Of a stretch of DNA of 64,000 nucleotides, positions 1 through 64,000 are shown in pieces. The notes under the pieces were generated by a model. The model was not told the origin of the DNA. It saw only the letters and a program-made list of their open reading frames with translations, and did not search any database. This DNA comes from a virus. The DNA lies in IMG/VR virus record IMGVR_UViG_3300036715_000875, positions 1 to 64,000 of that record. The stretch is one strand, 5' to 3'. Positions within the stretch are counted from its first letter, which is position 1; every line of letters begins with the position of its first letter. The translations under genes were made by a program, and so were the position numbers.

Positions 1-268
1 TTTAGTCTTTTCAGACACTCATCTTGTTTTCGTAGAGATATTATGACACAAGTATGTGAATCATTACTTTAAAGATTGATGGTAACAAGTGAGTCTTATA
101 TTACTCTAAGAGTATATTCATGTATGGCTCTCAGGGTATCTTGGGATAGGGCAAAAATAGTACTCTGGAGCTTTTTTGTTAGCGGTACTCCCCGTGAATC
201 CATGGAGACAGTAGCTTGTAGAATGACTAAGGCAATGTCATCTGGCTATTGCCAGATGGGATATGGGA

Positions 269-514
269 TTACTCCCAGCCTTGGAAGATGCCAATGACAT
301 AGCCAGTGTCTGAGCATCTTTGAGTGAGTAAGTCATTATTCTCATAATACTTGAGGTCTAATAACATATCACCATTAGCATCATACCAATAATTATATAC
401 AAACTTACATACTATATCATCAGTTGTAAATTGTACAACACCATTATTTGATAAACATTCTTGTGAGGATATATAAATCAACGCTGTTCTATAGGCTTCT
501 TTATTCTTTTCCAT
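269..514 (-). CDS. hypothetical early protein (81 aa)
   Basis: ORF with strong SD (GAAGGAG) before ATG; lies in a tightly packed minus-strand cluster. Confidence 0.7.
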   Translation of the reverse strand: MEKNKEAYRTALIYISSQECLSNNGVVQFTTDDIVCKFVYNYWYDANGDMLLDLKYYENNDLLTQRCSDTGYVIGIFQGWE

Positions 515-544
515 ATTGATCTCCTTCGGTGTCTAGCACCATCA

Positions 545-562
545 TACCATCCGAAGATGGTA
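545..562 (-). promoter_or_regulatory. cUUCGg tetraloop hairpin (intergenic)
   Basis: Minus strand TACCATC-TTCG-GATGGTA: perfect 7-bp stem with a C(UUCG)G loop between two genes. Confidence 0.7.
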
Positions 563-570
563 CTGTGATA

Positions 571-825
571 TTAGTCTTCAAAGACGAATTTACTTAGTAG
601 GCCCTCACGAGCTATTAAAAACTTAAGAGCCTCTTCATTCACATTATACTTTTTGCATAAAAAGGGTAGTAGGTCATACCAAAGAAAGATTGAATCACAG
701 ATAGGTTCCATGTTCATATCTAACTCTATATGGTTAGGCCAGAGTGTATTATCTTTTATAGATATACCCTCAAAACATTCTATTGTCATTAGTCCTGGAA
801 AGACTACTATTATTGGCTGGTTCAT
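571..825 (-). CDS. hypothetical early protein (84 aa)
   Basis: ORF with SD AAGGAG; start overlaps the stop of the upstream ORF. Confidence 0.7.
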   Translation of the reverse strand: MNQPIIVVFPGLMTIECFEGISIKDNTLWPNHIELDMNMEPICDSIFLWYDLLPFLCKKYNVNEEALKFLIAREGLLSKFVFED

Positions 826-1073
826 CGTCTGTCTCCTTGTTCAAAGTTATCGTTAAGAGTTTCCATAACATAGTTATGAAAGTTTCTAAGATCGGCTATA
901 TCACCAGCTTCAGGCTGGAACTTATAATGTAATATACAGTTAAGCCAACCCTGTTGAGAGTTGGCTCCTTCTAACTCAGGACCGTCCCAGAGCTCAAGCT
1001 CTAGTAACTGCTCTAAGTCTTCTCTTATCTTAACCAGTATATTCTCTGTCTCTAGTGTGATTTGTGATAACAT
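822..1073 (-). CDS. hypothetical acidic early protein (83 aa)
   Basis: ORF with SD AAAGGA. Confidence 0.7.
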   Translation of the reverse strand: MLSQITLETENILVKIREDLEQLLELELWDGPELEGANSQQGWLNCILHYKFQPEAGDIADLRNFHNYVMETLNDNFEQGDRR

Positions 1074-1178
1074 TTAATATCCTTTACATTGATTAGCTAC
1101 TGATGCCCAGTAGCCAATGATATACATAGCATTACCTGCCAACACAATAATTATACCATAGATGATTTTCTTTTTCAC
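1074..1178 (-). CDS. small membrane protein (34 aa; not in ORF track)
   Basis: GTG start after AAAGGGG; MKKKIIYGIIIVLAGNAMYIIGYWASVANQCKGY; fills the gap exactly between its neighbours. Confidence 0.55.
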   Translation of the reverse strand: MKKKIIYGIIIVLAGNAMYIIGYWASVANQCKGY

Positions 1179-1179
1179 T

Positions 1180-1962
1180 TCAACCCCTTTTGTTTAGCCA
1201 TATATTAGCTCTCATATTATCTAGCCAAGTTCTTATAACCCATTTAGTAAAGCTCTCACCAAGATGATGTTCCTCACAAAATTCTTGAATAGAACTCCAT
1301 GACATACTACTCGAGTGAGCTTCCCATAACTTCTTGAATCCCTTTCTAATTATGAATGCGTTATCTTCTGTTACAATAAGATTAGGGATAATACTTGTAT
1401 ACTCCTTTATCTCAGAGTAATAGCTAAGATGAATAGGCGTCTTATTAAGCACAGCTACTAATGCAGACTCATCAGCTAGTAGATTTATATCCAAAGAATA
1501 TGTCTCTATCTCACCAAGGGATATATCAAGCTGGCCATAAAGATAAGACATACCTAAGTCTTCAACTAAAGGCTCTAGATCTTCTATCTCTAACAGTATA
1601 TACTCAGAAATTATATCCATATATTTAGCATCGTCGCTAAAATACCTACCGGCATTACCGCCACAGCTTTGACCAACACGTTTTTGTATTCTAAAACAAG
1701 TATCATTCATAGAGTCTTCAGCTATAGCTGGAACAATAATAGTCTCTCTTATCCATCTAACCATATCTTCTATAGTCTGAGACTCATGACTATTATGCTC
1801 AAAGACAAATTTATATATGTCATTAGAAAGCTTAATAAAGTATACCTCATCAAAACCCTGTACATCATACATATTTACATACCATGCTCCATAACACTCT
1901 TCAGGTGTTAAATTCTCAGTCTCTAATATATCCACAAACTCATCGTGTGTTGTAACTCTCAT
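1180..1962 (-). CDS. hypothetical early protein (start revised to ATG 1962)
   Basis: SD TTGGAGGT precedes the ATG at 1962, not the TTG at 1977. Confidence 0.75.
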   Translation of the reverse strand: MRVTTHDEFVDILETENLTPEECYGAWYVNMYDVQGFDEVYFIKLSNDIYKFVFEHNSHESQTIEDMVRWIRETIIVPAIAEDSMNDTCFRIQKRVGQSCGGNAGRYFSDDAKYMDIISEYILLEIEDLEPLVEDLGMSYLYGQLDISLGEIETYSLDINLLADESALVAVLNKTPIHLSYYSEIKEYTSIIPNLIVTEDNAFIIRKGFKKLWEAHSSSMSWSSIQEFCEEHHLGESFTKWVIRTWLDNMRANIWLNKRG

Positions 1963-1969
1963 AATAATA

Positions 1970-2005
1970 ACCTCCAAGTTCTTTCAGGCAACATCCAGTA
2001 TTGTT
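1970..2005 (-). repeat. conserved 36-nt early-gene leader, copy 1
   Basis: 32/36 identical to 4085-4120; ends in SD GGAGGT. Confidence 0.85.
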
Positions 2006-2008
2006 AAT

Positions 2009-2299
2009 TTACTTGCTATTACGGATAGCTTCTTTAACATAGGCAATAGCTAACTTACTATTACCGCCAATATTCCAGTCTTTATACCCAAAGTCTGTTT
2101 CGTCTACTTTCCAGTCATAGATACATACTGGAGTAGTATCATTGAATAAGATAACCCATTCACAGGTTGTCTTATCTCCTTCTACATTAGGCCCATATGT
2201 AGGTTTCCCAAAAGCTTTCTTAAGCTCAGCATAAGTAGTTCCAACATAGCCTTGTAAACATGTACCATCTTCGTGATACTCGGGTCTTGTAAATGTCAT
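2009..2299 (-). CDS. conserved-looking phage hypothetical protein (96 aa)
   Basis: ORF with SD GGAG; motifs LQGY..TTY.EL..FG.P / K...EW / IYDWK / WNIGG resemble a recurrent phage family (from memory). Confidence 0.7.
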   Translation of the reverse strand: MTFTRPEYHEDGTCLQGYVGTTYAELKKAFGKPTYGPNVEGDKTTCEWVILFNDTTPVCIYDWKVDETDFGYKDWNIGGNSKLAIAYVKEAIRNSK

Positions 2300-2661
2300 T
2301 AGAAATTTCTCCAGTCTGTATTAATTAGATCAGCCATAATTCTAATAAAGCCGTCAATCTCACTATCATGAAAGCCAATTAGCTTCATAACACCTATCTT
2401 TATATCAAGTACTTCTGGATAGAATCTATTAAAGTGCCATATCTCTATATAGTTATCTGCAGACCATGCTTGGTCATACTCCTCCTCAGTTAAGTTATCA
2501 CCTAATGGATTAACTAACTTACCATTATCTAACACAACAAGCTGAGCTATCTCTTCATTAAGAAGGATAGTTATATTAGATACACAAGCTGTTAAAGCAT
2601 AGACAATACAGCCACCACCGGTGTTCTCTCTAGTTATTTTAAACTCTAATGATTCTAGCAT
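2299..2661 (-). CDS. hypothetical early protein (start revised to ATG 2661)
   Basis: SD TTGGAGAG precedes ATG 2661, directly after the stop of the upstream ORF. Confidence 0.7.
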   Translation of the reverse strand: MLESLEFKITRENTGGGCIVYALTACVSNITILLNEEIAQLVVLDNGKLVNPLGDNLTEEEYDQAWSADNYIEIWHFNRFYPEVLDIKIGVMKLIGFHDSEIDGFIRIMADLINTDWRNF

Positions 2662-2662
2662 C

Positions 2663-2902
2663 TTATCTCTCCAAGCAATGTTTATTGAATTCAATTGTAG
2701 CATCTTCATAGTTGCCACATTGTAGATATGTACCCATATAGGTACTACAGCCTTTCATTGGGTCTACAGTATAAGACCATATAACATACTTTTGTTCCCA
2801 GTAGCATAACACCTTAGAACCGGTGATCGCTACAACATTCTTACCTTCTTTATTAAGCAGCCGTACAGCTGCTGCCAATGGGCTAAATCCTACTGTTGCC
2901 AT
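2663..2902 (-). CDS. hypothetical early protein (79 aa)
   Basis: SD AAGGAG; translationally coupled. Confidence 0.7.
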   Translation of the reverse strand: MATVGFSPLAAAVRLLNKEGKNVVAITGSKVLCYWEQKYVIWSYTVDPMKGCSTYMGTYLQCGNYEDATIEFNKHCLER

Positions 2903-3351
2903 TATCTTACTCCTTGGTATCTTAGTTCACTATCACGCTCAGTCTCTTGTTCAGTGATATAAAGCGTGTAGTCTTTATTATTCATTAATAGGTTATAACG
3001 ATCATCTAATCCACAGTTAATGAATGAGCCGTATGCAGCTAAGCTGCTAATAGAATGTCTAAACCATATCTTAATATTAGTGGCTTCTACTACTATATGA
3101 TCTACACCTCTAATACTATTTAACCACTCATATTCATCTGCACCCCAGAAGAAAGGGTTAAATAGCTCACCTTCCCATGAGGCTAAGGCCATATCTAGAA
3201 TATCGTGTAGATCAGCTGGATAGTCTAAGTCAGCTGTCTGAAAGTTAAACACACGGTCGATATCAACAGAGTCTGATATAATCAGATACTCTGAACTGTT
3301 CTCTGTGATCTGAAACTCTTGGTTTCTGTAGTTGTATTTGAATGATAACAT
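2902..3351 (-). CDS. hypothetical early protein (start revised to ATG 3351)
   Basis: SD TTGGAGG precedes ATG 3351. Confidence 0.7.
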   Translation of the reverse strand: MLSFKYNYRNQEFQITENSSEYLIISDSVDIDRVFNFQTADLDYPADLHDILDMALASWEGELFNPFFWGADEYEWLNSIRGVDHIVVEATNIKIWFRHSISSLAAYGSFINCGLDDRYNLLMNNKDYTLYITEQETERDSELRYQGVR

Positions 3352-3404
3352 GTTATGCCTCCAAGCATATAAATTTGAGTCCCTAAGGACTCTATAGAGC
3401 AGGC

Positions 3405-3830
3405 CTAAGCCTGATCTAAGAGTTCTTTGAGTATAGTACACTCTTCTTCTATCTGAGCTCTATTGCCCACTTCTGAGTCTGGTAGTATAACCGGTTGTAT
3501 AAAGCCATATTCATAGGGCTTATTACAATACTCTCGCACTGAATTCATTCCTATGTTAGTCTTTATACCATGCTTAGCACATATACCATGGACTAGTCTA
3601 AGATAAAAGCTCATACTAAAGTCTTTTAACTCTTTAGCCTGTATGATTGGAAAGTATATACCTTCTTGTAATCTAGGCTTCTTGACCATAAGCTTAATCA
3701 TACCTAGGTCCTCATACTTAGCTATAATAGCTAAGTCCTCAGGTGGAATAACTAAGCCTCCTGATCTATGTCTTGCTCCTATGTGGTCAGCAACAGCTAA
3801 TGCTGCTACCACTCTCTCATTTAGTCCCAT
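3405..3830 (-). CDS. hypothetical early protein (141 aa)
   Basis: SD TGGAGGTG before ATG. Confidence 0.7.
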   Translation of the reverse strand: MGLNERVVAALAVADHIGARHRSGGLVIPPEDLAIIAKYEDLGMIKLMVKKPRLQEGIYFPIIQAKELKDFSMSFYLRLVHGICAKHGIKTNIGMNSVREYCNKPYEYGFIQPVILPDSEVGNRAQIEEECTILKELLDQA

Positions 3831-3831
3831 A

Positions 3832-4077
3832 TTACACCTCCAGTAAGTAATTAGCTAATGCTTGTTTAAGGTCGCTATTATAAGCAGCCTTCTTAAGATG
3901 AGTTAGCGGTAATGTGCTATCAATCATGGTTATCAACTCCATGATCTCTTTATTATGCTTAAACTCAGCCTCTTTAGCTACATTAATAGCTACTTCCTTG
4001 ACTTCTTGAGTCGATAGTTCATTATGAGCTGATACATCAGCAACTAAAGCGATAAATAGTAGGGTTGACTGTAACAT
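3832..4077 (-). CDS. hypothetical protein with signal-peptide-like N-terminus (start ATG 4077)
   Basis: SD TTGGAGGT; MLQSTLLFIALVADVSA hydrophobic N-terminus. Confidence 0.65.
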   Translation of the reverse strand: MLQSTLLFIALVADVSAHNELSTQEVKEVAINVAKEAEFKHNKEIMELITMIDSTLPLTHLKKAAYNSDLKQALANYLLEV

Positions 4078-4084
4078 TGTAGTG

Positions 4085-4120
4085 ACCTCCAAGTTCTTTC
4101 AAGTAACATCTCGTATTGTT
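4085..4120 (-). repeat. conserved 36-nt early-gene leader, copy 2
   Basis: 32/36 identical to 1970-2005; a minus-strand TATAAT lies just upstream at 4139-4144. Confidence 0.85.
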
Positions 4121-4174
4121 GAATAATATAACACATATATTATACTATGTTATTATTACCAAGTGCCTTATATC

Positions 4175-4294
4175 TTATCGTGTGAGCCTTATATAGAGAC
4201 TACATGTATGTAGTTTATTAAGCATTTCGCCTATTGTATAGCTCTTATATTCACTAATCTTCTTAATGAATCTATATTGTTGTATATCATTCAT
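4175..4294 (-). CDS. small hypothetical protein (39 aa; not in ORF track)
   Basis: ATG overlaps the stop of 4291-4440; GAGGT/AAAGG upstream. Confidence 0.4.
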   Translation of the reverse strand: MNDIQQYRFIKKISEYKSYTIGEMLNKLHTCSLYIRLTR

Positions 4295-4440
4295 ACCTTT
4301 ACCTCAAATGTTCGCATTGCTTTATAGTTAGACCCTGTATAGCTAGCTATATTGATACGTCTAGCCATCTCACCACTACTGATAAGAGGACAAGCCTTTA
4401 ATATGATCTTCATTAGTTTCTTTTGATCTTTAAGCAACAT
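4291..4440 (-). CDS. small hypothetical protein (49 aa; not in ORF track)
   Basis: SD GAAGGAG; MLLKDQKKLMKIILKACPLISSGEMARRINIASY... Confidence 0.6.
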   Translation of the reverse strand: MLLKDQKKLMKIILKACPLISSGEMARRINIASYTGSNYKAMRTFEVKV

Positions 4441-4594
4441 TTATAACTCCTTCGTTATTATAAGTGACAATTACGCCATCTTCTATACACTCTTTGACTA
4501 TTTCTAGCAACATTAATCTCTTTTCCTCTAAACTAATATCGTTTAGTATCTCTTTTATGTCATTTATTATGACAAGCTCAGTTCTTTCGTACAT
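4430..4594 (-). CDS. small hypothetical protein (54 aa; not in ORF track), first gene of the early arm
   Basis: SD TTGGAGGT; MYERTELVIINDIKEILNDISLEEKRLMLLEIVKECIEDG... Confidence 0.65.
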   Translation of the reverse strand: MYERTELVIINDIKEILNDISLEEKRLMLLEIVKECIEDGVIVTYNNEGVINVA

Positions 4595-4619
4595 TTTGTG
4601 ACCTCCAAGTCAGTTGTTT

Positions 4620-5074
4620 TATTAGAGTCGGATACGGGCGGTATGTCTTTTCTGCATGCGCACGCACCACACACTCTATAGCCCCGCTACGCACCCGGGA
4701 ATTTTTTCCAAAATGGAAGTGGAATTAAGGCCCAATTATTACTATTTTCTGCTCAAATAACTAATACGAACTTATATTTTAACTAAATTCACATTAAATC
4801 TAGCTTAAAGTATATATTTTTCTGGCCCATACGAAAAACTATGCACGGTAGCGTGCTCTGAAAATATTTTTAAAATTTTTTCAGAATATTTTAATACGAA
4901 ATTAACTTAATATGTGTGTTTTCAAATCTGAATCATTTTTTGATTGTTTAAACGTAATTTAATTAAAGTCGATGGCATTCACAACTTATAACAAGTAATT
5001 TGGGGTTATCACTGACACCACACGCTGTAGAACACACAGTTCCTCGGGACAAATTTGTGACTTAAGGCAGGGCC
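4620..5074. other. non-coding divergence region; candidate cos/pac (genome end) site
   Basis: No ORF; GC-rich island at about 4625-4700 followed by an AT-rich tract with phased ATACGAA repeats; directly upstream of terS/terL of lambda-GpA type. Confidence 0.5.
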
Positions 5075-5497
5075 ATGTCTGAAAAGATCATCAGCGCTAA
5101 TATCATCAGAGCTTTACAGAAGCTGAAAAAGGACCCAGGAATGGCGTCCATGCTAGTAGACCCTGATTACATGGAAGAATTCAACCAACTATTTGACGTC
5201 TCCGAGACGAAGAGCCTGGATGAGTTCTCTCTAAAAACAGAATTCGTAGAGACTTATAAGATATTAAAAACAATGTTGCAGGAACTTGCGCTATCTAGCG
5301 AAAAAACAACTGACGACTTGAAAATTCTAAACTCTGCACAGAAGTTTTTAGAGTTCATTCTCAAGAATGAAGCTACGTTAAATGGCATTGACAGTGTCAA
5401 AAACTTTAAGGAAGCGGTATTTACCATCTTAGATGAGGCATCGCCAGAATTAAGAGACACCGTCATCACCAAATTGAACGAATTGGTAGAGGCATAA
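5075..5497 (+). CDS. probable terminase small subunit
   Basis: 140-aa helical protein directly upstream of terL (positional call). Confidence 0.55.
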   Translation: MSEKIISANIIRALQKLKKDPGMASMLVDPDYMEEFNQLFDVSETKSLDEFSLKTEFVETYKILKTMLQELALSSEKTTDDLKILNSAQKFLEFILKNEATLNGIDSVKNFKEAVFTILDEASPELRDTVITKLNELVEA

Positions 5498-5499
5498 CA

Positions 5500-7134
5500 G
5501 TGGCTAGAGGTAATACTAAAACCACAGCTGTACTCAACAATTTTGTCAGTGAAGTTAATGCTAGATATGGCCGCGGTGACCTGAGCCTTAGTTCATCAGA
5601 TTGGGTAGTTAAATATACCAAACTGAAGGGTGTACATTACTCATTTCTAGACCATGAGTTCCAAAAGGCCATCATTGATGACCCTAACCCTCAAGTAATT
5701 GTGAAGAAGTGCGCACAAGTAGGTTTGTCGGAAGTAATGGTCCGACAAATCGTCTCTTTCCTTGCTCGTAATCAAGGTCTTACCGCTATTATAACTCAGC
5801 CAACACGGAAGAACGCACTAGACTTCTCCACCACCCGTATCGACGATATTCTTAAAGAATCACCACTACTCCACGCAATGCTAGATAGTCAAGTCGACTC
5901 TAAAGAGCTAAAGAAGCTGGGAAAATCATATATGTATATTAAAGGGACAATAGGAGCTAAATCAGCGATTTCCGTTCCGGCAGATATGCTAATTCATGAT
6001 GAGCTAGACTTCTCTGATCTTGATATTATCAATAAGTATTCGTCACGTGTCCAACACTCCAAGTATAAGATCTTCAAAAAGTTCTCTACGCCAACTATCC
6101 CTAACTTTGGGATAAGTAAAGAGTTTGATGTATCAGATCAAAAACATTATATGATGAAGTGTAAGCACTGTGGCCACTGGGGTATACCGTCATTCTTTAA
6201 TGATGTTGTTGTGGATAATCCGGCCTTCGCTGATAAGCCTCTTGAGTTAATTACTCACGACGACTTGGCGTATATACAGCCTAGTCAAGTGCACACGCTA
6301 TGTCCAAACTGTCGTAGACCGGTCACTTACCATGACTATACTAAGATGGAATGGGTAGCTACGTATCCAGGCCGAGCAATCTCAGGCTATCAGGTCTCGC
6401 CATTTAACACGCCATTCCAAGACCCTTATAGCTTGATCAAGATGATGAATACATATACGCGCTATGCTGACTTTGTTAACTTCTCTCTTGGTATGGACTA
6501 TGTTGATGCCTCGGCTATATTTGATACATCAAGGTTTCAACAAGCTGCCCTTGGTATTGCTCATAGCTATGGCCTCTTTATGGGTATTGACTTTGGTAAG
6601 AAGTGCTGGATAGTCATTGGCCAAAAGAACCTTAGAGGAGAAACACTCATCTATAAAGCTGAGAGTGTCTCTGAGGAACAAATTATATCTAAGGTAGTAG
6701 AATATACACGTGCATATCACATTGCAGGGCTTTGTGTGGATGCCTTGCCACAGACCAAGCTATCACGAGAAGTGTGTGAAGCTGCTGATTGTCCAGCCTA
6801 TACAGTGTACTATTCTGACATACAGAAGGACCTATATAACATTAAAGCTAATGAGATTGATGTAACTGTGAATAGAACTCAGCTCTTTGATACGATACTG
6901 GGAATACCAAAGCTAGTTGTTGACGATAAGATTGACGATAAGCAATACCTAAATCACCTTCAAGGGATGGTTAAACAACGTGATCTAGAAGATGAACATA
7001 AGTATAGATACGTTAAGGTTAAGGATGACCACTTACTCCACGCAACAGGTTATATGGCCCTTGCAGAGACTATATTTGGAAACTCTTCTAAGAAGTTTGC
7101 AATGCCTACTATTGATACAACTATATTCCAATAA
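5500..7134 (+). CDS. terL: terminase large subunit, lambda GpA-like
   Basis: Walker A-like KCAQVGLSE, Walker B IHDELD, STPT motif, CxxC...CPxC zinc finger, nuclease GIDFG and C-terminal DDHLLHA. Confidence 0.92.
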   Translation: MARGNTKTTAVLNNFVSEVNARYGRGDLSLSSSDWVVKYTKLKGVHYSFLDHEFQKAIIDDPNPQVIVKKCAQVGLSEVMVRQIVSFLARNQGLTAIITQPTRKNALDFSTTRIDDILKESPLLHAMLDSQVDSKELKKLGKSYMYIKGTIGAKSAISVPADMLIHDELDFSDLDIINKYSSRVQHSKYKIFKKFSTPTIPNFGISKEFDVSDQKHYMMKCKHCGHWGIPSFFNDVVVDNPAFADKPLELITHDDLAYIQPSQVHTLCPNCRRPVTYHDYTKMEWVATYPGRAISGYQVSPFNTPFQDPYSLIKMMNTYTRYADFVNFSLGMDYVDASAIFDTSRFQQAALGIAHSYGLFMGIDFGKKCWIVIGQKNLRGETLIYKAESVSEEQIISKVVEYTRAYHIAGLCVDALPQTKLSREVCEAADCPAYTVYYSDIQKDLYNIKANEIDVTVNRTQLFDTILGIPKLVVDDKIDDKQYLNHLQGMVKQRDLEDEHKYRYVKVKDDHLLHATGYMALAETIFGNSSKKFAMPTIDTTIFQ

Positions 7135-7142
7135 GGATAATC

Positions 7143-8606
7143 ATGAACTTTTTAACAAGTCCTTTCGCGACACTATTTGGTAAGGTCGGAAACTCTAGCC
7201 CTTCTAAACCAGCAGCTACTGTTCCAGGTTTACAAGAGGGTTCCGTATTCTCACCTCAAGTATTCAGTATGTACCAAGACGTTGGAAACTTACGCGGCTT
7301 AGGGGACGTAAATGATGTTATTAAGCAGATGCACCGCTATGACCCTGACGCTGCTCAGTCTCTTTGGGCTGTATTACGCTTTGCTTCTACACCTCTTGAT
7401 ATTGTATTTAGAGATGAGAAAGGTGTCTATGATGCTGATAAGACTAGAGATTTCAAAACAATGCTTAAGGCTAACTGGCTAATTTCTACTTATGATGTAT
7501 CCGCTGAAGAGCTATCTGATATGATTATGCGCGAGCTATTCCTCTATGGAGCTGTAGGTTGTGAAGTAGTACTTAATGAAGCTAAGTTCCCAGTTAACTT
7601 TATTCTAGCTAAGAATAAAGATATTAAATGGAGACGTGAAAAAGGTAAGTATATACCATTTCAACCAAAGCAAGGCGGAGGAGAGACTAAGTTGAATATC
7701 CCAACCTTCTTCTTTCAATCTCTAGACCGCGAGGCTGATGCTCCAGTTGGAGAGTCACCACTATTACCAGCTATCCAAGCAATTACATTTAAACAAGCAG
7801 TCATCGCTGATATACAGAGAGTCATTAAACGAACTGGTTATCCGAGACTTAAGGTAACTGTAATGGAAGATATTCTACGTAAGAATGCTCCAATAGAAGT
7901 TAGGAGTGACCCACAACTTCTAGGTGAGTGGCTAGGAAAGCAGAAGTCTGATATTGCTAGTGGTCTTCAAAGACTTAAACCAGAAGACGCTGTAGTTATT
8001 TTTGATAGTCTAGAGATTGATACTCTAGAGAATAGTAACGCTGGGTCAGTTGACTTCAGACCAATTATGGAGATTCTAAATGGGCAAGTGGTATCAGCGC
8101 TTAAGTCTTTACCTTCAATCCTTGGGAAAACTGCTAGTGGAGGCTCTCAAAATATAGCCTCTGTTGAAGCTATGGTTTTCCTTAATACACCACGTTTCCT
8201 TCAAGACCGTTCTGCAAAGTTACTTTCTCAAGTATATACAATGTCTGCGCGCCTAATGGGGATGAACGGTTATATAGAAGTAAAGCATAAGCCAATTAAC
8301 CTAAGACCAGAGTTAGAACTAGAACCTCAAATGGTAGCTAGACAGAGTAGAATTCTACAACTCCAGTCTTTTGGGCATATCGATGATAGTGAGGCTGCAT
8401 TGGCCCTTGGTATTGAGCACTTACCATCTGAAGCTTTATCCGGTACACAGTTTTTAACTGGCGGGCCATCTGTAAATACCGGTAGCATATCTCCTAATTC
8501 TGACCCATTAGGACGAAGTATAACTGGAGGGTCTGGTGCAGGTGATACTACAGGTACACCAGCAGCCTCTAGAAGTACTAGAACAACACCAAAAACTAAA
8601 GGATAA
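7143..8606 (+). CDS. portal protein
   Basis: 487 aa following terL; L.LYG and G.SPL.PA portal-like motifs. Confidence 0.8.
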   Translation: MNFLTSPFATLFGKVGNSSPSKPAATVPGLQEGSVFSPQVFSMYQDVGNLRGLGDVNDVIKQMHRYDPDAAQSLWAVLRFASTPLDIVFRDEKGVYDADKTRDFKTMLKANWLISTYDVSAEELSDMIMRELFLYGAVGCEVVLNEAKFPVNFILAKNKDIKWRREKGKYIPFQPKQGGGETKLNIPTFFFQSLDREADAPVGESPLLPAIQAITFKQAVIADIQRVIKRTGYPRLKVTVMEDILRKNAPIEVRSDPQLLGEWLGKQKSDIASGLQRLKPEDAVVIFDSLEIDTLENSNAGSVDFRPIMEILNGQVVSALKSLPSILGKTASGGSQNIASVEAMVFLNTPRFLQDRSAKLLSQVYTMSARLMGMNGYIEVKHKPINLRPELELEPQMVARQSRILQLQSFGHIDDSEAALALGIEHLPSEALSGTQFLTGGPSVNTGSISPNSDPLGRSITGGSGAGDTTGTPAASRSTRTTPKTKG

Positions 8607-8609
8607 ATA

Positions 8610-9650
8610 ATGGCAAAAGTACCAAGCGCTGGCTCATACATCAAGCCAGCAATTTTTATTGATCGTAAGCCAACCACTTATAATACAATGTTTAAAGCTG
8701 GAGCTCTAGTAGATGTAGCTCGTAAGATCAATGAAGCAGGCCTTCCATTGCTTATGAATCATAATTCAGGCAAGTTCCCTGTAGGTATGTGGTTTCAAGC
8801 TAAAGTTAATGAGGCTGAGCAGGTAGTTGCCCAGTTTTATATTCCAAAGGAGATTCCAGAATATGGAGATCTTACTTCTCGTATTGATACTGGTATCCTT
8901 GATAGTGTATCTATTGGATTCTCAGCCGGTGTACACGAATGCTCTATTTGTGGGAATGCTATTAGTGATTATAACCTATGCCCTCATGTACCAGGCAAGA
9001 CCTATGAGAATGCCACGTGCTATGTCCTACTAGATAATATTAGACCGTCTGAGGGGTCACTAGTTTACTCTGGTGCAGTACCTGCAGCTAAGATTCAGGA
9101 GGAGTTTACAGCTAAAGGGGACGGCTTTTCAAAAGAGGATTTCTTTAAGTCTAACCCGAATGCGTATGCAACTATTGATGTAGAGATTGTCCAGTCTGGC
9201 AATATTATACAAGACACGTACGATAACTTTGAAGAAGGAAATACAATGGATGCTCTCCAAGAATTACAAGAGAAATACGCTAAGAAAGTCGATGACCATC
9301 TTGTGCTAGCTGAAAAGTATGCAGAGACAGTTGAGAAAAATGCAACATTTGCATCTGAAGTCGCTAAGGTTAATGAGTATAAAGTAGCAGCTGATGAAGC
9401 TAATACTATGGCAGCTGCAGCGAAGGAAGAAGCTACTAAGATTCTTGAACAGTTTCAAACTGTTATTGAAGCTTTAGCACTTCCATTCGCTACAGACTAT
9501 AAAGCCCCAAGTGATTTCGAAGGCTGCGTAGCTGATCTTAATACGTACTTAGAAAAAGCAAAGGCTTTGCCAGTTGGCCAACAAACAGAACATCAAGATG
9601 AAGAGTCAGTAGCTGAGTTTTCAATCGCTGATGCAAATTACAAAGTATAA
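8610..9650 (+). CDS. prohead protease with C-terminal scaffold
   Basis: L.NH, VSIGF catalytic motif, CSICG...C.H.PG zinc motif, E.SLV; acidic coiled-coil C-terminal third. Confidence 0.8.
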   Translation: MAKVPSAGSYIKPAIFIDRKPTTYNTMFKAGALVDVARKINEAGLPLLMNHNSGKFPVGMWFQAKVNEAEQVVAQFYIPKEIPEYGDLTSRIDTGILDSVSIGFSAGVHECSICGNAISDYNLCPHVPGKTYENATCYVLLDNIRPSEGSLVYSGAVPAAKIQEEFTAKGDGFSKEDFFKSNPNAYATIDVEIVQSGNIIQDTYDNFEEGNTMDALQELQEKYAKKVDDHLVLAEKYAETVEKNATFASEVAKVNEYKVAADEANTMAAAAKEEATKILEQFQTVIEALALPFATDYKAPSDFEGCVADLNTYLEKAKALPVGQQTEHQDEESVAEFSIADANYKV

Positions 9651-9660
9651 GGAGCTCTAA

Positions 9661-10065
9661 ATGTCATATCCAATTTTACGCCTAGATGGTCAATACACAT
9701 TACAACGTGTGATTACGTTGCCAAATAACACAGGTACAGCACTTGAAGTAGCCGATATCGGTAAACCAGTAACCCTAAATGCAACAGGAGAAGTAATTCT
9801 TACTCCAGCAGCTCAAGCAACTTTCTTTGGTATTTTACGTTCAGTAGAATCTGATGGTTTTGTTTCAGTTGATTTTAGTGGCGTACATAATCTTACTACT
9901 GATATCGCTATTTCAGCTGGTAAAGCAGTAACCATTAATAATGGTAAAGTAGTTTTAGCGGTTACTCCAGCAGCAGGTCAGTCTGAGCTTGTAACAAATT
10001 GTGTTGCCTTGACATCTACAACAGCTGTCGTCGGTTCAAAAATCTCAGTATTCTTTCTCATCTAA
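9661..10065 (+). CDS. head decoration/cement protein
   Basis: Small beta-rich protein between protease and MCP; high-expression codon usage. Confidence 0.65.
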   Translation: MSYPILRLDGQYTLQRVITLPNNTGTALEVADIGKPVTLNATGEVILTPAAQATFFGILRSVESDGFVSVDFSGVHNLTTDIAISAGKAVTINNGKVVLAVTPAAGQSELVTNCVALTSTTAVVGSKISVFFLI

Positions 10066-10074
10066 GGAGTTAAA

Positions 10075-11235
10075 ATGAAACATAAGTATGGACATGCGGT
10101 CGTAGCTACTTCAGGTGAAGTAGCCCTCGGCTTAGAAATGTATAAAACAGCAAATGAGTTGAAGTTGAGTTTTTCTCAATTACTTGAGCGTGTTAACCCT
10201 TCTAAAGAAGGCGAAACTCTTGATGCATTTGAGCGTCAGTTAAAGCGTTTTGGTATTGTGACTAAGTCTAAACCAGCAGAAGGTATCTACGCTTCTACAA
10301 TCCAAGATTTCCTTGATGCAAAATCAGACGAGAAATTTGAAAATGCACCATTACAGGTAGCGGCTTCTCCACGTATCTTGTTTCCTGAGTATATCTCTCG
10401 TGTTGCACGTATTGCTCTTTTGAAGAATACTGACTATAATGTTGATCAAATTGTTGGAACCACTCGTGTTATTCCTAACAGTACTTTCAAAGATTTCTGG
10501 ATTGATACAACTGCTGGTAAATCAGATGATCTTGCAACTGACCGTTATGCAATGGGCCGTACATCAGAGTTTGGTGCATTTCCTCGTGTTAAAATCGGCT
10601 GGTCTGAGACTGCAAAAAGTCTTTATAAGCGCGGTATCCAAATTGATATGTCATATGAGTTTCAACGTGAAGCAACTATGGATATTCTTAATATGGTAAT
10701 TGACCGTATCATGATGAGTCAACGTATTGACTTATTTAAGAAAGCTGTTGGTATTGCTTATAACGGAACAACTGTTGTTCAGTCAAGTGCGCTTGATTCA
10801 GCATCTATTGGTGGAGCACTTACGTATAATGCTTGGTTGAAATGGACTGCATCTTTTGCACCTTACTCTCCGGATGTATACTATATGAGTATCAATACAG
10901 CGATCAAAGTCATTACTATGGCTAAACCAAACATCGACCCAGTAGCTATTATGGCTTCATTGAACCAAGGTCCTGTAACTCAAGAAATTCAGGTTACTCG
11001 TGGAATCTGGAAAAATGTTACAATCTGGCCGTTCACAGACAGTACTTTGCCTGATGATTATATCCTTACTCTTGATAAGCAGTATGCTCTTGAGCGTGTT
11101 ATTCAAGCTGGAACGGATATTCAGGAAACTGAAAAAATCATTACTCAACAGTTTGATAGCGTTGTTATCTCTATCTCTGATGATATTTCAAAGATCTTCA
11201 CTGACGCGATCTTCTTACTCCATATCTCGGCGTAA
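10075..11235 (+). CDS. major capsid protein
   Basis: 386 aa; position in head module; E.G.FP / K.G..I..SYE HK97-like segment; high-expression codon bias. Confidence 0.85.
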   Translation: MKHKYGHAVVATSGEVALGLEMYKTANELKLSFSQLLERVNPSKEGETLDAFERQLKRFGIVTKSKPAEGIYASTIQDFLDAKSDEKFENAPLQVAASPRILFPEYISRVARIALLKNTDYNVDQIVGTTRVIPNSTFKDFWIDTTAGKSDDLATDRYAMGRTSEFGAFPRVKIGWSETAKSLYKRGIQIDMSYEFQREATMDILNMVIDRIMMSQRIDLFKKAVGIAYNGTTVVQSSALDSASIGGALTYNAWLKWTASFAPYSPDVYYMSINTAIKVITMAKPNIDPVAIMASLNQGPVTQEIQVTRGIWKNVTIWPFTDSTLPDDYILTLDKQYALERVIQAGTDIQETEKIITQQFDSVVISISDDISKIFTDAIFLLHISA

Positions 11236-11244
11236 GGGTAACAG

Positions 11245-11436
11245 ATGAGAGTTCGAGCCACAGACAGTACTAAAGCGTACTATGATCGTGAACAAAATGT
11301 AGCGATTGATGGGACAGGGAGCTTCCCTGTCAAGCCAACTTCTCTTATCCGTGCCTTAATTGGTAGTGGTGATTTAGTAGAAGTAGAAGAGGTAGTAGCC
11401 GAGGTAACTGAGGCAGCTAAGACTTTAAAAAAATAA
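11245..11436 (+). CDS. small head-associated protein
   Basis: 63-aa ORF after MCP with I..G.L.EV motif typical of this position. Confidence 0.55.
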   Translation: MRVRATDSTKAYYDREQNVAIDGTGSFPVKPTSLIRALIGSGDLVEVEEVVAEVTEAAKTLKK

Positions 11437-11449
11437 CTAGGGATTGTAG

Positions 11450-11860
11450 ATGATAACACCAGAACAGATTCGGGCCTTATCTGGTCTATCATCCGCAGAA
11501 CTACCTGACGCTGTTATTACAGCGTCTTTTGTGTTAGACCGTGTAGAGGTAGACTGTAATATAGTTTTCCCTATTCTTGTTGATATAAAAGACTCTGGAC
11601 TTACAGACCTTGAAAAGCTAGAAGCTTTCAAGCAGCATGACTATAAAGTATGGAAGGCTATAGTATACTTAGAGAACTATATCCGTACAGCCATACCAAA
11701 AACTATAAGTGATAACTTTAATACCTTCACTCGTTTTGATACAGTGGATATAATGTTAGCTGCAGCTAAAACCTTTGTAAGTAATTTAGAGAGTCCTACA
11801 GTAGCTGTTGAATCAATATTCATAGTAGTATCTCCTGATACTGACCCAGTAACGAGCTAA
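11450..11860 (+). CDS. putative head-tail adaptor
   Basis: Position; N-terminal T.EQIRAL.GL...ELPD motif. Confidence 0.55.
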   Translation: MITPEQIRALSGLSSAELPDAVITASFVLDRVEVDCNIVFPILVDIKDSGLTDLEKLEAFKQHDYKVWKAIVYLENYIRTAIPKTISDNFNTFTRFDTVDIMLAAAKTFVSNLESPTVAVESIFIVVSPDTDPVTS

Positions 11861-11861
11861 C

Positions 11862-12407
11862 ATGGACTTATCACTTACTCGTGCACACTTCTTAAAAAGT
11901 ATTGATTTTACTATAGAGACGCATTATATTAAAGATTTATCTCACGCGTCTTATAGCTTAAATATGGACTCCCTAAAGAGTGCTTATATACTGCATATTT
12001 CTAACGAAAGCGACTTAGAATTAGAAGGGCACGAAATTAAAATAGGCTTACAGCCATTTATCGTGTATAGAAGCGCTATTGAGCCTATAAGTTTTCAGCA
12101 TTATACTTATGAGCTACTTCCTCTAACTACTTATATTGAACTTGCTATAGTAACTAAAGTAACAAACGCTATAGGAGCTGGAGCGCCTAGTATAGGTACT
12201 TATGTGAAGTTTAACTGTTCATTAAGAAATAACTCTGAGACAGGCTCTCAACCAGTACCAGTATTTCAGCAAGAGTTTTCAGTAGCTTCAAAAGCATATG
12301 ACCCAACTAAAGAGTATAAACTTAGGTACTTAGGAAGAGCTTATAAGCTTAAATCTAGGCTCATGGACAACGGAGCAACAAAACTATACGCAATAGAGGA
12401 TATATAA
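11862..12407 (+). CDS. putative head closure/neck protein
   Basis: Position; beta-rich. Confidence 0.45.
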   Translation: MDLSLTRAHFLKSIDFTIETHYIKDLSHASYSLNMDSLKSAYILHISNESDLELEGHEIKIGLQPFIVYRSAIEPISFQHYTYELLPLTTYIELAIVTKVTNAIGAGAPSIGTYVKFNCSLRNNSETGSQPVPVFQQEFSVASKAYDPTKEYKLRYLGRAYKLKSRLMDNGATKLYAIEDI

Positions 12408-12408
12408 G

Positions 12409-12894
12409 ATGGCCACACTTATCGACGCAAACACAAGTATCTACAAGTTATTTAATGACTTCCTAGTAGAGCTAGCTTTAGACATAGATCTACCAGCATT
12501 CGAGTTTTTAGCTGTATCTTCTTTAGAGTCAGCTTACTTAACCCTTAGTAGTTCAACTAGTAAGATAGTTGTTGTACAGAAAGAGCAATCAAATACTGGA
12601 GCGTTCACTAAAATAGTCTATAGTTTAGTACCTTCATTTTCTGGTTTAACTGGGGCAGTAGATTATAACTCTATATTAACCCTAAAAGTATTTTCAGCCT
12701 TTATGGCTAAGTATCCTAGGTATACAGCAATCCAACTATATGAAGCGATTGGACTAATATCTACACCAAGTATTATTACACCTCTAGATAGTAAGATGGC
12801 TATCATTGAACTAAAACAAAGTATAGTTGGTGCGAGCACACTGCAGAATAACTTCACAGAGCTAGAAATTACGTTCCTAGGCTATCTAAGTTGA
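12409..12894 (+). CDS. putative tail terminator
   Basis: Position just before the tail tube gene. Confidence 0.4.
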   Translation: MATLIDANTSIYKLFNDFLVELALDIDLPAFEFLAVSSLESAYLTLSSSTSKIVVVQKEQSNTGAFTKIVYSLVPSFSGLTGAVDYNSILTLKVFSAFMAKYPRYTAIQLYEAIGLISTPSIITPLDSKMAIIELKQSIVGASTLQNNFTELEITFLGYLS

Positions 12895-12956
12895 GGTTGT
12901 CCAGAACAACTAGCTGCATATAACTCGATGATATAACAAACTAAAAAGGACCTTCC

Positions 12957-13775
12957 ATGGCAAATACAGCTAAAACTGCAGAGTTTTTTATCGGTGACTT
13001 GGACATTCGTGTAAGTACTGATCTAACAAAAGCCGGCGAACTTGGGCCAGAGCATTCTATTGGTCTTTTGCAAGATGCAAAAGTTACAATGAATACTAAC
13101 CAAGTTAAACTTCAATCAGGTTTTCCTCAGCGTACGTATGCTTCTGTTGTAACTTCTCGTGAGTTAACAGTAGCAGGTTCGTTCAATGAGTATTCAATCT
13201 CTAACCTTGCACTTATGTATGGTGATAATGACGCTCTTGCAAAAGCTATTTTAGCTTCTCCAAAGTCTTCTGATCTTACAGCAGTAGCCGCTACAGCAAG
13301 TTCAACTTTGACAGTAACTCTTGGAACAGGCTTTACAGCTGGTGATACTGTTTATGTCTACTCTAAAGCTAACTCTTCAGATGTATTTGTAACCAGTGTT
13401 GTTTCTCTTGCGGTAAATGTTATTACTATTGCTGACCCACTTCCACGCGGATTTGCTATTGGTGATATGGTTTCTAAAGTTATTTCTGTTGAACTTGGTT
13501 CAAGTGATAACACTAAAGAGCTTACAATCCAAGTTGTTGGTACAATGCCTCTTGATGGTACTCCATTCGTCTATGACATTTGGAAAGGTGTTATTTCTGG
13601 TTCTGCAGAAGTTGCAGCTTCAACTCAAAACTTTGGTGCACTTGCGTTCCAAATTGACCCACTACAGCCAACAGCTTCTGAAATTGCTGCAGGTAAGTAT
13701 GGTATTACTGCTGTTAAGAAAGCAGTTGTCGCTCAGTATGCTCAAGGTCGTTTGACTAAGAATATCGTTGCGTAA
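12957..13775 (+). CDS. major tail (tube) protein
   Basis: Position before chaperone and TMP; beta-rich; high-expression codons; followed by a cUUCGg hairpin. Confidence 0.75.
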   Translation: MANTAKTAEFFIGDLDIRVSTDLTKAGELGPEHSIGLLQDAKVTMNTNQVKLQSGFPQRTYASVVTSRELTVAGSFNEYSISNLALMYGDNDALAKAILASPKSSDLTAVAATASSTLTVTLGTGFTAGDTVYVYSKANSSDVFVTSVVSLAVNVITIADPLPRGFAIGDMVSKVISVELGSSDNTKELTIQVVGTMPLDGTPFVYDIWKGVISGSAEVAASTQNFGALAFQIDPLQPTASEIAAGKYGITAVKKAVVAQYAQGRLTKNIVA

Positions 13776-13782
13776 CAATGAC

Positions 13783-13798
13783 GCTAGCTTCGGCTAGC
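13783..13798 (+). terminator. cUUCGg hairpin after the tail tube gene (terminator or stabiliser)
   Basis: GCTAGC-TTCG-GCTAGC; lacks a clean U-tract. Confidence 0.6.
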
Positions 13799-13888
13799 AT
13801 CCAATTGTTTGATAGTTTATGTTACTGCTCGGGGGATTGTGGCCCGAACGTTTTTCGAGCAGTATCCTAAGTTATTAAAGGGCCACAA

Positions 13889-14251
13889 ATGGAAGAATTA
13901 TATTTACACTTTGAGTTTTATGAGAATATCGCACCTGTTGATGTACTTATAACTTGGGGTATTCATAAAGAACTGAGCAATTACCTACTAGCGGATGAAA
14001 ATCTATTTAACCTATTCACTAATGACACTATCTCAGATATGGTTATAAACATATGCCTAGCTGAACGTGATATGTATGGTAAGGCTAGTAAGCCATTTGA
14101 TTATATAAACCTATTAACTACTAATAGTATGATCGCTAACCTAGAGTTAGTATTTAACTACTTTGAGAATTTTTTTTTCCAGAATCAGCTGCGCCTAGCG
14201 AAGACAACGGAGAAGTTACTGAGCGTGAGATCTCAGAATATAGCTCAATAA
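13889..14251 (+). CDS. tail assembly chaperone (gpG-like)
   Basis: Between tube and TMP; contains a T9 slippery run at 14170-14178. Confidence 0.75.
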   Translation: MEELYLHFEFYENIAPVDVLITWGIHKELSNYLLADENLFNLFTNDTISDMVINICLAERDMYGKASKPFDYINLLTTNSMIANLELVFNYFENFFFQNQLRLAKTTEKLLSVRSQNIAQ

Positions 14252-14526
14252 ACCTACTATTAGAGGCTAACTCAGATAGTCTATTTCTATGGCTCTATGA
14301 TTATAGAACCGAAGACTATATGAAAGCTTCATTTATCCTCTCTTTAAACCAACTGAAAAAAGCCGCTTCCTTCAAATTGGAGATGACCAACAGCGCGCTT
14401 TATGATAAGTTCTTAATAATAGCAAAAGCATTTGGTAATGAAGTTAAAACGAACGATAGCAGAGCAGCCAGTAGGCTTCCTCCAGCGAGTTTTGAAGGTC
14501 TAGCCACATTTTTAGGGAGTATGTAA
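14170..14526 (+). CDS. -1 frameshift extension of the tail chaperone (gpGT-like)
   Basis: The -1 frame is open from 14170 (FFFPESAAPSEDNGE...) through the ATG at 14320 to the stop at 14526. Confidence 0.8.
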   Translation, partial: FFFPESAAPSEDNGEVTEREISEYSSINLLLEANSDSLFLWLYDYRTEDYMKASFILSLNQLKKAASFKLEMTNSALYDKFLIIAKAFGNEVKTNDSRAASRLPPASFEGLATFLGSM

Positions 14527-17500
14527 TGGAGTTTAATGCCAGAGACCTAATAGGTCAAATTATGGGAATAAAGAATGCCCAAGACGCTACCCAAGTTAGA
14601 GCAAGACTTAATAGTCTTAAAGGCAAAGTTACAGATACTCAGTATAATCAATTAACTAACGCATTAGAGTCAAAAACTAAAAATATGCCAAGTAACCCTA
14701 TAGGTAGACAGAGTAATGTAGACTTGAATAGCCTACAATGGGGAACTCCAAATATTGTTCAGCAAGCTAATGAGCTAAAGAGAAGTGCAGCTCTAGAGCA
14801 ATTAGCTCTAGATAAGCAAGTAGCTATGGATAATCTTATAGCTAAGACTACAGATCATGGCAGATCAATAACTCCAAATAAACCAAATAACTCTAGATAT
14901 AAGCCACTTAATCCAGCTGTAGCACCATATAGTACCTTAACTAAAGATACAAGTATATCTTGGGAAGTTAATGAGTTTTTAACTCGTTACTTTACTCAAA
15001 AGTCAGGGCTATCTGCAGATACTCAGTGGAAAGCGTTCGTTAGAGGTAGTAGTATGCCAAAGGGCATGCAGTACAATAGTAACTTAGAGCAACAGGTTCT
15101 TCAAGAGGTTAAAGCTTTAGAAGACCGCCTAGGTGGCTCAAATCAGGCAAAACAACACTTTAGTGGTATGTCATACCAGTCTACTGTGAGAGAAATCGAA
15201 GGTGTTAAAGTAGCTCTTAATACAGCTTTTTCTAATGATAAGAAGACTGCACTACTCTTCGCGCTAGATAAAGGCAATGAGGATACACTATCTAAGTCTT
15301 TAGCTCAGATGTTTAGCTTATATAAAGGCTTAGAAAAGATTGAAGTGGCTACTAAGTCAGGGGTTAAGACTTTTACACGAGATAGCAATATTATCTCTGG
15401 ACCTACTACTGATAATCTATTACAAGGTAAAGCTAAACTTGCGCAGAATGCTAATAGACTTAAGAAAGATCATATAGGTACAACAAACTATTATAAGCCA
15501 ACTCAAGCTGCAAAGACTACGTATGAGAATACTCAAGCAGAACTTCAGGCTATAGCACTTAAGCAACTTGAAGATCTATCTAAAACTGCAGTAGCTACTA
15601 TGCCAGTGGGAGTACTAGAAAAGTTTTTAGCTCATACCAAAGTAAAAGATTTAAAGAAGTATGGGTCATACTTTGGAGACCAGTTTAGTAAGTTAGCTCA
15701 GTATTCACTAAGTGATAATAATACTTTAAGTCAGACTTTATCCCCTGAGCAGGTTAAAAACATAAGACTAGCAACTGCTAGAAATCGTGCAGAAGAGTAT
15801 GCTGTACATGCTAGAGCAGCTCAGAAGCAAACTGTTAACCTAGGTAGTGAACTAGGGGTAAGTAAAAAGGCTATTATCACTGAGGCGAGTAAAAACCTTG
15901 GGCGAGATACTACAAAGCATCTAGAAGCACTACACGCTATTAACTCATTTTTTACAGAGTCTAAGCATGATGCTATAGCCTATGCTAGACAAACTGGAAG
16001 TAAAGAAACAAATCCTCAAGCCCTCTTTGATAAAAAGTATCCTGAGCGTATTGGGTTCTTAGACCTAATGAAAAGTTCAAGGCCAGAGGTTTATAAGTCT
16101 GCGGTATCAATGCTAATGGCAAATAAAAATAATAGAACTTGGTTAGAGTCGAGAGGCTTATTAGCTGAGAATACAGCTAACCCAATTCTTAACCTTAAGG
16201 GACTTGTACAAGAGAAGTTTACTAGAGTATTAGCTAGATCAATTTCTGATAATCCAAATTCTATAGATGGTAGAATGGACCCAGAGCTATTAAACTTATT
16301 ATCAAGTAAAGCACTAGGCCATGCTAATAAGATATTTGAGAGTGAACGTAATGTAGCTTCTCCAGTTGGAGCACTAGCTGTAAAGAAATTTGAGGGCCGT
16401 TTAATAGATAACCTTAATGATATGGTAGAAGGCCAGAAATTTGCTAAGGTGTATAACTCTGCAGGGTTCACACAAGTTGTTAATAAAACTCTAATGGGTG
16501 ATATTGACCTAGGTGATACAGTAGCCAATAGGGCTGAGCAGCAAGAAAAACTTCAGCAAGAGAGTTCTAGAATTTTTAGTGACATGATTAAAAATCATGA
16601 GGGTAAAGTTAAAGTTCAAGCTCTAGAGCAAATGAAGCAACAAGCTCATGAGCAGGCTATGTTTAACCTAGGCCTCGACTCTGACGGTATGCAGATTGAA
16701 ACCTTAAGTCTTAAGGAAAAATTCTTTGGTGCTCAATCTCAAGTTAATATTGGAAAACTGCTTAAAGCTAAGAATCTAGATAAAGTTAACTCAAGTAAAT
16801 TATCAGAGTTTGATCAACTACAGATAAAGATGGCCAAAGGTACAATGACTATTGAAGACCATAAGAATCTTATGGATACTGCAGCTGCACTTGGTATAGG
16901 TAATTCTAGTAATTTTGGCTCTATTGGTGGACTTCAGAAGATAATTAAAGGGCTTAGAGAAGGCCAGTATGAGTTTAACGCTTTAACTGTTGAGGGTAAG
17001 GCTGATCTTAGTTCTCCTAGAATTCATATTAGTAAAGAACTTCGTAAGAGTATTCTAGAAGGCTTTTCTTCTGACCCTAAGATTAATAAGCAACAACTAG
17101 CGGAGTATAATAAACTTGGATTATATAATGAAGTAGATGGAAGACTTGAAGTGTCTAAGATTATGAAGACAGCTTCTGAGTCAACTCTTATGATGGTTAA
17201 AGGGTCTCCAGAGGATAAAAAGACTAGACAGTACTTAACTGAGTATTTTGCTGGGTTAGATGTAGATCAACTTACAGTTGGAGAAAAGAAAAGAGCTGTA
17301 GCTATCCATACAGCATTAGCTAGTGGTGCAGCTGTAACTCAAAAGATGGTAGATATTAGAAAAAATGCTCAAGTAAAAGCTGACCCTCATAATATGATTG
17401 AAAATATGTATAATACTCTTAGCTTAGACCCTAAGAACGCGCAGTATACAACACTAAAAGCCTCACAACATAGTATTCTTAGAAAGAAGTCTGAGCTTAC

Positions 17501-20500
17501 CGATCAAGCGTTACAAAATATGCTTAAGTATGATTCAGTTAAGCAATTTTATAATAACCCAGAAGTAGCCGGTAAAGTTGATGGGTTCTACGCAAGTGTA
17601 CCAGTAGATGGAGCAGAGACTAACAAACTAATATCACGCTTAGGTGAGTTTGGAACTTTAGAGACAAGTAAGTTGAGAGACTTTAGAGGTATGAAGCTAA
17701 ATGATAAACTTAACCTAGTTGGTAAGGCTTTACATATAAAGTACCTAGATAGTCTAGGCACAGATGCTAATGGTAATAAGGTACATACAGCTAGATCAAT
17801 AGCATACTCTTCAGCTATGAATAAACTATCAGGAGATATAGCGTCTCTAACTAGTGGTCAAGTAGGCCGTACAGCAAAGCTTGATATAGTTAGTAAGCTA
17901 CGAGGCACCCCAGTAGCAAGCTTAGTATCCCAAAAGTACTTAGAGAATGAGATGGCTAATACAATAGCGTTTGCTCATTTAAACACTGGAGGAGACCGTA
18001 AGTTCCAGTTAGGGGATATAGTTGATGACTTATCTAAGGCAAGACTAAAAGCAGAAGCCCTAACTAACATAGAGCGTGACTTTGGTATACATAGAGAGGG
18101 TCTTGGAGCAGTTCAGTACCCATTTAAAGCATTAGCTGGACAAGGTACAACTGAGTTGAGAGCTTCTAGACTTAGTATGTTAGACTCACTTAGTAATGCA
18201 AGCCCTCTGGGTGGGCAGTTCTATGATAGTATAGACTTAGACCCAGGCGCATTAGGCTATGTAGCTAAAAGCACTAGGGAGGTAGCTATTAATAATCATA
18301 AGAGAAACCTAGCTACCTCAGCCCTTATGAAGGGTAGACAAGTAGAACTACCTTCTGAAGAACCTAGGCTAAGACCATTCATAAGAGCAGCTAGAGAAGG
18401 TAAAGTTAAGTTCTCAGCAACTGATCTACTAGAACTAGCTAAGCATGTACCATTCTTACGCTTAGCTACTGGAGGAAAGATTCCAGGTAAAGGCCATGTT
18501 GATGAAGTTCCTGCGCTATTAATGAAAGGTGAAATGGTAGTTGATAGAGCTACTACAGAGAGTTTAGGGATTCATACAAATAGCGATTATAAAAGATTTA
18601 AGCAAGCAATAGCTAATGGTAAAGTCAAACACTTTGCAGAGGGTGGTATGACAGATGAGGAGAAGCAAAAAATTCAAGATGCACTACTATCTCAAGGCAT
18701 TAGCCTAGAGTCAGCAGCTAAGATTCTAGAAAGTAGTGTTGGTAAGGCTCCTGGGGCTCGCCTAGGAGAGTCAGTACTAAGTCTAGGAGATGAACCTGAG
18801 TATAACCATACTCCTGCGGCAGTTGCTGTAGATAATGGAGTTAAGCCAAAAGCTCCTAGTGCATTGAAAGCTATTAATACTGATACCATAGCTAAAAAGA
18901 CTGAGAGTGCGAATGCTTTTAGGGAACTAACTAACCAGCTTAAACGAGGAACAATACTTGACGCTGCAACAATGCTTAGCCCTAAGAATCTTCTAGAACT
19001 AGAACAAGCTCATGGTTCAGGCTTTGTAAGTAAGCTGAAACCTTACCAAGAGTTAGTAGCTAATAGTGGTAGCTTATCTAAGGTAGACTCAATTGAGTCT
19101 ATATTATCAGTTAATAACTCTTCATCTTTAGGGGCAGATCAAGCGGCAATACTTAAGAAGATTAGTAGTAGTAAAGCGCAGACTCTTAATATAAAAGAGA
19201 GAACTGACTCAGCTAATGCAGACTTTGTTAGTAACATGAATAATACGGCTATGAATGAGTTAGCTGAAATGTGGAAAGACCCTCGTAAAGCTAAGAACAT
19301 GATGAGTAGAGTTCTAGAGGCTGAGACAACAGCTACTAATCCTAAGACAGTTAAAAATGTCTCTGATATGAAAGTAAAGATGACTGAGCTAATGCTAGGT
19401 TCATCTTATGGTGAAGTAACAGACGCTTTAAGAAAAGGTGATACTAGCACACTATCACCTTTAGGTAGAGCCGCTCTTGATGGACTATCATCTAACTCAC
19501 AGCAGTTACAAGACTTTAAGAAAGTAGCTACTCCAGATATAGCTGAAGGTGTGCATAAGTATTCTGGAGCCAAAGATGATGGGCTAACAAACGCTATGAA
19601 GCTTGTTAATAATAACTTAACTGAGGTGTCTAAGATTCTTAGAACTGAGGCTAAGCCAATAACTAATAGAGCTGAGTTTAACCAGTTTATAGGCGAGGTT
19701 CTTAAGAATAATGCTGATGGAGGTTTCACTGCAGCTAATGTTGATGGTGGAGCTAAAGGGGCAGCAAAAGCTAAAGATATGTTTAATACTCTAAAAGGTG
19801 GTATTGATAAGAATCAAGACTTTGACTCTTACCACTCTATGGGTGAAATGGGTAGACAAGCAGAGTCTGTACAGCGAATCAAAGAGTCATCACAAATGCG
19901 ATGGGCGAACTTTAAAGACTTAATGGTACAAAATACAGCCTTCGCAGCTTCATATGCAGTACTTGGTGGGGCTACTAGTTCAATAGTTGGAGCTACTCAG
20001 TTTATAGTTAATCTTGATGAGAAGATGAAAAACTTACAAGCTATTACAGGGTCCACTACTCCTGAAGTAGCTAAGATGGCAAGTACTATTAAAGAGGTAT
20101 CAACTCAAACTAAGTTCTCAGCTGGAGAGATTGCTGATGCGGCAACAGTTCTAGGGCAAGCTGGGTTTAGTGCGCAAGATATTTCAGAGTCTCTTGGTGG
20201 GGTTGTTAAGCTAGCAACAGCTACAGGGTCCAGCCTAGATGAGGCTACACAAACATTAACATCAGCCCTAACAATTTGGGATGCTCCTATGAAGGCCTCA
20301 GAGAGCTATGCTAATGAGTTTACAGCAGCAATCAATAAGTCTAAGCTTGATATTAACTCTCTAGGTATGGCATTACAGTATTCAGGTAGTATTGCTGCTG
20401 AAGGTGGTATACCTGTAGAAGACCTTGTAACTGTTACATCTCTAATGAAAGATGCGGGGGTTAAGTCAGCATCAACTTCTGGGACAGGCCAGCGATTAGT

Positions 20501-23500
20501 CTATAGTGATATTTTAGCCCCGTCGTCTAAGTTCACTAAGTCTCTAGCTCAAGTAGGTATAACTAAGAAACAAATGGGTGAAAAGTTTGATGAAGAAGGC
20601 GTACTTGGTGTCTTGAAGCTGATGCGTGATGAAGGGTATGGCTTTGGGCAAGCAACCTCTGGTATGGAAGTTCGTGAGAAGTCCGCCTACTTAACAGTAG
20701 CGGGGCAACTTGATAGAGCTAGTAACTTTAGATCAAGTATTATGGGGACTAATGCAGCTGGAGACGCTAATAAGGTTCAAATGTCTTCTCTAGCTAATCA
20801 AACTAAAAATATGTTTAACTCTTGGGGTATTGCACTAGATACTATGGCTGGAGATAAGTTATCCTCTGTTGGAAGATTCTTTGAAGCTATTACATATTCT
20901 CCAAATAAGACTAATAACTTACAAGTTGGAGCAGGAGTAGACTACTATAAAGAGACCCAAGATGGGATTAATGGAGGAAACTCTGGAGTAGGCGGAGCAA
21001 TTATTGGGGGACTAGCTATAGGTGGAGCTGGATATGCCTTACATAAGTTTGCTAAGAATAACCCAGGTGGAGGCCTAGGTAAGATAGGGAGTAAACTCTA
21101 CTCTCCTCCTATAGAAGGTGGAGGGTTTAAAACCGCTTCAGGTGGGTTCTTTGGTGGGGCAGTAGATAAATTTAAAGGCTTATCAGTAGGGGCAAAAGCA
21201 GGTGGAGCCTTAGGTATATTAGAGACTGGGTATAACTTAGTTCAAGCTAGTCAGTCTAAAACACCAGTTAGAACATTTATTCAGGATATGATGCCAACCT
21301 TAATAGGCATAGCTACTGCGGCTATAGCAGCCCCTCTTCTAGGCTTAGGAGCAGTTGCAGCTGGGGGTGTAGGAATCGGTGCAAGTTTATTAGGTGGGTC
21401 AGCTCTTAAAGGTAGTACTGATAAGGCTGTTGATAAAGTAGGTAATTTCTTTGGGACAGACTGGGGCAAGCCAACAGGTAACGAAATTCTACAAGACGCT
21501 GGAGCTCGGTTAGCGGGAAGTAAGTCTACTCTTAGTGACTTATATAAATACGAGAACGCTGTAGGTAAGGCAAAAAATAACCCTTTAAGAGATGGTAAAG
21601 ACGCTACAGAGGCAGATAAGGCTATTACTAGGTCTAATATAACTAAGCAGGGGTTACAATTTAATGAGTCATTTAAGGCTGAAATAGACCAGCTAGAGAA
21701 AGCAACTGGCCAAGTAACAGACTTCTCTAATGCAGGAAGTGCTGATGAGTTACAGAGCCAGCTTAAAAGCTTTAGAAAAAGCTTTAAAGAGAATATAGTA
21801 GTCAAGTCATTTAAACCTATGATGGAAGCTTTAGAAAAGACTTCAGCAACACCTATAGAAGACCTTACAGGTAAAACTGTAGGAGATGCTACTAAAGCTG
21901 CAGAGAGTAAGATAGGCTCTACACTTGCTAACTTAGCAACAGTAGCACCTGAGTTGCTTCTAGCTCAAGGTAAAGAACTAGATAAGGTAACTAGAAAGTA
22001 TTTTGCTGGAGCTCTTAAACAGGATACTAAGCTACTCCAAGATAAGCTAGCTGGAGAAGTCTCTAGTGGTGAGATAACTAAAACTGAGAGTGGTGCTAAG
22101 TATATTAAGGAAAAAGCAAAGCTAACGAATGAAAATACTAAGCGTGAAAAAGCAGTACTTGATAGTAGACGATCTGAAGCATTGACAGGGTATGTTAATC
22201 TTAACTCTTCAGATGAGGTAATGAAGTATGTAGCTGACTTGAAAGGAAACACTGCAAAAGGGGCTATTAGAACAAAAGCTGAAGTAGCAGATAATAAGTT
22301 CACACAAGCTGAGTTTGCTAGTATTGAAAAAGGTTCAGCTACTCAGTACCAAAGACATAGAGAAGAAGAGACTGGGATAGATAAGATTAAAGCTCAGGTT
22401 GTTGAGTTAGTGAATCAGACAGATGAGATTAACCAAGCGTTTAAAAGTTTCTACAAAGATACTATATCTCAAGTTGGCCAGCAAGCAGTAGACCTAGGAA
22501 GAAAGTTTGGTAATACCATGCTTAAGGAAGCTTCAAACCTTGGTAATAGCAATTGGGGTGATACAGCTGGGCTACAACATACTCTAGGGAGTATGGCAGT
22601 AAATGGCCTAAATGAAAAGTATATGAAAACTAGCCCAACAGACCTTGAGTCTAAGAGTGTTATTAGCCTACTTAATAAAAATATTAAGTTTAATACTCTT
22701 GGAGCTTTACAAGCCGGAGGAAATCAAGCTGGAGCTAAAGAGTTTAATGCTATGCTAGCAGCTGAGCCAATTGCAGCAGCTATTGCAGATATGCCTTCTA
22801 CTCTTGAAGGTTTAATTAATAAGCATGGACAAGATCCATTTATGCTTAAGCAGTTTAATGCTAGAAAAGATGCCTTAGAGAATAATGGTATTAATAGAAA
22901 TGTTGATATTGATGCTCTTAAAGGACTAAGCTTCGAAAATATTCTGGCTATGTCAACTAAGCAGAAAGAATCTATAGTTGACCCGCTAGCTAAAAAGAAG
23001 ATGGAGACTAGTAAGAATTTTGAAATTTATCAGCTTGATGCTAAATATGCCTCAATCAAAGAAATGCAAATTGGTGGTAAGAATATTTCTGAAAATCAGT
23101 CTGAAAAAGGCTATGCTCTAAAAGAGAATCATAGGCAGTATGAGTTAGGAATAGCAGCATTCAATAGAAGTCAAGAGTTCCAAAAGACTCAGTTGATGAC
23201 AAACTATTCTAGAAATATAAGGGACTTTAGCGCTAGGATAGACTTCCAGCGCCAAGAAATGGGAATAGGTTTTGCTCAGTCACAAGCAGCAGCTCAAAGA
23301 CAATATGACTTCCAACAGACTATGATAAGGATGCAAGCTGGATGGGCAAAAGCTGATGCGTTAAAAGGGTCAGGAGATAGTAAAGATGATGCAGGTAAGA
23401 AGAGAGACTATGCTATCCAAGACCTAAACCTAAATACTAAGTATAAGACTGAGGATGTTAATAAAGACTTCTCTAGAACAGTAGCGCAGCTGAATACAAG

Positions 23501-25634
23501 CCTTACTAGACAGATAGATGGCATTGATAGAGCTATGCAGTTCTCTAGAGATATGTTTAACCGTAGTATGGATAAGCCAGTTAATCTTACCCTTAATCCA
23601 GCAGCCTTTTTAAAAGTTGCGGATAACTTGAATGATAATACTCTAGCTCTAGATGCCCATAAAGCAGAGCTAGGTGCTAATACTACAGCTATCCAGCAAT
23701 TAGTAGGTCTTCAGCAAACTAAAGAATCTTTAGTAAAAGACGCTTATAAGTATGCTTATAAAAGTGTAGGTGGCGCAGTAACTAATGAAGATGGGACCAC
23801 AAGTGCTAAGTTTACTGAGATGTATGATAAATATATGCAAAATAATAGTGGGCAGTTATTAGATACTGTATTGAATCAGGCAATGAATAAAACTTTCGCT
23901 GGTGCAGGCTTTGATGCAACTAAAGCTCTAACAGACTCTAACTATATTGCTCAGTCAGTTGCGAATCCTGGAGAATCAACTACCCCTGCAGGTATTATGC
24001 AAGGTAGCGGATACTCAGTAGAAGACTTTGTTAATGCCCTATTTAAGGATGGTAGTGGTGAAATCCACGTAACTACATCTCAAGGGGTAGTACTTGAAGC
24101 TCAAGGTAACTTGGCTGGAGCCTTATTTGATTTAGAGACTCAGATGGTAAGCTATCAGAATCAAATATCTGAGGTAGGTATAGCTTTCTCTCAGAATATG
24201 GAGGACGCTAGACTATCGCTTAAGTATTCTTTAGATGATATAGCTACCGCTTATCAAAGAGGTCTTGATGCTATCAATACAGCCTATGCTAGAGATATTG
24301 AACAAATTAGTGATTCTTTACAGCGCGCTATGGAAGCTATCTCTACTAACCTGGATAGACAGGCAGAGTCAGCTGCTTTACAACATCAGTTCCAAATGCA
24401 AGAGGCTGCTATACAGTTCCAGCAAGCTTTAGAAGCTCTATCTAGACAAGAGGCATTTAATAAAGCACAAATGGAGCAAGGGCTTAAAGATGCTCTTACT
24501 GACTTAGCATCAACAGCAGAGTTTAAACTTGGGGAATCGGCTATAAATAATGACCAGAATATAATTAGTATTAACGATCAGTTCGGCAGGCTTATAGAAA
24601 AGCTTGACTTACAAAAAGAAGAAAACATTAGAGCTCTTGAGCAACAGTATAATGATACTCTATCTAAAGTTATAATAGATGCCCAAATAATGCTAGAGAT
24701 GTTTAATAGATCATTAAAGGCTGCATTAACTGAGCAACTACCAGATCTAGCTTATGCAGTTAAGTCTATTGAAGGAGGGATAAATAAAGCTGCAACTGAA
24801 ATGGACTGGAAGTTTGCAGGGGCAATTAAAGCTATCTCTGAAGGCTGGGATAAGGCATTCAAAGATGATGCAACATCTAAGGCTATTAGAGAACTTGGTG
24901 GGGCTACTCTTAGATCAATAGTTGACTCTATGGGTAAAGACCAAGATACAACTATTAAGGATGTCTGGGCTAAGTATGATGAGCCTATTAAGAACGCCTT
25001 TAAAGCCTCATATGACTCATTAGCAACTAATGTACAAACAGCGGCTACTGAGTCAGGAAAGAAAATTGTAGAAGCGGCAGCTGTAGTTCAGCAAAACTCA
25101 GTAGCACTAGACCAAGCATTAACTAAATTAACCACTTTTGGTGAAGCTAGAAGCTCTGACTTAACAAATATGACAACAACGCTAGCTAGTTTAGCAAGCA
25201 CAACTATAAATGCTATGTCTACAATGGCTACACAAATAGCGGCTGCAAGAGATTCTATAGCTCGTGCAGCATCAGCTGGAACAGGATATAACACTGGAGG
25301 GGCAATACCAGGGTATGGTGGAGGAGACTCAGTCCCAGCTATGCTAGAACCTGGTGAGTATGTACTACGTAAAGAGGCTGTAAGGTCTTTAGGAATAGAC
25401 TATGTGGCTGGACTAAATAATTCAATAGTCGGGGCTAAGCTTGGTGATGGATTGTCATCAATATCTATCAAGAATGTAACAAGTTTACCAACGCAAGCCA
25501 CAGAGGCTAAAAGTGGTGATAGTAATATCTCAGTAGGTATTTCAGTTCATCCAGAGATGACTATTAGGTCTATCCAGGATAATATAGAAAAGATTGCTGA
25601 TGGGGTTCATAAAGTATTTCAGGAGTATATGTAA
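14526..25634 (+). CDS. giant tape measure protein (3702 aa)
   Basis: TP901-family tape-measure core at about 19950-20850 (T.FSA.EIA.A...LGQAGF, LA.ATG..L.EA); Gly-rich hydrophobic segments; long Q/A-rich helical repeats; GG.IPG.G..D.VPA.L..GE.V motif. Confidence 0.9.
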   Translation: MEFNARDLIGQIMGIKNAQDATQVRARLNSLKGKVTDTQYNQLTNALESKTKNMPSNPIGRQSNVDLNSLQWGTPNIVQQANELKRSAALEQLALDKQVAMDNLIAKTTDHGRSITPNKPNNSRYKPLNPAVAPYSTLTKDTSISWEVNEFLTRYFTQKSGLSADTQWKAFVRGSSMPKGMQYNSNLEQQVLQEVKALEDRLGGSNQAKQHFSGMSYQSTVREIEGVKVALNTAFSNDKKTALLFALDKGNEDTLSKSLAQMFSLYKGLEKIEVATKSGVKTFTRDSNIISGPTTDNLLQGKAKLAQNANRLKKDHIGTTNYYKPTQAAKTTYENTQAELQAIALKQLEDLSKTAVATMPVGVLEKFLAHTKVKDLKKYGSYFGDQFSKLAQYSLSDNNTLSQTLSPEQVKNIRLATARNRAEEYAVHARAAQKQTVNLGSELGVSKKAIITEASKNLGRDTTKHLEALHAINSFFTESKHDAIAYARQTGSKETNPQALFDKKYPERIGFLDLMKSSRPEVYKSAVSMLMANKNNRTWLESRGLLAENTANPILNLKGLVQEKFTRVLARSISDNPNSIDGRMDPELLNLLSSKALGHANKIFESERNVASPVGALAVKKFEGRLIDNLNDMVEGQKFAKVYNSAGFTQVVNKTLMGDIDLGDTVANRAEQQEKLQQESSRIFSDMIKNHEGKVKVQALEQMKQQAHEQAMFNLGLDSDGMQIETLSLKEKFFGAQSQVNIGKLLKAKNLDKVNSSKLSEFDQLQIKMAKGTMTIEDHKNLMDTAAALGIGNSSNFGSIGGLQKIIKGLREGQYEFNALTVEGKADLSSPRIHISKELRKSILEGFSSDPKINKQQLAEYNKLGLYNEVDGRLEVSKIMKTASESTLMMVKGSPEDKKTRQYLTEYFAGLDVDQLTVGEKKRAVAIHTALASGAAVTQKMVDIRKNAQVKADPHNMIENMYNTLSLDPKNAQYTTLKASQHSILRKKSELTDQALQNMLKYDSVKQFYNNPEVAGKVDGFYASVPVDGAETNKLISRLGEFGTLETSKLRDFRGMKLNDKLNLVGKALHIKYLDSLGTDANGNKVHTARSIAYSSAMNKLSGDIASLTSGQVGRTAKLDIVSKLRGTPVASLVSQKYLENEMANTIAFAHLNTGGDRKFQLGDIVDDLSKARLKAEALTNIERDFGIHREGLGAVQYPFKALAGQGTTELRASRLSMLDSLSNASPLGGQFYDSIDLDPGALGYVAKSTREVAINNHKRNLATSALMKGRQVELPSEEPRLRPFIRAAREGKVKFSATDLLELAKHVPFLRLATGGKIPGKGHVDEVPALLMKGEMVVDRATTESLGIHTNSDYKRFKQAIANGKVKHFAEGGMTDEEKQKIQDALLSQGISLESAAKILESSVGKAPGARLGESVLSLGDEPEYNHTPAAVAVDNGVKPKAPSALKAINTDTIAKKTESANAFRELTNQLKRGTILDAATMLSPKNLLELEQAHGSGFVSKLKPYQELVANSGSLSKVDSIESILSVNNSSSLGADQAAILKKISSSKAQTLNIKERTDSANADFVSNMNNTAMNELAEMWKDPRKAKNMMSRVLEAETTATNPKTVKNVSDMKVKMTELMLGSSYGEVTDALRKGDTSTLSPLGRAALDGLSSNSQQLQDFKKVATPDIAEGVHKYSGAKDDGLTNAMKLVNNNLTEVSKILRTEAKPITNRAEFNQFIGEVLKNNADGGFTAANVDGGAKGAAKAKDMFNTLKGGIDKNQDFDSYHSMGEMGRQAESVQRIKESSQMRWANFKDLMVQNTAFAASYAVLGGATSSIVGATQFIVNLDEKMKNLQAITGSTTPEVAKMASTIKEVSTQTKFSAGEIADAATVLGQAGFSAQDISESLGGVVKLATATGSSLDEATQTLTSALTIWDAPMKASESYANEFTAAINKSKLDINSLGMALQYSGSIAAEGGIPVEDLVTVTSLMKDAGVKSASTSGTGQRLVYSDILAPSSKFTKSLAQVGITKKQMGEKFDEEGVLGVLKLMRDEGYGFGQATSGMEVREKSAYLTVAGQLDRASNFRSSIMGTNAAGDANKVQMSSLANQTKNMFNSWGIALDTMAGDKLSSVGRFFEAITYSPNKTNNLQVGAGVDYYKETQDGINGGNSGVGGAIIGGLAIGGAGYALHKFAKNNPGGGLGKIGSKLYSPPIEGGGFKTASGGFFGGAVDKFKGLSVGAKAGGALGILETGYNLVQASQSKTPVRTFIQDMMPTLIGIATAAIAAPLLGLGAVAAGGVGIGASLLGGSALKGSTDKAVDKVGNFFGTDWGKPTGNEILQDAGARLAGSKSTLSDLYKYENAVGKAKNNPLRDGKDATEADKAITRSNITKQGLQFNESFKAEIDQLEKATGQVTDFSNAGSADELQSQLKSFRKSFKENIVVKSFKPMMEALEKTSATPIEDLTGKTVGDATKAAESKIGSTLANLATVAPELLLAQGKELDKVTRKYFAGALKQDTKLLQDKLAGEVSSGEITKTESGAKYIKEKAKLTNENTKREKAVLDSRRSEALTGYVNLNSSDEVMKYVADLKGNTAKGAIRTKAEVADNKFTQAEFASIEKGSATQYQRHREEETGIDKIKAQVVELVNQTDEINQAFKSFYKDTISQVGQQAVDLGRKFGNTMLKEASNLGNSNWGDTAGLQHTLGSMAVNGLNEKYMKTSPTDLESKSVISLLNKNIKFNTLGALQAGGNQAGAKEFNAMLAAEPIAAAIADMPSTLEGLINKHGQDPFMLKQFNARKDALENNGINRNVDIDALKGLSFENILAMSTKQKESIVDPLAKKKMETSKNFEIYQLDAKYASIKEMQIGGKNISENQSEKGYALKENHRQYELGIAAFNRSQEFQKTQLMTNYSRNIRDFSARIDFQRQEMGIGFAQSQAAAQRQYDFQQTMIRMQAGWAKADALKGSGDSKDDAGKKRDYAIQDLNLNTKYKTEDVNKDFSRTVAQLNTSLTRQIDGIDRAMQFSRDMFNRSMDKPVNLTLNPAAFLKVADNLNDNTLALDAHKAELGANTTAIQQLVGLQQTKESLVKDAYKYAYKSVGGAVTNEDGTTSAKFTEMYDKYMQNNSGQLLDTVLNQAMNKTFAGAGFDATKALTDSNYIAQSVANPGESTTPAGIMQGSGYSVEDFVNALFKDGSGEIHVTTSQGVVLEAQGNLAGALFDLETQMVSYQNQISEVGIAFSQNMEDARLSLKYSLDDIATAYQRGLDAINTAYARDIEQISDSLQRAMEAISTNLDRQAESAALQHQFQMQEAAIQFQQALEALSRQEAFNKAQMEQGLKDALTDLASTAEFKLGESAINNDQNIISINDQFGRLIEKLDLQKEENIRALEQQYNDTLSKVIIDAQIMLEMFNRSLKAALTEQLPDLAYAVKSIEGGINKAATEMDWKFAGAIKAISEGWDKAFKDDATSKAIRELGGATLRSIVDSMGKDQDTTIKDVWAKYDEPIKNAFKASYDSLATNVQTAATESGKKIVEAAAVVQQNSVALDQALTKLTTFGEARSSDLTNMTTTLASLASTTINAMSTMATQIAAARDSIARAASAGTGYNTGGAIPGYGGGDSVPAMLEPGEYVLRKEAVRSLGIDYVAGLNNSIVGAKLGDGLSSISIKNVTSLPTQATEAKSGDSNISVGISVHPEMTIRSIQDNIEKIADGVHKVFQEYM

Positions 25635-26254
25635 TGGCTGTTATTAAAAACTTTCTCTACGACAGTCTATCATATATGGTAACAACAGGTGTTAGTCCTG
25701 TTGTTGTAAATAACCAAGTATATTTGCCTAAAATAAGTATGCCAACTGTTCAATGGTCTATTAGCTTTGGGAATATAAAATCTGACCTAGCTAATTTTAT
25801 CCAAAATATGATCTGGGAAGACGTGAATAACTTATACCTAGCTTCTAATGTATTTCCATCTATGAAATTATTTAAAGTCACTGGTGGAGTATCACCATTC
25901 TATACTTATAGGTATACTCATGAAGAAGTTTTTTATGGGGGTAGCTACTATGATATCACTAATAGAAAGCTATCATTCACAACTGATGGAACTAGTGATT
26001 TTATAACTGATGGAGATCTTATCATAACAATAGCTTCTATAGGGACTATTAGTCTAGAAAATAAGAGAGTTCCTCATTATGTACATTTTACTGATGGAAC
26101 TTTTAAACTTAAGCATACAGCTATGGGCATAGTAGATACTAGTGCAATGTTTACTGAGTATTTTACCCCAACGTTAGATACGCTAATCACTGGTACGGGC
26201 CAGGTAATTACATATGTAGGACGCTCAAATGCTAGTGACTCTGGAATTTTATAA
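25634..26254 (+). CDS. putative distal tail protein
   Basis: Position directly after TMP. Confidence 0.5.
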   Translation: MAVIKNFLYDSLSYMVTTGVSPVVVNNQVYLPKISMPTVQWSISFGNIKSDLANFIQNMIWEDVNNLYLASNVFPSMKLFKVTGGVSPFYTYRYTHEEVFYGGSYYDITNRKLSFTTDGTSDFITDGDLIITIASIGTISLENKRVPHYVHFTDGTFKLKHTAMGIVDTSAMFTEYFTPTLDTLITGTGQVITYVGRSNASDSGIL

Positions 26255-27077
26255 CTCATTTAAAATAGCTAATCATAACCTTGATAGTACAGCTATATTT
26301 ATAGATAGGCTAGAGTTTACTGGACTATCTATAAAACGAGGTATAACAACTGATACAGCTACACTAGTGATTAGTAAAACAGTCTTTGATAGTTTAGGAA
26401 TGTCTCTAATATACTTAGTAATGAATACTCCAGTTAAAGTTAGCTTCTATGATCTTAATACTGAGACGTTTAGACCAGCCTTAGATGGATATGTAGCTAA
26501 GATGTCTAACAAGGGAACTGATAGTGTATCTATGAGTCTAGAGTCTAAGAGTTCTTTTCACTCTAAGCAATTCTTTGTACCTGATATAGACTCATCATGT
26601 CAGAATCAAGCTTACTCAAAGATGTGTGGCTTAAATAGAGATCTATTTAAAGGTGTAGACCCAGTTATATCAATAGACTGTTTAACTGGGGCGATAGATT
26701 ATACTCCAGCATTACAAGGAGCTTTTGGAGATATAGATAATATTTATCTAGCTCATATAGTCTTAGGTGGCTTATTTAATACCCGTGTAGTTAGTATTGA
26801 TAAAGTGGCTAATAAGTTTTATGTTCTATTAAACTACTATGACATGAGTATAACTACAAGTCTGACTGCCTATCTATACTGCAATAAAACATTTGGAATG
26901 TGTTATGAGAGGTTTAATAATGTTAAATCATTTTATGGGTTTCCTTCAATGAGCCAAGGGGTTAAAACATTTAATATATTCTCCGCTACAAATATTACCT
27001 ATTGTGGGCAAAATATAGCTACAACAGATACAGCTAGTTGTAGTAGTGATACTAATTTATTCGGGATACAATTATGA
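26229..27077 (+). CDS. tail tip/hub protein with Cys motif (gpL / GTA-baseplate-like)
   Basis: C....Y...CGL and C.KT...C..RFNN...F.GFP motifs typical of tail tip Fe-S proteins. Confidence 0.7.
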   Translation: MLVTLEFYNSFKIANHNLDSTAIFIDRLEFTGLSIKRGITTDTATLVISKTVFDSLGMSLIYLVMNTPVKVSFYDLNTETFRPALDGYVAKMSNKGTDSVSMSLESKSSFHSKQFFVPDIDSSCQNQAYSKMCGLNRDLFKGVDPVISIDCLTGAIDYTPALQGAFGDIDNIYLAHIVLGGLFNTRVVSIDKVANKFYVLLNYYDMSITTSLTAYLYCNKTFGMCYERFNNVKSFYGFPSMSQGVKTFNIFSATNITYCGQNIATTDTASCSSDTNLFGIQL

Positions 27078-29347
27078 CAGGACTATTAAATAGCTTCGTA
27101 TATGCGGAGAACCTTTGTACAGGCTCACAAGGAGATCAGCTCTCAAACTGTATAACAGAGAATCTAAGGTTTCTACCTTACTTAGATGATAAGACTGAAG
27201 CTACAGTTAAAGATATTGGGTTTATAAAGGCTAAGCAACTTCCATACTTATCAGGTAAAACCTATGTAACTCTACAGCCAATAGGCATAGCTAATGCCAC
27301 TGCTCAGATGATGCAGCAGAATGACTATGGGGTTATTTCATTCAGATGTCTAGAGGCATTTAGTCGCCCTATGTTAAGTATCCCTAGACTACAAGACCTT
27401 GGGCTTCTTGCAAAAGAAATTAATATTACTGAGACTATTATAGTAGAGCCTACAAGTGTAGTAACAGGAGGAGTACCTTTAAGAGACATTACAGCCTGTT
27501 TAGGGGATATCTGGTGTATAGCTGATGCTTATTTATTCAATACTAGAAATCTTTCGCTAAGCTATAGTACCAGTATTGCAACAGTTATTTCTGGACTTGA
27601 GGCGATAAAGAAGCTTATAAATGGGACTGGCGACTATTATACTCTTCCAAGTTTAGCTAGTAAAGTATCCACAGCTTTAGCTAGTGCAAATACAGCCAAT
27701 AGTACAGTTATAAACCAATTTGATCTGGCTATTGCTCATGTGACTTCTATGCCTGTAACATGGGATAGAACATATCTACTAGATACATTTAACTCTGCGA
27801 AGACTCTAATAGTTAGTTCCTTTGATTTAGCTACCTTAAATACTTCAATTCAAACTAATGTAGTCACGCCTCTTAGTGTCATAACAAGTGCAACAGATTT
27901 CACTATCTTTGACTTTAATATAACTGATGGTGTAGCTGTATGGATAACCGCGCTAGACTTATCTAATAGCCAGCAAAAGATCTTTTCTACTCAACAATTA
28001 TTGGGCTCTTGGGGAACTCCTCCATCATATGACCCTTCAGTGACTAACGCTAAACAGTACTTGATTAGAAACGTAGCAGTTATGTATATTTATGAAATAT
28101 TCAATGCAATAACTTATATTCTAGATAAAGTTCAAGTGCTTTATAACGTGTCTAATGTATCTCAGACTATTAATGAAATTACTGAATACGAAGCTAAATT
28201 AGCTATTTATGCTAGTTATCAGGACCATTCTTATAGTTCTATTATATCTCAGTTCACAGATATAACCTTATCAGTAGATAGTATATCTTATGGAGCTAAA
28301 TATACAGCTGCCTTAGAGGTACTAAATACCTTAGTAACTACTTTTAGTACTGGAACAGTTAAAGCAGATATACTAGCTCTAGACCCAGCACTAGATACCT
28401 ATAGAGTTTCAGTAGAGACTAGAATAGATGCTTATTGGGATGCAGCTGGAACTAGTTTTAAAATTCAATTATCAAATATGAAAACTTTAATAGAAGATGC
28501 TATTAGAGTACCAAGTGCTATAGACCTATCAGGGGGAGGGTTAGCCACAAACCCAAATACTCCAACGGCTGTTACCTACTCAGCTTCTGGAGAGGTAATG
28601 ACTTTAAACCTAGGGTATGACTTTAAAGATAAGAATAAGTATTACTTTGCTGATGTAGCTCTTGCAGTTGGCTTCGGTAGGCTTACACAGCTACATTCTA
28701 TTCAAATAGGAGAAGAGCTCTATTTAGCTGAGAATATGCTAGACTCTGCAGGAAACCCAGTAACTGGGATATCTGAGGCTGGGGCATCTAAGTACACCTT
28801 TACTCGTAATGTATTACCTACCTATAGTCCAGTAGTTCAAATGTATATTTACCCTGGATTGCCTAACCAACCATATTGCCCTACAGTAAATGCCTATAAT
28901 AACTTCGCTGTAACTAAGTATTCTGGAATGTTTACAAAGCTACTACCTATATCTGCACAGAATCCCACGGGTTCAACTATGGGACTATATGTATTTACAG
29001 GGTATAAACCCTTAGAAGCAACTGTAGAAAATATATACCAGCTTGGCTCTATAGATATAAATTCTATAAATCTAAATGACCCTACTATAGATGATAAGTC
29101 TTATGAGGCAATGCTACAGAGGCAAGTAGTAAGTCTAACAAACTCAAATTCTCTATTAAGAGATGGTGTTATAACCACAGATGACTTAAAGTACTATTTT
29201 AAAGCAGAGATATTTGATACTACTAACACTATGTCATTATCTAATCTAGCCATTGTTGAGTTCATAAATTTCCCCTTAGGGTCTTCAGTTAAAGTCCCTG
29301 AGATTATTATGAACTTCACTGTAGCTGACCCATATCCAAAGGCTTAA
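27074..29347 (+). CDS. tail tip protein
   Basis: 757 aa; position; C-terminal Y.ADVALAVG.G...L..I.IGE / YPG...Q motif typical of tail hub proteins. Confidence 0.55.
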   Translation: MTGLLNSFVYAENLCTGSQGDQLSNCITENLRFLPYLDDKTEATVKDIGFIKAKQLPYLSGKTYVTLQPIGIANATAQMMQQNDYGVISFRCLEAFSRPMLSIPRLQDLGLLAKEINITETIIVEPTSVVTGGVPLRDITACLGDIWCIADAYLFNTRNLSLSYSTSIATVISGLEAIKKLINGTGDYYTLPSLASKVSTALASANTANSTVINQFDLAIAHVTSMPVTWDRTYLLDTFNSAKTLIVSSFDLATLNTSIQTNVVTPLSVITSATDFTIFDFNITDGVAVWITALDLSNSQQKIFSTQQLLGSWGTPPSYDPSVTNAKQYLIRNVAVMYIYEIFNAITYILDKVQVLYNVSNVSQTINEITEYEAKLAIYASYQDHSYSSIISQFTDITLSVDSISYGAKYTAALEVLNTLVTTFSTGTVKADILALDPALDTYRVSVETRIDAYWDAAGTSFKIQLSNMKTLIEDAIRVPSAIDLSGGGLATNPNTPTAVTYSASGEVMTLNLGYDFKDKNKYYFADVALAVGFGRLTQLHSIQIGEELYLAENMLDSAGNPVTGISEAGASKYTFTRNVLPTYSPVVQMYIYPGLPNQPYCPTVNAYNNFAVTKYSGMFTKLLPISAQNPTGSTMGLYVFTGYKPLEATVENIYQLGSIDINSINLNDPTIDDKSYEAMLQRQVVSLTNSNSLLRDGVITTDDLKYYFKAEIFDTTNTMSLSNLAIVEFINFPLGSSVKVPEIIMNFTVADPYPKA

Positions 29348-29349
29348 CT

Positions 29350-29970
29350 ATGGAACTAACTAACTTCACTAATTTTAGAAATGACTTTCTATCGGACTTA
29401 GAATCTATAGATAGGTTTTCTTTACAGAATGCCCCTCTAGACTATGGGTTAAATCTGCAGTTTAAAACTTTAAGGGACTTATTTGCCTACTTAGTAGGTA
29501 TACATAATATGGAACCTATATTTGGTAATGTAAACACTTTCATAAAGCCAAATGCCCTACTAGCTAACTATACTAAAACCTATGAGCAGTTTATCACTGA
29601 GTCAACCATAAGTGGTGTTAATACGTTTAGCTTCTTACCTATAACAGGACTAGATGAGTCAGGGCTAACTTTCTTTGATAGTGGTTTATATGGAGAGAGA
29701 AATAACTATAAGCCATTAGGTGCAGTAGGAGAGGCTATACTAGACTCTAAGATAACTATGTCTCTTCAAGAAGCTATACAGTTCTTTGATTCCAATTTTA
29801 AAAATAAGTATTTTAAAGGGGCAGTAGTGTTTACTAGCGTCAAGTTCTATACAAAAGGCGAGGTTATTTATATTTCAGATAAGAATTTCTATATCCTAGT
29901 AACCTCCTATAAAGATGAACGTGAAGGTGTTTATTCTTACTCTGGCGTACTAACTGTGAAGGGTTCCTAA
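29350..29970 (+). CDS. tail-associated hypothetical protein
   Basis: ORF in tail operon. Confidence 0.5.
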
Positions 29971-31454
29971 TGATAAACTATTACCACGCATATAATACTA
30001 TAGACCCTACTAAGCCATATTCTATTCATATGGTAGAGGCTGGACTATCAACAGCTAATATAGCTCTATATGTTAATAATACTTTTATCAAGTATTTTAC
30101 ACCCAATAAAGTATCAGGTGGGAGTTTAGTAGTAACTAAAAAGTTTAACCACGGCTATAATATACTAGAGAATTTACACTCTGGTACGATAGCTACTTAT
30201 ATAGACCCTAGAATAGATAGCGCTATATTTAATGAAAATACTTACATTTATGTAAAGAATACCCTAGGTAAGTTTTTACATAGGGTACCAGATACTACAG
30301 ATAGTTATGAGTGGCATGATACTAGCCGGACTAAGTTTTTCTTTAATCCTTATTTTTGGGACTCTAAGTATCTATGGGAAAGACTCTTTGGGTATGTACC
30401 CACAGGTATTAGCTTAACTAGCCAATGGCCTGAAGTAGACGAAATAAATCTATTCTCAAAAAGAACTTTAGTAGTGCAAGATACCTGGACTGGTATGAGA
30501 ACTATTACTACTATAGTACCAAGTAATATTAACTATTTTACAAATAACCTTACTGGAACAGAAGTCACTATTAATCTAAGCCATGAACTAGACCTAGACT
30601 TAGAAACTGGAGATGAGGTAATTTTTACTAATGGTAAAGATAGACTAGCCTTTACATATAACCCTGAGAATAACGCTAGTGTTAAAATTAATGGTATCTT
30701 AGTCCCAGGAGTAGTTAATATTCCTAACTATACTAGACCTATAATACATATACCTGTAGTTACTATCCAACCTAATAAGACCTTACTTTTCACTAAGAGT
30801 TTGCTTAATGGCGTGAATAACTTTACAATTGACTATAGAGGAGTTATTTATCCAGTTAGTGTCACAACAACGGCTCACCCAAATAGCTTAACTATGTATG
30901 ATCTAGCACCACTATATGATATGACACAAGAGCATATAATACAGGGACCACTAAGTCTACCTGGAGACGAAGACCTTTTATCAGGCTTTGTTGGTCCTGC
31001 TGGACCAGCGGGCCCCGCAGGTTTTACCGGGCCTAGTGGCCCTCAAGGTCTTATAGGTCCAGCTGGACCTGTAGGTTTTACCGGACCTAAGGGTCCTACA
31101 GGTCTTACAGGTCCTGCAGGTCCTGTTGGACCTAAGAGTAGTAAGGTAGTAAAGTATAATATCACAGGACCTCTAGAGTCATCTATAGGTAGCTTAAGGT
31201 GGTATCCTGAAGATCTAGTCACTCTTACAGGAGTGTATTTTATACTAGGAGCTCCTAGTACAGGAGTTCCTAGTATAGATGTGAAAAAGAATGGACTAAC
31301 GGTTTTAACTACTCTAGTTTCTGCTAATGTAGGCGCATATAAGTCTACAATAGTTAATCTAAATGTACCGTTAACAACGCTAGACTATTTAACTGTTGAT
31401 ATAGTCAACCCAGGTAATGCCGTAGACGCTACCATATGTATAGTATATTTTTAA
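29970..31454 (+). CDS. tail fibre-related protein with collagen-like repeat
   Basis: Run of Gly-X-Y triplets ([10 protein letters not shown]...GPVGPK) at about 30984-31136. Confidence 0.7.
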
Positions 31455-31463
31455 GGAGTCATC

Positions 31464-33500
31464 ATGTCAGTAACCGTAAATAACACAGGTCCAGCTTCGC
31501 GCCAAATAGTAGTATTAGATGAAGTTACTTCTCAAGGTATAATCGCAGGAATCAATACTGCACTTATAGCCCTTGGCTGGACACTATTTGATTCAGCTAC
31601 ATCAGGGTCAAGAGGTATGTTAACAACTAAAGTATACTCGGCTGTGAATAATGATAATGCCACTACACCAACGACTAAGTATATGATTTTACGCTATGAT
31701 TTACCGAAAGCGTATTTCTATGTAAGCTGCTGTGAGTCCTGGGATGCAGTTAATAAGCTAGCACTCAATGAGTCGTCTTTACCTAAAACTAGGTCATTCC
31801 CAATACCTCTACAGCAAAGTTCATATACTTTATATATCTTTGCCTCAGCTAGATATGCTGCGTTTATGCCAGTACTTGGACAAGAGCCAGGTATGTGGCA
31901 AGGTGTATTTGAATTTGAACGAGAAGCTACAGAAGATATTACAGACCTAGCCATACCTTGTTTTGGTTGGACAAGTGCAGTCACCTTAGGTGCTAACTAT
32001 GGTAATGCTCCTGCTGCTACAGGTACATATGGTGCAGCTCCTCAAGTATTCTCTGTACCTAGGGATAGACTTGGTAATACTGGAGTTCTTGCCTCTCAAA
32101 GATTTGCTATTTCTACAGCCTTTGGTGTGTACCCTCCACCAAAAGATATAGTCCCTAACTTATATACTGCAGGAGGGCTCACAACAGCTATAGCACCGGC
32201 GAATGGTATGCTCCAGGCTTTTGGTACAAACCTCAGTTATACTTGGAATGTCTCTAAGAGAGTTATTAGTAATTTAAAGCTTACAGGGATAGACGCTGCC
32301 TATGTTGCTGGTAGGTTATATGGCCTAAAAGTTATACCTTCTCTAGGTAATGCTCTTGATACAGTAAGTATTCCAATTGACTCATCTGGTTTTTTCGTTG
32401 ACTCTGGAGGGGTCTCAACTAGTCATATTATGCTAACCCTACCAGGAGGGTACCCTGATACTAACTTAGTAGCCGCAAATAGGCTCATTTATACCCTCTT
32501 AAACTCTGGGCCAGCTACGGCAGTTGCAGCTGGAATGGTTCTTAAGGGAACTTTACTCTACTACGTAACTGGGAGTCAATTACGGAAAGCTTCAACAATT
32601 ACTGGTTTTGACTCATTAGTAGCTACTTTACCGTCTGCAGGTAATGATTTAATATTTGATGGGACAAACACGCTCTATATTAGTACAGCTTCAGGGGTAT
32701 CTAGACTAATAGTTAGTACTGAAGTTCTAACGAATCTTGATATAGCTGGAGGAATTGCATCCTTAGGCATAGATGATAACTTTTTATATGGCGCTTATAT
32801 GACAGTTAGTACAACTCCAGCATTGGCTATAATTGATCTAGGTGCATTTAGTCTTACTAGAACTTATACTTCTACATTTAATACTACTACAGCCTGTAGA
32901 TTTACAGGTATTTTTGTAAGCGATTATACTGGGGCTGTAATAACAACTAATTTAGGGAATAATATTGCAGCCGCCGCGAACTATAAAGCCTGGAGAATCT
33001 TGGGAGCAGATGCTTCCGGAGCAGTGTCATCTTTTGCAGTTTCAGTGGCTGCATCTTTAACCCTAGGGACTAGTGCTCATTATGATGGTACAGCTCTTTG
33101 GTTATGTGGGTCTGATAACAATGCCTATGCTATCTCTGTGGACCAATTAACACTACTAGCAACTGTAGCTATGGGAGCAATCTCAACAACTGGAGGTACG
33201 GTCGCTACCTTTATATCTCCAGTATTTAGAGGTATGTTTGCTCTAACTAATAATGCTACTGCCGCACACTATTTTACAAACTTTAGGCACGGCCAAGCAA
33301 CTGGGGCAACCTTAACAGCAAGTAGTGTAGGGTCAGCTCTTACAGGGGCAGGAAATAACGCGGTAAATGTCCCTTCTATTAGTGATGGTATTAGTCTGTA
33401 CCGCTGTAACACAGGTAATGCGATTTCTAAGTTTTCATCTCAGTACATTGGTAGAAGCTCTATAGGTACAGCTGCTGCGAATATCTTATTACCTTTCTAA
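31464..33500 (+). CDS. putative tail fibre/receptor-binding protein
   Basis: 678 aa, rich in T/A/G/S; beta-propeller-like C-terminal repeats (FDG..LY..T). Confidence 0.55.
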   Translation: MSVTVNNTGPASRQIVVLDEVTSQGIIAGINTALIALGWTLFDSATSGSRGMLTTKVYSAVNNDNATTPTTKYMILRYDLPKAYFYVSCCESWDAVNKLALNESSLPKTRSFPIPLQQSSYTLYIFASARYAAFMPVLGQEPGMWQGVFEFEREATEDITDLAIPCFGWTSAVTLGANYGNAPAATGTYGAAPQVFSVPRDRLGNTGVLASQRFAISTAFGVYPPPKDIVPNLYTAGGLTTAIAPANGMLQAFGTNLSYTWNVSKRVISNLKLTGIDAAYVAGRLYGLKVIPSLGNALDTVSIPIDSSGFFVDSGGVSTSHIMLTLPGGYPDTNLVAANRLIYTLLNSGPATAVAAGMVLKGTLLYYVTGSQLRKASTITGFDSLVATLPSAGNDLIFDGTNTLYISTASGVSRLIVSTEVLTNLDIAGGIASLGIDDNFLYGAYMTVSTTPALAIIDLGAFSLTRTYTSTFNTTTACRFTGIFVSDYTGAVITTNLGNNIAAAANYKAWRILGADASGAVSSFAVSVAASLTLGTSAHYDGTALWLCGSDNNAYAISVDQLTLLATVAMGAISTTGGTVATFISPVFRGMFALTNNATAAHYFTNFRHGQATGATLTASSVGSALTGAGNNAVNVPSISDGISLYRCNTGNAISKFSSQYIGRSSIGTAAANILLPF

Positions 33501-33503
33501 GCC

Positions 33504-33959
33504 ATGGCAGATATATCTATTGTGGTTGTATCAGCTTCAGTCTTAAAGCGTGGTGCTAGAGGACTTGTAATAGCACCTGCTAAGCTAGGTGTTAGAGTTA
33601 CTCAAGTAGTTGCATCAACAGTAGCTCAATTACGAGTAGCTAGAAACCTAACTAAGCCTATTTCAGCCTCCAGCTTAAAGCGTGGCGCTAGAGGACTTGT
33701 AATAGCACCTCCTAAGCTAGGTATCAGAGTTACTCAAGTAGTTGCATCAACAGTAGCTCAAGTACGAGTAGCTAGAAACCTAACTAGGCCTATTTCGTCA
33801 TCCGTCTTAAAGCTAAGTGCGGTGAGTCTATCTAGGCCTGTATCTACTAGAGCTCAGAAATCTAAAGGTAGTAGTATTAATCCACTATCTATACCTATTA
33901 AGGTATATAGTCCTGAGCCAATAGTATATACTAGAGCTACATCGTATACTTGGGGTTAA
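33504..33959 (+). CDS. basic protein built from a 44-aa tandem repeat
   Basis: ORF; two copies of LKRGARGLVIAP.KLG.RVTQVVASTVAQ.RVARNLT.PIS. Confidence 0.55.
   Translation: MADISIVVVSASVLKRGARGLVIAPAKLGVRVTQVVASTVAQLRVARNLTKPISASSLKRGARGLVIAPPKLGIRVTQVVASTVAQVRVARNLTRPISSSVLKLSAVSLSRPVSTRAQKSKGSSINPLSIPIKVYSPEPIVYTRATSYTWG
33542..33813 (+). repeat. 132-bp tandem duplication (about 2.1 copies)
   Basis: CTTAAAGC starts at 33542, 33674 and 33806; the two full copies differ at only about 10 positions. Confidence 0.95.
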
Positions 33960-34018
33960 GTAGCTGTATGCCTAGTAGGGTATGCCAAAGCTCTATAATA
34001 TACTAAGGGTAATTAATA

Positions 34019-34561
34019 TTGATTAAGGTGTATAGTATGAACATAGAGCAAGAAGCCGACTTTGAAAGACGACTTAGAATAGTTGAGAGCTTAGTAAGTA
34101 AGATTGAATATTTAATTAATCTTATGACTAATACATCTAACAGGGTGGATAGCCTAGAAGAGCATGATAAAGAAATTCTAGAGTTACTACATCATACTTA
34201 TCAGGTACAAGATAAAGATATCCAAGGGGCTCGTGAAGGGGCTATTAAGATAGCCACAGAGCATACAAACAAACTACATAGCATTGCTATTGAACAGACA
34301 AAAGATATGCACAGAGCAGCCATAGAACACTCTACAGAGAACCATAAACAAACTATAGCTCTACTAGCTGGGCAGTTTAGTTTATTTATAAGCGCTGTTG
34401 TTGGAGGGGCTTTATTTGTTTTATCTCTAAGTAACGCTATTGTAGAAGATCATACAGACGCTAAGAACATAACTAAAGTAGTAGAGAAACTTGATAGTAA
34501 GCTTGATATAGTAGTTAAAGAGATTCAGGATAATACAGTACAAGATGCTAGGTCAAAATGA
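34019..34561 (+). CDS. membrane protein, putative holin/antiholin-like
   Basis: Coiled coil plus one TM helix (IALLAGQFSLFISAVVGGALFVLSL); first gene of the lysis cassette; real start may be ATG 34037. Confidence 0.5.
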   Translation: MIKVYSMNIEQEADFERRLRIVESLVSKIEYLINLMTNTSNRVDSLEEHDKEILELLHHTYQVQDKDIQGAREGAIKIATEHTNKLHSIAIEQTKDMHRAAIEHSTENHKQTIALLAGQFSLFISAVVGGALFVLSLSNAIVEDHTDAKNITKVVEKLDSKLDIVVKEIQDNTVQDARSK

Positions 34562-34905
34562 AAATAGAACTAAGTCTTCCAGATAACTATGATCGCCCAC
34601 ATAAGTGCGGCTGTGGAGCAGATAGTGCTAGAATTGACTTAGTACCAGATAGTATATTATTAGTATCAGTTAGGGATGCATGTTGCCCTCATGACTTTGA
34701 GTATACAGTAGGTGGTACACAAAAGGATAAGACAAGAGCTGATAGGAGATTTCTAGCTAATATGCTGAAGATTATTAACTCTCAGCCCTGGTACTATCCT
34801 AAGGAGATAGCAAAAGGTATAGCCTTTAGTTATTACTATGCAGTTAGACTAGAAGGTGATAAACACTTTAATTTTACACAGGAGAAGCCAGATGAAGCTG
34901 TCTGA
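34558..34905 (+). CDS. phospholipase A2-like / DUF1353-like protein
   Basis: CG...; ACCPHDFEY and ADRRFL match the C..HD..Y / AD..F pattern. Confidence 0.6.
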   Translation: MKIELSLPDNYDRPHKCGCGADSARIDLVPDSILLVSVRDACCPHDFEYTVGGTQKDKTRADRRFLANMLKIINSQPWYYPKEIAKGIAFSYYYAVRLEGDKHFNFTQEKPDEAV

Positions 34906-35248
34906 AGAACAACAAAAATTTTCAAGAGACCTATGTATCTTTTTAACCTACGTCTTTTCACAAGGTTACGAAGTTACCTTTGGTGAAGTCCTTAGAACAG
35001 AGGCTCAGCAAAAGCTGTATATGGCCGGTGGCCAAAGTAAGACTATGGACTCAATGCACCTTATCAAGTGTGCAGCTGATCTTAGCTTCTTTAAAGATGG
35101 AAAGCTAGTAGCTACACCTAGGCCTCTAGGAAAGTACTGGGAAAGCCTTGATGAAGTTAACCGCTGGGGTGGTAGCTGGAGAGGCAAAATTGAGTCTGGT
35201 GCGAGTACATTTGTAGATGGACCACACTTTGAACGAAAGGTAGGATAA
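34892..35248 (+). CDS. endolysin, M15 family (L-Ala-D-Glu peptidase-like)
   Basis: R...Q..L...G.S....S.H....A.D, WGG.W, D.PHFE; SD GGAG before ATG 34892. Confidence 0.88.
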   Translation: MKLSEEQQKFSRDLCIFLTYVFSQGYEVTFGEVLRTEAQQKLYMAGGQSKTMDSMHLIKCAADLSFFKDGKLVATPRPLGKYWESLDEVNRWGGSWRGKIESGASTFVDGPHFERKVG

Positions 35249-35250
35249 CT

Positions 35251-35451
35251 ATGTATTGGAAAGACTTACTAAGCACTATTATACCCTTACTAGTAGAGCC
35301 ACTTATTAAAACCCTTATTAGTTCTTTAACTAAACATAAGGGCATAGATAATAGTATGGCTAAAGTCATGATAGAAGAAATTGGTAAAAGTGACTTGAAT
35401 GATATTAATCCACTAACAGCTGAGAGTCTAGCCAAAAGTCTAGACCGTTAA
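35251..35451 (+). CDS. small lysis-associated protein
   Basis: Amphipathic N-terminus; follows the endolysin. Confidence 0.45.
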   Translation: MYWKDLLSTIIPLLVEPLIKTLISSLTKHKGIDNSMAKVMIEEIGKSDLNDINPLTAESLAKSLDR

Positions 35452-35537
35452 GGCTGCCATAACTATAGTATTCTATAGATTAGTGGTATAAATAATTAAC
35501 CGGGCAAGTTATTATTCACTAATTAAAAGGAACTACT

Positions 35538-37238
35538 ATGGCTCTAACTCCTTCCGACTGGACAATTGCATCTAATGGAGCAATCAGATATATTGGGGCA
35601 GCCCATGGCGTAGCGGGAGCATCGTATGCAACTGTTATTGAGCTACACAGATGGTTACAAGATAGAGCCGATGATGCTAGTGCATCTGGTGATGATATTC
35701 TTGATATCACCTACGTAACACCTTCAGGGCGGGATACTGATAACATTATTAATCTTCTAGGTACCTACAATATTGACCAAGTTGCTTCAGAGCATCTATA
35801 TGACGGCACAATCAAACAAACAAGTGGCGCTGATATCTGGGATGGTATTGTAAACTATGGAAATGAGGGTATTAATATCCAACTTATCCAAAATGGCACA
35901 CTGGTTGCTAATGCTTTTTGGAATGCTACCCCTAGCGGTCAAGTACTACCTGGTCTTAATCGAGACTTAGTTCAAGGTATCTCACATCGTTTTATGATTA
36001 AGACTCGTACTGCGGGAGTAGATATTGATAATAAACGTATTCTTGGTATTACTCGTGAGTATGGTAAAACATATGCAGAGTTCAACATCAATGCGACTGC
36101 CTCAGGCAATAACGTACTCGCACTTGTTAATGCTGTTGATGGTAACAATGGTACCGCTTCTGGGACAGTGGCAACTTGGACAACTATTACAAATGTTGAA
36201 GGCTATCAGGCAATTGATATTAATAATGATAGTATTAATGAGTATTACTTTTCTCAATGGAACCGAGATGTTTACTCTATCAATCAACTATATGAGCGGG
36301 CAAAGTACTTAACAAGATTTGGCTCTGCTAGCATACTATATGGTATGGATGCACAGATTTTCCGAGGCATTACTCATGAAGTTACAGTAAATACACCTAC
36401 TGGTACTATGCCAGCATTTGGTGCAGCTTCTTGGGCAACTGGTACAGGGCAAATGTTAGCAGTTAATAGCCCTACTGCAGGTACTAAAATGTGGATTCAG
36501 TTATTAACTGGTACTGCACCAGCTGCACTTGCTGTAATCACTGTTGGTGCTGCTACACTTAAGACTGTATCAGTGGTAGAGCGGACTGCATTGTTGAAGC
36601 AGCCATTTATTGGTACTTCTACTGGGTCTGCCCTTTCAGGTGCTTATGGTATTGGGGTAGAGAAAACTGACCTTGCGGCAGCTGATAAAGTATTTGACCT
36701 TACTAATACTCAATATTCTTCACCTGACTATCGTGTAACAACTGTTGCTGGTCTTATTAATACAGAAGACCGTGTTCTTGTTGGACCAGATAATGCTGGT
36801 ACATTACAGAATGGGCAATTCCAACTAAATGCTGGTATTACCTCTGGAGCCGCTACAATCGTATTGAAGGTTGGAACTGAAACTCCAGGGACTGGTACTC
36901 AATCTGCTACGGATACTCCAGCAACCGGTACAATCCGTGTTCAAGATAATAATGGAGTATATCAACGGGTTACATATACTGGTTTCTCAGTTGCAGCCAG
37001 TACTATGACATTTACTGGATGTTCAGGTGCACCAACAGCTGCTGCAAGTAATAAAGTCTTTATCTCTTATATTGATAATATTGCATCTGGAACTAGCATT
37101 ACCTTTGCAACTATCTATAATGGGGCTCGTACATTATTTGCTCGTGTTCGTGACGGTGGCGTAACTCCTATCAAAACCTTTGAAAATACTGTTGCGCTTG
37201 GCGGGTCAATCTCCGCAATTCGTACACCAGACCTTTAA
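35538..37238 (+). CDS. abundant structural protein of a second virion module (566 aa)
   Basis: SD AAGGA; T/A/G-rich beta protein; codon bias like MCP and tube; followed by a terminator. Confidence 0.6.
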   Translation: MALTPSDWTIASNGAIRYIGAAHGVAGASYATVIELHRWLQDRADDASASGDDILDITYVTPSGRDTDNIINLLGTYNIDQVASEHLYDGTIKQTSGADIWDGIVNYGNEGINIQLIQNGTLVANAFWNATPSGQVLPGLNRDLVQGISHRFMIKTRTAGVDIDNKRILGITREYGKTYAEFNINATASGNNVLALVNAVDGNNGTASGTVATWTTITNVEGYQAIDINNDSINEYYFSQWNRDVYSINQLYERAKYLTRFGSASILYGMDAQIFRGITHEVTVNTPTGTMPAFGAASWATGTGQMLAVNSPTAGTKMWIQLLTGTAPAALAVITVGAATLKTVSVVERTALLKQPFIGTSTGSALSGAYGIGVEKTDLAAADKVFDLTNTQYSSPDYRVTTVAGLINTEDRVLVGPDNAGTLQNGQFQLNAGITSGAATIVLKVGTETPGTGTQSATDTPATGTIRVQDNNGVYQRVTYTGFSVAASTMTFTGCSGAPTAAASNKVFISYIDNIASGTSITFATIYNGARTLFARVRDGGVTPIKTFENTVALGGSISAIRTPDL

Positions 37239-37246
37239 ACTTATTG

Positions 37247-37276
37247 TCTCCTCTTTGGAGGAGATTCTTAATTTTA
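37247..37276 (+). terminator. intrinsic terminator
   Basis: TCTCCTC-TTTG-GAGGAGA followed by a T-rich tail. Confidence 0.7.
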
Positions 37277-37294
37277 ATAAAATTTGGAGACTAG

Positions 37295-39583
37295 ATGCCT
37301 AAAATTAGAGACTGGACTTGGCAATATGGTACAAGTACAAGTGCTACTACTATTGCCTGCGCACTACCATCATATCAACAGAATGATTTATTATTGGCAG
37401 TATGTAGTGCAGATACAGGAACTACGCAGGCATGGTCTGCTTCTGGTTGGACACAATATCTATCACAGTCAAACACATCTAACCTCGCAATAATGTATAA
37501 GATTGCTAGTGCATCTGAGACAGCCCCTACATTCACATACTCTAGCTCTGAAACTGCTGACGTAAGACTATTATCAATTATGGATATAGATACGACTACG
37601 CCATTTGCAGCCAATAGTAATCTAAGTACAGCAGCAGCTCGGGTAGCTATGTCTACTGTTGTTACGACCAGAGATAACTCATTGATATTATATATGGTCG
37701 CTACTAGTGCGGTATCTGTACCAGAGATTATTGAGGGGGCTGTTACTCTTGAAATGGGTTCTGATGGTACAGCACACTCTGATGGGTTATCTTGGGGGTT
37801 TCAGGCAAAAGCTGGAACTACTCCTAGTAATATCTATATGACAAATATTTCAGCCTCGGCTGCAATAGCGTTTACAGTAGCTATTAATCCCCCTAGTGGT
37901 GGGGCTACTGTAATACCTTCCTATTGTGCAGGGGACTTATCAATATACATTGACCCTATCAACGGTACTTCAGCATATAATGGAAATACTGCTTTTGCTG
38001 CAACTACTACAACATATTTTGGGTCAACATTAGCAGGTAATCCATTAGGAAATGGTACAGCTGCTGCAGCAACTGACGTTGGGATTAACTCCTTTCACTC
38101 TATGGGACAATTAACAGGGGTTGTAACTGATGGTACATATTCTGGGTCTACACTAGTCTTAGCTACTGCTAATAAACCTAGTGTTGCTGGTAAAAATATA
38201 TTATTACACGTAAAAACTTCAACACCAAAGGTTATTCAAACTACTGACCCAATTACAAAAGCAACCACAAAGGGTCTTGTTTTTGGTATGTGTAGTGTAG
38301 CAAATACAGACTATAAAGTATGGCACGTACATGGCGCTGGTACTGCTTGGGATAGTGCGTCACATCTTCCTATTGTTATTAATAGTAATGCAACAGGTGG
38401 ACTTATTCAAAATACTGGAACACTTAATGCAGCATCTATTCTAGCATTTGGTGTAGCTATTTCTGGATTTACTATAGCCCCTATTTGGCAGTTTGGGTCA
38501 CTTTGGGTATTAGATACTACAACTATAGCTGGAGGTAATGCTGTTCAACCAGTTGATATTGGAGGTATTTGGAAAGTATGTTCATCAGGTAAAGAGAGAA
38601 TGAGTGTTCTACAACAGGGAGCTTCTCAAGCCCTTGTTTTACAGCCTATTCAATTTGGTAATGGTGGAACAGATGCGCTTTACTTAGACCTAAGAGAAAC
38701 AGCTATTGAGTTTCCACAGCAGTATAACGTTACTAGTAGAAATATATTCTATTGCTCTGCAGATAATGTGGCTGGATTAACATATTATGCTGGAGCAACC
38801 GATACTATTATTCATAAAAATGCTGTTGTATCTAGTAAGTCAAAATTCCACTGGAGAATTAGTGCGTTATCTAGCACTAGTGCTACTTATGACTTTAGTG
38901 GGCTATCAATAATTGGAGCTGGAGATGTAGTTCTTAGGGCTGTAACTACTTTTAATAAAATGAGCTTTACAACTTGCCCATCAATTACACAGAATGGCGC
39001 GCTCATAACAAATAGTACTTTTACTAACTCCCAAATAAGTATGGATAATTTAGGGCAAATGTCTGGGTGTACACATATATCTACAGCCACTGGTTATGCA
39101 ATTATAATTACAACCCCAGGAACTTATACCTTTACAAATAATGTATTTACAGGCTATGGAGCTGCAGGTACAACTAATGCAGCTATCTATAATAACTCCG
39201 GTGGGGCAGTAACTATTAATGTTATTGGAGGTAGTGGAATTACAGTTAAGAATGGTACTTCAGCTACAACTACACTTGTAATTAACCCAGTAACTACTTT
39301 AATCACAGTTAAAGATATTAATACAGGGGCTGTATTAGTAGGAGCCAGAGTTTATTTAGCAACTTCTGGAGGGGCTTTAGGAACTGGTGTGGTTATCTTT
39401 AATGCTTTAACAAATACTAGTGGTCAAGTATCAGATACTAGGTCATATATAAGTGACCAACCTGTTACTGGAAGAGTTCGTTTCAGCACTTCTCCAAACC
39501 TTTATAAGACGGTGCCAATTTCTGAAACAATTAGTAGTACAAGTGGGCTGACTTTAAATATATCTATGATACCAGATGTATAG
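37295..39583 (+). CDS. fibre/adhesin-like structural protein (762 aa)
   Basis: T/S/A/G-rich; DLLLA...GWT..YKIA...E..PTF adhesin-like N-terminus; beta-helix-like stretch; Ig-like C-terminus. Confidence 0.55.
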   Translation: MPKIRDWTWQYGTSTSATTIACALPSYQQNDLLLAVCSADTGTTQAWSASGWTQYLSQSNTSNLAIMYKIASASETAPTFTYSSSETADVRLLSIMDIDTTTPFAANSNLSTAAARVAMSTVVTTRDNSLILYMVATSAVSVPEIIEGAVTLEMGSDGTAHSDGLSWGFQAKAGTTPSNIYMTNISASAAIAFTVAINPPSGGATVIPSYCAGDLSIYIDPINGTSAYNGNTAFAATTTTYFGSTLAGNPLGNGTAAAATDVGINSFHSMGQLTGVVTDGTYSGSTLVLATANKPSVAGKNILLHVKTSTPKVIQTTDPITKATTKGLVFGMCSVANTDYKVWHVHGAGTAWDSASHLPIVINSNATGGLIQNTGTLNAASILAFGVAISGFTIAPIWQFGSLWVLDTTTIAGGNAVQPVDIGGIWKVCSSGKERMSVLQQGASQALVLQPIQFGNGGTDALYLDLRETAIEFPQQYNVTSRNIFYCSADNVAGLTYYAGATDTIIHKNAVVSSKSKFHWRISALSSTSATYDFSGLSIIGAGDVVLRAVTTFNKMSFTTCPSITQNGALITNSTFTNSQISMDNLGQMSGCTHISTATGYAIIITTPGTYTFTNNVFTGYGAAGTTNAAIYNNSGGAVTINVIGGSGITVKNGTSATTTLVINPVTTLITVKDINTGAVLVGARVYLATSGGALGTGVVIFNALTNTSGQVSDTRSYISDQPVTGRVRFSTSPNLYKTVPISETISSTSGLTLNISMIPDV

Positions 39584-39592
39584 GGATTAAAA

Positions 39593-39802
39593 ATGGCAGA
39601 CGCATATCAAGAACTTAATCAGAGGAACTTTCAAGCTCTATCAGAGGGTCTTAAAAGTGTTAGAGCGCAATGTGAGGGTTTAGCTGAGGAAGTTAAGTCT
39701 ATGAGAGAAGCTAATAGTGATCTTTTACAGCAGGTAGCTACGCTTAGACAGCAGAATGGGTACTTACTTGCGAGATTCCATGGTACAGGGAGTACATCAT
39801 GA
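39593..39802 (+). CDS. coiled-coil small protein
   Basis: 69-aa heptad pattern. Confidence 0.55.
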   Translation: MADAYQELNQRNFQALSEGLKSVRAQCEGLAEEVKSMREANSDLLQQVATLRQQNGYLLARFHGTGSTS

Positions 39803-40326
39803 TTATAGATTGGGGAAATAAAATTATTAATGTAGAGAAGGCTGATCTTTTACAGCTCCAAACTATTCCTTACGAAATATTCCAATTGGATATCCCTACG
39901 TTTAAAGCTATTCTAGGTGATTTTATGAGTAGTGACCAAGGCATGATATACTCTAGTATATTTAACCATAATCCAGCTATAACTATTGGTGGTGTTACTC
40001 TAGCAAAAGTAGTAGAGATTCTAGACCCTTATACTATTACTTTTGAAGATGGTCAGTATGCAGTTAACTTAGTTGGGGCTAATAGTAATATTGGAGATAG
40101 AGTTAATCTTAACCAAGTATCTATTAGATCAGCTAACTCCGCGGGACTAGCTATAAGTAGTGGTGGAAATGTTACTAGTAGTGGTCTAACTCTAGAAGAG
40201 CATAATAGACTCATGGATATACCAACTAATCCTTCAGGACTAACTACAGCCCAGAATAATAAACTTATGAGCTTACCAGCTTCAGGAGTAATTGCTGATG
40301 CTGTATGGTCAAAGGCCTTATCATGA
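39799..40326 (+). CDS. structural hypothetical protein
   Basis: Coupled ORF; GLT.E/A.N.LM repeats and IADAVW motif typical of phage fibre proteins. Confidence 0.55.
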   Translation: MIIDWGNKIINVEKADLLQLQTIPYEIFQLDIPTFKAILGDFMSSDQGMIYSSIFNHNPAITIGGVTLAKVVEILDPYTITFEDGQYAVNLVGANSNIGDRVNLNQVSIRSANSAGLAISSGGNVTSSGLTLEEHNRLMDIPTNPSGLTTAQNNKLMSLPASGVIADAVWSKALS

Positions 40327-40595
40327 CAATGGGACAATGGCTACTCGGGGTAGCGACAGCAACAAACCCAGGCTCTACTCCTACTGGTACAGCCTTTGAC
40401 TTATTAACTTCTATAGGTGTAGTATATACCCCTTATTCTAATTTAGGTGCTAACCTAGAGGATATGACCTTTAGTACAGAGGTTGCTGAAAATGACTTTG
40501 ATGCAGATTTACCAGAGGTTATATTTAGTAGTAGTATAGAGGAAGTTGAAACTGAAGTTATACTATCTACTCAAATGGAGGCCAAAGTTGGCTGA
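40323..40595 (+). CDS. acidic hypothetical protein
   Basis: ATG at 40323 overlaps the upstream stop. Confidence 0.5.
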   Translation: MTMGQWLLGVATATNPGSTPTGTAFDLLTSIGVVYTPYSNLGANLEDMTFSTEVAENDFDADLPEVIFSSSIEEVETEVILSTQMEAKVG

Positions 40596-40884
40596 GAAAA
40601 CCTATAGAAGAACTGTTGGAGATACCTACATTCTAAAAGCTACATTTACTATCGCAGGAACCCCGGTTGACTTAACCGGCTATAGCCTAGCGTTTAACTA
40701 TAAGAATTCAAAAGTAGGTGGAACTATAGCTGGAGTAGTTACTGGAACTGGTACTGGAGAGTTTACACCATCAGCTTTAGACTTTCTAGACCCTGGAGAG
40801 TATAAGTTTAATATCAAGGCTACTAAAGGTACAGAGATCACTACTTATCTAAAAGGTAGGTTAATTCTGGAAGAGGACCTATAA
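40588..40884 (+). CDS. BppU-N-like Ig-fold virion adaptor
   Basis: GDT.......GTPVDLTG ... G.Y...I pattern; SD GGAGG before TTG 40588. Confidence 0.6.
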   Translation: MAEKTYRRTVGDTYILKATFTIAGTPVDLTGYSLAFNYKNSKVGGTIAGVVTGTGTGEFTPSALDFLDPGEYKFNIKATKGTEITTYLKGRLILEEDL

Positions 40885-42872
40885 TGGATGTTTCGGGCTG
40901 GGAAATCGTAGAGCAAGAAAAGTGTAAGCTTATCTATGCTCAATTTTTTGATGGGGTTCAATGTTTTGATTCTGGGCTTGGAAGGCTTCATATAGCTACA
41001 CCAGATTTTGAGTTTAATACATATGACCCAGTGCTTAAGAAGCTAACTACCAAAACCTATTCTATTTATCCTGTCACACCTTCTGATCTTAACTATATCC
41101 AAAGACCTCTATTATTGCTTAACATAGATATGAGTATCTCTGGTCTAGTAGTTAAACTCACAGCTGATGCCTATGAAAAAACTAGGATTATACCTCTATT
41201 CTACTTAACCTCTTGTAATACAACGAACTATGATGGGCTTAATATCTGTCTAGCTATATATCAAGAAGAATTAGTCACATCAGTATCATTTGAAGCCGGT
41301 AGAATAGATTTTTTGTCTTCATCTGTTTTTAAGTATACAGACGTAAAAAATGTGGCCCATTTGTACCGCCTTAAAGACAATGGAAAGAATATTATCGTGT
41401 ATGACATACCAGATAATTTTTCAAATATATATTACTTTCCAGCCGCATACTACGTAGAGAAGCTTCCACCAGAGGTAGAAAGAGCCATAAGGCATAACTA
41501 TAAGTATGCTAAGCCTTATAAGACCTATGATATGTCTATTTTCCCTTGTACATATACAGGTAGCTCTACTAGATACCTATTTAACTCAAATATAGAGTAT
41601 ATAAAAGATTCTAATAATATATGGAGATTTATACTAAGGCTATATACAGAGAGCTATACTATGGTTGATAATAGATTATCACTATCTGTTATCTTAAGAG
41701 ACTCCGTAACTGGGCTATATAGAGTTGAGACTTATGCTTATGACTTCTTTACTTGGAAGAACCCTATAGACTTAGAAGCTTTAAGTGAAACAATTGATTC
41801 TAAATTTGGGTCTAGAGAGTTTTCTGGAATTATTGGCCCAGCGCAGTGTAAGGCTTACTTTATGGAGTATTTTAAAGACCCAGTACTATTAGAGGCTGTG
41901 TTTAAAGAAACAGTTGAAGTCCCCTCATATGGGTTTCCTACTTGCCCAAATGTAGCTACATATGACATAACTGTTTGTGAATGTACTGGAGGAAACCTTT
42001 GCTGGGATAAGTTTGTTTTACCTTGTGAAGAGTGTAACCCAGATACAGGTGTAATAAAGGATACTTGTACTGCTCCAGCTCGCTGTACTATATTTGACTG
42101 TCATACTAATGCTACACATTATGCTTGTATTTGTGGGTCAGAATTTGGTATAGACACATTTCCAGCTGTGCAAGCTACGTTCTTAACACCTAGTTGTAAA
42201 ATGATCAAATATGATAGATATATCTTAACTAGAGATGGTGATGTTAAAGGTCATGTTAGTTTGGCTGAACTACTACCTGCATCTGAAATGGGCATAATGA
42301 GTGGGCCATGGCTAAGGTTCTTTAATATTTATGATCTTATACCAGGAAATAAGTATGACTATGATGGGGTGACAAAGACTGTAGATCAGCTAGTATTTCT
42401 AGCTCTAAAATACCTAAAGGTAGACTTTATAGAAGTCCCAGCTAATAAGACTACTTGGAATAATCCACTTAGAGGCTATGTCACTTTAGATGATTTGCTC
42501 TCATCAGACTATATAGATATAAGCTACGAAGAGGTTATAGCCATGATACCTGGTGCAGGTAGCATGAAACTAGACTGGGGTACACAGCACTGGGATTCTA
42601 AGGGGGCATATACAGTACAAGGCCAGCCTTGTATGTACCAGAGTGTTACTATAACTGTAACTAAAGCTGGGTCTGTAACTCACGCGTATAATAGTATTCA
42701 AGGCTTTTACTTTATCTACCCTATGGTCACGGTACAACCAACAGCTCATGAAGCTATTCTAGCCTACTCAGAATATTGTGAAAAAGTTAAATGGCTAGGT
42801 CATCAAGATGCCTATACCTTTGCACTATATAAAGATACTATTTCTAAATCAGCCACGAGCCTAGAAATCTAG
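40884..42872 (+). CDS. Cys/Tyr-rich hypothetical protein (662 aa)
   Basis: Long ORF with a central cluster of 11 Cys. Confidence 0.65.
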   Translation: MDVSGWEIVEQEKCKLIYAQFFDGVQCFDSGLGRLHIATPDFEFNTYDPVLKKLTTKTYSIYPVTPSDLNYIQRPLLLLNIDMSISGLVVKLTADAYEKTRIIPLFYLTSCNTTNYDGLNICLAIYQEELVTSVSFEAGRIDFLSSSVFKYTDVKNVAHLYRLKDNGKNIIVYDIPDNFSNIYYFPAAYYVEKLPPEVERAIRHNYKYAKPYKTYDMSIFPCTYTGSSTRYLFNSNIEYIKDSNNIWRFILRLYTESYTMVDNRLSLSVILRDSVTGLYRVETYAYDFFTWKNPIDLEALSETIDSKFGSREFSGIIGPAQCKAYFMEYFKDPVLLEAVFKETVEVPSYGFPTCPNVATYDITVCECTGGNLCWDKFVLPCEECNPDTGVIKDTCTAPARCTIFDCHTNATHYACICGSEFGIDTFPAVQATFLTPSCKMIKYDRYILTRDGDVKGHVSLAELLPASEMGIMSGPWLRFFNIYDLIPGNKYDYDGVTKTVDQLVFLALKYLKVDFIEVPANKTTWNNPLRGYVTLDDLLSSDYIDISYEEVIAMIPGAGSMKLDWGTQHWDSKGAYTVQGQPCMYQSVTITVTKAGSVTHAYNSIQGFYFIYPMVTVQPTAHEAILAYSEYCEKVKWLGHQDAYTFALYKDTISKSATSLEI

Positions 42873-44792
42873 GTCTCCGTGAGATATGTAGATAAGCTGC
42901 ATATCAGTTGACTTAAGTATATCTAAGAGTAGAGACTCTTTAACGCTATCAAATGAAGCGGCTATTTCATCAAGCATCATCGTGTTGAAGTCTCCGAGTC
43001 TAGATATTTGAGCTACCGCTAAACGAAGCGCAAAGTTAACAGAATCTTCTTCAGAACCGCTATATAGGTCATAGTTTTCAATACTATAGTCTTTATTAAT
43101 TTGGACATGAGTAAATTTCCCTTCTGTTAAATAAGACATAATTTTACTGACGTTATCAGTCAATAGTGGAACTATGTTATCTGAGAACTCTTTACGATAA
43201 GCATCAATAAACTTAACTAGCCGGGACTGTTCAATTATTAAAGTTTCTTTATCTAAGAAATCTTTATAGTATTGGTCATGAATAGCCTGAGCTCTAAGCT
43301 GAGCTTCTAGCGCTTTACCCTTAATAAGGATAGAGTCATTAACTTCTACTAGTCTAGCTTTAAAACTTTGAAGGTCAACTTTAATAGGCTCTTCTGTTAC
43401 TTCAGAGTACTCTTCTAGTTTTTTAAATCTAGATACTCTTTCACGTAAATTAGATAGCTCTGTCTCAAGACTATGAATATCCACAGCTTCAATGTACTCA
43501 ACACTAGCTATATCAGCTAGCCTATCAAGATAAGGTTTTAGTGTAACAACTTTAATAGCCTCTTCTACATCTAAGTCCTTACCTAGAGGTAGTTCCTGTA
43601 CACGGGCTGATAGATTAAACTTATCTTGCTGAGCTATCTGTTCTGTAACCTTAGCCTGGAGCTCTTCAATATCTTTAGCTAGAATAGCTATTCTAGTTCT
43701 AGTCTTTTTAATATCTGGCATATCTTGGCCACATGAGCTACAAGTATCTGGACTATTAACCAACTGCTTATGCTCTCTAGTCATAGCCGTTAAGGATTCT
43801 TTTGCTTTAACTAACTTATCTCCATGATTCATAGCTATAACATTAGCTACTAAATCTAGGTCAGATTGCAATAAATTGTTATGTTTTAGTATACTTTTGT
43901 GATTCATTAGGTCTTGTATAGAATACTTGAAATATTCTTCGAGTACATTTATACCAGCTGTTTTTTTCAATAATATCTCTTTTTCATCAAAAAGTTTATT
44001 ATTAGCTTCAGCTTGTATAGATACTCTTAACTTAGCCTCTTCTTCAAGTATCTTAGTTTCAGTGTCTTCTAAAGTAGAGTGTTCTGGAATCAAACTAAGT
44101 AGGACTTGCTTCTTGTTCCACTGAGCAAGTTGAGTCTGGTATATAGCGTCTTGACCAACTAAAACTGTCAAGTCTTGGGATAGTGTATCATGTACTATTT
44201 TCAAGTCATCAAGTTCTTCAGTTAACTTAATAATAGTATCCTCAGAGTAAATAGCTTCATCGAGTTTATTCTTAAGACTAGATACTTCAGCCTTATTGAA
44301 CTTAATACTCTCGCTTACTGTTTTCTTTAGGGTATCAAGAATATCAATACGTAAAAGCTTCTCAACACGCTTAGTTCGCTCCATAGGAGAGAGCCCTGCA
44401 AAGCTATCAACGTCTTTTTGCCCAATATAAAATGATGTTTTAAAGAGCTCTGGTACTAGACCGTACCGCTGCTCTACCCATTCGTTAATACCAGTATGGC
44501 CACGAGCAATAATATTACCTTCAAGGTCAGATACTGTTTGCTTATTAGTATGGCGGCTAATAATATACTCGTCAAGATATAGGTCAACCCCACCATTGGT
44601 TTCATCGTTTCTTATCCATGCGTTACTTTTGCCCTTCTGAACTGAGCTTCCTTGTAAAGCATAAGCAATAGCTTCAACTATAGTACTCTTCCCTGTACCA
44701 TTTCTACCCTGTATAACATGAAGCCGTGGATTAAATTCAACAGTCTTAGTACCAAACTGTCTATAATTATATAAGTCAATTTTGTGTATCAT
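42861..44792 (-). CDS. sbcC: SbcC/Rad50-like ATPase
   Basis: GRNGTGKS Walker A, CSSC zinc hook, YSGSE signature, MLDE Walker B, ISH. Confidence 0.92.
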   Translation of the reverse strand: MIHKIDLYNYRQFGTKTVEFNPRLHVIQGRNGTGKSTIVEAIAYALQGSSVQKGKSNAWIRNDETNGGVDLYLDEYIISRHTNKQTVSDLEGNIIARGHTGINEWVEQRYGLVPELFKTSFYIGQKDVDSFAGLSPMERTKRVEKLLRIDILDTLKKTVSESIKFNKAEVSSLKNKLDEAIYSEDTIIKLTEELDDLKIVHDTLSQDLTVLVGQDAIYQTQLAQWNKKQVLLSLIPEHSTLEDTETKILEEEAKLRVSIQAEANNKLFDEKEILLKKTAGINVLEEYFKYSIQDLMNHKSILKHNNLLQSDLDLVANVIAMNHGDKLVKAKESLTAMTREHKQLVNSPDTCSSCGQDMPDIKKTRTRIAILAKDIEELQAKVTEQIAQQDKFNLSARVQELPLGKDLDVEEAIKVVTLKPYLDRLADIASVEYIEAVDIHSLETELSNLRERVSRFKKLEEYSEVTEEPIKVDLQSFKARLVEVNDSILIKGKALEAQLRAQAIHDQYYKDFLDKETLIIEQSRLVKFIDAYRKEFSDNIVPLLTDNVSKIMSYLTEGKFTHVQINKDYSIENYDLYSGSEEDSVNFALRLAVAQISRLGDFNTMMLDEIAASFDSVKESLLLDILKSTDMQLIYISHGDLDF

Positions 44793-45699
44793 TTATAAAC
44801 CCTTCTAACATTTGCTCACTGAATCCTGCCTCAATGGCTGCTTTTGTAAAGTCTGCTAAGATATCAATCTTAAGGTCTTTACTCTCCATTTGAATATCAT
44901 CAATAGATACTTCTTTGGCTGTTTTAATATAGTATGCTTTAGACTCATCTATAATAACTGGCTCTTCACGTAGAAGAAGAACATCACAAGTAGATTCATC
45001 AGTACCTACTCCGTGATTTATATCTTTAAGACCTTCGCCAATTACATAGTAAGCCTTCTTACCAAGTTCAGCTATAGTCATAGGCATAATAGCACCAAGG
45101 TGAATAAACCCTTGTTCATCATGAAAAGTATGTTCATGCCCAGATAAGATCAGCATACCCTTCTTTTCAAACTTATTGAATAAGGCAGCTGGCATTGCGT
45201 TATCCATTTCATTACCCCAATCAGCCCAGTTACAGTGAAGACAGAGAATATCTCCCTCTTTACCCTGCTCTAGAGCATCTTGTAGAATACTTTCAAAGAG
45301 CTCTTGTGTGTCGCACCAGCCAATGCCATAGACATTAATAGCCACTTTATCTGGTACAAACATATGAGCCAGTTTATTTTTTGATACAATACAAACGTTT
45401 GGAAGCGTGGCTAGCTTTTCAAAGGCATACTCTCTCTCAACCTTAGGACGGTCATGGTTACCTTCAAGTATCCATACATTTGGTACATTAATAATAGTAG
45501 CAATAAACCTACCATAACTAAGGCTATCAGGATTTGCAGTATCAAATACATCACCCAGTAGTGTAAGTCTATCTGGCTTTTCTTGTTTAATAATCCCTGC
45601 AAGAATATCAAGAGGTTTATTATTCCAAATTTCTGGATTTCCATAGGTCACCTTTCGCTTTTTATCACAGTGTAGATCAGCTACAAAAATACTTTTCAT
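44776..45699 (-). CDS. sbcD: SbcD/Mre11-like nuclease
   Basis: ADLH, GDVFD, GNHD, SGHEH metallophosphoesterase motifs. Confidence 0.9.
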   Translation of the reverse strand: MKSIFVADLHCDKKRKVTYGNPEIWNNKPLDILAGIIKQEKPDRLTLLGDVFDTANPDSLSYGRFIATIINVPNVWILEGNHDRPKVEREYAFEKLATLPNVCIVSKNKLAHMFVPDKVAINVYGIGWCDTQELFESILQDALEQGKEGDILCLHCNWADWGNEMDNAMPAALFNKFEKKGMLILSGHEHTFHDEQGFIHLGAIMPMTIAELGKKAYYVIGEGLKDINHGVGTDESTCDVLLLREEPVIIDESKAYYIKTAKEVSIDDIQMESKDLKIDILADFTKAAIEAGFSEQMLEGFINDTQN

Positions 45700-46157
45700 C
45701 AGTGTCTCCAAAATTCAAATTTTATTTCATACTTATACTTAGCCAGCTCTTCCCATTTCCATGATGCAGCTGGTGACTTAAACTTATCCATAACTATAGA
45801 GAATGGTACAAAGTACCAAGATTGTGTAGGAAGGTGGTGGAGGATAAACATACTTCTCCACCCAGCCTTAATATAGCGCATAGCAAAACCAAGCTGAGAG
45901 CCAGATATGTTCTTTAATGGAAATCGTATAAGGTCTACTGAAGATTTAACTTCAACTAGCCAGGGCTGACTTCTCCAAGTAATATAGTAATCACTAGGAG
46001 CTGGCTGTACTAGATTACGAGCATCAGAAGAGTCAGTGAATCTACCATAGATAAACTCATGATTAGCTTCCATAATACATTTTAGATGGGCTAAATACTC
46101 TTTTTCAGAAGGCTTACCGTTATTTTTTGACATACTCATACTCCAGGTAGCTACCAC
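45699..46157 (-). CDS. RecU-like Holliday junction resolvase
   Basis: G..SE, PSDY, EVKS, Q PD-(D/E)xK motifs; real start probably a downstream Met (MSKNNGK). Confidence 0.75.
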   Translation of the reverse strand: MVATWSMSMSKNNGKPSEKEYLAHLKCIMEANHEFIYGRFTDSSDARNLVQPAPSDYYITWRSQPWLVEVKSSVDLIRFPLKNISGSQLGFAMRYIKAGWRSMFILHHLPTQSWYFVPFSIVMDKFKSPAASWKWEELAKYKYEIKFEFWRH

Positions 46158-46575
46158 AGTCTATATTGTTAGCTAACTCATAACCATTTAAAAAGTCAAC
46201 CGGAAACGTATACCCTGAATTAAGTTTAGCCATAGCTTGATGGATAATAAGTTTAGCTGGAGAATATTTTTTAAATGTCTCAACGCCTCCAAAATTAACT
46301 TCAATAGCTAGTGGACTAAGATCATCCAGCGGATTAACTGAGGCTACATTTTTAAACCCGTAGATTCTATCATACGTAGGAACATACCAAGTCTTAGCTA
46401 AAGCTAACAACTTTGGGAACTTAGAGATAGTCATAAATGTGCTATACCCCACAAGAACTGTTTTACCTGTAATGAACTCTTTTACCCACTGCTTATCTTT
46501 AGCTGGACCCCAAGAGACGTCTCCAGTATCATCTGCACAAAACCAGTCACTACTAACTAGCATAATTCCAATCAT
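46120..46575 (-). CDS. dihydrofolate reductase-like protein
   Basis: W.P..D...(V)K....K.VLVG..TF and FGG motifs. Confidence 0.75.
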   Translation of the reverse strand: MIGIMLVSSDWFCADDTGDVSWGPAKDKQWVKEFITGKTVLVGYSTFMTISKFPKLLALAKTWYVPTYDRIYGFKNVASVNPLDDLSPLAIEVNFGGVETFKKYSPAKLIIHQAMAKLNSGYTFPVDFLNGYELANNIDCGSYLEYEYVKK

Positions 46576-46880
46576 ATCTTATCCTTACCTTGGGGAAACT
46601 CTACCCCAAATTTATGTTTCAAGACTATGACAATAGCCTTGAACTGTTCGCGTTGTTCTAGAGTTGGGCTCTTAAGATGAATACCTTTTTTCCAAGCGTC
46701 AGCTAATCGCCACTGTTCAATAAACTCATACTCACTAACTAAAGGGTTACTTTTATAGGCCGCTGGAATTCCTGTACCTTTTAGTGTGCTAAAGTTAAGA
46801 GTACTTTTAAATGAAGTTTCCTCTTTAATCTCTTTAGTAGTCTTTAGACCAGACAAGTTGATCTTTCTACCTTCTAGCAT
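46572..46880 (-). CDS. hypothetical protein
   Basis: Coupled ORF with SD AAGGAG. Confidence 0.6.
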   Translation of the reverse strand: MLEGRKINLSGLKTTKEIKEETSFKSTLNFSTLKGTGIPAAYKSNPLVSEYEFIEQWRLADAWKKGIHLKSPTLEQREQFKAIVIVLKHKFGVEFPQGKDKI

Positions 46881-47275
46881 GTTATCTCCTTAACGTCAAT
46901 GAACTTCTTACAATGTAATAATACCATAGGTTCTTTCACTAATCCTCTAAAGATTATTTTCTGAACCCCAAATTGGACTAAATGCTTAGCGCAGTTTTCG
47001 CAAGGGAAATAGTTAATATACAAGGTTGAACCTTGTATATCATTAATATCTCTGGCATTAGCTATGCCATTCATCTCTGCATGTATCACCCGCCAATGCT
47101 CAGTCTTACCTTCAGAATCTTCACAGCAGTTGCTATCGCCTTTGATAGTGCCATTAACTCCTGTAGCGATTATATGATTATCCTTGACAAATATAGCCGC
47201 TACTTGTTTCTTTTTACAATGAGACTGAGTAGCAAAAATATCTACTAAGTCTAACCAAAATAAATCGCCCCACAT
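46874..47275 (-). CDS. dCMP deaminase family protein
   Basis: HAEMN and PCENC zinc motifs; TGVNG. Confidence 0.92.
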   Translation of the reverse strand: MWGDLFWLDLVDIFATQSHCKKKQVAAIFVKDNHIIATGVNGTIKGDSNCCEDSEGKTEHWRVIHAEMNGIANARDINDIQGSTLYINYFPCENCAKHLVQFGVQKIIFRGLVKEPMVLLHCKKFIDVKEITC

Positions 47276-47277
47276 AT

Positions 47278-48114
47278 TTACTGAACTACTTCTGGCTTAG
47301 GATTCCAGTCATTAGGCTTATAAGTTAACATAGCATTAGAAGTGACACTAGCTACAAATAGATCTGGATATAAGCGAGCGTCTTCAATAGTATCCATAAA
47401 GGATACTGTCTCATTAGCTTTATTATATGGTGTTATGAGCATTTGACTACACATAACATAGTGATTCTCATAGATATGAGCGTGTGCTATAGCATAAGAT
47501 AGCACTCCTACTTGAACCTCTAGTGAGTTAGCAAGTAACTTTCCTAGTAGCGTATACATTAAAAAGTCATAAGGTAGTCCAACGATAATATCATTTGATC
47601 TTAGGGTTAAATGGATATTTAGTTTTCCATCGATAATATTAATCACCGCTGTATAAGGACAAGGTACGTTCTTAACTGGAATAACATTATCTCTACTTGC
47701 ATCCCAGCTCATTAACACTTGCTGACGAGATGAAGGGTCAGCTTTCAATTTATCAATGATATTAGCGATTTGATCTACTCCAAAGGCATGCTGCCATCTA
47801 TAGCCATAAGCTGTAGAAATAGTCCCAGGGTTATTATCATCTTCAAACATTTTCCAGATACCCGTGTACTTACTAATCCACTCTGTAGACTGTTCGCCAC
47901 TAAGCATCCAAGCTACTTCTGCAGCTCCTGTCTTTACAAAACTTTTTCTCAAGTGTAGTAAAGGATAGAAGTCCATATCCCACTTAAAGAACATTCCATG
48001 AAACGCTATAACATTTGTACCAGTTCGTTCATTAAATTGAGAAGTCCCATTATTTAGGACTCCATTAATAGCTTCTAAATAAAGCTCATCAAAATATGTG
48101 TGTACCTTGTACAT
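47278..48114 (-). CDS. thymidylate synthase-family enzyme, probable dCMP (hydroxy)methylase
   Basis: RTGT, E..W.L.G, YG.RW, catalytic PC, RSND, HAHIY; GLPYD where ThyA has G.PFN. Confidence 0.85.
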   Translation of the reverse strand: MYKVHTYFDELYLEAINGVLNNGTSQFNERTGTNVIAFHGMFFKWDMDFYPLLHLRKSFVKTGAAEVAWMLSGEQSTEWISKYTGIWKMFEDDNNPGTISTAYGYRWQHAFGVDQIANIIDKLKADPSSRQQVLMSWDASRDNVIPVKNVPCPYTAVINIIDGKLNIHLTLRSNDIIVGLPYDFLMYTLLGKLLANSLEVQVGVLSYAIAHAHIYENHYVMCSQMLITPYNKANETVSFMDTIEDARLYPDLFVASVTSNAMLTYKPNDWNPKPEVVQ

Positions 48115-50028
48115 TTAGTTTCCTTTCGACTGATAGCCACTTAAGGCTTTTTCAATTGCATTAGATATACTTCCAGCTTCAGATACTTCTACCTGATCTG
48201 CAAAGTTAATACCGACTGATACTGCAGCTTCTAAAGGTAATGAAAACCCTTTAGGTGTATATTCCATGATTTCTACAATCTTTGGAATATAGAGTTCAGC
48301 CATACTACTCTTCATAGAGAAAACAAATTCGTCATGAATAGGAGCCATAAAAGTTATACCAGAGTTAAAGAGTAATTCTTCATGGTCTAGTGTAGTCATT
48401 GAGAGTTTCATAAGCTCAGAACAGCTACCTTGAACAATTGAGTTAACAACTTTATTCTTGGCCTCAGCTCTAATAGCTTTAATTGGGCTCTGCATCTCAG
48501 GAAGGTGCCTTGTACGTCCAAACATAGTTCTTACGTATAGATTCTGCGTTGCGAATTGAACTTGCTCATTCCAGTAGTCATAGAAGTACTTTGAGTAACC
48601 ATTCTTATGTGCCATCAAGAAAGCTTCAGCTTCAGCTTCATAACAGTTTAGAAGATCAAACTTAGCTAATCGCTTTGGCGATGCCCCATACAATGCAGCA
48701 AAGTTAAGTGTCTTTCCTTTTTGACGAGCTTTCTTAGCGGCGGCATCGCCATTTGCGAGTAGCGCCTTCATCTCATCGTAGCTAACACCTAAGATATTCG
48801 TACCAGAAACGGTATGTAGATCTTTACCTGTATTATAAGCATCGAGTAGCTTAGGGTCTTGTGACAAGTGGCCAGCCATACGTAACTCAATTTGAGACCA
48901 ATCTACTGACACAATAATATCTTCGTCTTTTTCATAGTTAGGGATAAATACCTTACGGACTTTAACACCTTCACCGCGCTTTGAAATCTGCTGAAGATTA
49001 GGAGAACCCATAGAGAATCTTCCAGTAACTGTACCAGTCTGTCTTAACTCAGAGTGGATACGACCATCAGGATAGCGTAAGTTTGGATAGGCTTTATAGT
49101 AAAGCTTCTCTCGAGTCTCAACTGCTTTAGCTTCACCAAGTGCAGCTAACATAGGGTGTTCATGCCCATGGTCTAAGACTAAGTTAAATAAGGTCTCTTT
49201 ATCAGTGCTTGCTTGGCCAGACTTACCAACCTTAACAACCGGTAGCTTCAAGACATTGAATAATAGATGACTAAGTTGCTTAGGACTATTAAGGTTAACA
49301 CCTTGTAAGTCTGGGTGGGCTGATAATAGTTTACGCTCAGTGGCAATGTCAGCTGCTCTAATAGTATCAAGAAGTTCAAAGTCAACATTCTGACCGCTAA
49401 TATAGAGCTTGCTCGCAATAGCTGGAATATCCATTTCAAATGTTTCATAGTAATCCAAGTTAATCTTAGAAGCATATAGATCAAATAGCTTCAGTGTCCA
49501 GGTAGCATCTGACATACCATATTCATAGCCTTCTGCCCCTGTTATATCGGCCATACTTCCATCACCGACAGTCTCTTTATAGGAGGGCATCTCATGATGG
49601 AAAAACCGTTTAACAGAAGGCTTAAGGCCCTGAGCCATATTCTCATTCCAGTTTGTACCCATAACCATAGTATCCCATAGTTTACCTTTGAGTTCATAAC
49701 CGTGAAGCTTAAGTAGTGTGTACTCAAATGAGAAGTTGTGTGCAATCCATTCTTGTGATTTGTTGTTATCAAGAATTAGAGGAAGGTAATCATAACTTAA
49801 GTCTCCGTCTTTATGAGCGAAGTTAAAGTACATTTCAATACCAGAACGTGTAGCGAGCTGTAAGCTTGCAATAGCAGAGTTAATACGATTAAGAGGTTTA
49901 GTCTTCTCAGTACAGTTGTGAAACCAATCTAGCTTTGTGAATGTTTCAAGGTCGATAGACCAGATTTCTTCTGGGCTATCTTTAAGGATTGCTAAGGCCT
50001 CGTTTATATTCGAGCTTGTTACCAGCAT
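48115..50028 (-). CDS. family A DNA polymerase
   Basis: DLET 3'-5' exo motif, TGRFS..PNLQ, DWSQIELR, K.LNFA.LYG, IHDE. Confidence 0.96.
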   Translation of the reverse strand: MLVTSSNINEALAILKDSPEEIWSIDLETFTKLDWFHNCTEKTKPLNRINSAIASLQLATRSGIEMYFNFAHKDGDLSYDYLPLILDNNKSQEWIAHNFSFEYTLLKLHGYELKGKLWDTMVMGTNWNENMAQGLKPSVKRFFHHEMPSYKETVGDGSMADITGAEGYEYGMSDATWTLKLFDLYASKINLDYYETFEMDIPAIASKLYISGQNVDFELLDTIRAADIATERKLLSAHPDLQGVNLNSPKQLSHLLFNVLKLPVVKVGKSGQASTDKETLFNLVLDHGHEHPMLAALGEAKAVETREKLYYKAYPNLRYPDGRIHSELRQTGTVTGRFSMGSPNLQQISKRGEGVKVRKVFIPNYEKDEDIIVSVDWSQIELRMAGHLSQDPKLLDAYNTGKDLHTVSGTNILGVSYDEMKALLANGDAAAKKARQKGKTLNFAALYGASPKRLAKFDLLNCYEAEAEAFLMAHKNGYSKYFYDYWNEQVQFATQNLYVRTMFGRTRHLPEMQSPIKAIRAEAKNKVVNSIVQGSCSELMKLSMTTLDHEELLFNSGITFMAPIHDEFVFSMKSSMAELYIPKIVEIMEYTPKGFSLPLEAAVSVGINFADQVEVSEAGSISNAIEKALSGYQSKGN

Positions 50029-50039
50029 TATAGTACCTT

Positions 50040-50774
50040 TTATTGAAGGATTAAGATTTGATTTGCATCAAGAAAGTCTTGAAGCGGGGTGTTGATTTTT
50101 TCTAACTCATTGATAGAATAGCCATAATATTGCATAGCTAATTTATGAGACATTATAGCATGAGGTGTAAATAAGTCACTCTCATCATATTGCTCATCAG
50201 ATAATAGTTTAGTTAGTATATCCCGCTCATCAGCTGATAGCTTCTGATAGGCTACTTTACCAAACCCCTTCTTACCAGGGATATTATCACTAGAGTCACC
50301 GACTAGTGTTTTATATAGTAAGATATGAGCTGGATTGGGGCTAAAGAACTTTTGCTCAATCAGCTGCTCATCTACCTTTGTATTACCATTGATATATACA
50401 GTCACACCATAACCGGTTAAGTGCCATAAGTCTTTATCATTTGAAACGACTACGTCACCTTTCTTCGCTTGGCATGCTATATAATCATCAGCTTCTCCAC
50501 CCTTAACCTCGATCACACTGACACTATCAAAGTGTCTTCCCATGCTCACGATATTATTATAGATAGAGAAATATACAGGGTCGTCGGTACTACCTCTACC
50601 AGCTTTATACCCTTCAAAGATTCCTTTACGGAAGTTTCTAGAGGAAGCTGTATCACAAACCATTTGAATCTTCTTACCTCGATGTTTTTCAAGGAGGGCT
50701 AAGAATAGCTCATAAGGGTCTCCACCGCCGTGGTAGATTCTCTTAATATAGTTATTAGTATCAATATAGACCAT
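50040..50774 (-). CDS. 5'-3' exonuclease / flap endonuclease
   Basis: YKAGR, EADD, SNDKDL, GDSSDNIPG..GFG. Confidence 0.92.
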   Translation of the reverse strand: MVYIDTNNYIKRIYHGGGDPYELFLALLEKHRGKKIQMVCDTASSRNFRKGIFEGYKAGRGSTDDPVYFSIYNNIVSMGRHFDSVSVIEVKGGEADDYIACQAKKGDVVVSNDKDLWHLTGYGVTVYINGNTKVDEQLIEQKFFSPNPAHILLYKTLVGDSSDNIPGKKGFGKVAYQKLSADERDILTKLLSDEQYDESDLFTPHAIMSHKLAMQYYGYSINELEKINTPLQDFLDANQILILQ

Positions 50775-51276
50775 CTGGAATGGCCTTTCCCTTTGTTAAG
50801 GTAACACGTTCAATAGTCAACTCAGGAAATCCTTGAGTAAGATAGTGTGCAGCTTTTTCAAAGGCTTGACGGATAGCTTCATAGCCATGCTTTTCAAATG
50901 GGTCGTTCTCATCATAAGGAGCAAAAGGCTTATTTATAACATAGATAATCCGCTCGGGCATATTATCCTTATATACATAGGTAGTATACAAATGGATAAT
51001 ATCAGCGGGTTCCATATTATTGAGAAGATACCCTTGATAAGCTAGCATAGAAAGAATATCTCTATCCAAGACTATGTTCTTATCTTTACTCTCTTCCCAA
51101 AACTTTTGGGCATCGGCGAAGAATAGGAATGGGTTATTCATTTCACCAGAAAATATTAGAGGCCTGACAGTTGGTGATGGTAGGAATCGAAATTCTCTAC
51201 CAGTTTCTTCTGCCAATGCCTGGGCCATTGTTGTTTTACCACACCGATCAGGACCTTCAATAAGAATTACTCCCAT
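50761..51276 (-). CDS. dNMP kinase (thymidylate kinase fold)
   Basis: EGPDRCGKTT, LDR...S.LAYQG. Confidence 0.88.
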   Translation of the reverse strand: MGVILIEGPDRCGKTTMAQALAEETGREFRFLPSPTVRPLIFSGEMNNPFLFFADAQKFWEESKDKNIVLDRDILSMLAYQGYLLNNMEPADIIHLYTTYVYKDNMPERIIYVINKPFAPYDENDPFEKHGYEAIRQAFEKAAHYLTQGFPELTIERVTLTKGKAIPDGLY

Positions 51277-51647
51277 TAGTATGAACCAGCTGCATTACCT
51301 ACAGCCCCTATTGTCTCTGTGGTTACTGGATGGCCATTATGCCCAACAGTTAAAGTATGCTCTGGGATAACTCCTTGAGACTGAAGCGCTTCTAAGGCTC
51401 GACGTTTTTCTTCACAAGATGAGCAAGGAACCCCAGTATCAGGTATGACTTGCTGAACTTCACCTGCGGTCTTACAGCCTTGACATTTATACGCTTCAAC
51501 AACCTGGGATACCATATGCTCACAAGTTTTAGTTACTCGGGCTACATTTTCATTAAAGATAGCGAAGGCCTCAAGGTCATTGAGGTCTACTCCTTTAGCT
51601 GCGGCCTTTTTATGCATGGCATTCATAATTAGTACATCAATACTCAT
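51276..51647 (-). CDS. hypothetical protein with CxxC...CxxC
   Basis: CQGC and CSSC pairs. Confidence 0.6.
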   Translation of the reverse strand: MSIDVLIMNAMHKKAAAKGVDLNDLEAFAIFNENVARVTKTCEHMVSQVVEAYKCQGCKTAGEVQQVIPDTGVPCSSCEEKRRALEALQSQGVIPEHTLTVGHNGHPVTTETIGAVGNAAGSY

Positions 51648-52312
51648 TATGCTTTACCTACCATCTCAAATTCTGCAAGAGAGTAGCGTTGGTTCTGCTT
51701 GTTTTGAACACGCTTGACCGAGATTTTTGTAATAACATCTGATGTACGCTCACTATGGTCTTTTTTCAAAGCTGATACGTAATCTTTGAATGCGTACATT
51801 GATGATGGTGAAAGGCTAATTTTAGTAAGCTTTGGACCTTCTTCAGCGTAGTCCCAATCAAAATAAACTTCATATCTTGTTTGAATTTTGATCTTGTCTT
51901 CTTCACCAGGGTTAGCAGCTTTAGTCTGCATTAACAAACTGTTCATGTTATCACCACCGGTAGAATTGATACCGTCAAAACTTTCTGCAATCAAGTTAGA
52001 CTGTGTATCCCACAGCTGCCATACTTTCTTACCACCAGATAGAACAACTTCAATATCTTTATAAGACATCTCAGATGACTTGTTTAACAACTCAGTACCA
52101 TCAAGTACAAAGTAAGGCATGAATGAACCGATAGAATCAAGACCCTCAAAGTCATCATTAAAAGACTGAAGCTCACTTGCGCCTGGACGAGAGACAGCTA
52201 CTGCTGTTCCACCTGTAACATTCATATCAATAACTGCGTCTTCAACTGGAGTTGAAACATCTAAATCTTTAACACTCTTACGAGCAACGGGTGTGCCTTT
52301 TTCTTCAGCCAT
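51647..52312 (-). CDS. putative ssDNA-binding/recombination protein
   Basis: Acidic, high-expression codons, own promoter and 5' hairpin, heads the replication operon; function inferred. Confidence 0.45.
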   Translation of the reverse strand: MAEEKGTPVARKSVKDLDVSTPVEDAVIDMNVTGGTAVAVSRPGASELQSFNDDFEGLDSIGSFMPYFVLDGTELLNKSSEMSYKDIEVVLSGGKKVWQLWDTQSNLIAESFDGINSTGGDNMNSLLMQTKAANPGEEDKIKIQTRYEVYFDWDYAEEGPKLTKISLSPSSMYAFKDYVSALKKDHSERTSDVITKISVKRVQNKQNQRYSLAEFEMVGKA

Positions 52313-52394
52313 GGTATATCCTTGTTAATTGTGTATATTTTGGTTGGCACCCTAAGGTGACACCGTAAAACATACTATTGTCTCTTAAAATTAT

Positions 52395-52408
52395 ATTATA
52401 TCGCAAGT
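52395..52408 (-). promoter_or_regulatory. promoter ACTT-GCGA-TATAAT
   Basis: One of 5 intergenic copies of ACTT-N4-TATAAT. Confidence 0.75.
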
Positions 52409-52459
52409 TTATGAATAAAGACTTACAATATAATATGTTACGAAATTAATTCACTTAGC

Positions 52460-53044
52460 TTATAAGCGATGTAGGATGCCAAATTTTAGACCTAATACTA
52501 CCTGATCTTTCTTAGAAAGACCTCTAATGTATTCTAAGACTATCTCAAAGCGTTCATCTTCTATAACATCATCAAGCGTAGTATCAAAAGTGCTCGCTCC
52601 AAAGTCTAGCTGCTCTTCACTTTCATAGTTAGACATATTTTCTGTACTGAGTCCAAGAACTAGTTCAACTATATGTAACTCTATACTAAGTTCAGTAGCT
52701 ATTAATATAGCTTCTGGCTCGCGTTCATGTGTTAGTAGATACTTATCAATGTACTTATAAATCTTGAGCTTAAAGTTAACTATATGGCTAGGAAGTCTTA
52801 TAGTTCTAGACTTATTAGTTAAGGCTTCTATGATAGCTTGCTTACACCAGAAGTTAGCATAGGTAGAAAACTTAGTACCAAATGATGGGTCATATCGTCT
52901 AGCCGCTTTAATTAGGCCAATATTACCTTCCTGTACTAAGTCTTCATATGGAATATTCCTACTGCTATACTGTCTAGCCTTTATCTTAGGTATATGTAGA
53001 TGAGTCTCAATTAGTGTGACTTGTTCAAATGTTAGAGCTTCCAT
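52460..53044 (-). CDS. sigma70-family factor (regions 2, 3 and 4.1; no 4.2 HTH)
   Basis: DLVQEGNIGLIKAA.RYDP..G.KFSTYA.FW..QAI; IRLP.H; ends at LS.....VL.LKFG. Confidence 0.9.
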   Translation of the reverse strand: MEALTFEQVTLIETHLHIPKIKARQYSSRNIPYEDLVQEGNIGLIKAARRYDPSFGTKFSTYANFWCKQAIIEALTNKSRTIRLPSHIVNFKLKIYKYIDKYLLTHEREPEAILIATELSIELHIVELVLGLSTENMSNYESEEQLDFGASTFDTTLDDVIEDERFEIVLEYIRGLSKKDQVVLGLKFGILHRL

Positions 53045-54444
53045 GATAACTGGTCCTTTATAGTGATAGATGCTTCAAAAAAGCTTGTATGTGTTTGATT
53101 ACCTTTTAGTATCTCTGAAACATAGTTTACATTTTCCATGATACTCTTTAATAGCGCTACAGCTGGTGTCTTCTCAGCTACCAGTACATAGATATTAGGT
53201 TCTCTTGTTTGGCCAGGTCTATGGACACGGTCCATACCCTGCCAGAAATTATCTACTTCATAGTCAAGCTCAAAGAATACTACATTAAAGCAGTGCTGAA
53301 GATCTAGACCGACACCCATACTCTTAGCATTACCAATAAGCCACTTAACCTTGCCTTCCTTAAAGTCAGCTATGGCTTTATCTTTATCTTTAGGAGAGAC
53401 TCTACCGTCTACTATTCCGTAGGTAATGCCTCTAGAATCAAAATAGTCTCTAATAAGATTAGAAGTGGTATGGTAATGAGCAAATAATATACCTTGTTCA
53501 TCTCCTATTTCCTCTAAAGTTATATCAAGCATATCAAAATAGGCAGACTTCTCATCAACACCGACTATCTCAGGTGAGACTGTAGCCTGTCTTACCTTAT
53601 GAAGCAGCGCGCTAGCTTGAGCAAAGATAAATTCATCTTCACCAATACCTAGCTCTAAGAATCCTAGGTCCCAAAACTCTTTGAGCTTCTTGTAATGCTT
53701 CTCTCCTAGACTGAATTGCTTAATGATTAATTGCTTTTCTGGGAGCTCTAAGACATCTTTCTTAAGCTTCCGTCTACAAGTTTTAGCAACAATCTCGTTA
53801 AGCTTATCCAAGTTCTTCCAACCGATAATGACTGGAAAACCTGTAGCGTCTTTTGCATACTTGGCGTGGTGTCTTAAGAAATTTTTCTCTGTAACATAGA
53901 TATTTGGATTAATCAGTTGCACTAGAGGAAATAAATCTAGTGGCGACTTTACAACTGGTGTACCATTCATCAACGCTAAGTAAGGGACTTTATAGGCTAC
54001 TTTTTGGAAAGCTTTAAAAGCCTTAGACTTAGGAGACTTAATGAACTTATACTCATCAGCTACAAGAGCCATCAAGTTATTCATATTAGCCTTAAGGTCT
54101 TGAATCTCCTTAGCCATAATAGCGTAAGATACAAGAACTATATCTGCAGACTTAAGAGTCTTAAGTATTTCTTTACGCTCATTAGGAGTGCCTCTATAGC
54201 ACACTACTTTACGATCAGACTTAAAATACTCTCCAAACTTTCTAGTCCACTCGTTAAACAAAATAGGTGGAATAACAACTATACTCTGACCCTCAAACTT
54301 TTCAGCTAGATAAGTTAAGAGTATGTATACGCTGAAGGTCTTACCAACACCTGGCTCGTGAAGAATTCCACCTCTTTTATTCTGGATAAAAAACTTTGCG
54401 TCATCCATCTGGTATTCAAAAGGCTCTAATATGTATTCAGTCAT
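53032..54444 (-). CDS. SNF2-like helicase
   Basis: PGVGKT, DEY, NGTP, GVGLDLQ, Q..DRVHR.GQ. Confidence 0.9.
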   Translation of the reverse strand: MTEYILEPFEYQMDDAKFFIQNKRGGILHEPGVGKTFSVYILLTYLAEKFEGQSIVVIPPILFNEWTRKFGEYFKSDRKVVCYRGTPNERKEILKTLKSADIVLVSYAIMAKEIQDLKANMNNLMALVADEYKFIKSPKSKAFKAFQKVAYKVPYLALMNGTPVVKSPLDLFPLVQLINPNIYVTEKNFLRHHAKYAKDATGFPVIIGWKNLDKLNEIVAKTCRRKLKKDVLELPEKQLIIKQFSLGEKHYKKLKEFWDLGFLELGIGEDEFIFAQASALLHKVRQATVSPEIVGVDEKSAYFDMLDITLEEIGDEQGILFAHYHTTSNLIRDYFDSRGITYGIVDGRVSPKDKDKAIADFKEGKVKWLIGNAKSMGVGLDLQHCFNVVFFELDYEVDNFWQGMDRVHRPGQTREPNIYVLVAEKTPAVALLKSIMENVNYVSEILKGNQTHTSFFEASITIKDQLSWKL

Positions 54445-54462
54445 GATTATTTCTTTTTGTTT

Positions 54463-54476
54463 ATTATACCATAAGT
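54463..54476 (-). promoter_or_regulatory. promoter ACTT-ATGG-TATAAT
   Basis: Motif copy upstream of the helicase. Confidence 0.75.
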
Positions 54477-54477
54477 C

Positions 54478-57168
54478 TTACTTAGAAGACTCTGGAATGA
54501 AATTAGATAGGTTAACTTTATACTCTAGGCTCTTAGAAATACTTAAACAGGCTATTAGTCTAGTCTTACTACCAATAGTATTTTCACGCTTAATATAATC
54601 GCAGAACCCTTCTTTTTGTAGCATCTTGATAAATGATGTCATACCCATATCATATAGACTTAAGTGATAGTCTTTATTATACTTAGAGAATAGCGGGAAT
54701 ACAGTCTCTACATCTATGTATAGTTGGTCTTTAGGTATATCATAGGCATAGTGCACATTCTGTAATACTGGATATGGACTAGCCTGCACATCAGATAATA
54801 GATTCATGATATCAAGAATCTTGATAACGTCATTCTTGTTAATTATACTATCAATAACAGCGTTACCGTGCTGTATAAACTTCTCATAGTCTTTCATACT
54901 GTCTAGTATCTTATCTTTAATATCAACACCTTTAAGAGCCATAAACTCAATAAAGTAGTCAAAAGTGACTCTAAGTACTGTATGGTTAAATATAGGCCTT
55001 TCTGGGAGATTTAAAGACTTAATATACTCAGCGTGATAGCCCTCAAATTTACTCTTAAGTTCTTCTGGCTTTACAGACATAGCAAATGTTAAGAATTCTT
55101 TACCAAGACTTTCTAACTTCATATCTTTTAAAGCATCTAAGTGCTTCTTAGCATTTGGCTTTTCAGTCAAATACATACGAGTAAGCTGAACTTCAATAAC
55201 CCGATGTTGAACAGCTGTCTCAATGATAGATTGCTCACCAAGTAATACAATAGGAGCTCTATAGTAATATGGTATAATCTCTTGATTAGCTGTACCCCGC
55301 TCTCCTCGAGATGAATTATACGCACCACGAATTAGTCTTGAAACAAGCTGAGACTGGGTCTCTTTCATCATCATAGGTTTATACTCATCTAAGATTAGCG
55401 GTATAAGATTTGAGCTATTACAAGCAGCCATCAAAGAGAACTGTGTAACATCAGAAATAGACTTCAAGGCTGAGTCAGCCATAGCGAAAAACCTTCTAAG
55501 TAATAGCCCAGTAGACGTCTTACCTGCCCCTGCTTCACCAAAGAAAAATAGTAGTGGAAACTGACTATAGACCTTATCATAGTGAGGCTTAAAGAATGAC
55601 GATAAGAACCAACCCACAGAAGGAATAACTACCTGAGGTACATTGAAATCAATAATAGAATCAGCGATATTCTGAGCTTCTTCATGTGTGAGCTGTGGCC
55701 AATCAAAATCAAGCTTAGTATTAACAATTGTTAATGACTTGGCATTAACCTTAATCTTATCCATAACGCCACTTAAAGCAACACTACCAGAATCATTTGC
55801 ATAGTGCCACTCTTTATCAGCCCAGTGTAAACCGATAAAATCTTTGCCTATCTGTTCTTTAGGGTCTTCCTTTCTTAAATACCAACCAATCATTGCTAAC
55901 TCTCTTTCTGAGCACCAGACTGGAAAGTCTGGAGATAAAAATTTTGTGAAGCCATTCTTAGTGTTAAAGGCAGCTTCTGGTACTGAGATGTTTCTCTTCT
56001 TGCCTCTAGCATTAACTAGCTCCATATCATATAGAATCTCACCACTATCATGCTTAATATCATGCTTGATCTTCATAGTGAAACCTGTAAGTCTTCTTGA
56101 ACCTTCAGCTGCCTGTAAGTAGTAGCTATTATTCTTAATGAAGATACCAAATTCCTCATCCATTTCCTCAGCGTCTTCTCCTACTTTAATAGGACAAGCC
56201 TTACAACTTGGTTCATCAACAATTTTACAAATAAATCCACAGTCAAACTTATACTCTGGATTCTCAACGACAAAGCCATAGACATTTTTAAAGTGGTCTT
56301 CTTTATCATCTTGGCTTTTATACACAGACGAATTATACTCCAGCATAGGCTTAAAGTACTTAAGAGCTTGGTCTGGTGACCAGTTCATTCTAGCTCCATA
56401 AGTAGCTGCATTAAGAACTAAGCCATTAAATCTAGCCTGACTATTAACCCCATCTAGATCACGAAGCCTAGAAATACAGTCTGGAATATTCGCAGCTTGC
56501 AAGACTTTTGTATCAACTGTCTCTTTAGACTTAGGAATAACTATATCACAGGCTTTAAACCAGCTCTCAGCTAAAGGATTACGAGCTACTTTTCCAAACG
56601 GTTTAGTAACTTGTCTAGGAGCTCTACAAAGCTGAGCTACATAGTCTATTCCTTCAGTCAATACTTCTGTATATGTTAGCTCTACCTTATAGTTGCCGTT
56701 ATCACGTTCGATATTAGGCAGACGCCACATACGGCCTTTACCACCAGAGTATACAACCATGTCTAGAACTACGCCTGTAGCTCTACCAATGGATGCTGCC
56801 ATTAACTTATATCTATAAGGTAGTAAAGCTTTGAACTTATTATCCATAAACACTAATGGATTAAGCTCGATATGAAACCCTTTTTTACCGGTAGCAAATA
56901 TTTTTAAGTCTGAATCAGGCTTTAAGTTATATCCAGTTACTAGGTACTTAACTACTTTCTTTAGGTCATCTAAGGCTATTTCTATACTTTCATTATCAAT
57001 GTCAATATAAAAAGGTCCAAAATACTTCTGATCAAGTTTTGTCTCTAGGTCTTCAGGATTACTCTCAATAGACAGGACAGTCTCAAAATACATACCAGTA
57101 GGAGGGTTATGTTCATCAGCTAATATCCATTTAGCCTTACCATCTTTCTTGTAGTATTTTAAGCCCAT
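54478..57168 (-). CDS. AEP primase-helicase fusion
   Basis: DID, G.KGFH, D..VY...R..RLPN; Cys cluster (C..C..CP); GEAGAGKTS P-loop and LDEY. Confidence 0.88.
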   Translation of the reverse strand: MGLKYYKKDGKAKWILADEHNPPTGMYFETVLSIESNPEDLETKLDQKYFGPFYIDIDNESIEIALDDLKKVVKYLVTGYNLKPDSDLKIFATGKKGFHIELNPLVFMDNKFKALLPYRYKLMAASIGRATGVVLDMVVYSGGKGRMWRLPNIERDNGNYKVELTYTEVLTEGIDYVAQLCRAPRQVTKPFGKVARNPLAESWFKACDIVIPKSKETVDTKVLQAANIPDCISRLRDLDGVNSQARFNGLVLNAATYGARMNWSPDQALKYFKPMLEYNSSVYKSQDDKEDHFKNVYGFVVENPEYKFDCGFICKIVDEPSCKACPIKVGEDAEEMDEEFGIFIKNNSYYLQAAEGSRRLTGFTMKIKHDIKHDSGEILYDMELVNARGKKRNISVPEAAFNTKNGFTKFLSPDFPVWCSERELAMIGWYLRKEDPKEQIGKDFIGLHWADKEWHYANDSGSVALSGVMDKIKVNAKSLTIVNTKLDFDWPQLTHEEAQNIADSIIDFNVPQVVIPSVGWFLSSFFKPHYDKVYSQFPLLFFFGEAGAGKTSTGLLLRRFFAMADSALKSISDVTQFSLMAACNSSNLIPLILDEYKPMMMKETQSQLVSRLIRGAYNSSRGERGTANQEIIPYYYRAPIVLLGEQSIIETAVQHRVIEVQLTRMYLTEKPNAKKHLDALKDMKLESLGKEFLTFAMSVKPEELKSKFEGYHAEYIKSLNLPERPIFNHTVLRVTFDYFIEFMALKGVDIKDKILDSMKDYEKFIQHGNAVIDSIINKNDVIKILDIMNLLSDVQASPYPVLQNVHYAYDIPKDQLYIDVETVFPLFSKYNKDYHLSLYDMGMTSFIKMLQKEGFCDYIKRENTIGSKTRLIACLSISKSLEYKVNLSNFIPESSK

Positions 57169-57420
57169 CTATTCCCCCAATGTTTTTTTAACCTCTAGTA
57201 ACGCTTTGGCTTTAGCCATATTCTTCTTTAACAAGGTTTGATAGAGAAGAATCTTTTTCATGTCAAGTTCAGAGTATAAGGCCTTCCCAGGTTTTCCTGG
57301 GACTTTTCCTTTCACTCCTGAGATACTTAGGTCATTACATAGATTGTAAAGGGTATTTATTTTATACCCACAAATAGCTCCAATAAACTCTATTGTATAG
57401 GCTGGCTCAGTTGTGTACAT
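57169..57420 (-). CDS. MerR-like HTH protein
   Basis: YTI...A.CG....TL ... LYSE.D pattern. Confidence 0.55.
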   Translation of the reverse strand: MYTTEPAYTIEFIGAICGYKINTLYNLCNDLSISGVKGKVPGKPGKALYSELDMKKILLYQTLLKKNMAKAKALLEVKKTLGE

Positions 57421-57949
57421 TGTATAATGCCTTCAATTTAGAGTAGATTTCTTCATAGCCATTACAGTAGGCCATTACATCTTTGAGATAATAGTTATCT
57501 TCTTTACCGGACCAAATCTTGGAGTAAGTTCCATTGCCATAGCCATTTTCTTGTCTAAGAACATTTAGAGCCTGCTTACCTATGATAATCTTAGTAACAG
57601 CAGGATAGTTGTGCATAACTGTAGCGATAAGGTCCTCAAAACGTAGCTCATGGATTAACTTAATCATAGAAGTTAAGAACATGAAGTCATCAGAAGTAGC
57701 CTCTGGCTGAGCTTTACCTGTTCGTAGCTCTGGACGGTAGTATAGACAATTCATACTAAAAATGGTCATATCGACCAACTCAACAACCATATTATCTTCG
57801 TCTCTTTCTGAGACTTTCCAGTCATGAAAACCTAGTGAGGCTGTAAACTCTCCCAACTCTTCAATCAATGCTTTGTACATTACCTCAAAAGTTGTCGCCT
57901 TAGCGTAAGTCTGCTGGAAGTGAACTTGACGGTCAATAATTTTATTCAT
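57407..57949 (-). CDS. dimeric all-alpha dUTPase (or dCTPase), Campylobacter type
   Basis: EE..E...WK, VELVD..IF, K..LN..RQ.NGY..G.Y.K.W.G.EDN; start revised to ATG 57949. Confidence 0.85.
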   Translation of the reverse strand: MNKIIDRQVHFQQTYAKATTFEVMYKALIEELGEFTASLGFHDWKVSERDEDNMVVELVDMTIFSMNCLYYRPELRTGKAQPEATSDDFMFLTSMIKLIHELRFEDLIATVMHNYPAVTKIIIGKQALNVLRQENGYGNGTYSKIWSGKEDNYYLKDVMAYCNGYEEIYSKLKALYNVHN

Positions 57950-57996
57950 AGGGTTACCTTTTTTCTTTAATGTGATTTCACTTTGTATACTATAAT

Positions 57997-58039
57997 AAAA
58001 AACCGGTGGCATACCGTAAATAACGATACGCTACCGGTT
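57997..58039 (-). terminator. intrinsic terminator
   Basis: AACCGGTAGCGTATCG...CGGTATGCCACCGGTT long stem running into a T6 tract. Confidence 0.75.
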
Positions 58040-58221
58040 CAGGAGGTGAACGACTACGCTCTTAGAAGCATATTGCAAACGTCGTCTTGGGTACTCAATA
58101 ACTTGGAGGTCTTTTTGAGTGATCTTTTATATCGAAGGAGATCGAATATGCACGATTCGACCTAACAGAGAGATAAAATCTGTTAGGCCTAAACCTACAT
58201 AAGTAGGTGGAACAGAGAGGA
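57997..58221 (-). ncRNA. candidate multi-hairpin antisense sRNA ending in an intrinsic terminator
   Basis: Seven consecutive stem-loops; G-U pairs mostly favour the minus strand; loops complementary to early-gene RBSs. Confidence 0.6.
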
Positions 58222-58695
58222 TTAAACCTCGTCTGAACCTTCAACTTCAGGAGCAGCTTCTTCAGCTGGAGCTTTTTCAGCTTTTTCTTTCTTCGCTTTT
58301 TTACGAGCAACAACCGGCATTGAACGCTGCTTCATCCAGTTAGCGTACCAGCTGATTGAGTTAGCTGTTGTATCAACACCTTCAGTTTCAGAAAGGAACT
58401 TAGCGAGTTCGCCATAGCTCAAATGCTCAAGAGAGTCATCTTGAAGAACTTTAATTGTCAAGAACGCTTTTGTTTGTGGGTTCTCACCGAGTGTACGACG
58501 ACGGCTCATTTTAACAACGTTACCTTCAGCATCAATAGTGAACCCATTCTCATTTAAGAATGCAACAAGAGCGTCTTTATCACCAGCTTCTTCCAAGTGT
58601 GCAGAGATTTTCTCCAACAAAATTTCTTTTGTATCTTTAGCTTCAATAGCTACGCCTAATTCTGTGGCCCGAACCACTAACTGTGATTTATTCAT
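58222..58695 (-). CDS. putative nucleic-acid-binding protein (Rho-N/SAP-like N-terminus, HTH-like C-terminus, Lys/acidic tail)
   Basis: MNKSQL...A.ELG......TKE.L.EKI; high-expression codon bias; own promoter. Confidence 0.55.
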   Translation of the reverse strand: MNKSQLVVRATELGVAIEAKDTKEILLEKISAHLEEAGDKDALVAFLNENGFTIDAEGNVVKMSRRRTLGENPQTKAFLTIKVLQDDSLEHLSYGELAKFLSETEGVDTTANSISWYANWMKQRSMPVVARKKAKKEKAEKAPAEEAAPEVEGSDEV

Positions 58696-58725
58696 CTGTG
58701 TATCCTTATGTTTTTTGATATTAGT

Positions 58726-58739
58726 ATTATAGCGTAAGT
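58726..58739 (-). promoter_or_regulatory. promoter ACTT-ACGC-TATAAT
   Basis: Motif copy. Confidence 0.75.
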
Positions 58740-58742
58740 AAA

Positions 58743-59684
58743 CTAAATGTTACTTGCGATTTCATTTAGAGTAATTATTGTACACTGGTCTGCTGGCTTA
58801 TCAGTTCTCTCACGGACGAACTGAGGATGGCGGAGCTTCAAGTTCTTAGTAACTTCATTAGCACTAACTTCACAGACCATACCTTTGAGGGTGCCAGCGA
58901 TAGCTCTATCTGTAAAGTCTTGGCGCTGCTTATCAGTCATACCAGAACACTTACCAATTTCTTGGATATTTTTATTATGATCGTAAAGAGCAATGATAAG
59001 TGAACCGAGCTGGCCCTCATATTTACCTTTACCTTTTTCAATCCCTATTACAAAGGCATCAACTGTGAAAGCTTTCTTCACTTTAGTCCATGACTTTGCG
59101 TAGTCTTTCTCAGTAAGGTTCTTAACCATAATACCTTCTCCGCCATTGGAGCTGACTACATAGTCCCATAATGTTTGAAACTTACTAAGCTTCCAAGCTC
59201 GTGGCATAGCTAAATGACCCATTACGATAGTAGTGTCAAATTCTACAGTATTTTTGAAAAAAGACTTAAGCATATTTCGTCGTGCTTTATATTCCAATTC
59301 TTTGTATGACTCCCCAGCAAGCATTTGAATATCGTAAATTACGTAGTGCGCTTCAGCTAAACCTGGTGTATAGTTATTTGTACCCATTACTGAGCGTGCC
59401 ATTTCCCAACGAGTCACATGTGGTTCATCTAGGTGGATGACTTCGCCATCTAGAATAGTGCCACTAGGAAATGTCGCTAGCAATGCCTTTACTATATAAG
59501 GAACGTTAGTGGCTCTGTCGATACCATTTCTTGAAATTATCTTTACAGTGCCATCAAATATCTCTGCACCAAAGCGCGAGCCATCAAACTTTTCTTCAAT
59601 GATAAGATCTTCATTAGTTACCAATAAAGGTAACGACTCTAATGTAGCTTTCTTAGTAGCCCGTACAAAATCAAACGTTGGCAT
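58743..59684 (-). CDS. ATP-dependent DNA ligase
   Basis: EKFDGSR, LDGEV, YDI, GEGIMVK, W.KVK, OB-fold LRHP.F.R.R.DK. Confidence 0.93.
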   Translation of the reverse strand: MPTFDFVRATKKATLESLPLLVTNEDLIIEEKFDGSRFGAEIFDGTVKIISRNGIDRATNVPYIVKALLATFPSGTILDGEVIHLDEPHVTRWEMARSVMGTNNYTPGLAEAHYVIYDIQMLAGESYKELEYKARRNMLKSFFKNTVEFDTTIVMGHLAMPRAWKLSKFQTLWDYVVSSNGGEGIMVKNLTEKDYAKSWTKVKKAFTVDAFVIGIEKGKGKYEGQLGSLIIALYDHNKNIQEIGKCSGMTDKQRQDFTDRAIAGTLKGMVCEVSANEVTKNLKLRHPQFVRERTDKPADQCTIITLNEIASNI

Positions 59685-59814
59685 GAATATACACCCAAGC
59701 ACGTGCGCTACAAAATTGTGAAGGCTTTGGAAGACGTTTGTTATCCTTACCCATCATTGCATTAGTTAATGCTTTGAACTGCATAACCTGTCTTAGCTCA
59801 TCTATCTTATCCAT
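59671..59814 (-). CDS. small hypothetical protein (47 aa; not in ORF track)
   Basis: MDKIDELRQVMQFKALTNAMMGKDNKR...; fills the gap between GNAT and ligase. Confidence 0.45.
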   Translation of the reverse strand: MDKIDELRQVMQFKALTNAMMGKDNKRLPKPSQFCSARAWVYIHANV

Positions 59815-59822
59815 AAGGACCC

Positions 59823-60119
59823 CTAATAATAAATTTCGTGCGCGTGGCGCTGCCAGAAGCCTACTGCTGCAGGTACTGGGTTAAAAGCTAAGACAATGCG
59901 ATCAAGCTGAGTTAATAGGCTGCTGGCGATGCCTTGGCCTCTATACTCTTCTTCTATGAAGATATTAAATACCCTCACATGTAGCTCATCCATTTCAAGC
60001 TCGACTATGCCTACGGAATTTAACCCTAAGAATATCTCATACTCTTCTGTGTCTATATCTCCGAGGGCAGTGGCATTTGTCTGTTGACTACCGAGTTTAA
60101 CTAATTTTATCAAACTCAT
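59823..60119 (-). CDS. GNAT acetyltransferase
   Basis: I.I.EEYRGQGIA..LL acetyl-CoA motif and A.GFW; start ATG 60119. Confidence 0.8.
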   Translation of the reverse strand: MSLIKLVKLGSQQTNATALGDIDTEEYEIFLGLNSVGIVELEMDELHVRVFNIFIEEEYRGQGIASSLLTQLDRIVLAFNPVPAAVGFWQRHAHEIYY

Positions 60120-60309
60120 AATGCCCTCTAATTTTTGCTTGAAAGTACTTACCGTGACTCTCTGCATCCATTAGTTCTGTATAAGTTTCAAACTCAACTT
60201 GGGCGTACTTATAGGTACTACCATTTTTAAACTCAATATATAGAAGCTGCTCATCTTGACTGTAGCCGATAGCTGCGATGTTTGATGACTCTACTTGTTG
60301 TAATTCCAT
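60097..60309 (-). CDS. KTSC domain protein
   Basis: V.SSNI.AIGY....LYIEF.NG..Y.Y..V....Y..LM.A.S.GKYF...IR; SD AGGAGG. Confidence 0.9.
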   Translation of the reverse strand: MELQQVESSNIAAIGYSQDEQLLYIEFKNGSTYKYAQVEFETYTELMDAESHGKYFQAKIRGHYEFDKIS

Positions 60310-60333
60310 TATGAACCTCCTGTGATTTGTATA

Positions 60334-60347
60334 ATTATACCACAAGT
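60334..60347 (-). promoter_or_regulatory. promoter ACTT-GTGG-TATAAT
   Basis: Motif copy; also an extended -10 TGnTATAAT. Confidence 0.8.
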
Positions 60348-60377
60348 TTTCTTAATTTAACTTATACTAGAACTAAA

Positions 60378-61178
60378 TTAAAGGTTTGATATACGCCCTC
60401 TATAGCTCTCTGAAGTCTGAGTACCAAAGTATTGCCTTGTATCAAAATATGAAGTCCCTAGATTAGAGATAATAAATTGTTGACCACTATGGTCACTTAT
60501 TGGAAAGACTTCAGTATAACCCCCATCAGTCCAATAGTCTGCTCCAGCCTTTATTGCGTCTAGCGATGTTGAGTTAGGAATATATGTGTACCAGCGTCTA
60601 AAATTATAATACTGCTCATAATAGTCGTCAACTGCTTCCTTATAAGTGGGATGCCACAGATTATTTGGCCCTACCCAAGAGCCATTTGGAGGTGGAGTGT
60701 ACCCACCAGTATAGTTAGGAGCACCATAATAGTCTTCCATAAATGGGCCTATTATGTCAAACATATTCTCAGTAACTTCAGTAGCAGCGTCACAAAGAGC
60801 CGTAGTGAAATTATACTTTTTAACTTGAGCGTCTATAGATATACCTATTTCACTTATGTCTGTGGATATCCTAATTGTAAGTATATTTGTAGTTACATAT
60901 ACTACTAGTTCACTGACCCCTTTAGAATATAGCCAACAAATAACTCTAGGAGTACCAAAGTGACTTTCAGCGATGCTATAGCTAGGATTGAAAAAATTTG
61001 CAGCAATACCGTGCTTGGCGGTAGCTATATCGTATAGGTATATCCATTCATCGCTAAATATATGATACTTATATATTAATACATTATTAAGCCTAGCCTC
61101 TAGCAACGTATATTGTGCACAAGTAGGCGGTAAGATTAGCGGAATATTCTTATATGTGTTACAATCTAAACAGGCCAT
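60378..61178 (-). CDS. Tyr-rich hypothetical protein
   Basis: 266-aa ORF, SD AAGGA. Confidence 0.65.
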   Translation of the reverse strand: MACLDCNTYKNIPLILPPTCAQYTLLEARLNNVLIYKYHIFSDEWIYLYDIATAKHGIAANFFNPSYSIAESHFGTPRVICWLYSKGVSELVVYVTTNILTIRISTDISEIGISIDAQVKKYNFTTALCDAATEVTENMFDIIGPFMEDYYGAPNYTGGYTPPPNGSWVGPNNLWHPTYKEAVDDYYEQYYNFRRWYTYIPNSTSLDAIKAGADYWTDGGYTEVFPISDHSGQQFIISNLGTSYFDTRQYFGTQTSESYRGRISNL

Positions 61179-61187
61179 TATTTTCCT

Positions 61188-62132
61188 TTACACACAAGGT
61201 TTAGTAGCGCCATCACAGCACTCAGTATAGGTTTCATTCTGCCAGCTTGTATACTGAGAATATATATCTATCCAGTGGTAGTAGTCTATTTTAGTTGGCC
61301 CTGAGATAGAGCTACAAAAACTTGGCTGTACTTCATACCTATCAACCACGAAATATTGATATTGTGCAGTCGGCCCTGAAGGGACTATCACACCATTACA
61401 GCCTAAAATAGCAGCTAGAGAAGCGTTATACCCTGTACTATCAGAGGCCCCAGTACTATTATAGTTAGCTCCAGGGCAAAAGCCCATACCAGCTGATGAT
61501 ACAGAGTATGACCATGAATAATTATAGGTATTACACTGAGTACCATCGGTAGACCGCCAAAGACCCCCGTTATCTGACATCTTAGTTAATGGGCCTACTA
61601 CTCTAGTTCCTGGTTTCTCTCTAGTTAAATCATATCCTGTAATAATAAAATTACCATCACTGAATGTATAAGTACAGTTAGTATTCTTCGAAGGGACTCG
61701 TACTGCTTCATCTTGTAGGAAAAACCTTATACTAGCCTCAGATAAGTTAAGTAGTTCAACTGTCTCCACTTTATAGTTAAAATAGATTAAAGTAACCTTT
61801 TTATCAGTCAAGTTATACCAGTAATAATCTACATTATTAATACATAAATGCTCAGCTAGGAAAGCTCCACACCCAGGGGAGGTACAGTCTGTTGGAGCAC
61901 CCTTAGAATTTTTACAAGGCTCATCATAATCAACTAGGTATAGCTTTTCATAGTCTAAAATACCTAAATCACCCATAGCTTGAGAAAATATAGCGTCATA
62001 GTCACTCATTGGAGCTTCTATCTGCTCAAGTGTAGTAAATTCTTTAGCGCTATTTTCATTAAGCCAAGTTTGGTCTTTAGCTTCTGTAAAGTCTAAGTCT
62101 GAATTAGCATCATCTAGAGGTAAAGAAATCAT
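61188..62132 (-). CDS. Cys-rich hypothetical protein
   Basis: 314-aa ORF with scattered Cys clusters. Confidence 0.65.
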   Translation of the reverse strand: MISLPLDDANSDLDFTEAKDQTWLNENSAKEFTTLEQIEAPMSDYDAIFSQAMGDLGILDYEKLYLVDYDEPCKNSKGAPTDCTSPGCGAFLAEHLCINNVDYYWYNLTDKKVTLIYFNYKVETVELLNLSEASIRFFLQDEAVRVPSKNTNCTYTFSDGNFIITGYDLTREKPGTRVVGPLTKMSDNGGLWRSTDGTQCNTYNYSWSYSVSSAGMGFCPGANYNSTGASDSTGYNASLAAILGCNGVIVPSGPTAQYQYFVVDRYEVQPSFCSSISGPTKIDYYHWIDIYSQYTSWQNETYTECCDGATKPCV

Positions 62133-62371
62133 ATATCTTCTCTTTTACCAGCTGTATTTCTTAGTTTAGCCATAGCTGTATCAACTATTCGCCATATCCG
62201 CTGTCTTGATACCTGAACTATATCAGCTATATCCTCTACTTCATACTCTTTTGGCATTATAGAAATATCTAATGAACAGTTACCTTTTTTATTTCTATAC
62301 TGACAAAACCGTGAATTACAGGCTAGAGAGTCAGGAAGACTCTCAGGACATAGATCAATTGGCTTTAGCAT
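62129..62371 (-). CDS. stand-alone sigma70 region 4.2 HTH with N-terminal Cys4 motif
   Basis: EVEDIADIVQVSRQRIWRIVDTAMAKLR resembles TLEE.G....V.RERIRQI...A..KLR. Confidence 0.75.
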   Translation of the reverse strand: MLKPIDLCPESLPDSLACNSRFCQYRNKKGNCSLDISIMPKEYEVEDIADIVQVSRQRIWRIVDTAMAKLRNTAGKREDI

Positions 62372-62684
62372 CTGACTCGCCAGCAGTTGTACCCATAATT
62401 TGGGCAGTTAGTTTTTCAAGGGAGTAATCCTTGTTTTCTACTGCAAAGCGAATCATCGTAAGCTCTTCAAGAAGCTCAGGATTATTTAGGCCAAGGCGGC
62501 TAACAAGCTTACTGATAAGCAACTTAATTGGAAAGTTATCCTTATTTGTATTCAAAAGCTGTAAGCTTTCACCAACAAGGGAAAGACCCTCAATAAACAT
62601 CTCATAAGCATCTTTTGTTGATACTTCCTCATCCGCTACTTGTACAGTATTATCTACTGGTACTAACTCTTCATCTTTTGGCAT
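62355..62684 (-). CDS. hypothetical protein
   Basis: SD AAGGA; 109 aa. Confidence 0.6.
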   Translation of the reverse strand: MPKDEELVPVDNTVQVADEEVSTKDAYEMFIEGLSLVGESLQLLNTNKDNFPIKLLISKLVSRLGLNNPELLEELTMIRFAVENKDYSLEKLTAQIMGTTAGESDAKAN

Positions 62685-62694
62685 TTTTGTTCCT

Positions 62695-63357
62695 TTATGG
62701 TATTAAGATTGATGATCTAAAAGATCTATTTTTATGGATATCTATTGTATACGCGTATACTCTAGCTCCAGAAGCTCTAGCTGAGCTAAATGTAGCAGAG
62801 TTAAGTGCACCTGTATTAGCAGCTGTACCTGTAGCTAACGTTGTACCGTCCTCAGCCTCTATAACATAAGCGGACGGGGTGCTTAGGGTTATACTAACAT
62901 TTATTGAAGTGGGCGAGCTAAGAACTGGTCCAGCTTTTGTAATCTGAGCGAGATTAGGAATATTTACAGTAGTTAAGACTTCTACAGTTCCATTATCCGT
63001 GAATACTATCTCAGTATTACTGATTGACTTTATCTTTTTTAGCCCAAATGTTAGTACATTAGTTCCCTTTAAGGTAAACGAACTAGTCCCTATGTATAAA
63101 TCAGGATTTCCTAGAGTTGCGTCAAAAATAATAGGTAGATCAGAAGTTTTAACCCCTACCTGTAAAGCTCCTGAAGCATCTAGCACTTTACCAATCTTAG
63201 ACAAAGCTGCATAGTTTAACCAGAAAGTCTCTACACCAGAACCTCTATTAATGGCTACACCTAGCGCTGAAGGACTAATAACTACTTCTCTAGTTACTAG
63301 TGGGTCTGTAGCAAAAGCTGCGTGAGAAAGACTTCTAAGGAGAATACCTGCATACAT
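62695..63357 (-). CDS. hypothetical beta-rich protein, possibly structural
   Basis: SD GAGGTG; Ig-like C-terminus. Confidence 0.6.
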   Translation of the reverse strand: MYAGILLRSLSHAAFATDPLVTREVVISPSALGVAINRGSGVETFWLNYAALSKIGKVLDASGALQVGVKTSDLPIIFDATLGNPDLYIGTSSFTLKGTNVLTFGLKKIKSISNTEIVFTDNGTVEVLTTVNIPNLAQITKAGPVLSSPTSINVSITLSTPSAYVIEAEDGTTLATGTAANTGALNSATFSSARASGARVYAYTIDIHKNRSFRSSILIP

Positions 63358-63385
63358 TTTTACACCTCTGGTTAACTGAAATTTT

Positions 63386-63399
63386 ATTATACTACAAGT
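63386..63399 (-). promoter_or_regulatory. promoter ACTT-GTAG-TATAAT
   Basis: Motif copy. Confidence 0.75.
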
Positions 63400-63403
63400 A
63401 GGC

Positions 63404-64000
63404 TTAGCTATACTTGTTAAACTCTTTACCCACTATAAGCTCTTTGGTAGCCAACTTTGTAAGGTCACTTATTAAAGAGTAAGAAGTGATATTATACACC
63501 CCTTCGTGTTTCCATACCATTGTTGCCCAGTAGTCTATGCCATTAATAATGATTCTGCCTGCTAGCTTAGCTTCTGATCTAGCTATTTCTATAGTATTAA
63601 AGTTATTGGTGGTATATATTGTGGCTATACTTGCACGCTTTTTAATTATCACAGGTATTGTAGCGTTTATTAAGGCTCCCTTAATCTGAACTATTGTTGT
63701 AGAAAGTATATCAATAGCTACTCCATTAAGCTTCCATACACCAGGGTCATAGCTTGAGGCTACTACAGATACTGAAGTACTATAGTCTCCATTTATAGCA
63801 TTAGCAAATGATACAATAGGGGTAGCTTCAACTTCACTTAATGGAGGTGTTTCAAAGTAATAGAAGCCATTAGCATCATAGTATATATTTTCTCCTCCCC
63901 TAATTACGTTTAAGTTTCCTATAACTGGAAGTTTTATAGCTGCAACACTTACGTAGCCCTGTAAAATAGCTATAAAATCTTCAGGTAAGATATTATGATT
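63404..64000 (-). CDS. 3' part of a longer hypothetical protein (5' end outside the window)
   Basis: Frame is open from 64000 to the stop at 63404; the track's GTG start at 63652 is internal. Confidence 0.7.
   Translation of the reverse strand, partial: NHNILPEDFIAILQGYVSVAAIKLPVIGNLNVIRGGENIYYDANGFYYFETPPLSEVEATPIVSFANAINGDYSTSVSVVASSYDPGVWKLNGVAIDILSTTIVQIKGALINATIPVIIKKRASIATIYTTNNFNTIEIARSEAKLAGRIIINGIDYWATMVWKHEGVYNITSYSLISDLTKLATKELIVGKEFNKYS

Follow-up and report, generated by a model that had tools for sequence, protein, structure and literature searches.

The phage studied here appears, from its gene content, to be a further carrier of the already known pathway by which Xanthomonas phage Xp12 places 5-methylcytosine (5mC) in its DNA. 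The window, a 64,000-nucleotide stretch of viral DNA (positions 1 to 64,000 of IMG/VR record IMGVR_UViG_3300036715_000875), holds a cassette of genes for a thymidylate synthase (TS) homolog, a deaminase and a folate reductase, a trio that is also found in Xp12. An initial annotation made from the letters alone had proposed that such a cassette makes 5-methyl-dCMP. Since the trio is the same as in Xp12, that idea stands, yet the pathway was already known, and the idea of an Xp12-type 5mC pathway has been published and is not new. The complete genome measures 74,883 bp and belongs to an uncultivated, long-tailed phage; four sequencing runs carry the sequence, all of them 2020 metagenomes of microbial mats and sediment and none of them methylation-aware. 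A 3702-aa ORF was considered as an N4-like virion RNA polymerase and ruled out, as PHROGs identified it as a tape measure protein. The features relevant to the cassette are:

46120..46575, minus strand: highly divergent DHFR-fold protein, predicted dihydrofolate reductase, 151 aa (by fold)
46572..46880, minus strand: 102-aa ORF between the deaminase and DHFR-like genes, without a Pfam or PHROG match
46874..47275, minus strand: dCMP-deaminase-family zinc deaminase, 133 aa (PF00383, phrog_174)
47278..48114, minus strand: TS homolog, predicted dCMP C5-methyltransferase (5-methyl-dCMP synthase), 278 aa (PF00303, signature, clade)
48115..50028, minus strand: family A DNA polymerase (ORF list; tblastn to phage DNA polymerase I, at most 31% identity)
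50761..51276, minus strand: thymidylate-kinase-like P-loop dNMP kinase, candidate 5-methyl-dCMP kinase, 171 aa (PF02223, phrog_761)
57407..58012, minus strand: dimeric-dUTPase-family NTP pyrophosphohydrolase (all-alpha), candidate dUTPase/dCTPase, 201 aa (PF08761)

The TS homolog matched Pfam PF00303 with 160.3 bits (cut-off 24.3, E 6.7e-47) and phrog_160 with E 9e-57, and a PDB search returned E. coli ThyA at E 7e-27. The motifs quoted in the initial annotation as departures from ThyA (RSND...GLPYD, PCP and SRQ) are all present in ORF 47278-48114(-), which contains LRSNDIIVGLPYD, NVPCPY, DPSSRQQ and GIWKMF. Based on a MAFFT alignment to E. coli ThyA, whose numbering is used throughout, the catalytic set Cys146, Glu58, Tyr94, Arg166, Asp169, His207 and Tyr209 is fully conserved, and W80, R126 and S167 are kept as well. 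The changes relative to ThyA are N177 to D, H147 to P, R127 to Q, L143 to N, W83 to F, Q165 to L and F176 to Y. These substitutions are not due to chance, because D177 occurs in 124 of 126 aligned sequences and N143 in 122 of the 126. The Asp at position 177, within GLPYD, is the residue that selects dCMP; according to PMC8670742 (citing Hardy & Nalivaika 1992, Liu & Santi 1992), a single Asn-to-Asp change (N177D in E. coli ThyA, N229D in L. casei) turns TS into a dCMP methylase. The C-terminus, NPKPEVVQ, forms a ThyA-like lid ending in NP[KR]PEV. One position counts against an Xp12-type reading: Xp12, PaMx74, ThyA and T4 gp42 all keep the phosphate-binding R127, whereas almost every member of the window sub-lineage has Gln or His there.

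The same three enzyme families also make up the classical de novo dTMP set, exemplified by T4 cd, td and frd, in which the deaminase would convert dCMP to dUMP, the TS would methylate dUMP and DHFR would recycle folate. The top PDB and NCBIfam names for the TS homolog, moreover, all read 'thymidylate synthase'. Against such an ordinary dTMP module, the protein has neither Asn177 nor His147, and its scores lie under all NCBIfam ThyA equivalog cut-offs (101.4 versus 108.35 for TIGR03284, 123.6 versus 327 for NF002497), as do those of the Xp12 enzyme. Positions 177 and 147, here D and P, are the best discriminators of modified-cytosine from canonical contigs (PMC8670742), and the protein clusters with the proven dCMP methylases, away from ThyA. 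We consider the ordinary module the least probable of the readings weighed here.

Similarity searches and trees placed the TS homolog beside the Xp12-type enzymes. The phmmer scores were 159 bits for PaMx74, 152 for Xp12, 97 for E. coli ThyA, 38 for RB69 gp48 and 24 for T4 gp42, and the active-site positions identical to the window TS numbered 18 of 21 in Xp12, 14 of 21 in T4 gp42 and 13 of 21 in E. coli ThyA. At positions 143, 147 and 177 the window TS, Xp12 and PaMx74 share the signature N-P-D, whereas T4-like enzymes have D or E at 143 and T at 147. In quick trees computed without bootstrap, the three fell into one 21-row clade (SH-aLRT 98) in the first tree and into a 16-row clade (SH-aLRT 95) in the second, where the whole N-P-D group formed a single branch (support 89). 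This branch was set apart both from ThyA and from a D-T-D group that comprises T4 gp42 and IMG/VR loci. An alignment query recovered 80 related IMG/VR loci, while a single-protein query recovered none; among the 80, a DHFR-like gene lay within 10 kb of the TS gene in 5/5 N-P-D loci versus 0/74 D-T-D loci. Restriction of the DHFR linkage to N-P-D loci fits the expectation if methylating enzymes alone oxidise folate.

These comparisons also bear on whether the TS homolog could instead be a dCMP hydroxymethylase or a 5-hydroxy-dCMP-type enzyme, comparable to T4 gp42 and RB69 gp48. Asp177 is common to all three proteins, and residue 143 is a polar Asn rather than the bulky Leu held to exclude water in ThyA. 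The T4/RB69 type, however, combines an acidic residue 143, which marks hydroxymethyl or hydroxy products (PMC13326640), with Thr147 and a short, lid-less C-terminus; the window TS has N143, P147 and a long C-terminus with the lid, exactly like the Xp12 methylase. It also sits in a separate clade with far lower scores to gp42 and gp48 than to Xp12 and PaMx74, its linked DHFR gene would be superfluous for a non-oxidising chemistry, and the ORFs scanned, a subset of those in the genome, included no recognisable glycosyltransferase or other hydroxyl-tailoring enzyme. A hydroxymethylating or hydroxylating enzyme is thus very unlikely. The initial annotation had used the Trp of the 'IW' motif as an argument for methylation. 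This Trp is retained (W80), but it cannot separate methylases from hydroxymethylases because the hydroxymethylase T4 gp42 has Trp80 too; the features that tell the two apart are residues 143 and 147 together with the C-terminal lid. The alignment with ThyA, T4 gp42 and the Xp12 enzyme that had been proposed as a check shows the N-P-D signature and lid to be shared with Xp12. The predicted product, 5-methyl-dCMP, is supported by the active-site signature and C-terminal motif that the window TS shares with Xp12, by its place in the same clade and by the matching gene order, as well as by the published pathway (bioRxiv 10.1101/2024.12.05.627091; PMC8670742). Hence, assignment of the TS homolog as a putative Xp12-type 5-methyl-dCMP synthase is supported.

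The DHFR-like gene is borne out by fold only. Its product did not reach the gathering score of Pfam DHFR_1 (PF00186; 13.5 bits versus a cut-off of 25, E 0.059) and a set of 1.8 billion representatives yielded just 16 relatives, but the family profile, searched against PDB, returned solely DHFR-derived chains (E 0.003-0.7). The AF2 model had a pLDDT of 95.2. Among the top 50 Foldseek PDB matches, all were DHFR or DHFR-like except one putative riboflavin biosynthesis protein, and the best TM scores, 0.77-0.81 (prob 1.0), were to the S. aureus, DfrA1 and E. coli enzymes. This modelling confirms ORF 46120-46575 as a predicted DHFR at the level of fold. Equivalents of the catalytic D27, of G43 and T46, and of G95-G96 in the NADPH loop are invariant in 22 family members. 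In an alignment that is uncertain at 18-20% identity, position 57 (Arg57, folate carboxylate) is a gap and position 44 (Arg44, NADPH 2'-phosphate) is Y, H or K; the failure to recognise these two arginines counts against the Xp12-type reading. Genes of this family adjoin N-P-D-type TS genes in 5/5 loci examined.

The stop codon of the DNA polymerase gene abuts the TS start codon, and the two genes lie in one transcription unit; the TS gene is in turn tightly packed, for translation, with the deaminase and DHFR-like genes. The deaminase gene follows the TS gene after 2 nt and adjoins it likewise in Xp12 and PaMx74. Its product matched PF00383 with 73.2 bits (cut-off 25, E 1.8e-20) and phrog_174 with E 2.4e-35, the zinc motifs HAE and PCxxC are visible in the alignments, and the PDB matches included the dCMP deaminase of cyanophage S-TIM5 (E 1e-19) and the dCMP/dCTP deaminase of PBCV-1 (E 2e-10). 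The clustering of TS and deaminase genes described in the initial annotation is real. It resembles its counterparts in PaMx74 (E 1e-10) and Xp12 (E 8e-5) only weakly, which counts against the Xp12-type reading. We predict that the enzyme would turn a 5-methyl-dC nucleotide into a dT nucleotide. Older work on Xp12 reportedly placed this deamination at the triphosphate level, from 5m-dCTP to dTTP. Selectivity of deaminases for 5mC is polyphyletic and follows no sequence rule that would allow its prediction; mSCD-B5, the sole enzyme characterised in detail, acts only on triphosphates and ssDNA and converts 5m-dCTP to dTTP (both bioRxiv 10.1101/2024.12.05.627091). Thymidylate formation through a deaminated methyl-dC nucleotide, as initially suggested, matches the published pathway; the monophosphate level suggested for it does not, given that mSCD-B5 uses the triphosphate. 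For the 102-aa ORF, no Protein Atlas match reached 0.9, and its Atlas model is poor, with a pLDDT of 0.47; a weak homolog (E 5e-6) occupies the equivalent place in the related locus L012.

The two accessory genes named in the initial annotation were recovered as the families it had given. The kinase passed PF02223 marginally (28.5 bits, cut-off 27) and matched phrog_761 at E 4e-17; with the dTMP kinase model TIGR00041 it scored 34.6 versus a cut-off of 83.25 (E 1.4e-8) and is hence no equivalog. The NTPase matched PF08761 dUTPase_2 with 27.6 bits (cut-off 22.9), the C. jejuni dUTPase 1W2Y at E 3.6e-11, and the dUTPase model NF049964 at E 5.6e-16, under its cut-off. Five related contigs retain the two genes. 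Conserved positions upstream of the TS gene were seen for both, at about 3 kb for the kinase (loci L012 and L013) and about 10 kb for the NTPase (L012, L013 and L016). No homolog of either was found at E<=1 in T4, Xp12 or PaMx74, in a search that had no positive control; the substrates given for the two enzymes are guesses for this reason.

Taken together, the genes probably encode an Xp12-type pre-replicative cytosine-replacement pathway. The TS homolog would move the one-carbon unit of 5,10-methylene-THF onto C5 of dCMP, where hydride from the folate would reduce it, yielding 5-methyl-dCMP and dihydrofolate; the DHFR-fold protein would regenerate THF. The TMK-like kinase, with host NDP kinase, could raise 5-methyl-dCMP to 5-methyl-dCTP, which the phage polymerase would incorporate instead of dCTP. 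The deaminase may divert part of the 5-methyl-dC nucleotide pool, as mono- or triphosphate, to dT nucleotide, and a dUMP-dependent ThyA would therefore be unnecessary. The dUTPase-family NTPase would exclude dUTP, and perhaps dCTP, from DNA. Searches of the complete genome found no second TS or ThyX, leaving ORF 47278-48114(-) as the sole TS, and no DNA C5-methyltransferase. In Xp12, the TS homolog yields 5-methyl-dCMP, and the DNA of both Xp12 and PaMx74 has C fully replaced by 5mC; among deaminase-linked D177 TS homologs from metaviromes, 5 of 7 made 5mdC in vivo and 2 of 7 made none (bioRxiv 10.1101/2024.12.05.627091).

Alternatively, 5-methyl-dCMP might be an intermediate only, in a uracil-free route to thymidylate, and virion C would then stay canonical or partly methylated because dCTP is not excluded. 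The adjoining deaminase and the missing dUMP-type TS would suit this route equally, the kinase resembles a dTMP kinase, and the sole NTPase, a dUTPase-family member, bears no sign of dCTPase activity. We nevertheless judge it unlikely: replacement is complete in both characterised phages with the cassette (bioRxiv 10.1101/2024.12.05.627091), and the NTPase, the kinase and the cassette are kept together in relatives. Genome statistics were explored as a proxy for modification. GATC and CATG were rarer than expected (z about -7), and CpG had an observed/expected ratio of 0.46 with no excess of TpG/CpA; the proxy was dropped because these statistics neither back nor oppose full 5mC. A Tet_JBP search of the genome gave no match, with the controls equally silent.

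If full replacement is confirmed, a long-tailed phage lineage from environmental microbial mats and sediments would join the viruses whose cytosine is entirely replaced by 5mC, a defence against restriction enzymes. As the pathway and its metagenomic spread have already been described, no new question is opened. What the lineage does offer is a methylase of compact size, a DHFR that is minimal and very divergent, and a small deaminase that is a candidate for acting on 5mC nucleotides; deaminases of this kind are under development for use in direct methylation sequencing. Whether a metagenomic TS homolog yields a hydroxymethyl or a methyl product may be predicted by a simple rule, from its D-T-D or N-P-D signature read with the DHFR linkage. 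Should the DHFR-fold protein or the R127Q methylase prove altered in cofactor or substrate use, the pathway would be a distinct variant and no mere copy.

Among the known systems, T4 resembles the window in its logic, with an Asp177-type TS-family enzyme acting on dCMP alongside a kinase, an NTPase, a deaminase and DHFR (gp42 dCMP hydroxymethylase, gp1 kinase, gp56 dCTPase/dUTPase, cd and frd, plus td). It differs in retaining a true ThyA (td), which the window genome lacks, and in gp42 itself, which has D143 and T147; the NP[KR]PEV motif is missing from gp42 and from the RB69 5-hydroxy-dCMP synthase. The ThyA N177D and N229D mutants, like the window TS, carry Asp on a ThyA-like scaffold with a lid, but the window TS goes beyond them with P147, N143, F83, L165, Y176 and Q127. 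Xp12 (MT664984) comes closer: its TS homolog (QNN97214), dCMP-deaminase-family protein (QNN97213) and DHFR (QNN97212) follow the same TS-deaminase-DHFR order, there is no second TS, and its TS shares the clade and N143/P147/F83/L165/Y176/D177, with a C-terminus (NPKPEVIE; NPRPEVVE in PaMx74) close to that of the window. Identity between the two TS proteins is only about 35%, which counts against the Xp12-type reading; Xp12 also keeps R127 where the window TS has Gln, and has an insert of roughly 20 residues after Trp80 that the window TS lacks. The window DHFR is of a different, far more divergent lineage, an extra 102-aa ORF is inserted in the window cassette, and the genomes outside the cassette are unrelated. 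Both Xp12 and PaMx74 have a PRA-PH-type NTPase beside TS, whereas the window has a non-homologous dUTPase_2-type enzyme 9 kb off. It is conceivable, though rather doubtful, that the 5mC pathway was put together independently in the window lineage, with only TS clearly orthologous to that of Xp12, the folate reductase drawn from its tiny divergent family, and the NTPase and kinase from other families than their counterparts in Xp12 and T4. PaMx74 (Pamexvirus, thyA-cd-frd), a 58.6-kb phage of Pseudomonas aeruginosa, is the best match among characterised phages for both TS and deaminase; its order is NTPase-TS-deaminase-DHFR, of which the last three are arranged as in the window, and it differs from the window as Xp12 does. 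The mSCD metavirome pairs share the wider arrangement of the window, in that a PF00383 deaminase lies within 3 kb of a PF00303 Asp177 protein, beside a family A DNA polymerase.

The TS (thymidylate synthase) homolog in the window is the only TS-family gene of the genome, and no ThyX was found in the whole genome. It belongs to a cassette whose genes are tightly packed behind the polymerase gene, with 2-nt gaps or short overlaps:

47278-48114, minus strand, TS homolog (PF00303, E 6.7e-47; phrog_160, E 9e-57; E. coli ThyA structures, E 7e-27)
46874-47275, deaminase of 133 aa (PF00383, E 1.8e-20) with HAE and PCxxC motifs
46120-46575, DHFR-like ORF

Alignment to E. coli ThyA, whose numbering is used here, confirmed the motifs quoted in the initial annotation: N177 is replaced by D (GLPYD), H147 by P (PCP) and R127 by Q (SRQ). 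Further changes were L143 to N, W83 to F, Q165 to L and F176 to Y, while W80, C146, E58, Y94, R126, R166, S167, D169, H207 and Y209 were unchanged. Since D177 was present in 124 and N143 in 122 of 126 aligned sequences (120 database relatives and six references), these motifs are family traits. Sequences retrieved for comparison were those of Xp12, PaMx74, E. coli ThyA, T4 gp42, RB69 5-hydroxy-dCMP synthase and RB69 td. An Asp at position 177 gives specificity for dCMP, and modified-cytosine contigs are best told apart from canonical ones by positions 177 and 147 (PMC8670742). The bulky Leu143 of ThyA is thought to keep water out, and T4-type 5hm-dCMP and RB69-type 5-hydroxy-dCMP synthases have Asp or Glu there (PMC13326640).

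Residues 143/147/177 defined two main classes among 80 IMG/VR loci and the references, namely N-P-D (Xp12, PaMx74, the window enzyme and loci L012-L016) and D-T-D (T4 gp42 and 74 loci). In maximum-likelihood trees the N-P-D group formed one branch (SH-aLRT 89), and the clade joining the window enzyme, Xp12 and PaMx74 had support of 95-98, with ThyA and the D-T-D group falling outside. Bit scores of the window enzyme were 159 against PaMx74, 152 against Xp12, 97 against E. coli ThyA, 95 against RB69 td, 38 against RB69 gp48 and 24 against T4 gp42; its active site was identical to that of Xp12 at 18 of 21 positions (ThyA 13, T4 gp42 14). The C-terminus, NPKPEVVQ, is a shortened form of the ThyA C-terminal lid and resembles NPKPEVIE in Xp12 and NPRPEVVE in PaMx74, whereas T4 gp42 and RB69 gp48 lack this segment. 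Score, active site, C-terminus and signature class thus group the window enzyme with the methylases, and the comparison with ThyA, T4 gp42 and the Xp12 enzyme proposed in the initial annotation places it beside the last. The annotation's argument from the retained "IW" Trp does not help, because Trp80 is also kept in T4 gp42. Taken together, the window enzyme is very probably a dCMP methylase. Enzymes that make a hydroxymethyl or other C5 product, such as T4 gp42, also carry Asp177, but such a product is very unlikely here given the Asn at 143 and the N-P-D placement.

Methylation oxidises folate and hydroxymethylation does not. A DHFR-like gene lay within 10 kb at 5/5 N-P-D loci versus 0/74 D-T-D loci, as detected with our own profile and a jackhmmer run that very divergent DHFRs could have escaped, and this linkage fits methylation-only folate oxidation. 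The T4-like D143/T147/D177 homologs were found on 74 viral contigs (within L017-L091), 28 of them with a dCMP-deaminase-family gene within 10 kb.

The DHFR-like gene noted in the cluster stood up as a fold and fell short as a Pfam match (13.5 bits against a cut-off of 25). Only 16 relatives were found among 1.8 billion representatives. A model built with their alignment had a pLDDT of 95.2, and its top 50 Foldseek PDB matches were DHFRs or DHFR-like enzymes (best TM 0.77-0.81), except one entry annotated as a putative riboflavin biosynthesis protein. Equivalents of Asp27, Gly43, Thr46 and Gly95-Gly96 are invariant in the family; those of Arg44 and Arg57 were not found in the alignment. Some members of the family, ~130 aa long, lack the part from residue 65 to 90, and another, P0137, has 1781 aa and seven matching stretches.

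The best PDB match of the deaminase was the similarly sized S-TIM5 deaminase (138 aa), and the PBCV-1 dCMP/dCTP deaminase matched as well. Its catalytic core also hit NF041025, the NCBIfam model for an 'anti-phage dCTP deaminase', at E 4.6e-20 and with a score far below the cut-off, which shows the closeness of dCMP- and dCTP-acting cores. The neighbouring kinase and NTPase were correctly recognised earlier: the former is TMK-like (PF02223, 28.5 bits against 27; phrog_761, E 4e-17) and the latter is a dimeric dUTPase family member (PF08761; C. jejuni dUTPase, E 3.6e-11).

The source record, of which the window covers bases 1-64000, is complete, with 74,883 bp and direct terminal repeats (IMG/VR), and the virus is a tailed phage:

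14526-25634, plus strand, tape measure protein of 3702 aa; residues ~1530 to 3070 match tape measure families (phrog_37649, E 3e-56)
~59.7 to 42.9 kb, minus strand, replication block with ligase, primase, helicase, sigma factor, TMK-like kinase, FEN, family A DNA polymerase, the TS cassette genes, RecU-like resolvase and SbcCD

The N-terminal ~1500 residues of the tape measure ORF had no PHROG match, and 3702 aa would make it unusually long. The sigma-70-type factor (194 aa, 52460-53044, minus strand; phrog_351, E 3e-34) lies immediately downstream of the helicase gene. Beyond the window, the minus strand encodes two further proteins with recognisable domains: one of 482 aa (67169-68617, L092:4170-5618) has a lectin domain of the Laminin_G_3/ConA-like type (E 1e-13), and one of 178 aa (70172-70708, L092:7173-7709) has an SLT lytic transglycosylase domain (E 1.5e-5). 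Across the genome CpG is strongly depleted (observed/expected 0.46) with no excess of TpG/CpA, GATC and CATG are rarer than expected (z ~ -7), and TGATCA occurs 5 times against 19.7 expected. No close isolate was found: identity of the DNA polymerase to phage records does not exceed 31%. Near-identical DNA is present in four metagenome runs from microbial mats and sediment.

Direct support covers family membership, residue signature, clade, gene order, DHFR fold and the lack of another TS. On this basis, dCMP and CH2-THF would yield 5m-dCMP and DHF, with DHFR recycling the folate; a kinase route may lead to 5m-dCTP and its incorporation into DNA, deamination of a 5m-dC nucleotide could supply thymidylate, and the NTPase would keep out dUTP and perhaps dCTP. 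The whole pathway, including genome-wide 5mC, is reasonably likely. Its weak points are 35% identity to the Xp12 enzyme, R127Q, a deaminase specificity unpredictable from sequence, and the absence of 5mdC with 2/7 D177 enzymes in a recent preprint (bioRxiv 10.1101/2024.12.05.627091). The methylated nucleotide might be a mere intermediate en route to thymidylate, as the adjacent deaminase would allow; this appears unlikely beside Xp12 and PaMx74, in which 5mC fully replaces C, the Xp12 TS homolog making 5mdC (bioRxiv 10.1101/2024.12.05.627091). An ordinary dTMP module, which would use the same three enzyme families (TS, deaminase and DHFR), is highly improbable with Asp at 177 and with both the window and Xp12 enzymes below every NCBIfam thymidylate synthase equivalog cut-off.

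The pathway favoured here corresponds in essence to the model already published for Xp12 and mSCD (5mC-selective deaminase), and the same TS/deaminase gene pair has already been screened for in IMG/VR (bioRxiv 10.1101/2024.12.05.627091). The additions to it are modest. The phage lineage is uncultivated and distinct, the N-P-D enzymes are linked to a DHFR-fold family that is very divergent, and the NTPase and kinase come from different families. The TS-deaminase-DHFR order is common to the window, Xp12 and PaMx74, and the window layout (NTPase, kinase, then TS, deaminase, a 102-aa ORF and the DHFR-like gene) recurs in five related IMG/VR contigs, with TS-DHFR-deaminase in L014. Kinase and NTPase homologs were not detectable in Xp12, PaMx74 or T4; in Xp12 and PaMx74 the NTPase next to the TS gene is of the PRA-PH type. 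Outside the cassette, the only genes that this phage shares with those two are the helicase and two structural or lysis genes with weak matches. The proposed pathway is therefore built around a methylase that is orthologous, and its helper enzymes are largely not.

Follow-up and report, generated by a model that had tools for sequence, protein, structure and literature searches.

The intergenic segment at positions 57997-58221 (225 nt) is tentatively read here as a trans-acting anti-leader RNA located in the 3′UTR of a middle-class phage message, an interpretation drawn from the sequence to which we would give somewhat less than an even chance. The minus strand of the segment folds into a chain of hairpins closed by an intrinsic terminator, and two of its loops are complementary, beyond chance, to ribosome binding sites (RBS) of early genes of the same genome. 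The RNA would accumulate, pair with these sites in vivo and repress the corresponding genes through this pairing.

The window, i.e. the whole stretch of 64,000 nt that was analysed, corresponds to bases 1-64000 of a 74,883 bp IMG/VR virus record (38% G+C) whose 127-bp terminal repeat is read as the sign of a circular assembly. The rightward structural genes extend from 5075 to 42872. The leftward (minus-strand) genes begin at the divergent region (~4700-5075) and run from 4594 to 269, across the record ends and on to 42861. This leftward block opens with 4.3 kb of small genes, about a dozen in number and lacking any family match, which we name early genes. The genome appears to be of a lytic type with its own sigma factor, encoded at 52460-53044. 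No tRNA or tmRNA genes were found, and searches of the window DNA (distant mode) and protein against the phage GenBank collection gave no match. The tail-gene region features a single ORF of 3702 amino acids (14526-25634), whose equivalent in the related genome G002 (see below) has 4097 amino acids and occupies the same place.

The segment is bordered upstream by a 157-aa gene (58222-58695, minus strand) and downstream by a dUTPase_2-like gene starting at 57949. The elements of the transcription unit are, in the order of transcription:

58726-58739, minus strand: promoter motif ACTT-N4-TATAAT, with the sequence ACTTACGCTATAAT; its TATAAT was found by a sigma-70-type scan.
58222-58695, minus strand: 157-aa gene of unassigned function, an ORF with the SD AAGGA.
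58213-58235, minus strand: stop-codon hairpin CAGA-C-GAGG / CCUC-UCUG with loop UUUAAU, present in the minimum free energy (MFE) structure and of low unpaired probability.
58193-58208, minus strand: hairpin H1, loop UUAU, defined by the fold; target not found.
58159-58189, minus strand: hairpin H2, 11-bp stem and loop UUUUAUCUC, defined by the fold; the start of gene 2299-2661 is a weak candidate partner.
58129-58149, minus strand: hairpin H3, hexaloop UCUCCU, defined by the fold; candidate partner at 512-528.
58093-58120, minus strand: hairpin H4, 16-nt loop with GACCUCCAAGUU, which is complementary to the early RBS tag; defined by fold and complementarity.
58049-58086, minus strand: hairpin H5, G-U pairs in its stem, defined by the fold; target not found.
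58040-58048, minus strand: linker CACCUCCUG, a 16S-like anti-SD sequence directly 5′ of the terminator, mean unpaired probability 0.82.
57997-58039, minus strand: terminator, a 17-bp hairpin followed by U6, with the fold and sequence properties of intrinsic terminators.

The gene thus has its own promoter motif and a terminator after the gap, which defines a unit composed of promoter, one gene, a 225-nt 3′UTR and terminator; the stop codon (58222-58224) and the terminator bracket the segment on the sense strand with no credible ORF in between. This agrees with the initial annotation, which had read the segment as the 3′UTR of a minus-strand gene, and the promoter motif is of the putative middle class. 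The window has six copies of ACTT-N4-TATAAT (0.75 expected), at 52395, 52421 (plus strand), 54463, 58726, 60334 and 63386, and a clear -35 box is absent. The motif precedes the orthologous gene in the related phages L002 and L007, and near variants do so in L003/L004 and L008, i.e. in every relative examined. We consider that it probably represents a middle promoter class, which the phage sigma factor may read. Both the motif and the terminator of the unit are retained in relatives.

No Pfam family was found for the 157-aa protein, and a fold search with its model (pLDDT 80) yielded no match at E 0.001. The protein is basic and the model is helical, with possibly nucleic-acid-binding domains and a weak resemblance to winged-helix regulators. 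A role as RNA chaperone was considered and found to be unsupported, the fold search being empty at E 0.001. A replication origin in the gap was also dropped (no obvious iterons were seen by eye and the location is inside a transcription unit). The ~40 nt that follow the terminator (within 57950-57996), including AAAGTGAAATCACAT, are nearly identical in L003/L004, the remaining gap being unalignable; they probably serve the dUTPase-like gene as promoter or leader, and a TATTAT resembling a -10 box overlaps the terminator's U-tract. When viral contigs were scanned for 15-mers of the conserved post-terminator motif, only unrelated chance matches came up.

The minus strand of the gap has an MFE of -70.4 kcal/mol compared to a mean of -44.1 kcal/mol for shuffled sequences (z -6.05; none of the 200 shuffles was as good), while the plus-strand fold has a z of -3.64. 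Its structure comprises six hairpins and the terminator with 11 G-U pairs, several of them in H5 and in the terminator, that would turn into A-C mismatches on the plus strand and therefore favour the minus strand. The initial annotation had proposed such a chain on this strand, and its hairpins and terminator were found where it had placed them; the exception is the region 58121-58160, where a hairpin exists but the two overlapping ones that had been drawn are replaced by a single one in the MFE structure (H3, 58129-58149). Rfam searches found nothing in the gaps, neither at gathering threshold nor at E up to 1.

The hairpin at the stop codon was noted at the orthologous stop in L002, L003, L004, L007 and L008. 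It is retained with altered arms in L008 (GAAGU/ACUUC) and in L002 (CUGA/UCAG), and L003 and L004 differ in it by a change of G-U to G-C. The alignment of the 157-aa protein has an invariant C-terminal pair of residues (E, V), which perhaps reflects an RNA constraint exerted by this hairpin. The post-stop sequence UCCUCUCU was rejected as an additional anti-SD element as it is the 3′ arm of the conserved stop-codon hairpin.

The sequences complementary to the loops lie in the start regions of four early genes:

4084-4095, minus strand: candidate target of H4 (12/12 nt), in the leader/SD of early gene 3832-4077.
4600-4611, minus strand: candidate target of H4 (11 nt), in the leader/SD of the first early gene, 4430-4594.
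1969-1980, minus strand: candidate target of H4 (11 nt plus a G-U pair), in the leader/SD of early gene 1180-1962.
512-528, minus strand: candidate target of H3 (17 bp with one bulge), from the SD to the AUG of early gene 269-514.

The 12-mer AACTTGGAGGTC, read on the plus strand at 58100-58111 opposite the H4 loop, recurs on the minus strand exactly at 4084-4095 and with one mismatch each at 4600-4611 and 1969-1980; the pattern has four matches in total against 0.28 expected. An 8-nt match, CUUGGAGG, is present in the leader of gene 2902-3351. The pairing of H4 with three early leaders (12/12, 11 and 11 nt) and over 8 nt with this fourth one, as put forward in the initial annotation, is therefore borne out. 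The same is true for the pairing attributed to H3, which consists of 11 nt exact at 518-528, a one-base bulge and AAUAUG (11+6 nt), covering the SD and the AUG of gene 269-514. For H2, said to cover the start of gene 2299-2661, a 9-nt exact match extended by G-U pairing was retrieved but the count of the pattern with one mismatch is at chance level. Its duplex with that early gene's start has -16.9 kcal/mol compared to -13.5 kcal/mol for the best control (~590 control windows). The linker was claimed to copy the 16S anti-SD tail and to match one particular leader: the 16S-like sequence is there but it has no gene specificity, since its best match of 8 nt is the mode for any CTCC site.

Exact 12-14-mers shared by the gap and the whole genome arise at random (five were seen), so that the 12-mer by itself is unremarkable and the location of the match is its unusual part. 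In a plain count, two antisense 11-mers to start regions are found in the gap versus 0.19 expected (p 0.016). A more stringent null keeps the anti-SD core by using the 356 CTCC sites elsewhere on both strands, leaving out sites opposite start regions. Matches of at least 11 nt against any start region are achieved by 3 of these 356 sites versus two of the three in the gap, corresponding to p roughly 2e-4 for the gap and about 0.015 when allowing for all 225-nt windows. Over three genomes, antisense matches of at least 11 nt number six and sense ones none. Fisher's method applied jointly to the three SD-anchored tests yields about 2e-5, a value to be read bearing in mind that these, like all complementarity tests presented here, were framed after the data had been seen.

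CUUGGAG, to which the H4 loop is complementary, is found in 5 of the 12 early start regions versus none of the 86 others (Fisher p 1e-5). The five best duplex partners of this loop include early genes only (-23.0 to -13.4 kcal/mol), compared to -14.8 and -13.6 kcal/mol for the best controls (foreign start regions and 400 internal windows, respectively), and the best partner of H3 is gene 269-514 with -25.1 kcal/mol versus -20.8 kcal/mol for the best control. For H1, H5 and the linker no specific partner was identified by duplex energy against start regions. An accessible anti-SD sequence with complementarity beyond chance is hence a property of H4 and H3, not of the linker, H1 or H5, and two of the four pairings initially annotated, those of H4 and H3, exceed chance. 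The idea that each target has an address loop of its own is applicable to two loops and perhaps to a third; neither H1 nor H5 has a target, and the anti-SD of the linker is generic.

Pairing energy is not discriminating when the RNA is treated as a whole: duplexfold of the complete RNA gives a mean of -19.4 kcal/mol for start regions versus -19.9 kcal/mol for internal windows. When G-U pairs and bulges are allowed, the start-region partners found for 12 random 225-nt segments have energies of -18 to -23.7 kcal/mol versus -23.5 kcal/mol for the gap, and in sliding-window comparisons of own-minus-foreign energies random segments go up to -7.2 versus -8.0 for the gap. Random segments achieve similar duplex energies, and energy alone is thus without power to single out the gap. 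The signal is in matches that are anchored at the SD, located in loops and specific to the own genome.

The 157-aa protein has 17 relatives including itself (57-100% identity). Comparison was made with seven fetched loci and two whole related genomes, G001 and G002; the loci of the closest protein relatives, P0002 (89%), P0003, P0005, P0006, P0010, P0011 and P0013, were outside it. A scan of genome contigs with the protein alignment found no relative. The gap 3′ of the orthologous gene measures ~200 nt in L003/L004 (80% protein identity), ~550 nt in G001 and ~310 nt in G002, and these long gaps fold well (z -6.8, -4.3 and -3.8); the most distant relatives, L002 and L006, have gaps of 120 and 80 nt with the terminator only. 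The long 3′UTRs are syntenic but their sequence is not kept: only the 3′ arm of the terminator and ~40 nt beyond it can be aligned with the window. In L003/L004 this 3′ arm is conserved, with compensating changes in the 5′ arm, and CACCUCCU is found directly before the terminator as well. Comparison of L003 with L004 reveals no differences in the 450 nt of the gene and four in the 3′UTR, all structure-neutral: a double compensatory change of C-G to U-A, the G-U to G-C change in the stop hairpin, a loop insertion and the length of an A-run. Such changes next to identical genes indicate that the minus-strand structure is under selection while its sequence moves fast.

Complementarity to own start regions was also found in the two related genomes. 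The 3′UTR of G002 has, just 5′ of its last hairpin, a 14-nt element complementary to the region from the SD to position -1 of gene 37611-37880, which belongs to the early block and adjoins the divergent region; among 317 control sites, only two attain 14 nt. G001 has an 11-nt match that covers an SD, but that of a gene on the late strand; another 11-mer matches a leader common to early genes. When start regions were swapped between phages, the four long-matching sites, which have 11, 12, 11 and 14 nt in their own genome, matched only 7-9 nt in foreign ones (7-8 nt for the window's sites on the start regions of the two related phages, 8-9 nt for the sites of the relatives); the other three sites behaved as generic. 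Covariation of loops and targets in relatives, which the initial annotation had proposed to look for, was not detected column by column because the 3′UTRs cannot be aligned. The four sequencing runs listed with the stretch are all DNA and show 0 differences, so that there is no microdiversity with which covariation could be tested. The stretch derives from metagenomes of microbial mat and sediment.

The early leaders themselves share more than the SD. The sequence UGAAAGAACUUGGAGGU is found twice in the window (1969-1987 and 4084-4102) and the early leaders of G002 (40.1-40.7 kb) share CUGAAAGAAUAAAGGAG, the part UGAAAGAA being thus common to both phages; CCAAAUCAAAC is common to the early leaders of G001 and G002. 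Separately, the 96-kb related phage L002 has at 5721-5965 (minus strand) a weak match to a group I intron (22 bits, E 0.084), below gathering score.

The strongest competing explanation, which we hold to be rather unlikely, is that the tail is purely structural: hairpins and terminator would end transcription and protect an abundant message against 3′ exonucleases, and CU-rich loops meeting purine-rich starts would give the anti-leader matches as by-products. The terminator is indeed strong and conserved, the pairing energy is unexceptional among random segments, the linker, H1 and H5 are without specific targets, loop sequences are not conserved in relatives, and L002 and L006 cope with a terminator alone. 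However, one hairpin is enough for termination or protection, yet compact phage genomes retain 200-550 nt at this place. By-products would also fit poorly with SD-anchored matches that are rare elsewhere (the 3 sites among 356 above) and own-genome-specific in three phages, and with long matches that are exclusively antisense.

It is improbable that the tail serves instead as a protein-binding platform, whether for the co-encoded basic 157-aa protein (in autoregulation or in an RNP) or for a host RNA-binding protein, with the CU-rich loops as protein sites. The gene and its long 3′UTR do co-travel in relatives under one promoter, and the helical model with its possible nucleic-acid-binding domains, weakly resembling winged-helix proteins, could accommodate such a role, but RNA binding finds no backing in any fold or family match, a loop motif common to the relatives would be expected and is absent, and the own-genome-specific matches to start regions are left unexplained. 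Slightly less probable still is an origin in the opposite strand or in the history of the DNA (real or decayed plus-strand starts, be they mini-ORFs with SD and ATG, decoys for a start-binding factor, a CsrA-type GGA-loop sponge or inverted leader remnants): the plus strand of the gap does carry four SD-like motifs, one of them properly spaced to an ATG with a 5-codon frame, and a similar SD-ATG-CAC mini-frame is read opposite the G002 3′UTR, but no sigma-70-type promoter was found upstream of the gap on that strand, Rfam returned no CsrB/Rsm or other match, the plus fold is weaker and has A-C mismatches for G-U pairs, the replacement of G-U by G-C in L003/L004 is consistent with the sense strand, and two distinct leader copies with a spacing of 22 nt cannot both be left over from whole genes. 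A CsrB/RsmZ-type sponge was rejected on the same absence of an Rfam match, weaker plus fold and lack of plus promoter, and because relatives have just 1-2 GGA-type motifs. The SD, proper spacer and ATG-CAC frame of 4-5 codons observed at 58133-58165 (plus strand) and opposite the G002 3′UTR may be a coincidence or a mini-ORF.

Several described RNAs resemble the anti-leader RNA proposed here. Staphylococcus aureus RNAIII and other C-rich-loop sRNAs of Firmicutes are multi-hairpin molecules whose pyrimidine-rich loops pair with the SDs of several mRNAs and block initiation. The phage RNA has the same architecture of several hairpins with pyrimidine-rich loops predicted to face several SD regions; it differs by its mutually different loops, by the extended gene-specific leaders, by its 3′UTR location and by having the phage's own early genes as candidate targets. 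It does not belong to RNAIII, as no Rfam match and no sequence or structure homology were found. The enterobacterial 3′UTR-derived sRNAs CpxQ, DapZ and SroC share their terminator with the mRNA and have a single-stranded seed just 5′ of the terminator hairpin. The terminator is likewise shared with the mRNA in the phage unit, and the CACCUCCU linker precedes it here and in L003/L004, but the phage RNA has several candidate seeds and not one. Among phage RNAs, P22 sar is an antisense RNA that masks an RBS and acts in single-target immunity control of a temperate phage.

The Cuckoo or CcsR (alpha-r14) RNAs of Alphaproteobacteria consist of 2-4 adjacent hairpins with variable stems and anti-SD loops, each with CCUCCUCCC (PMC4615179). 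Anti-SD motifs in the loops of adjacent hairpins are shared with them; membership was discarded since the gap lacks CCUCCUCCC, its loops differ from one another and there is no Rfam match. In S. aureus, the icaR mRNA has a long 3′UTR with an anti-SD motif that pairs with the message's own SD region and blocks initiation (PMC3868564). The phage tail also places an anti-SD motif in a long 3′UTR of bacterial type, but self-pairing as in icaR was rejected: the start region of gene 58222-58695 has no match of 9 nt or longer, and it appears among the top five partners per element only as the fifth of H1 (-7.7 kcal/mol, within control range). Unlike in icaR, the best partners lie ~20 kb away along the circular map and not in the own message. 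The c4 RNA of the temperate phages P1 and P7 is an antisense RNA masking an RBS for single-target immunity control (PMC12197685). As in c4 and sar, the RNA is phage-encoded with loops complementary to the surroundings of the RBS of a phage mRNA; those RNAs have one target adjoining the RNA gene, whereas a multi-target temporal switch is proposed here for an apparently lytic-type genome. Our literature search found no description of a lytic-phage RNA of this anti-leader 3′UTR type.

The anti-leader reading can be formulated as follows. A monocistronic middle-class message would be made from the promoter at 58726-58739, with the 157-aa gene, the folded 3′UTR and the terminator at 57997-58039, and its 3′UTR would act in trans, either within the mRNA or once processed. 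The open loop of H4 would pair with the CUUGGAGG-type RBSs that mark early genes, including the first gene past the early promoter region, H3 would pair with the stretch from the SD to the AUG of early gene 269-514, and H2 may do so with gene 2299-2661. The pairing would hide the SD and the start codon from 30S subunits, and synthesis of early proteins would fall once the middle class is on. The candidate targets are named to the base, and the case is thus directly testable.

Beyond this phage, the unit might exemplify a fast-evolving class of phage 3′UTR "address-loop" RNAs, a generalization from sequence comparison that we regard as possible rather than probable. Each phage would have a private early RBS tag (CUUGGAGG here and UAAAGGAG in G002), complements of the tag and of single early starts would sit in the tail loops of a middle message, early translation would be shut off by one RNA, and loops and leaders would co-evolve. 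Shut-off of phage early genes is known mainly at the level of transcription or by mRNA cutting, as done by T4 RegB, which cuts GGAG in early SDs. If the proposal is true, masking of a private early RBS tag by a phage RNA would add a third route of shut-off, one based purely on RNA, and would account for the odd, extended leaders common to the early genes of many uncultured phages. Such RNAs could serve as compact multi-gene translational off-switches.
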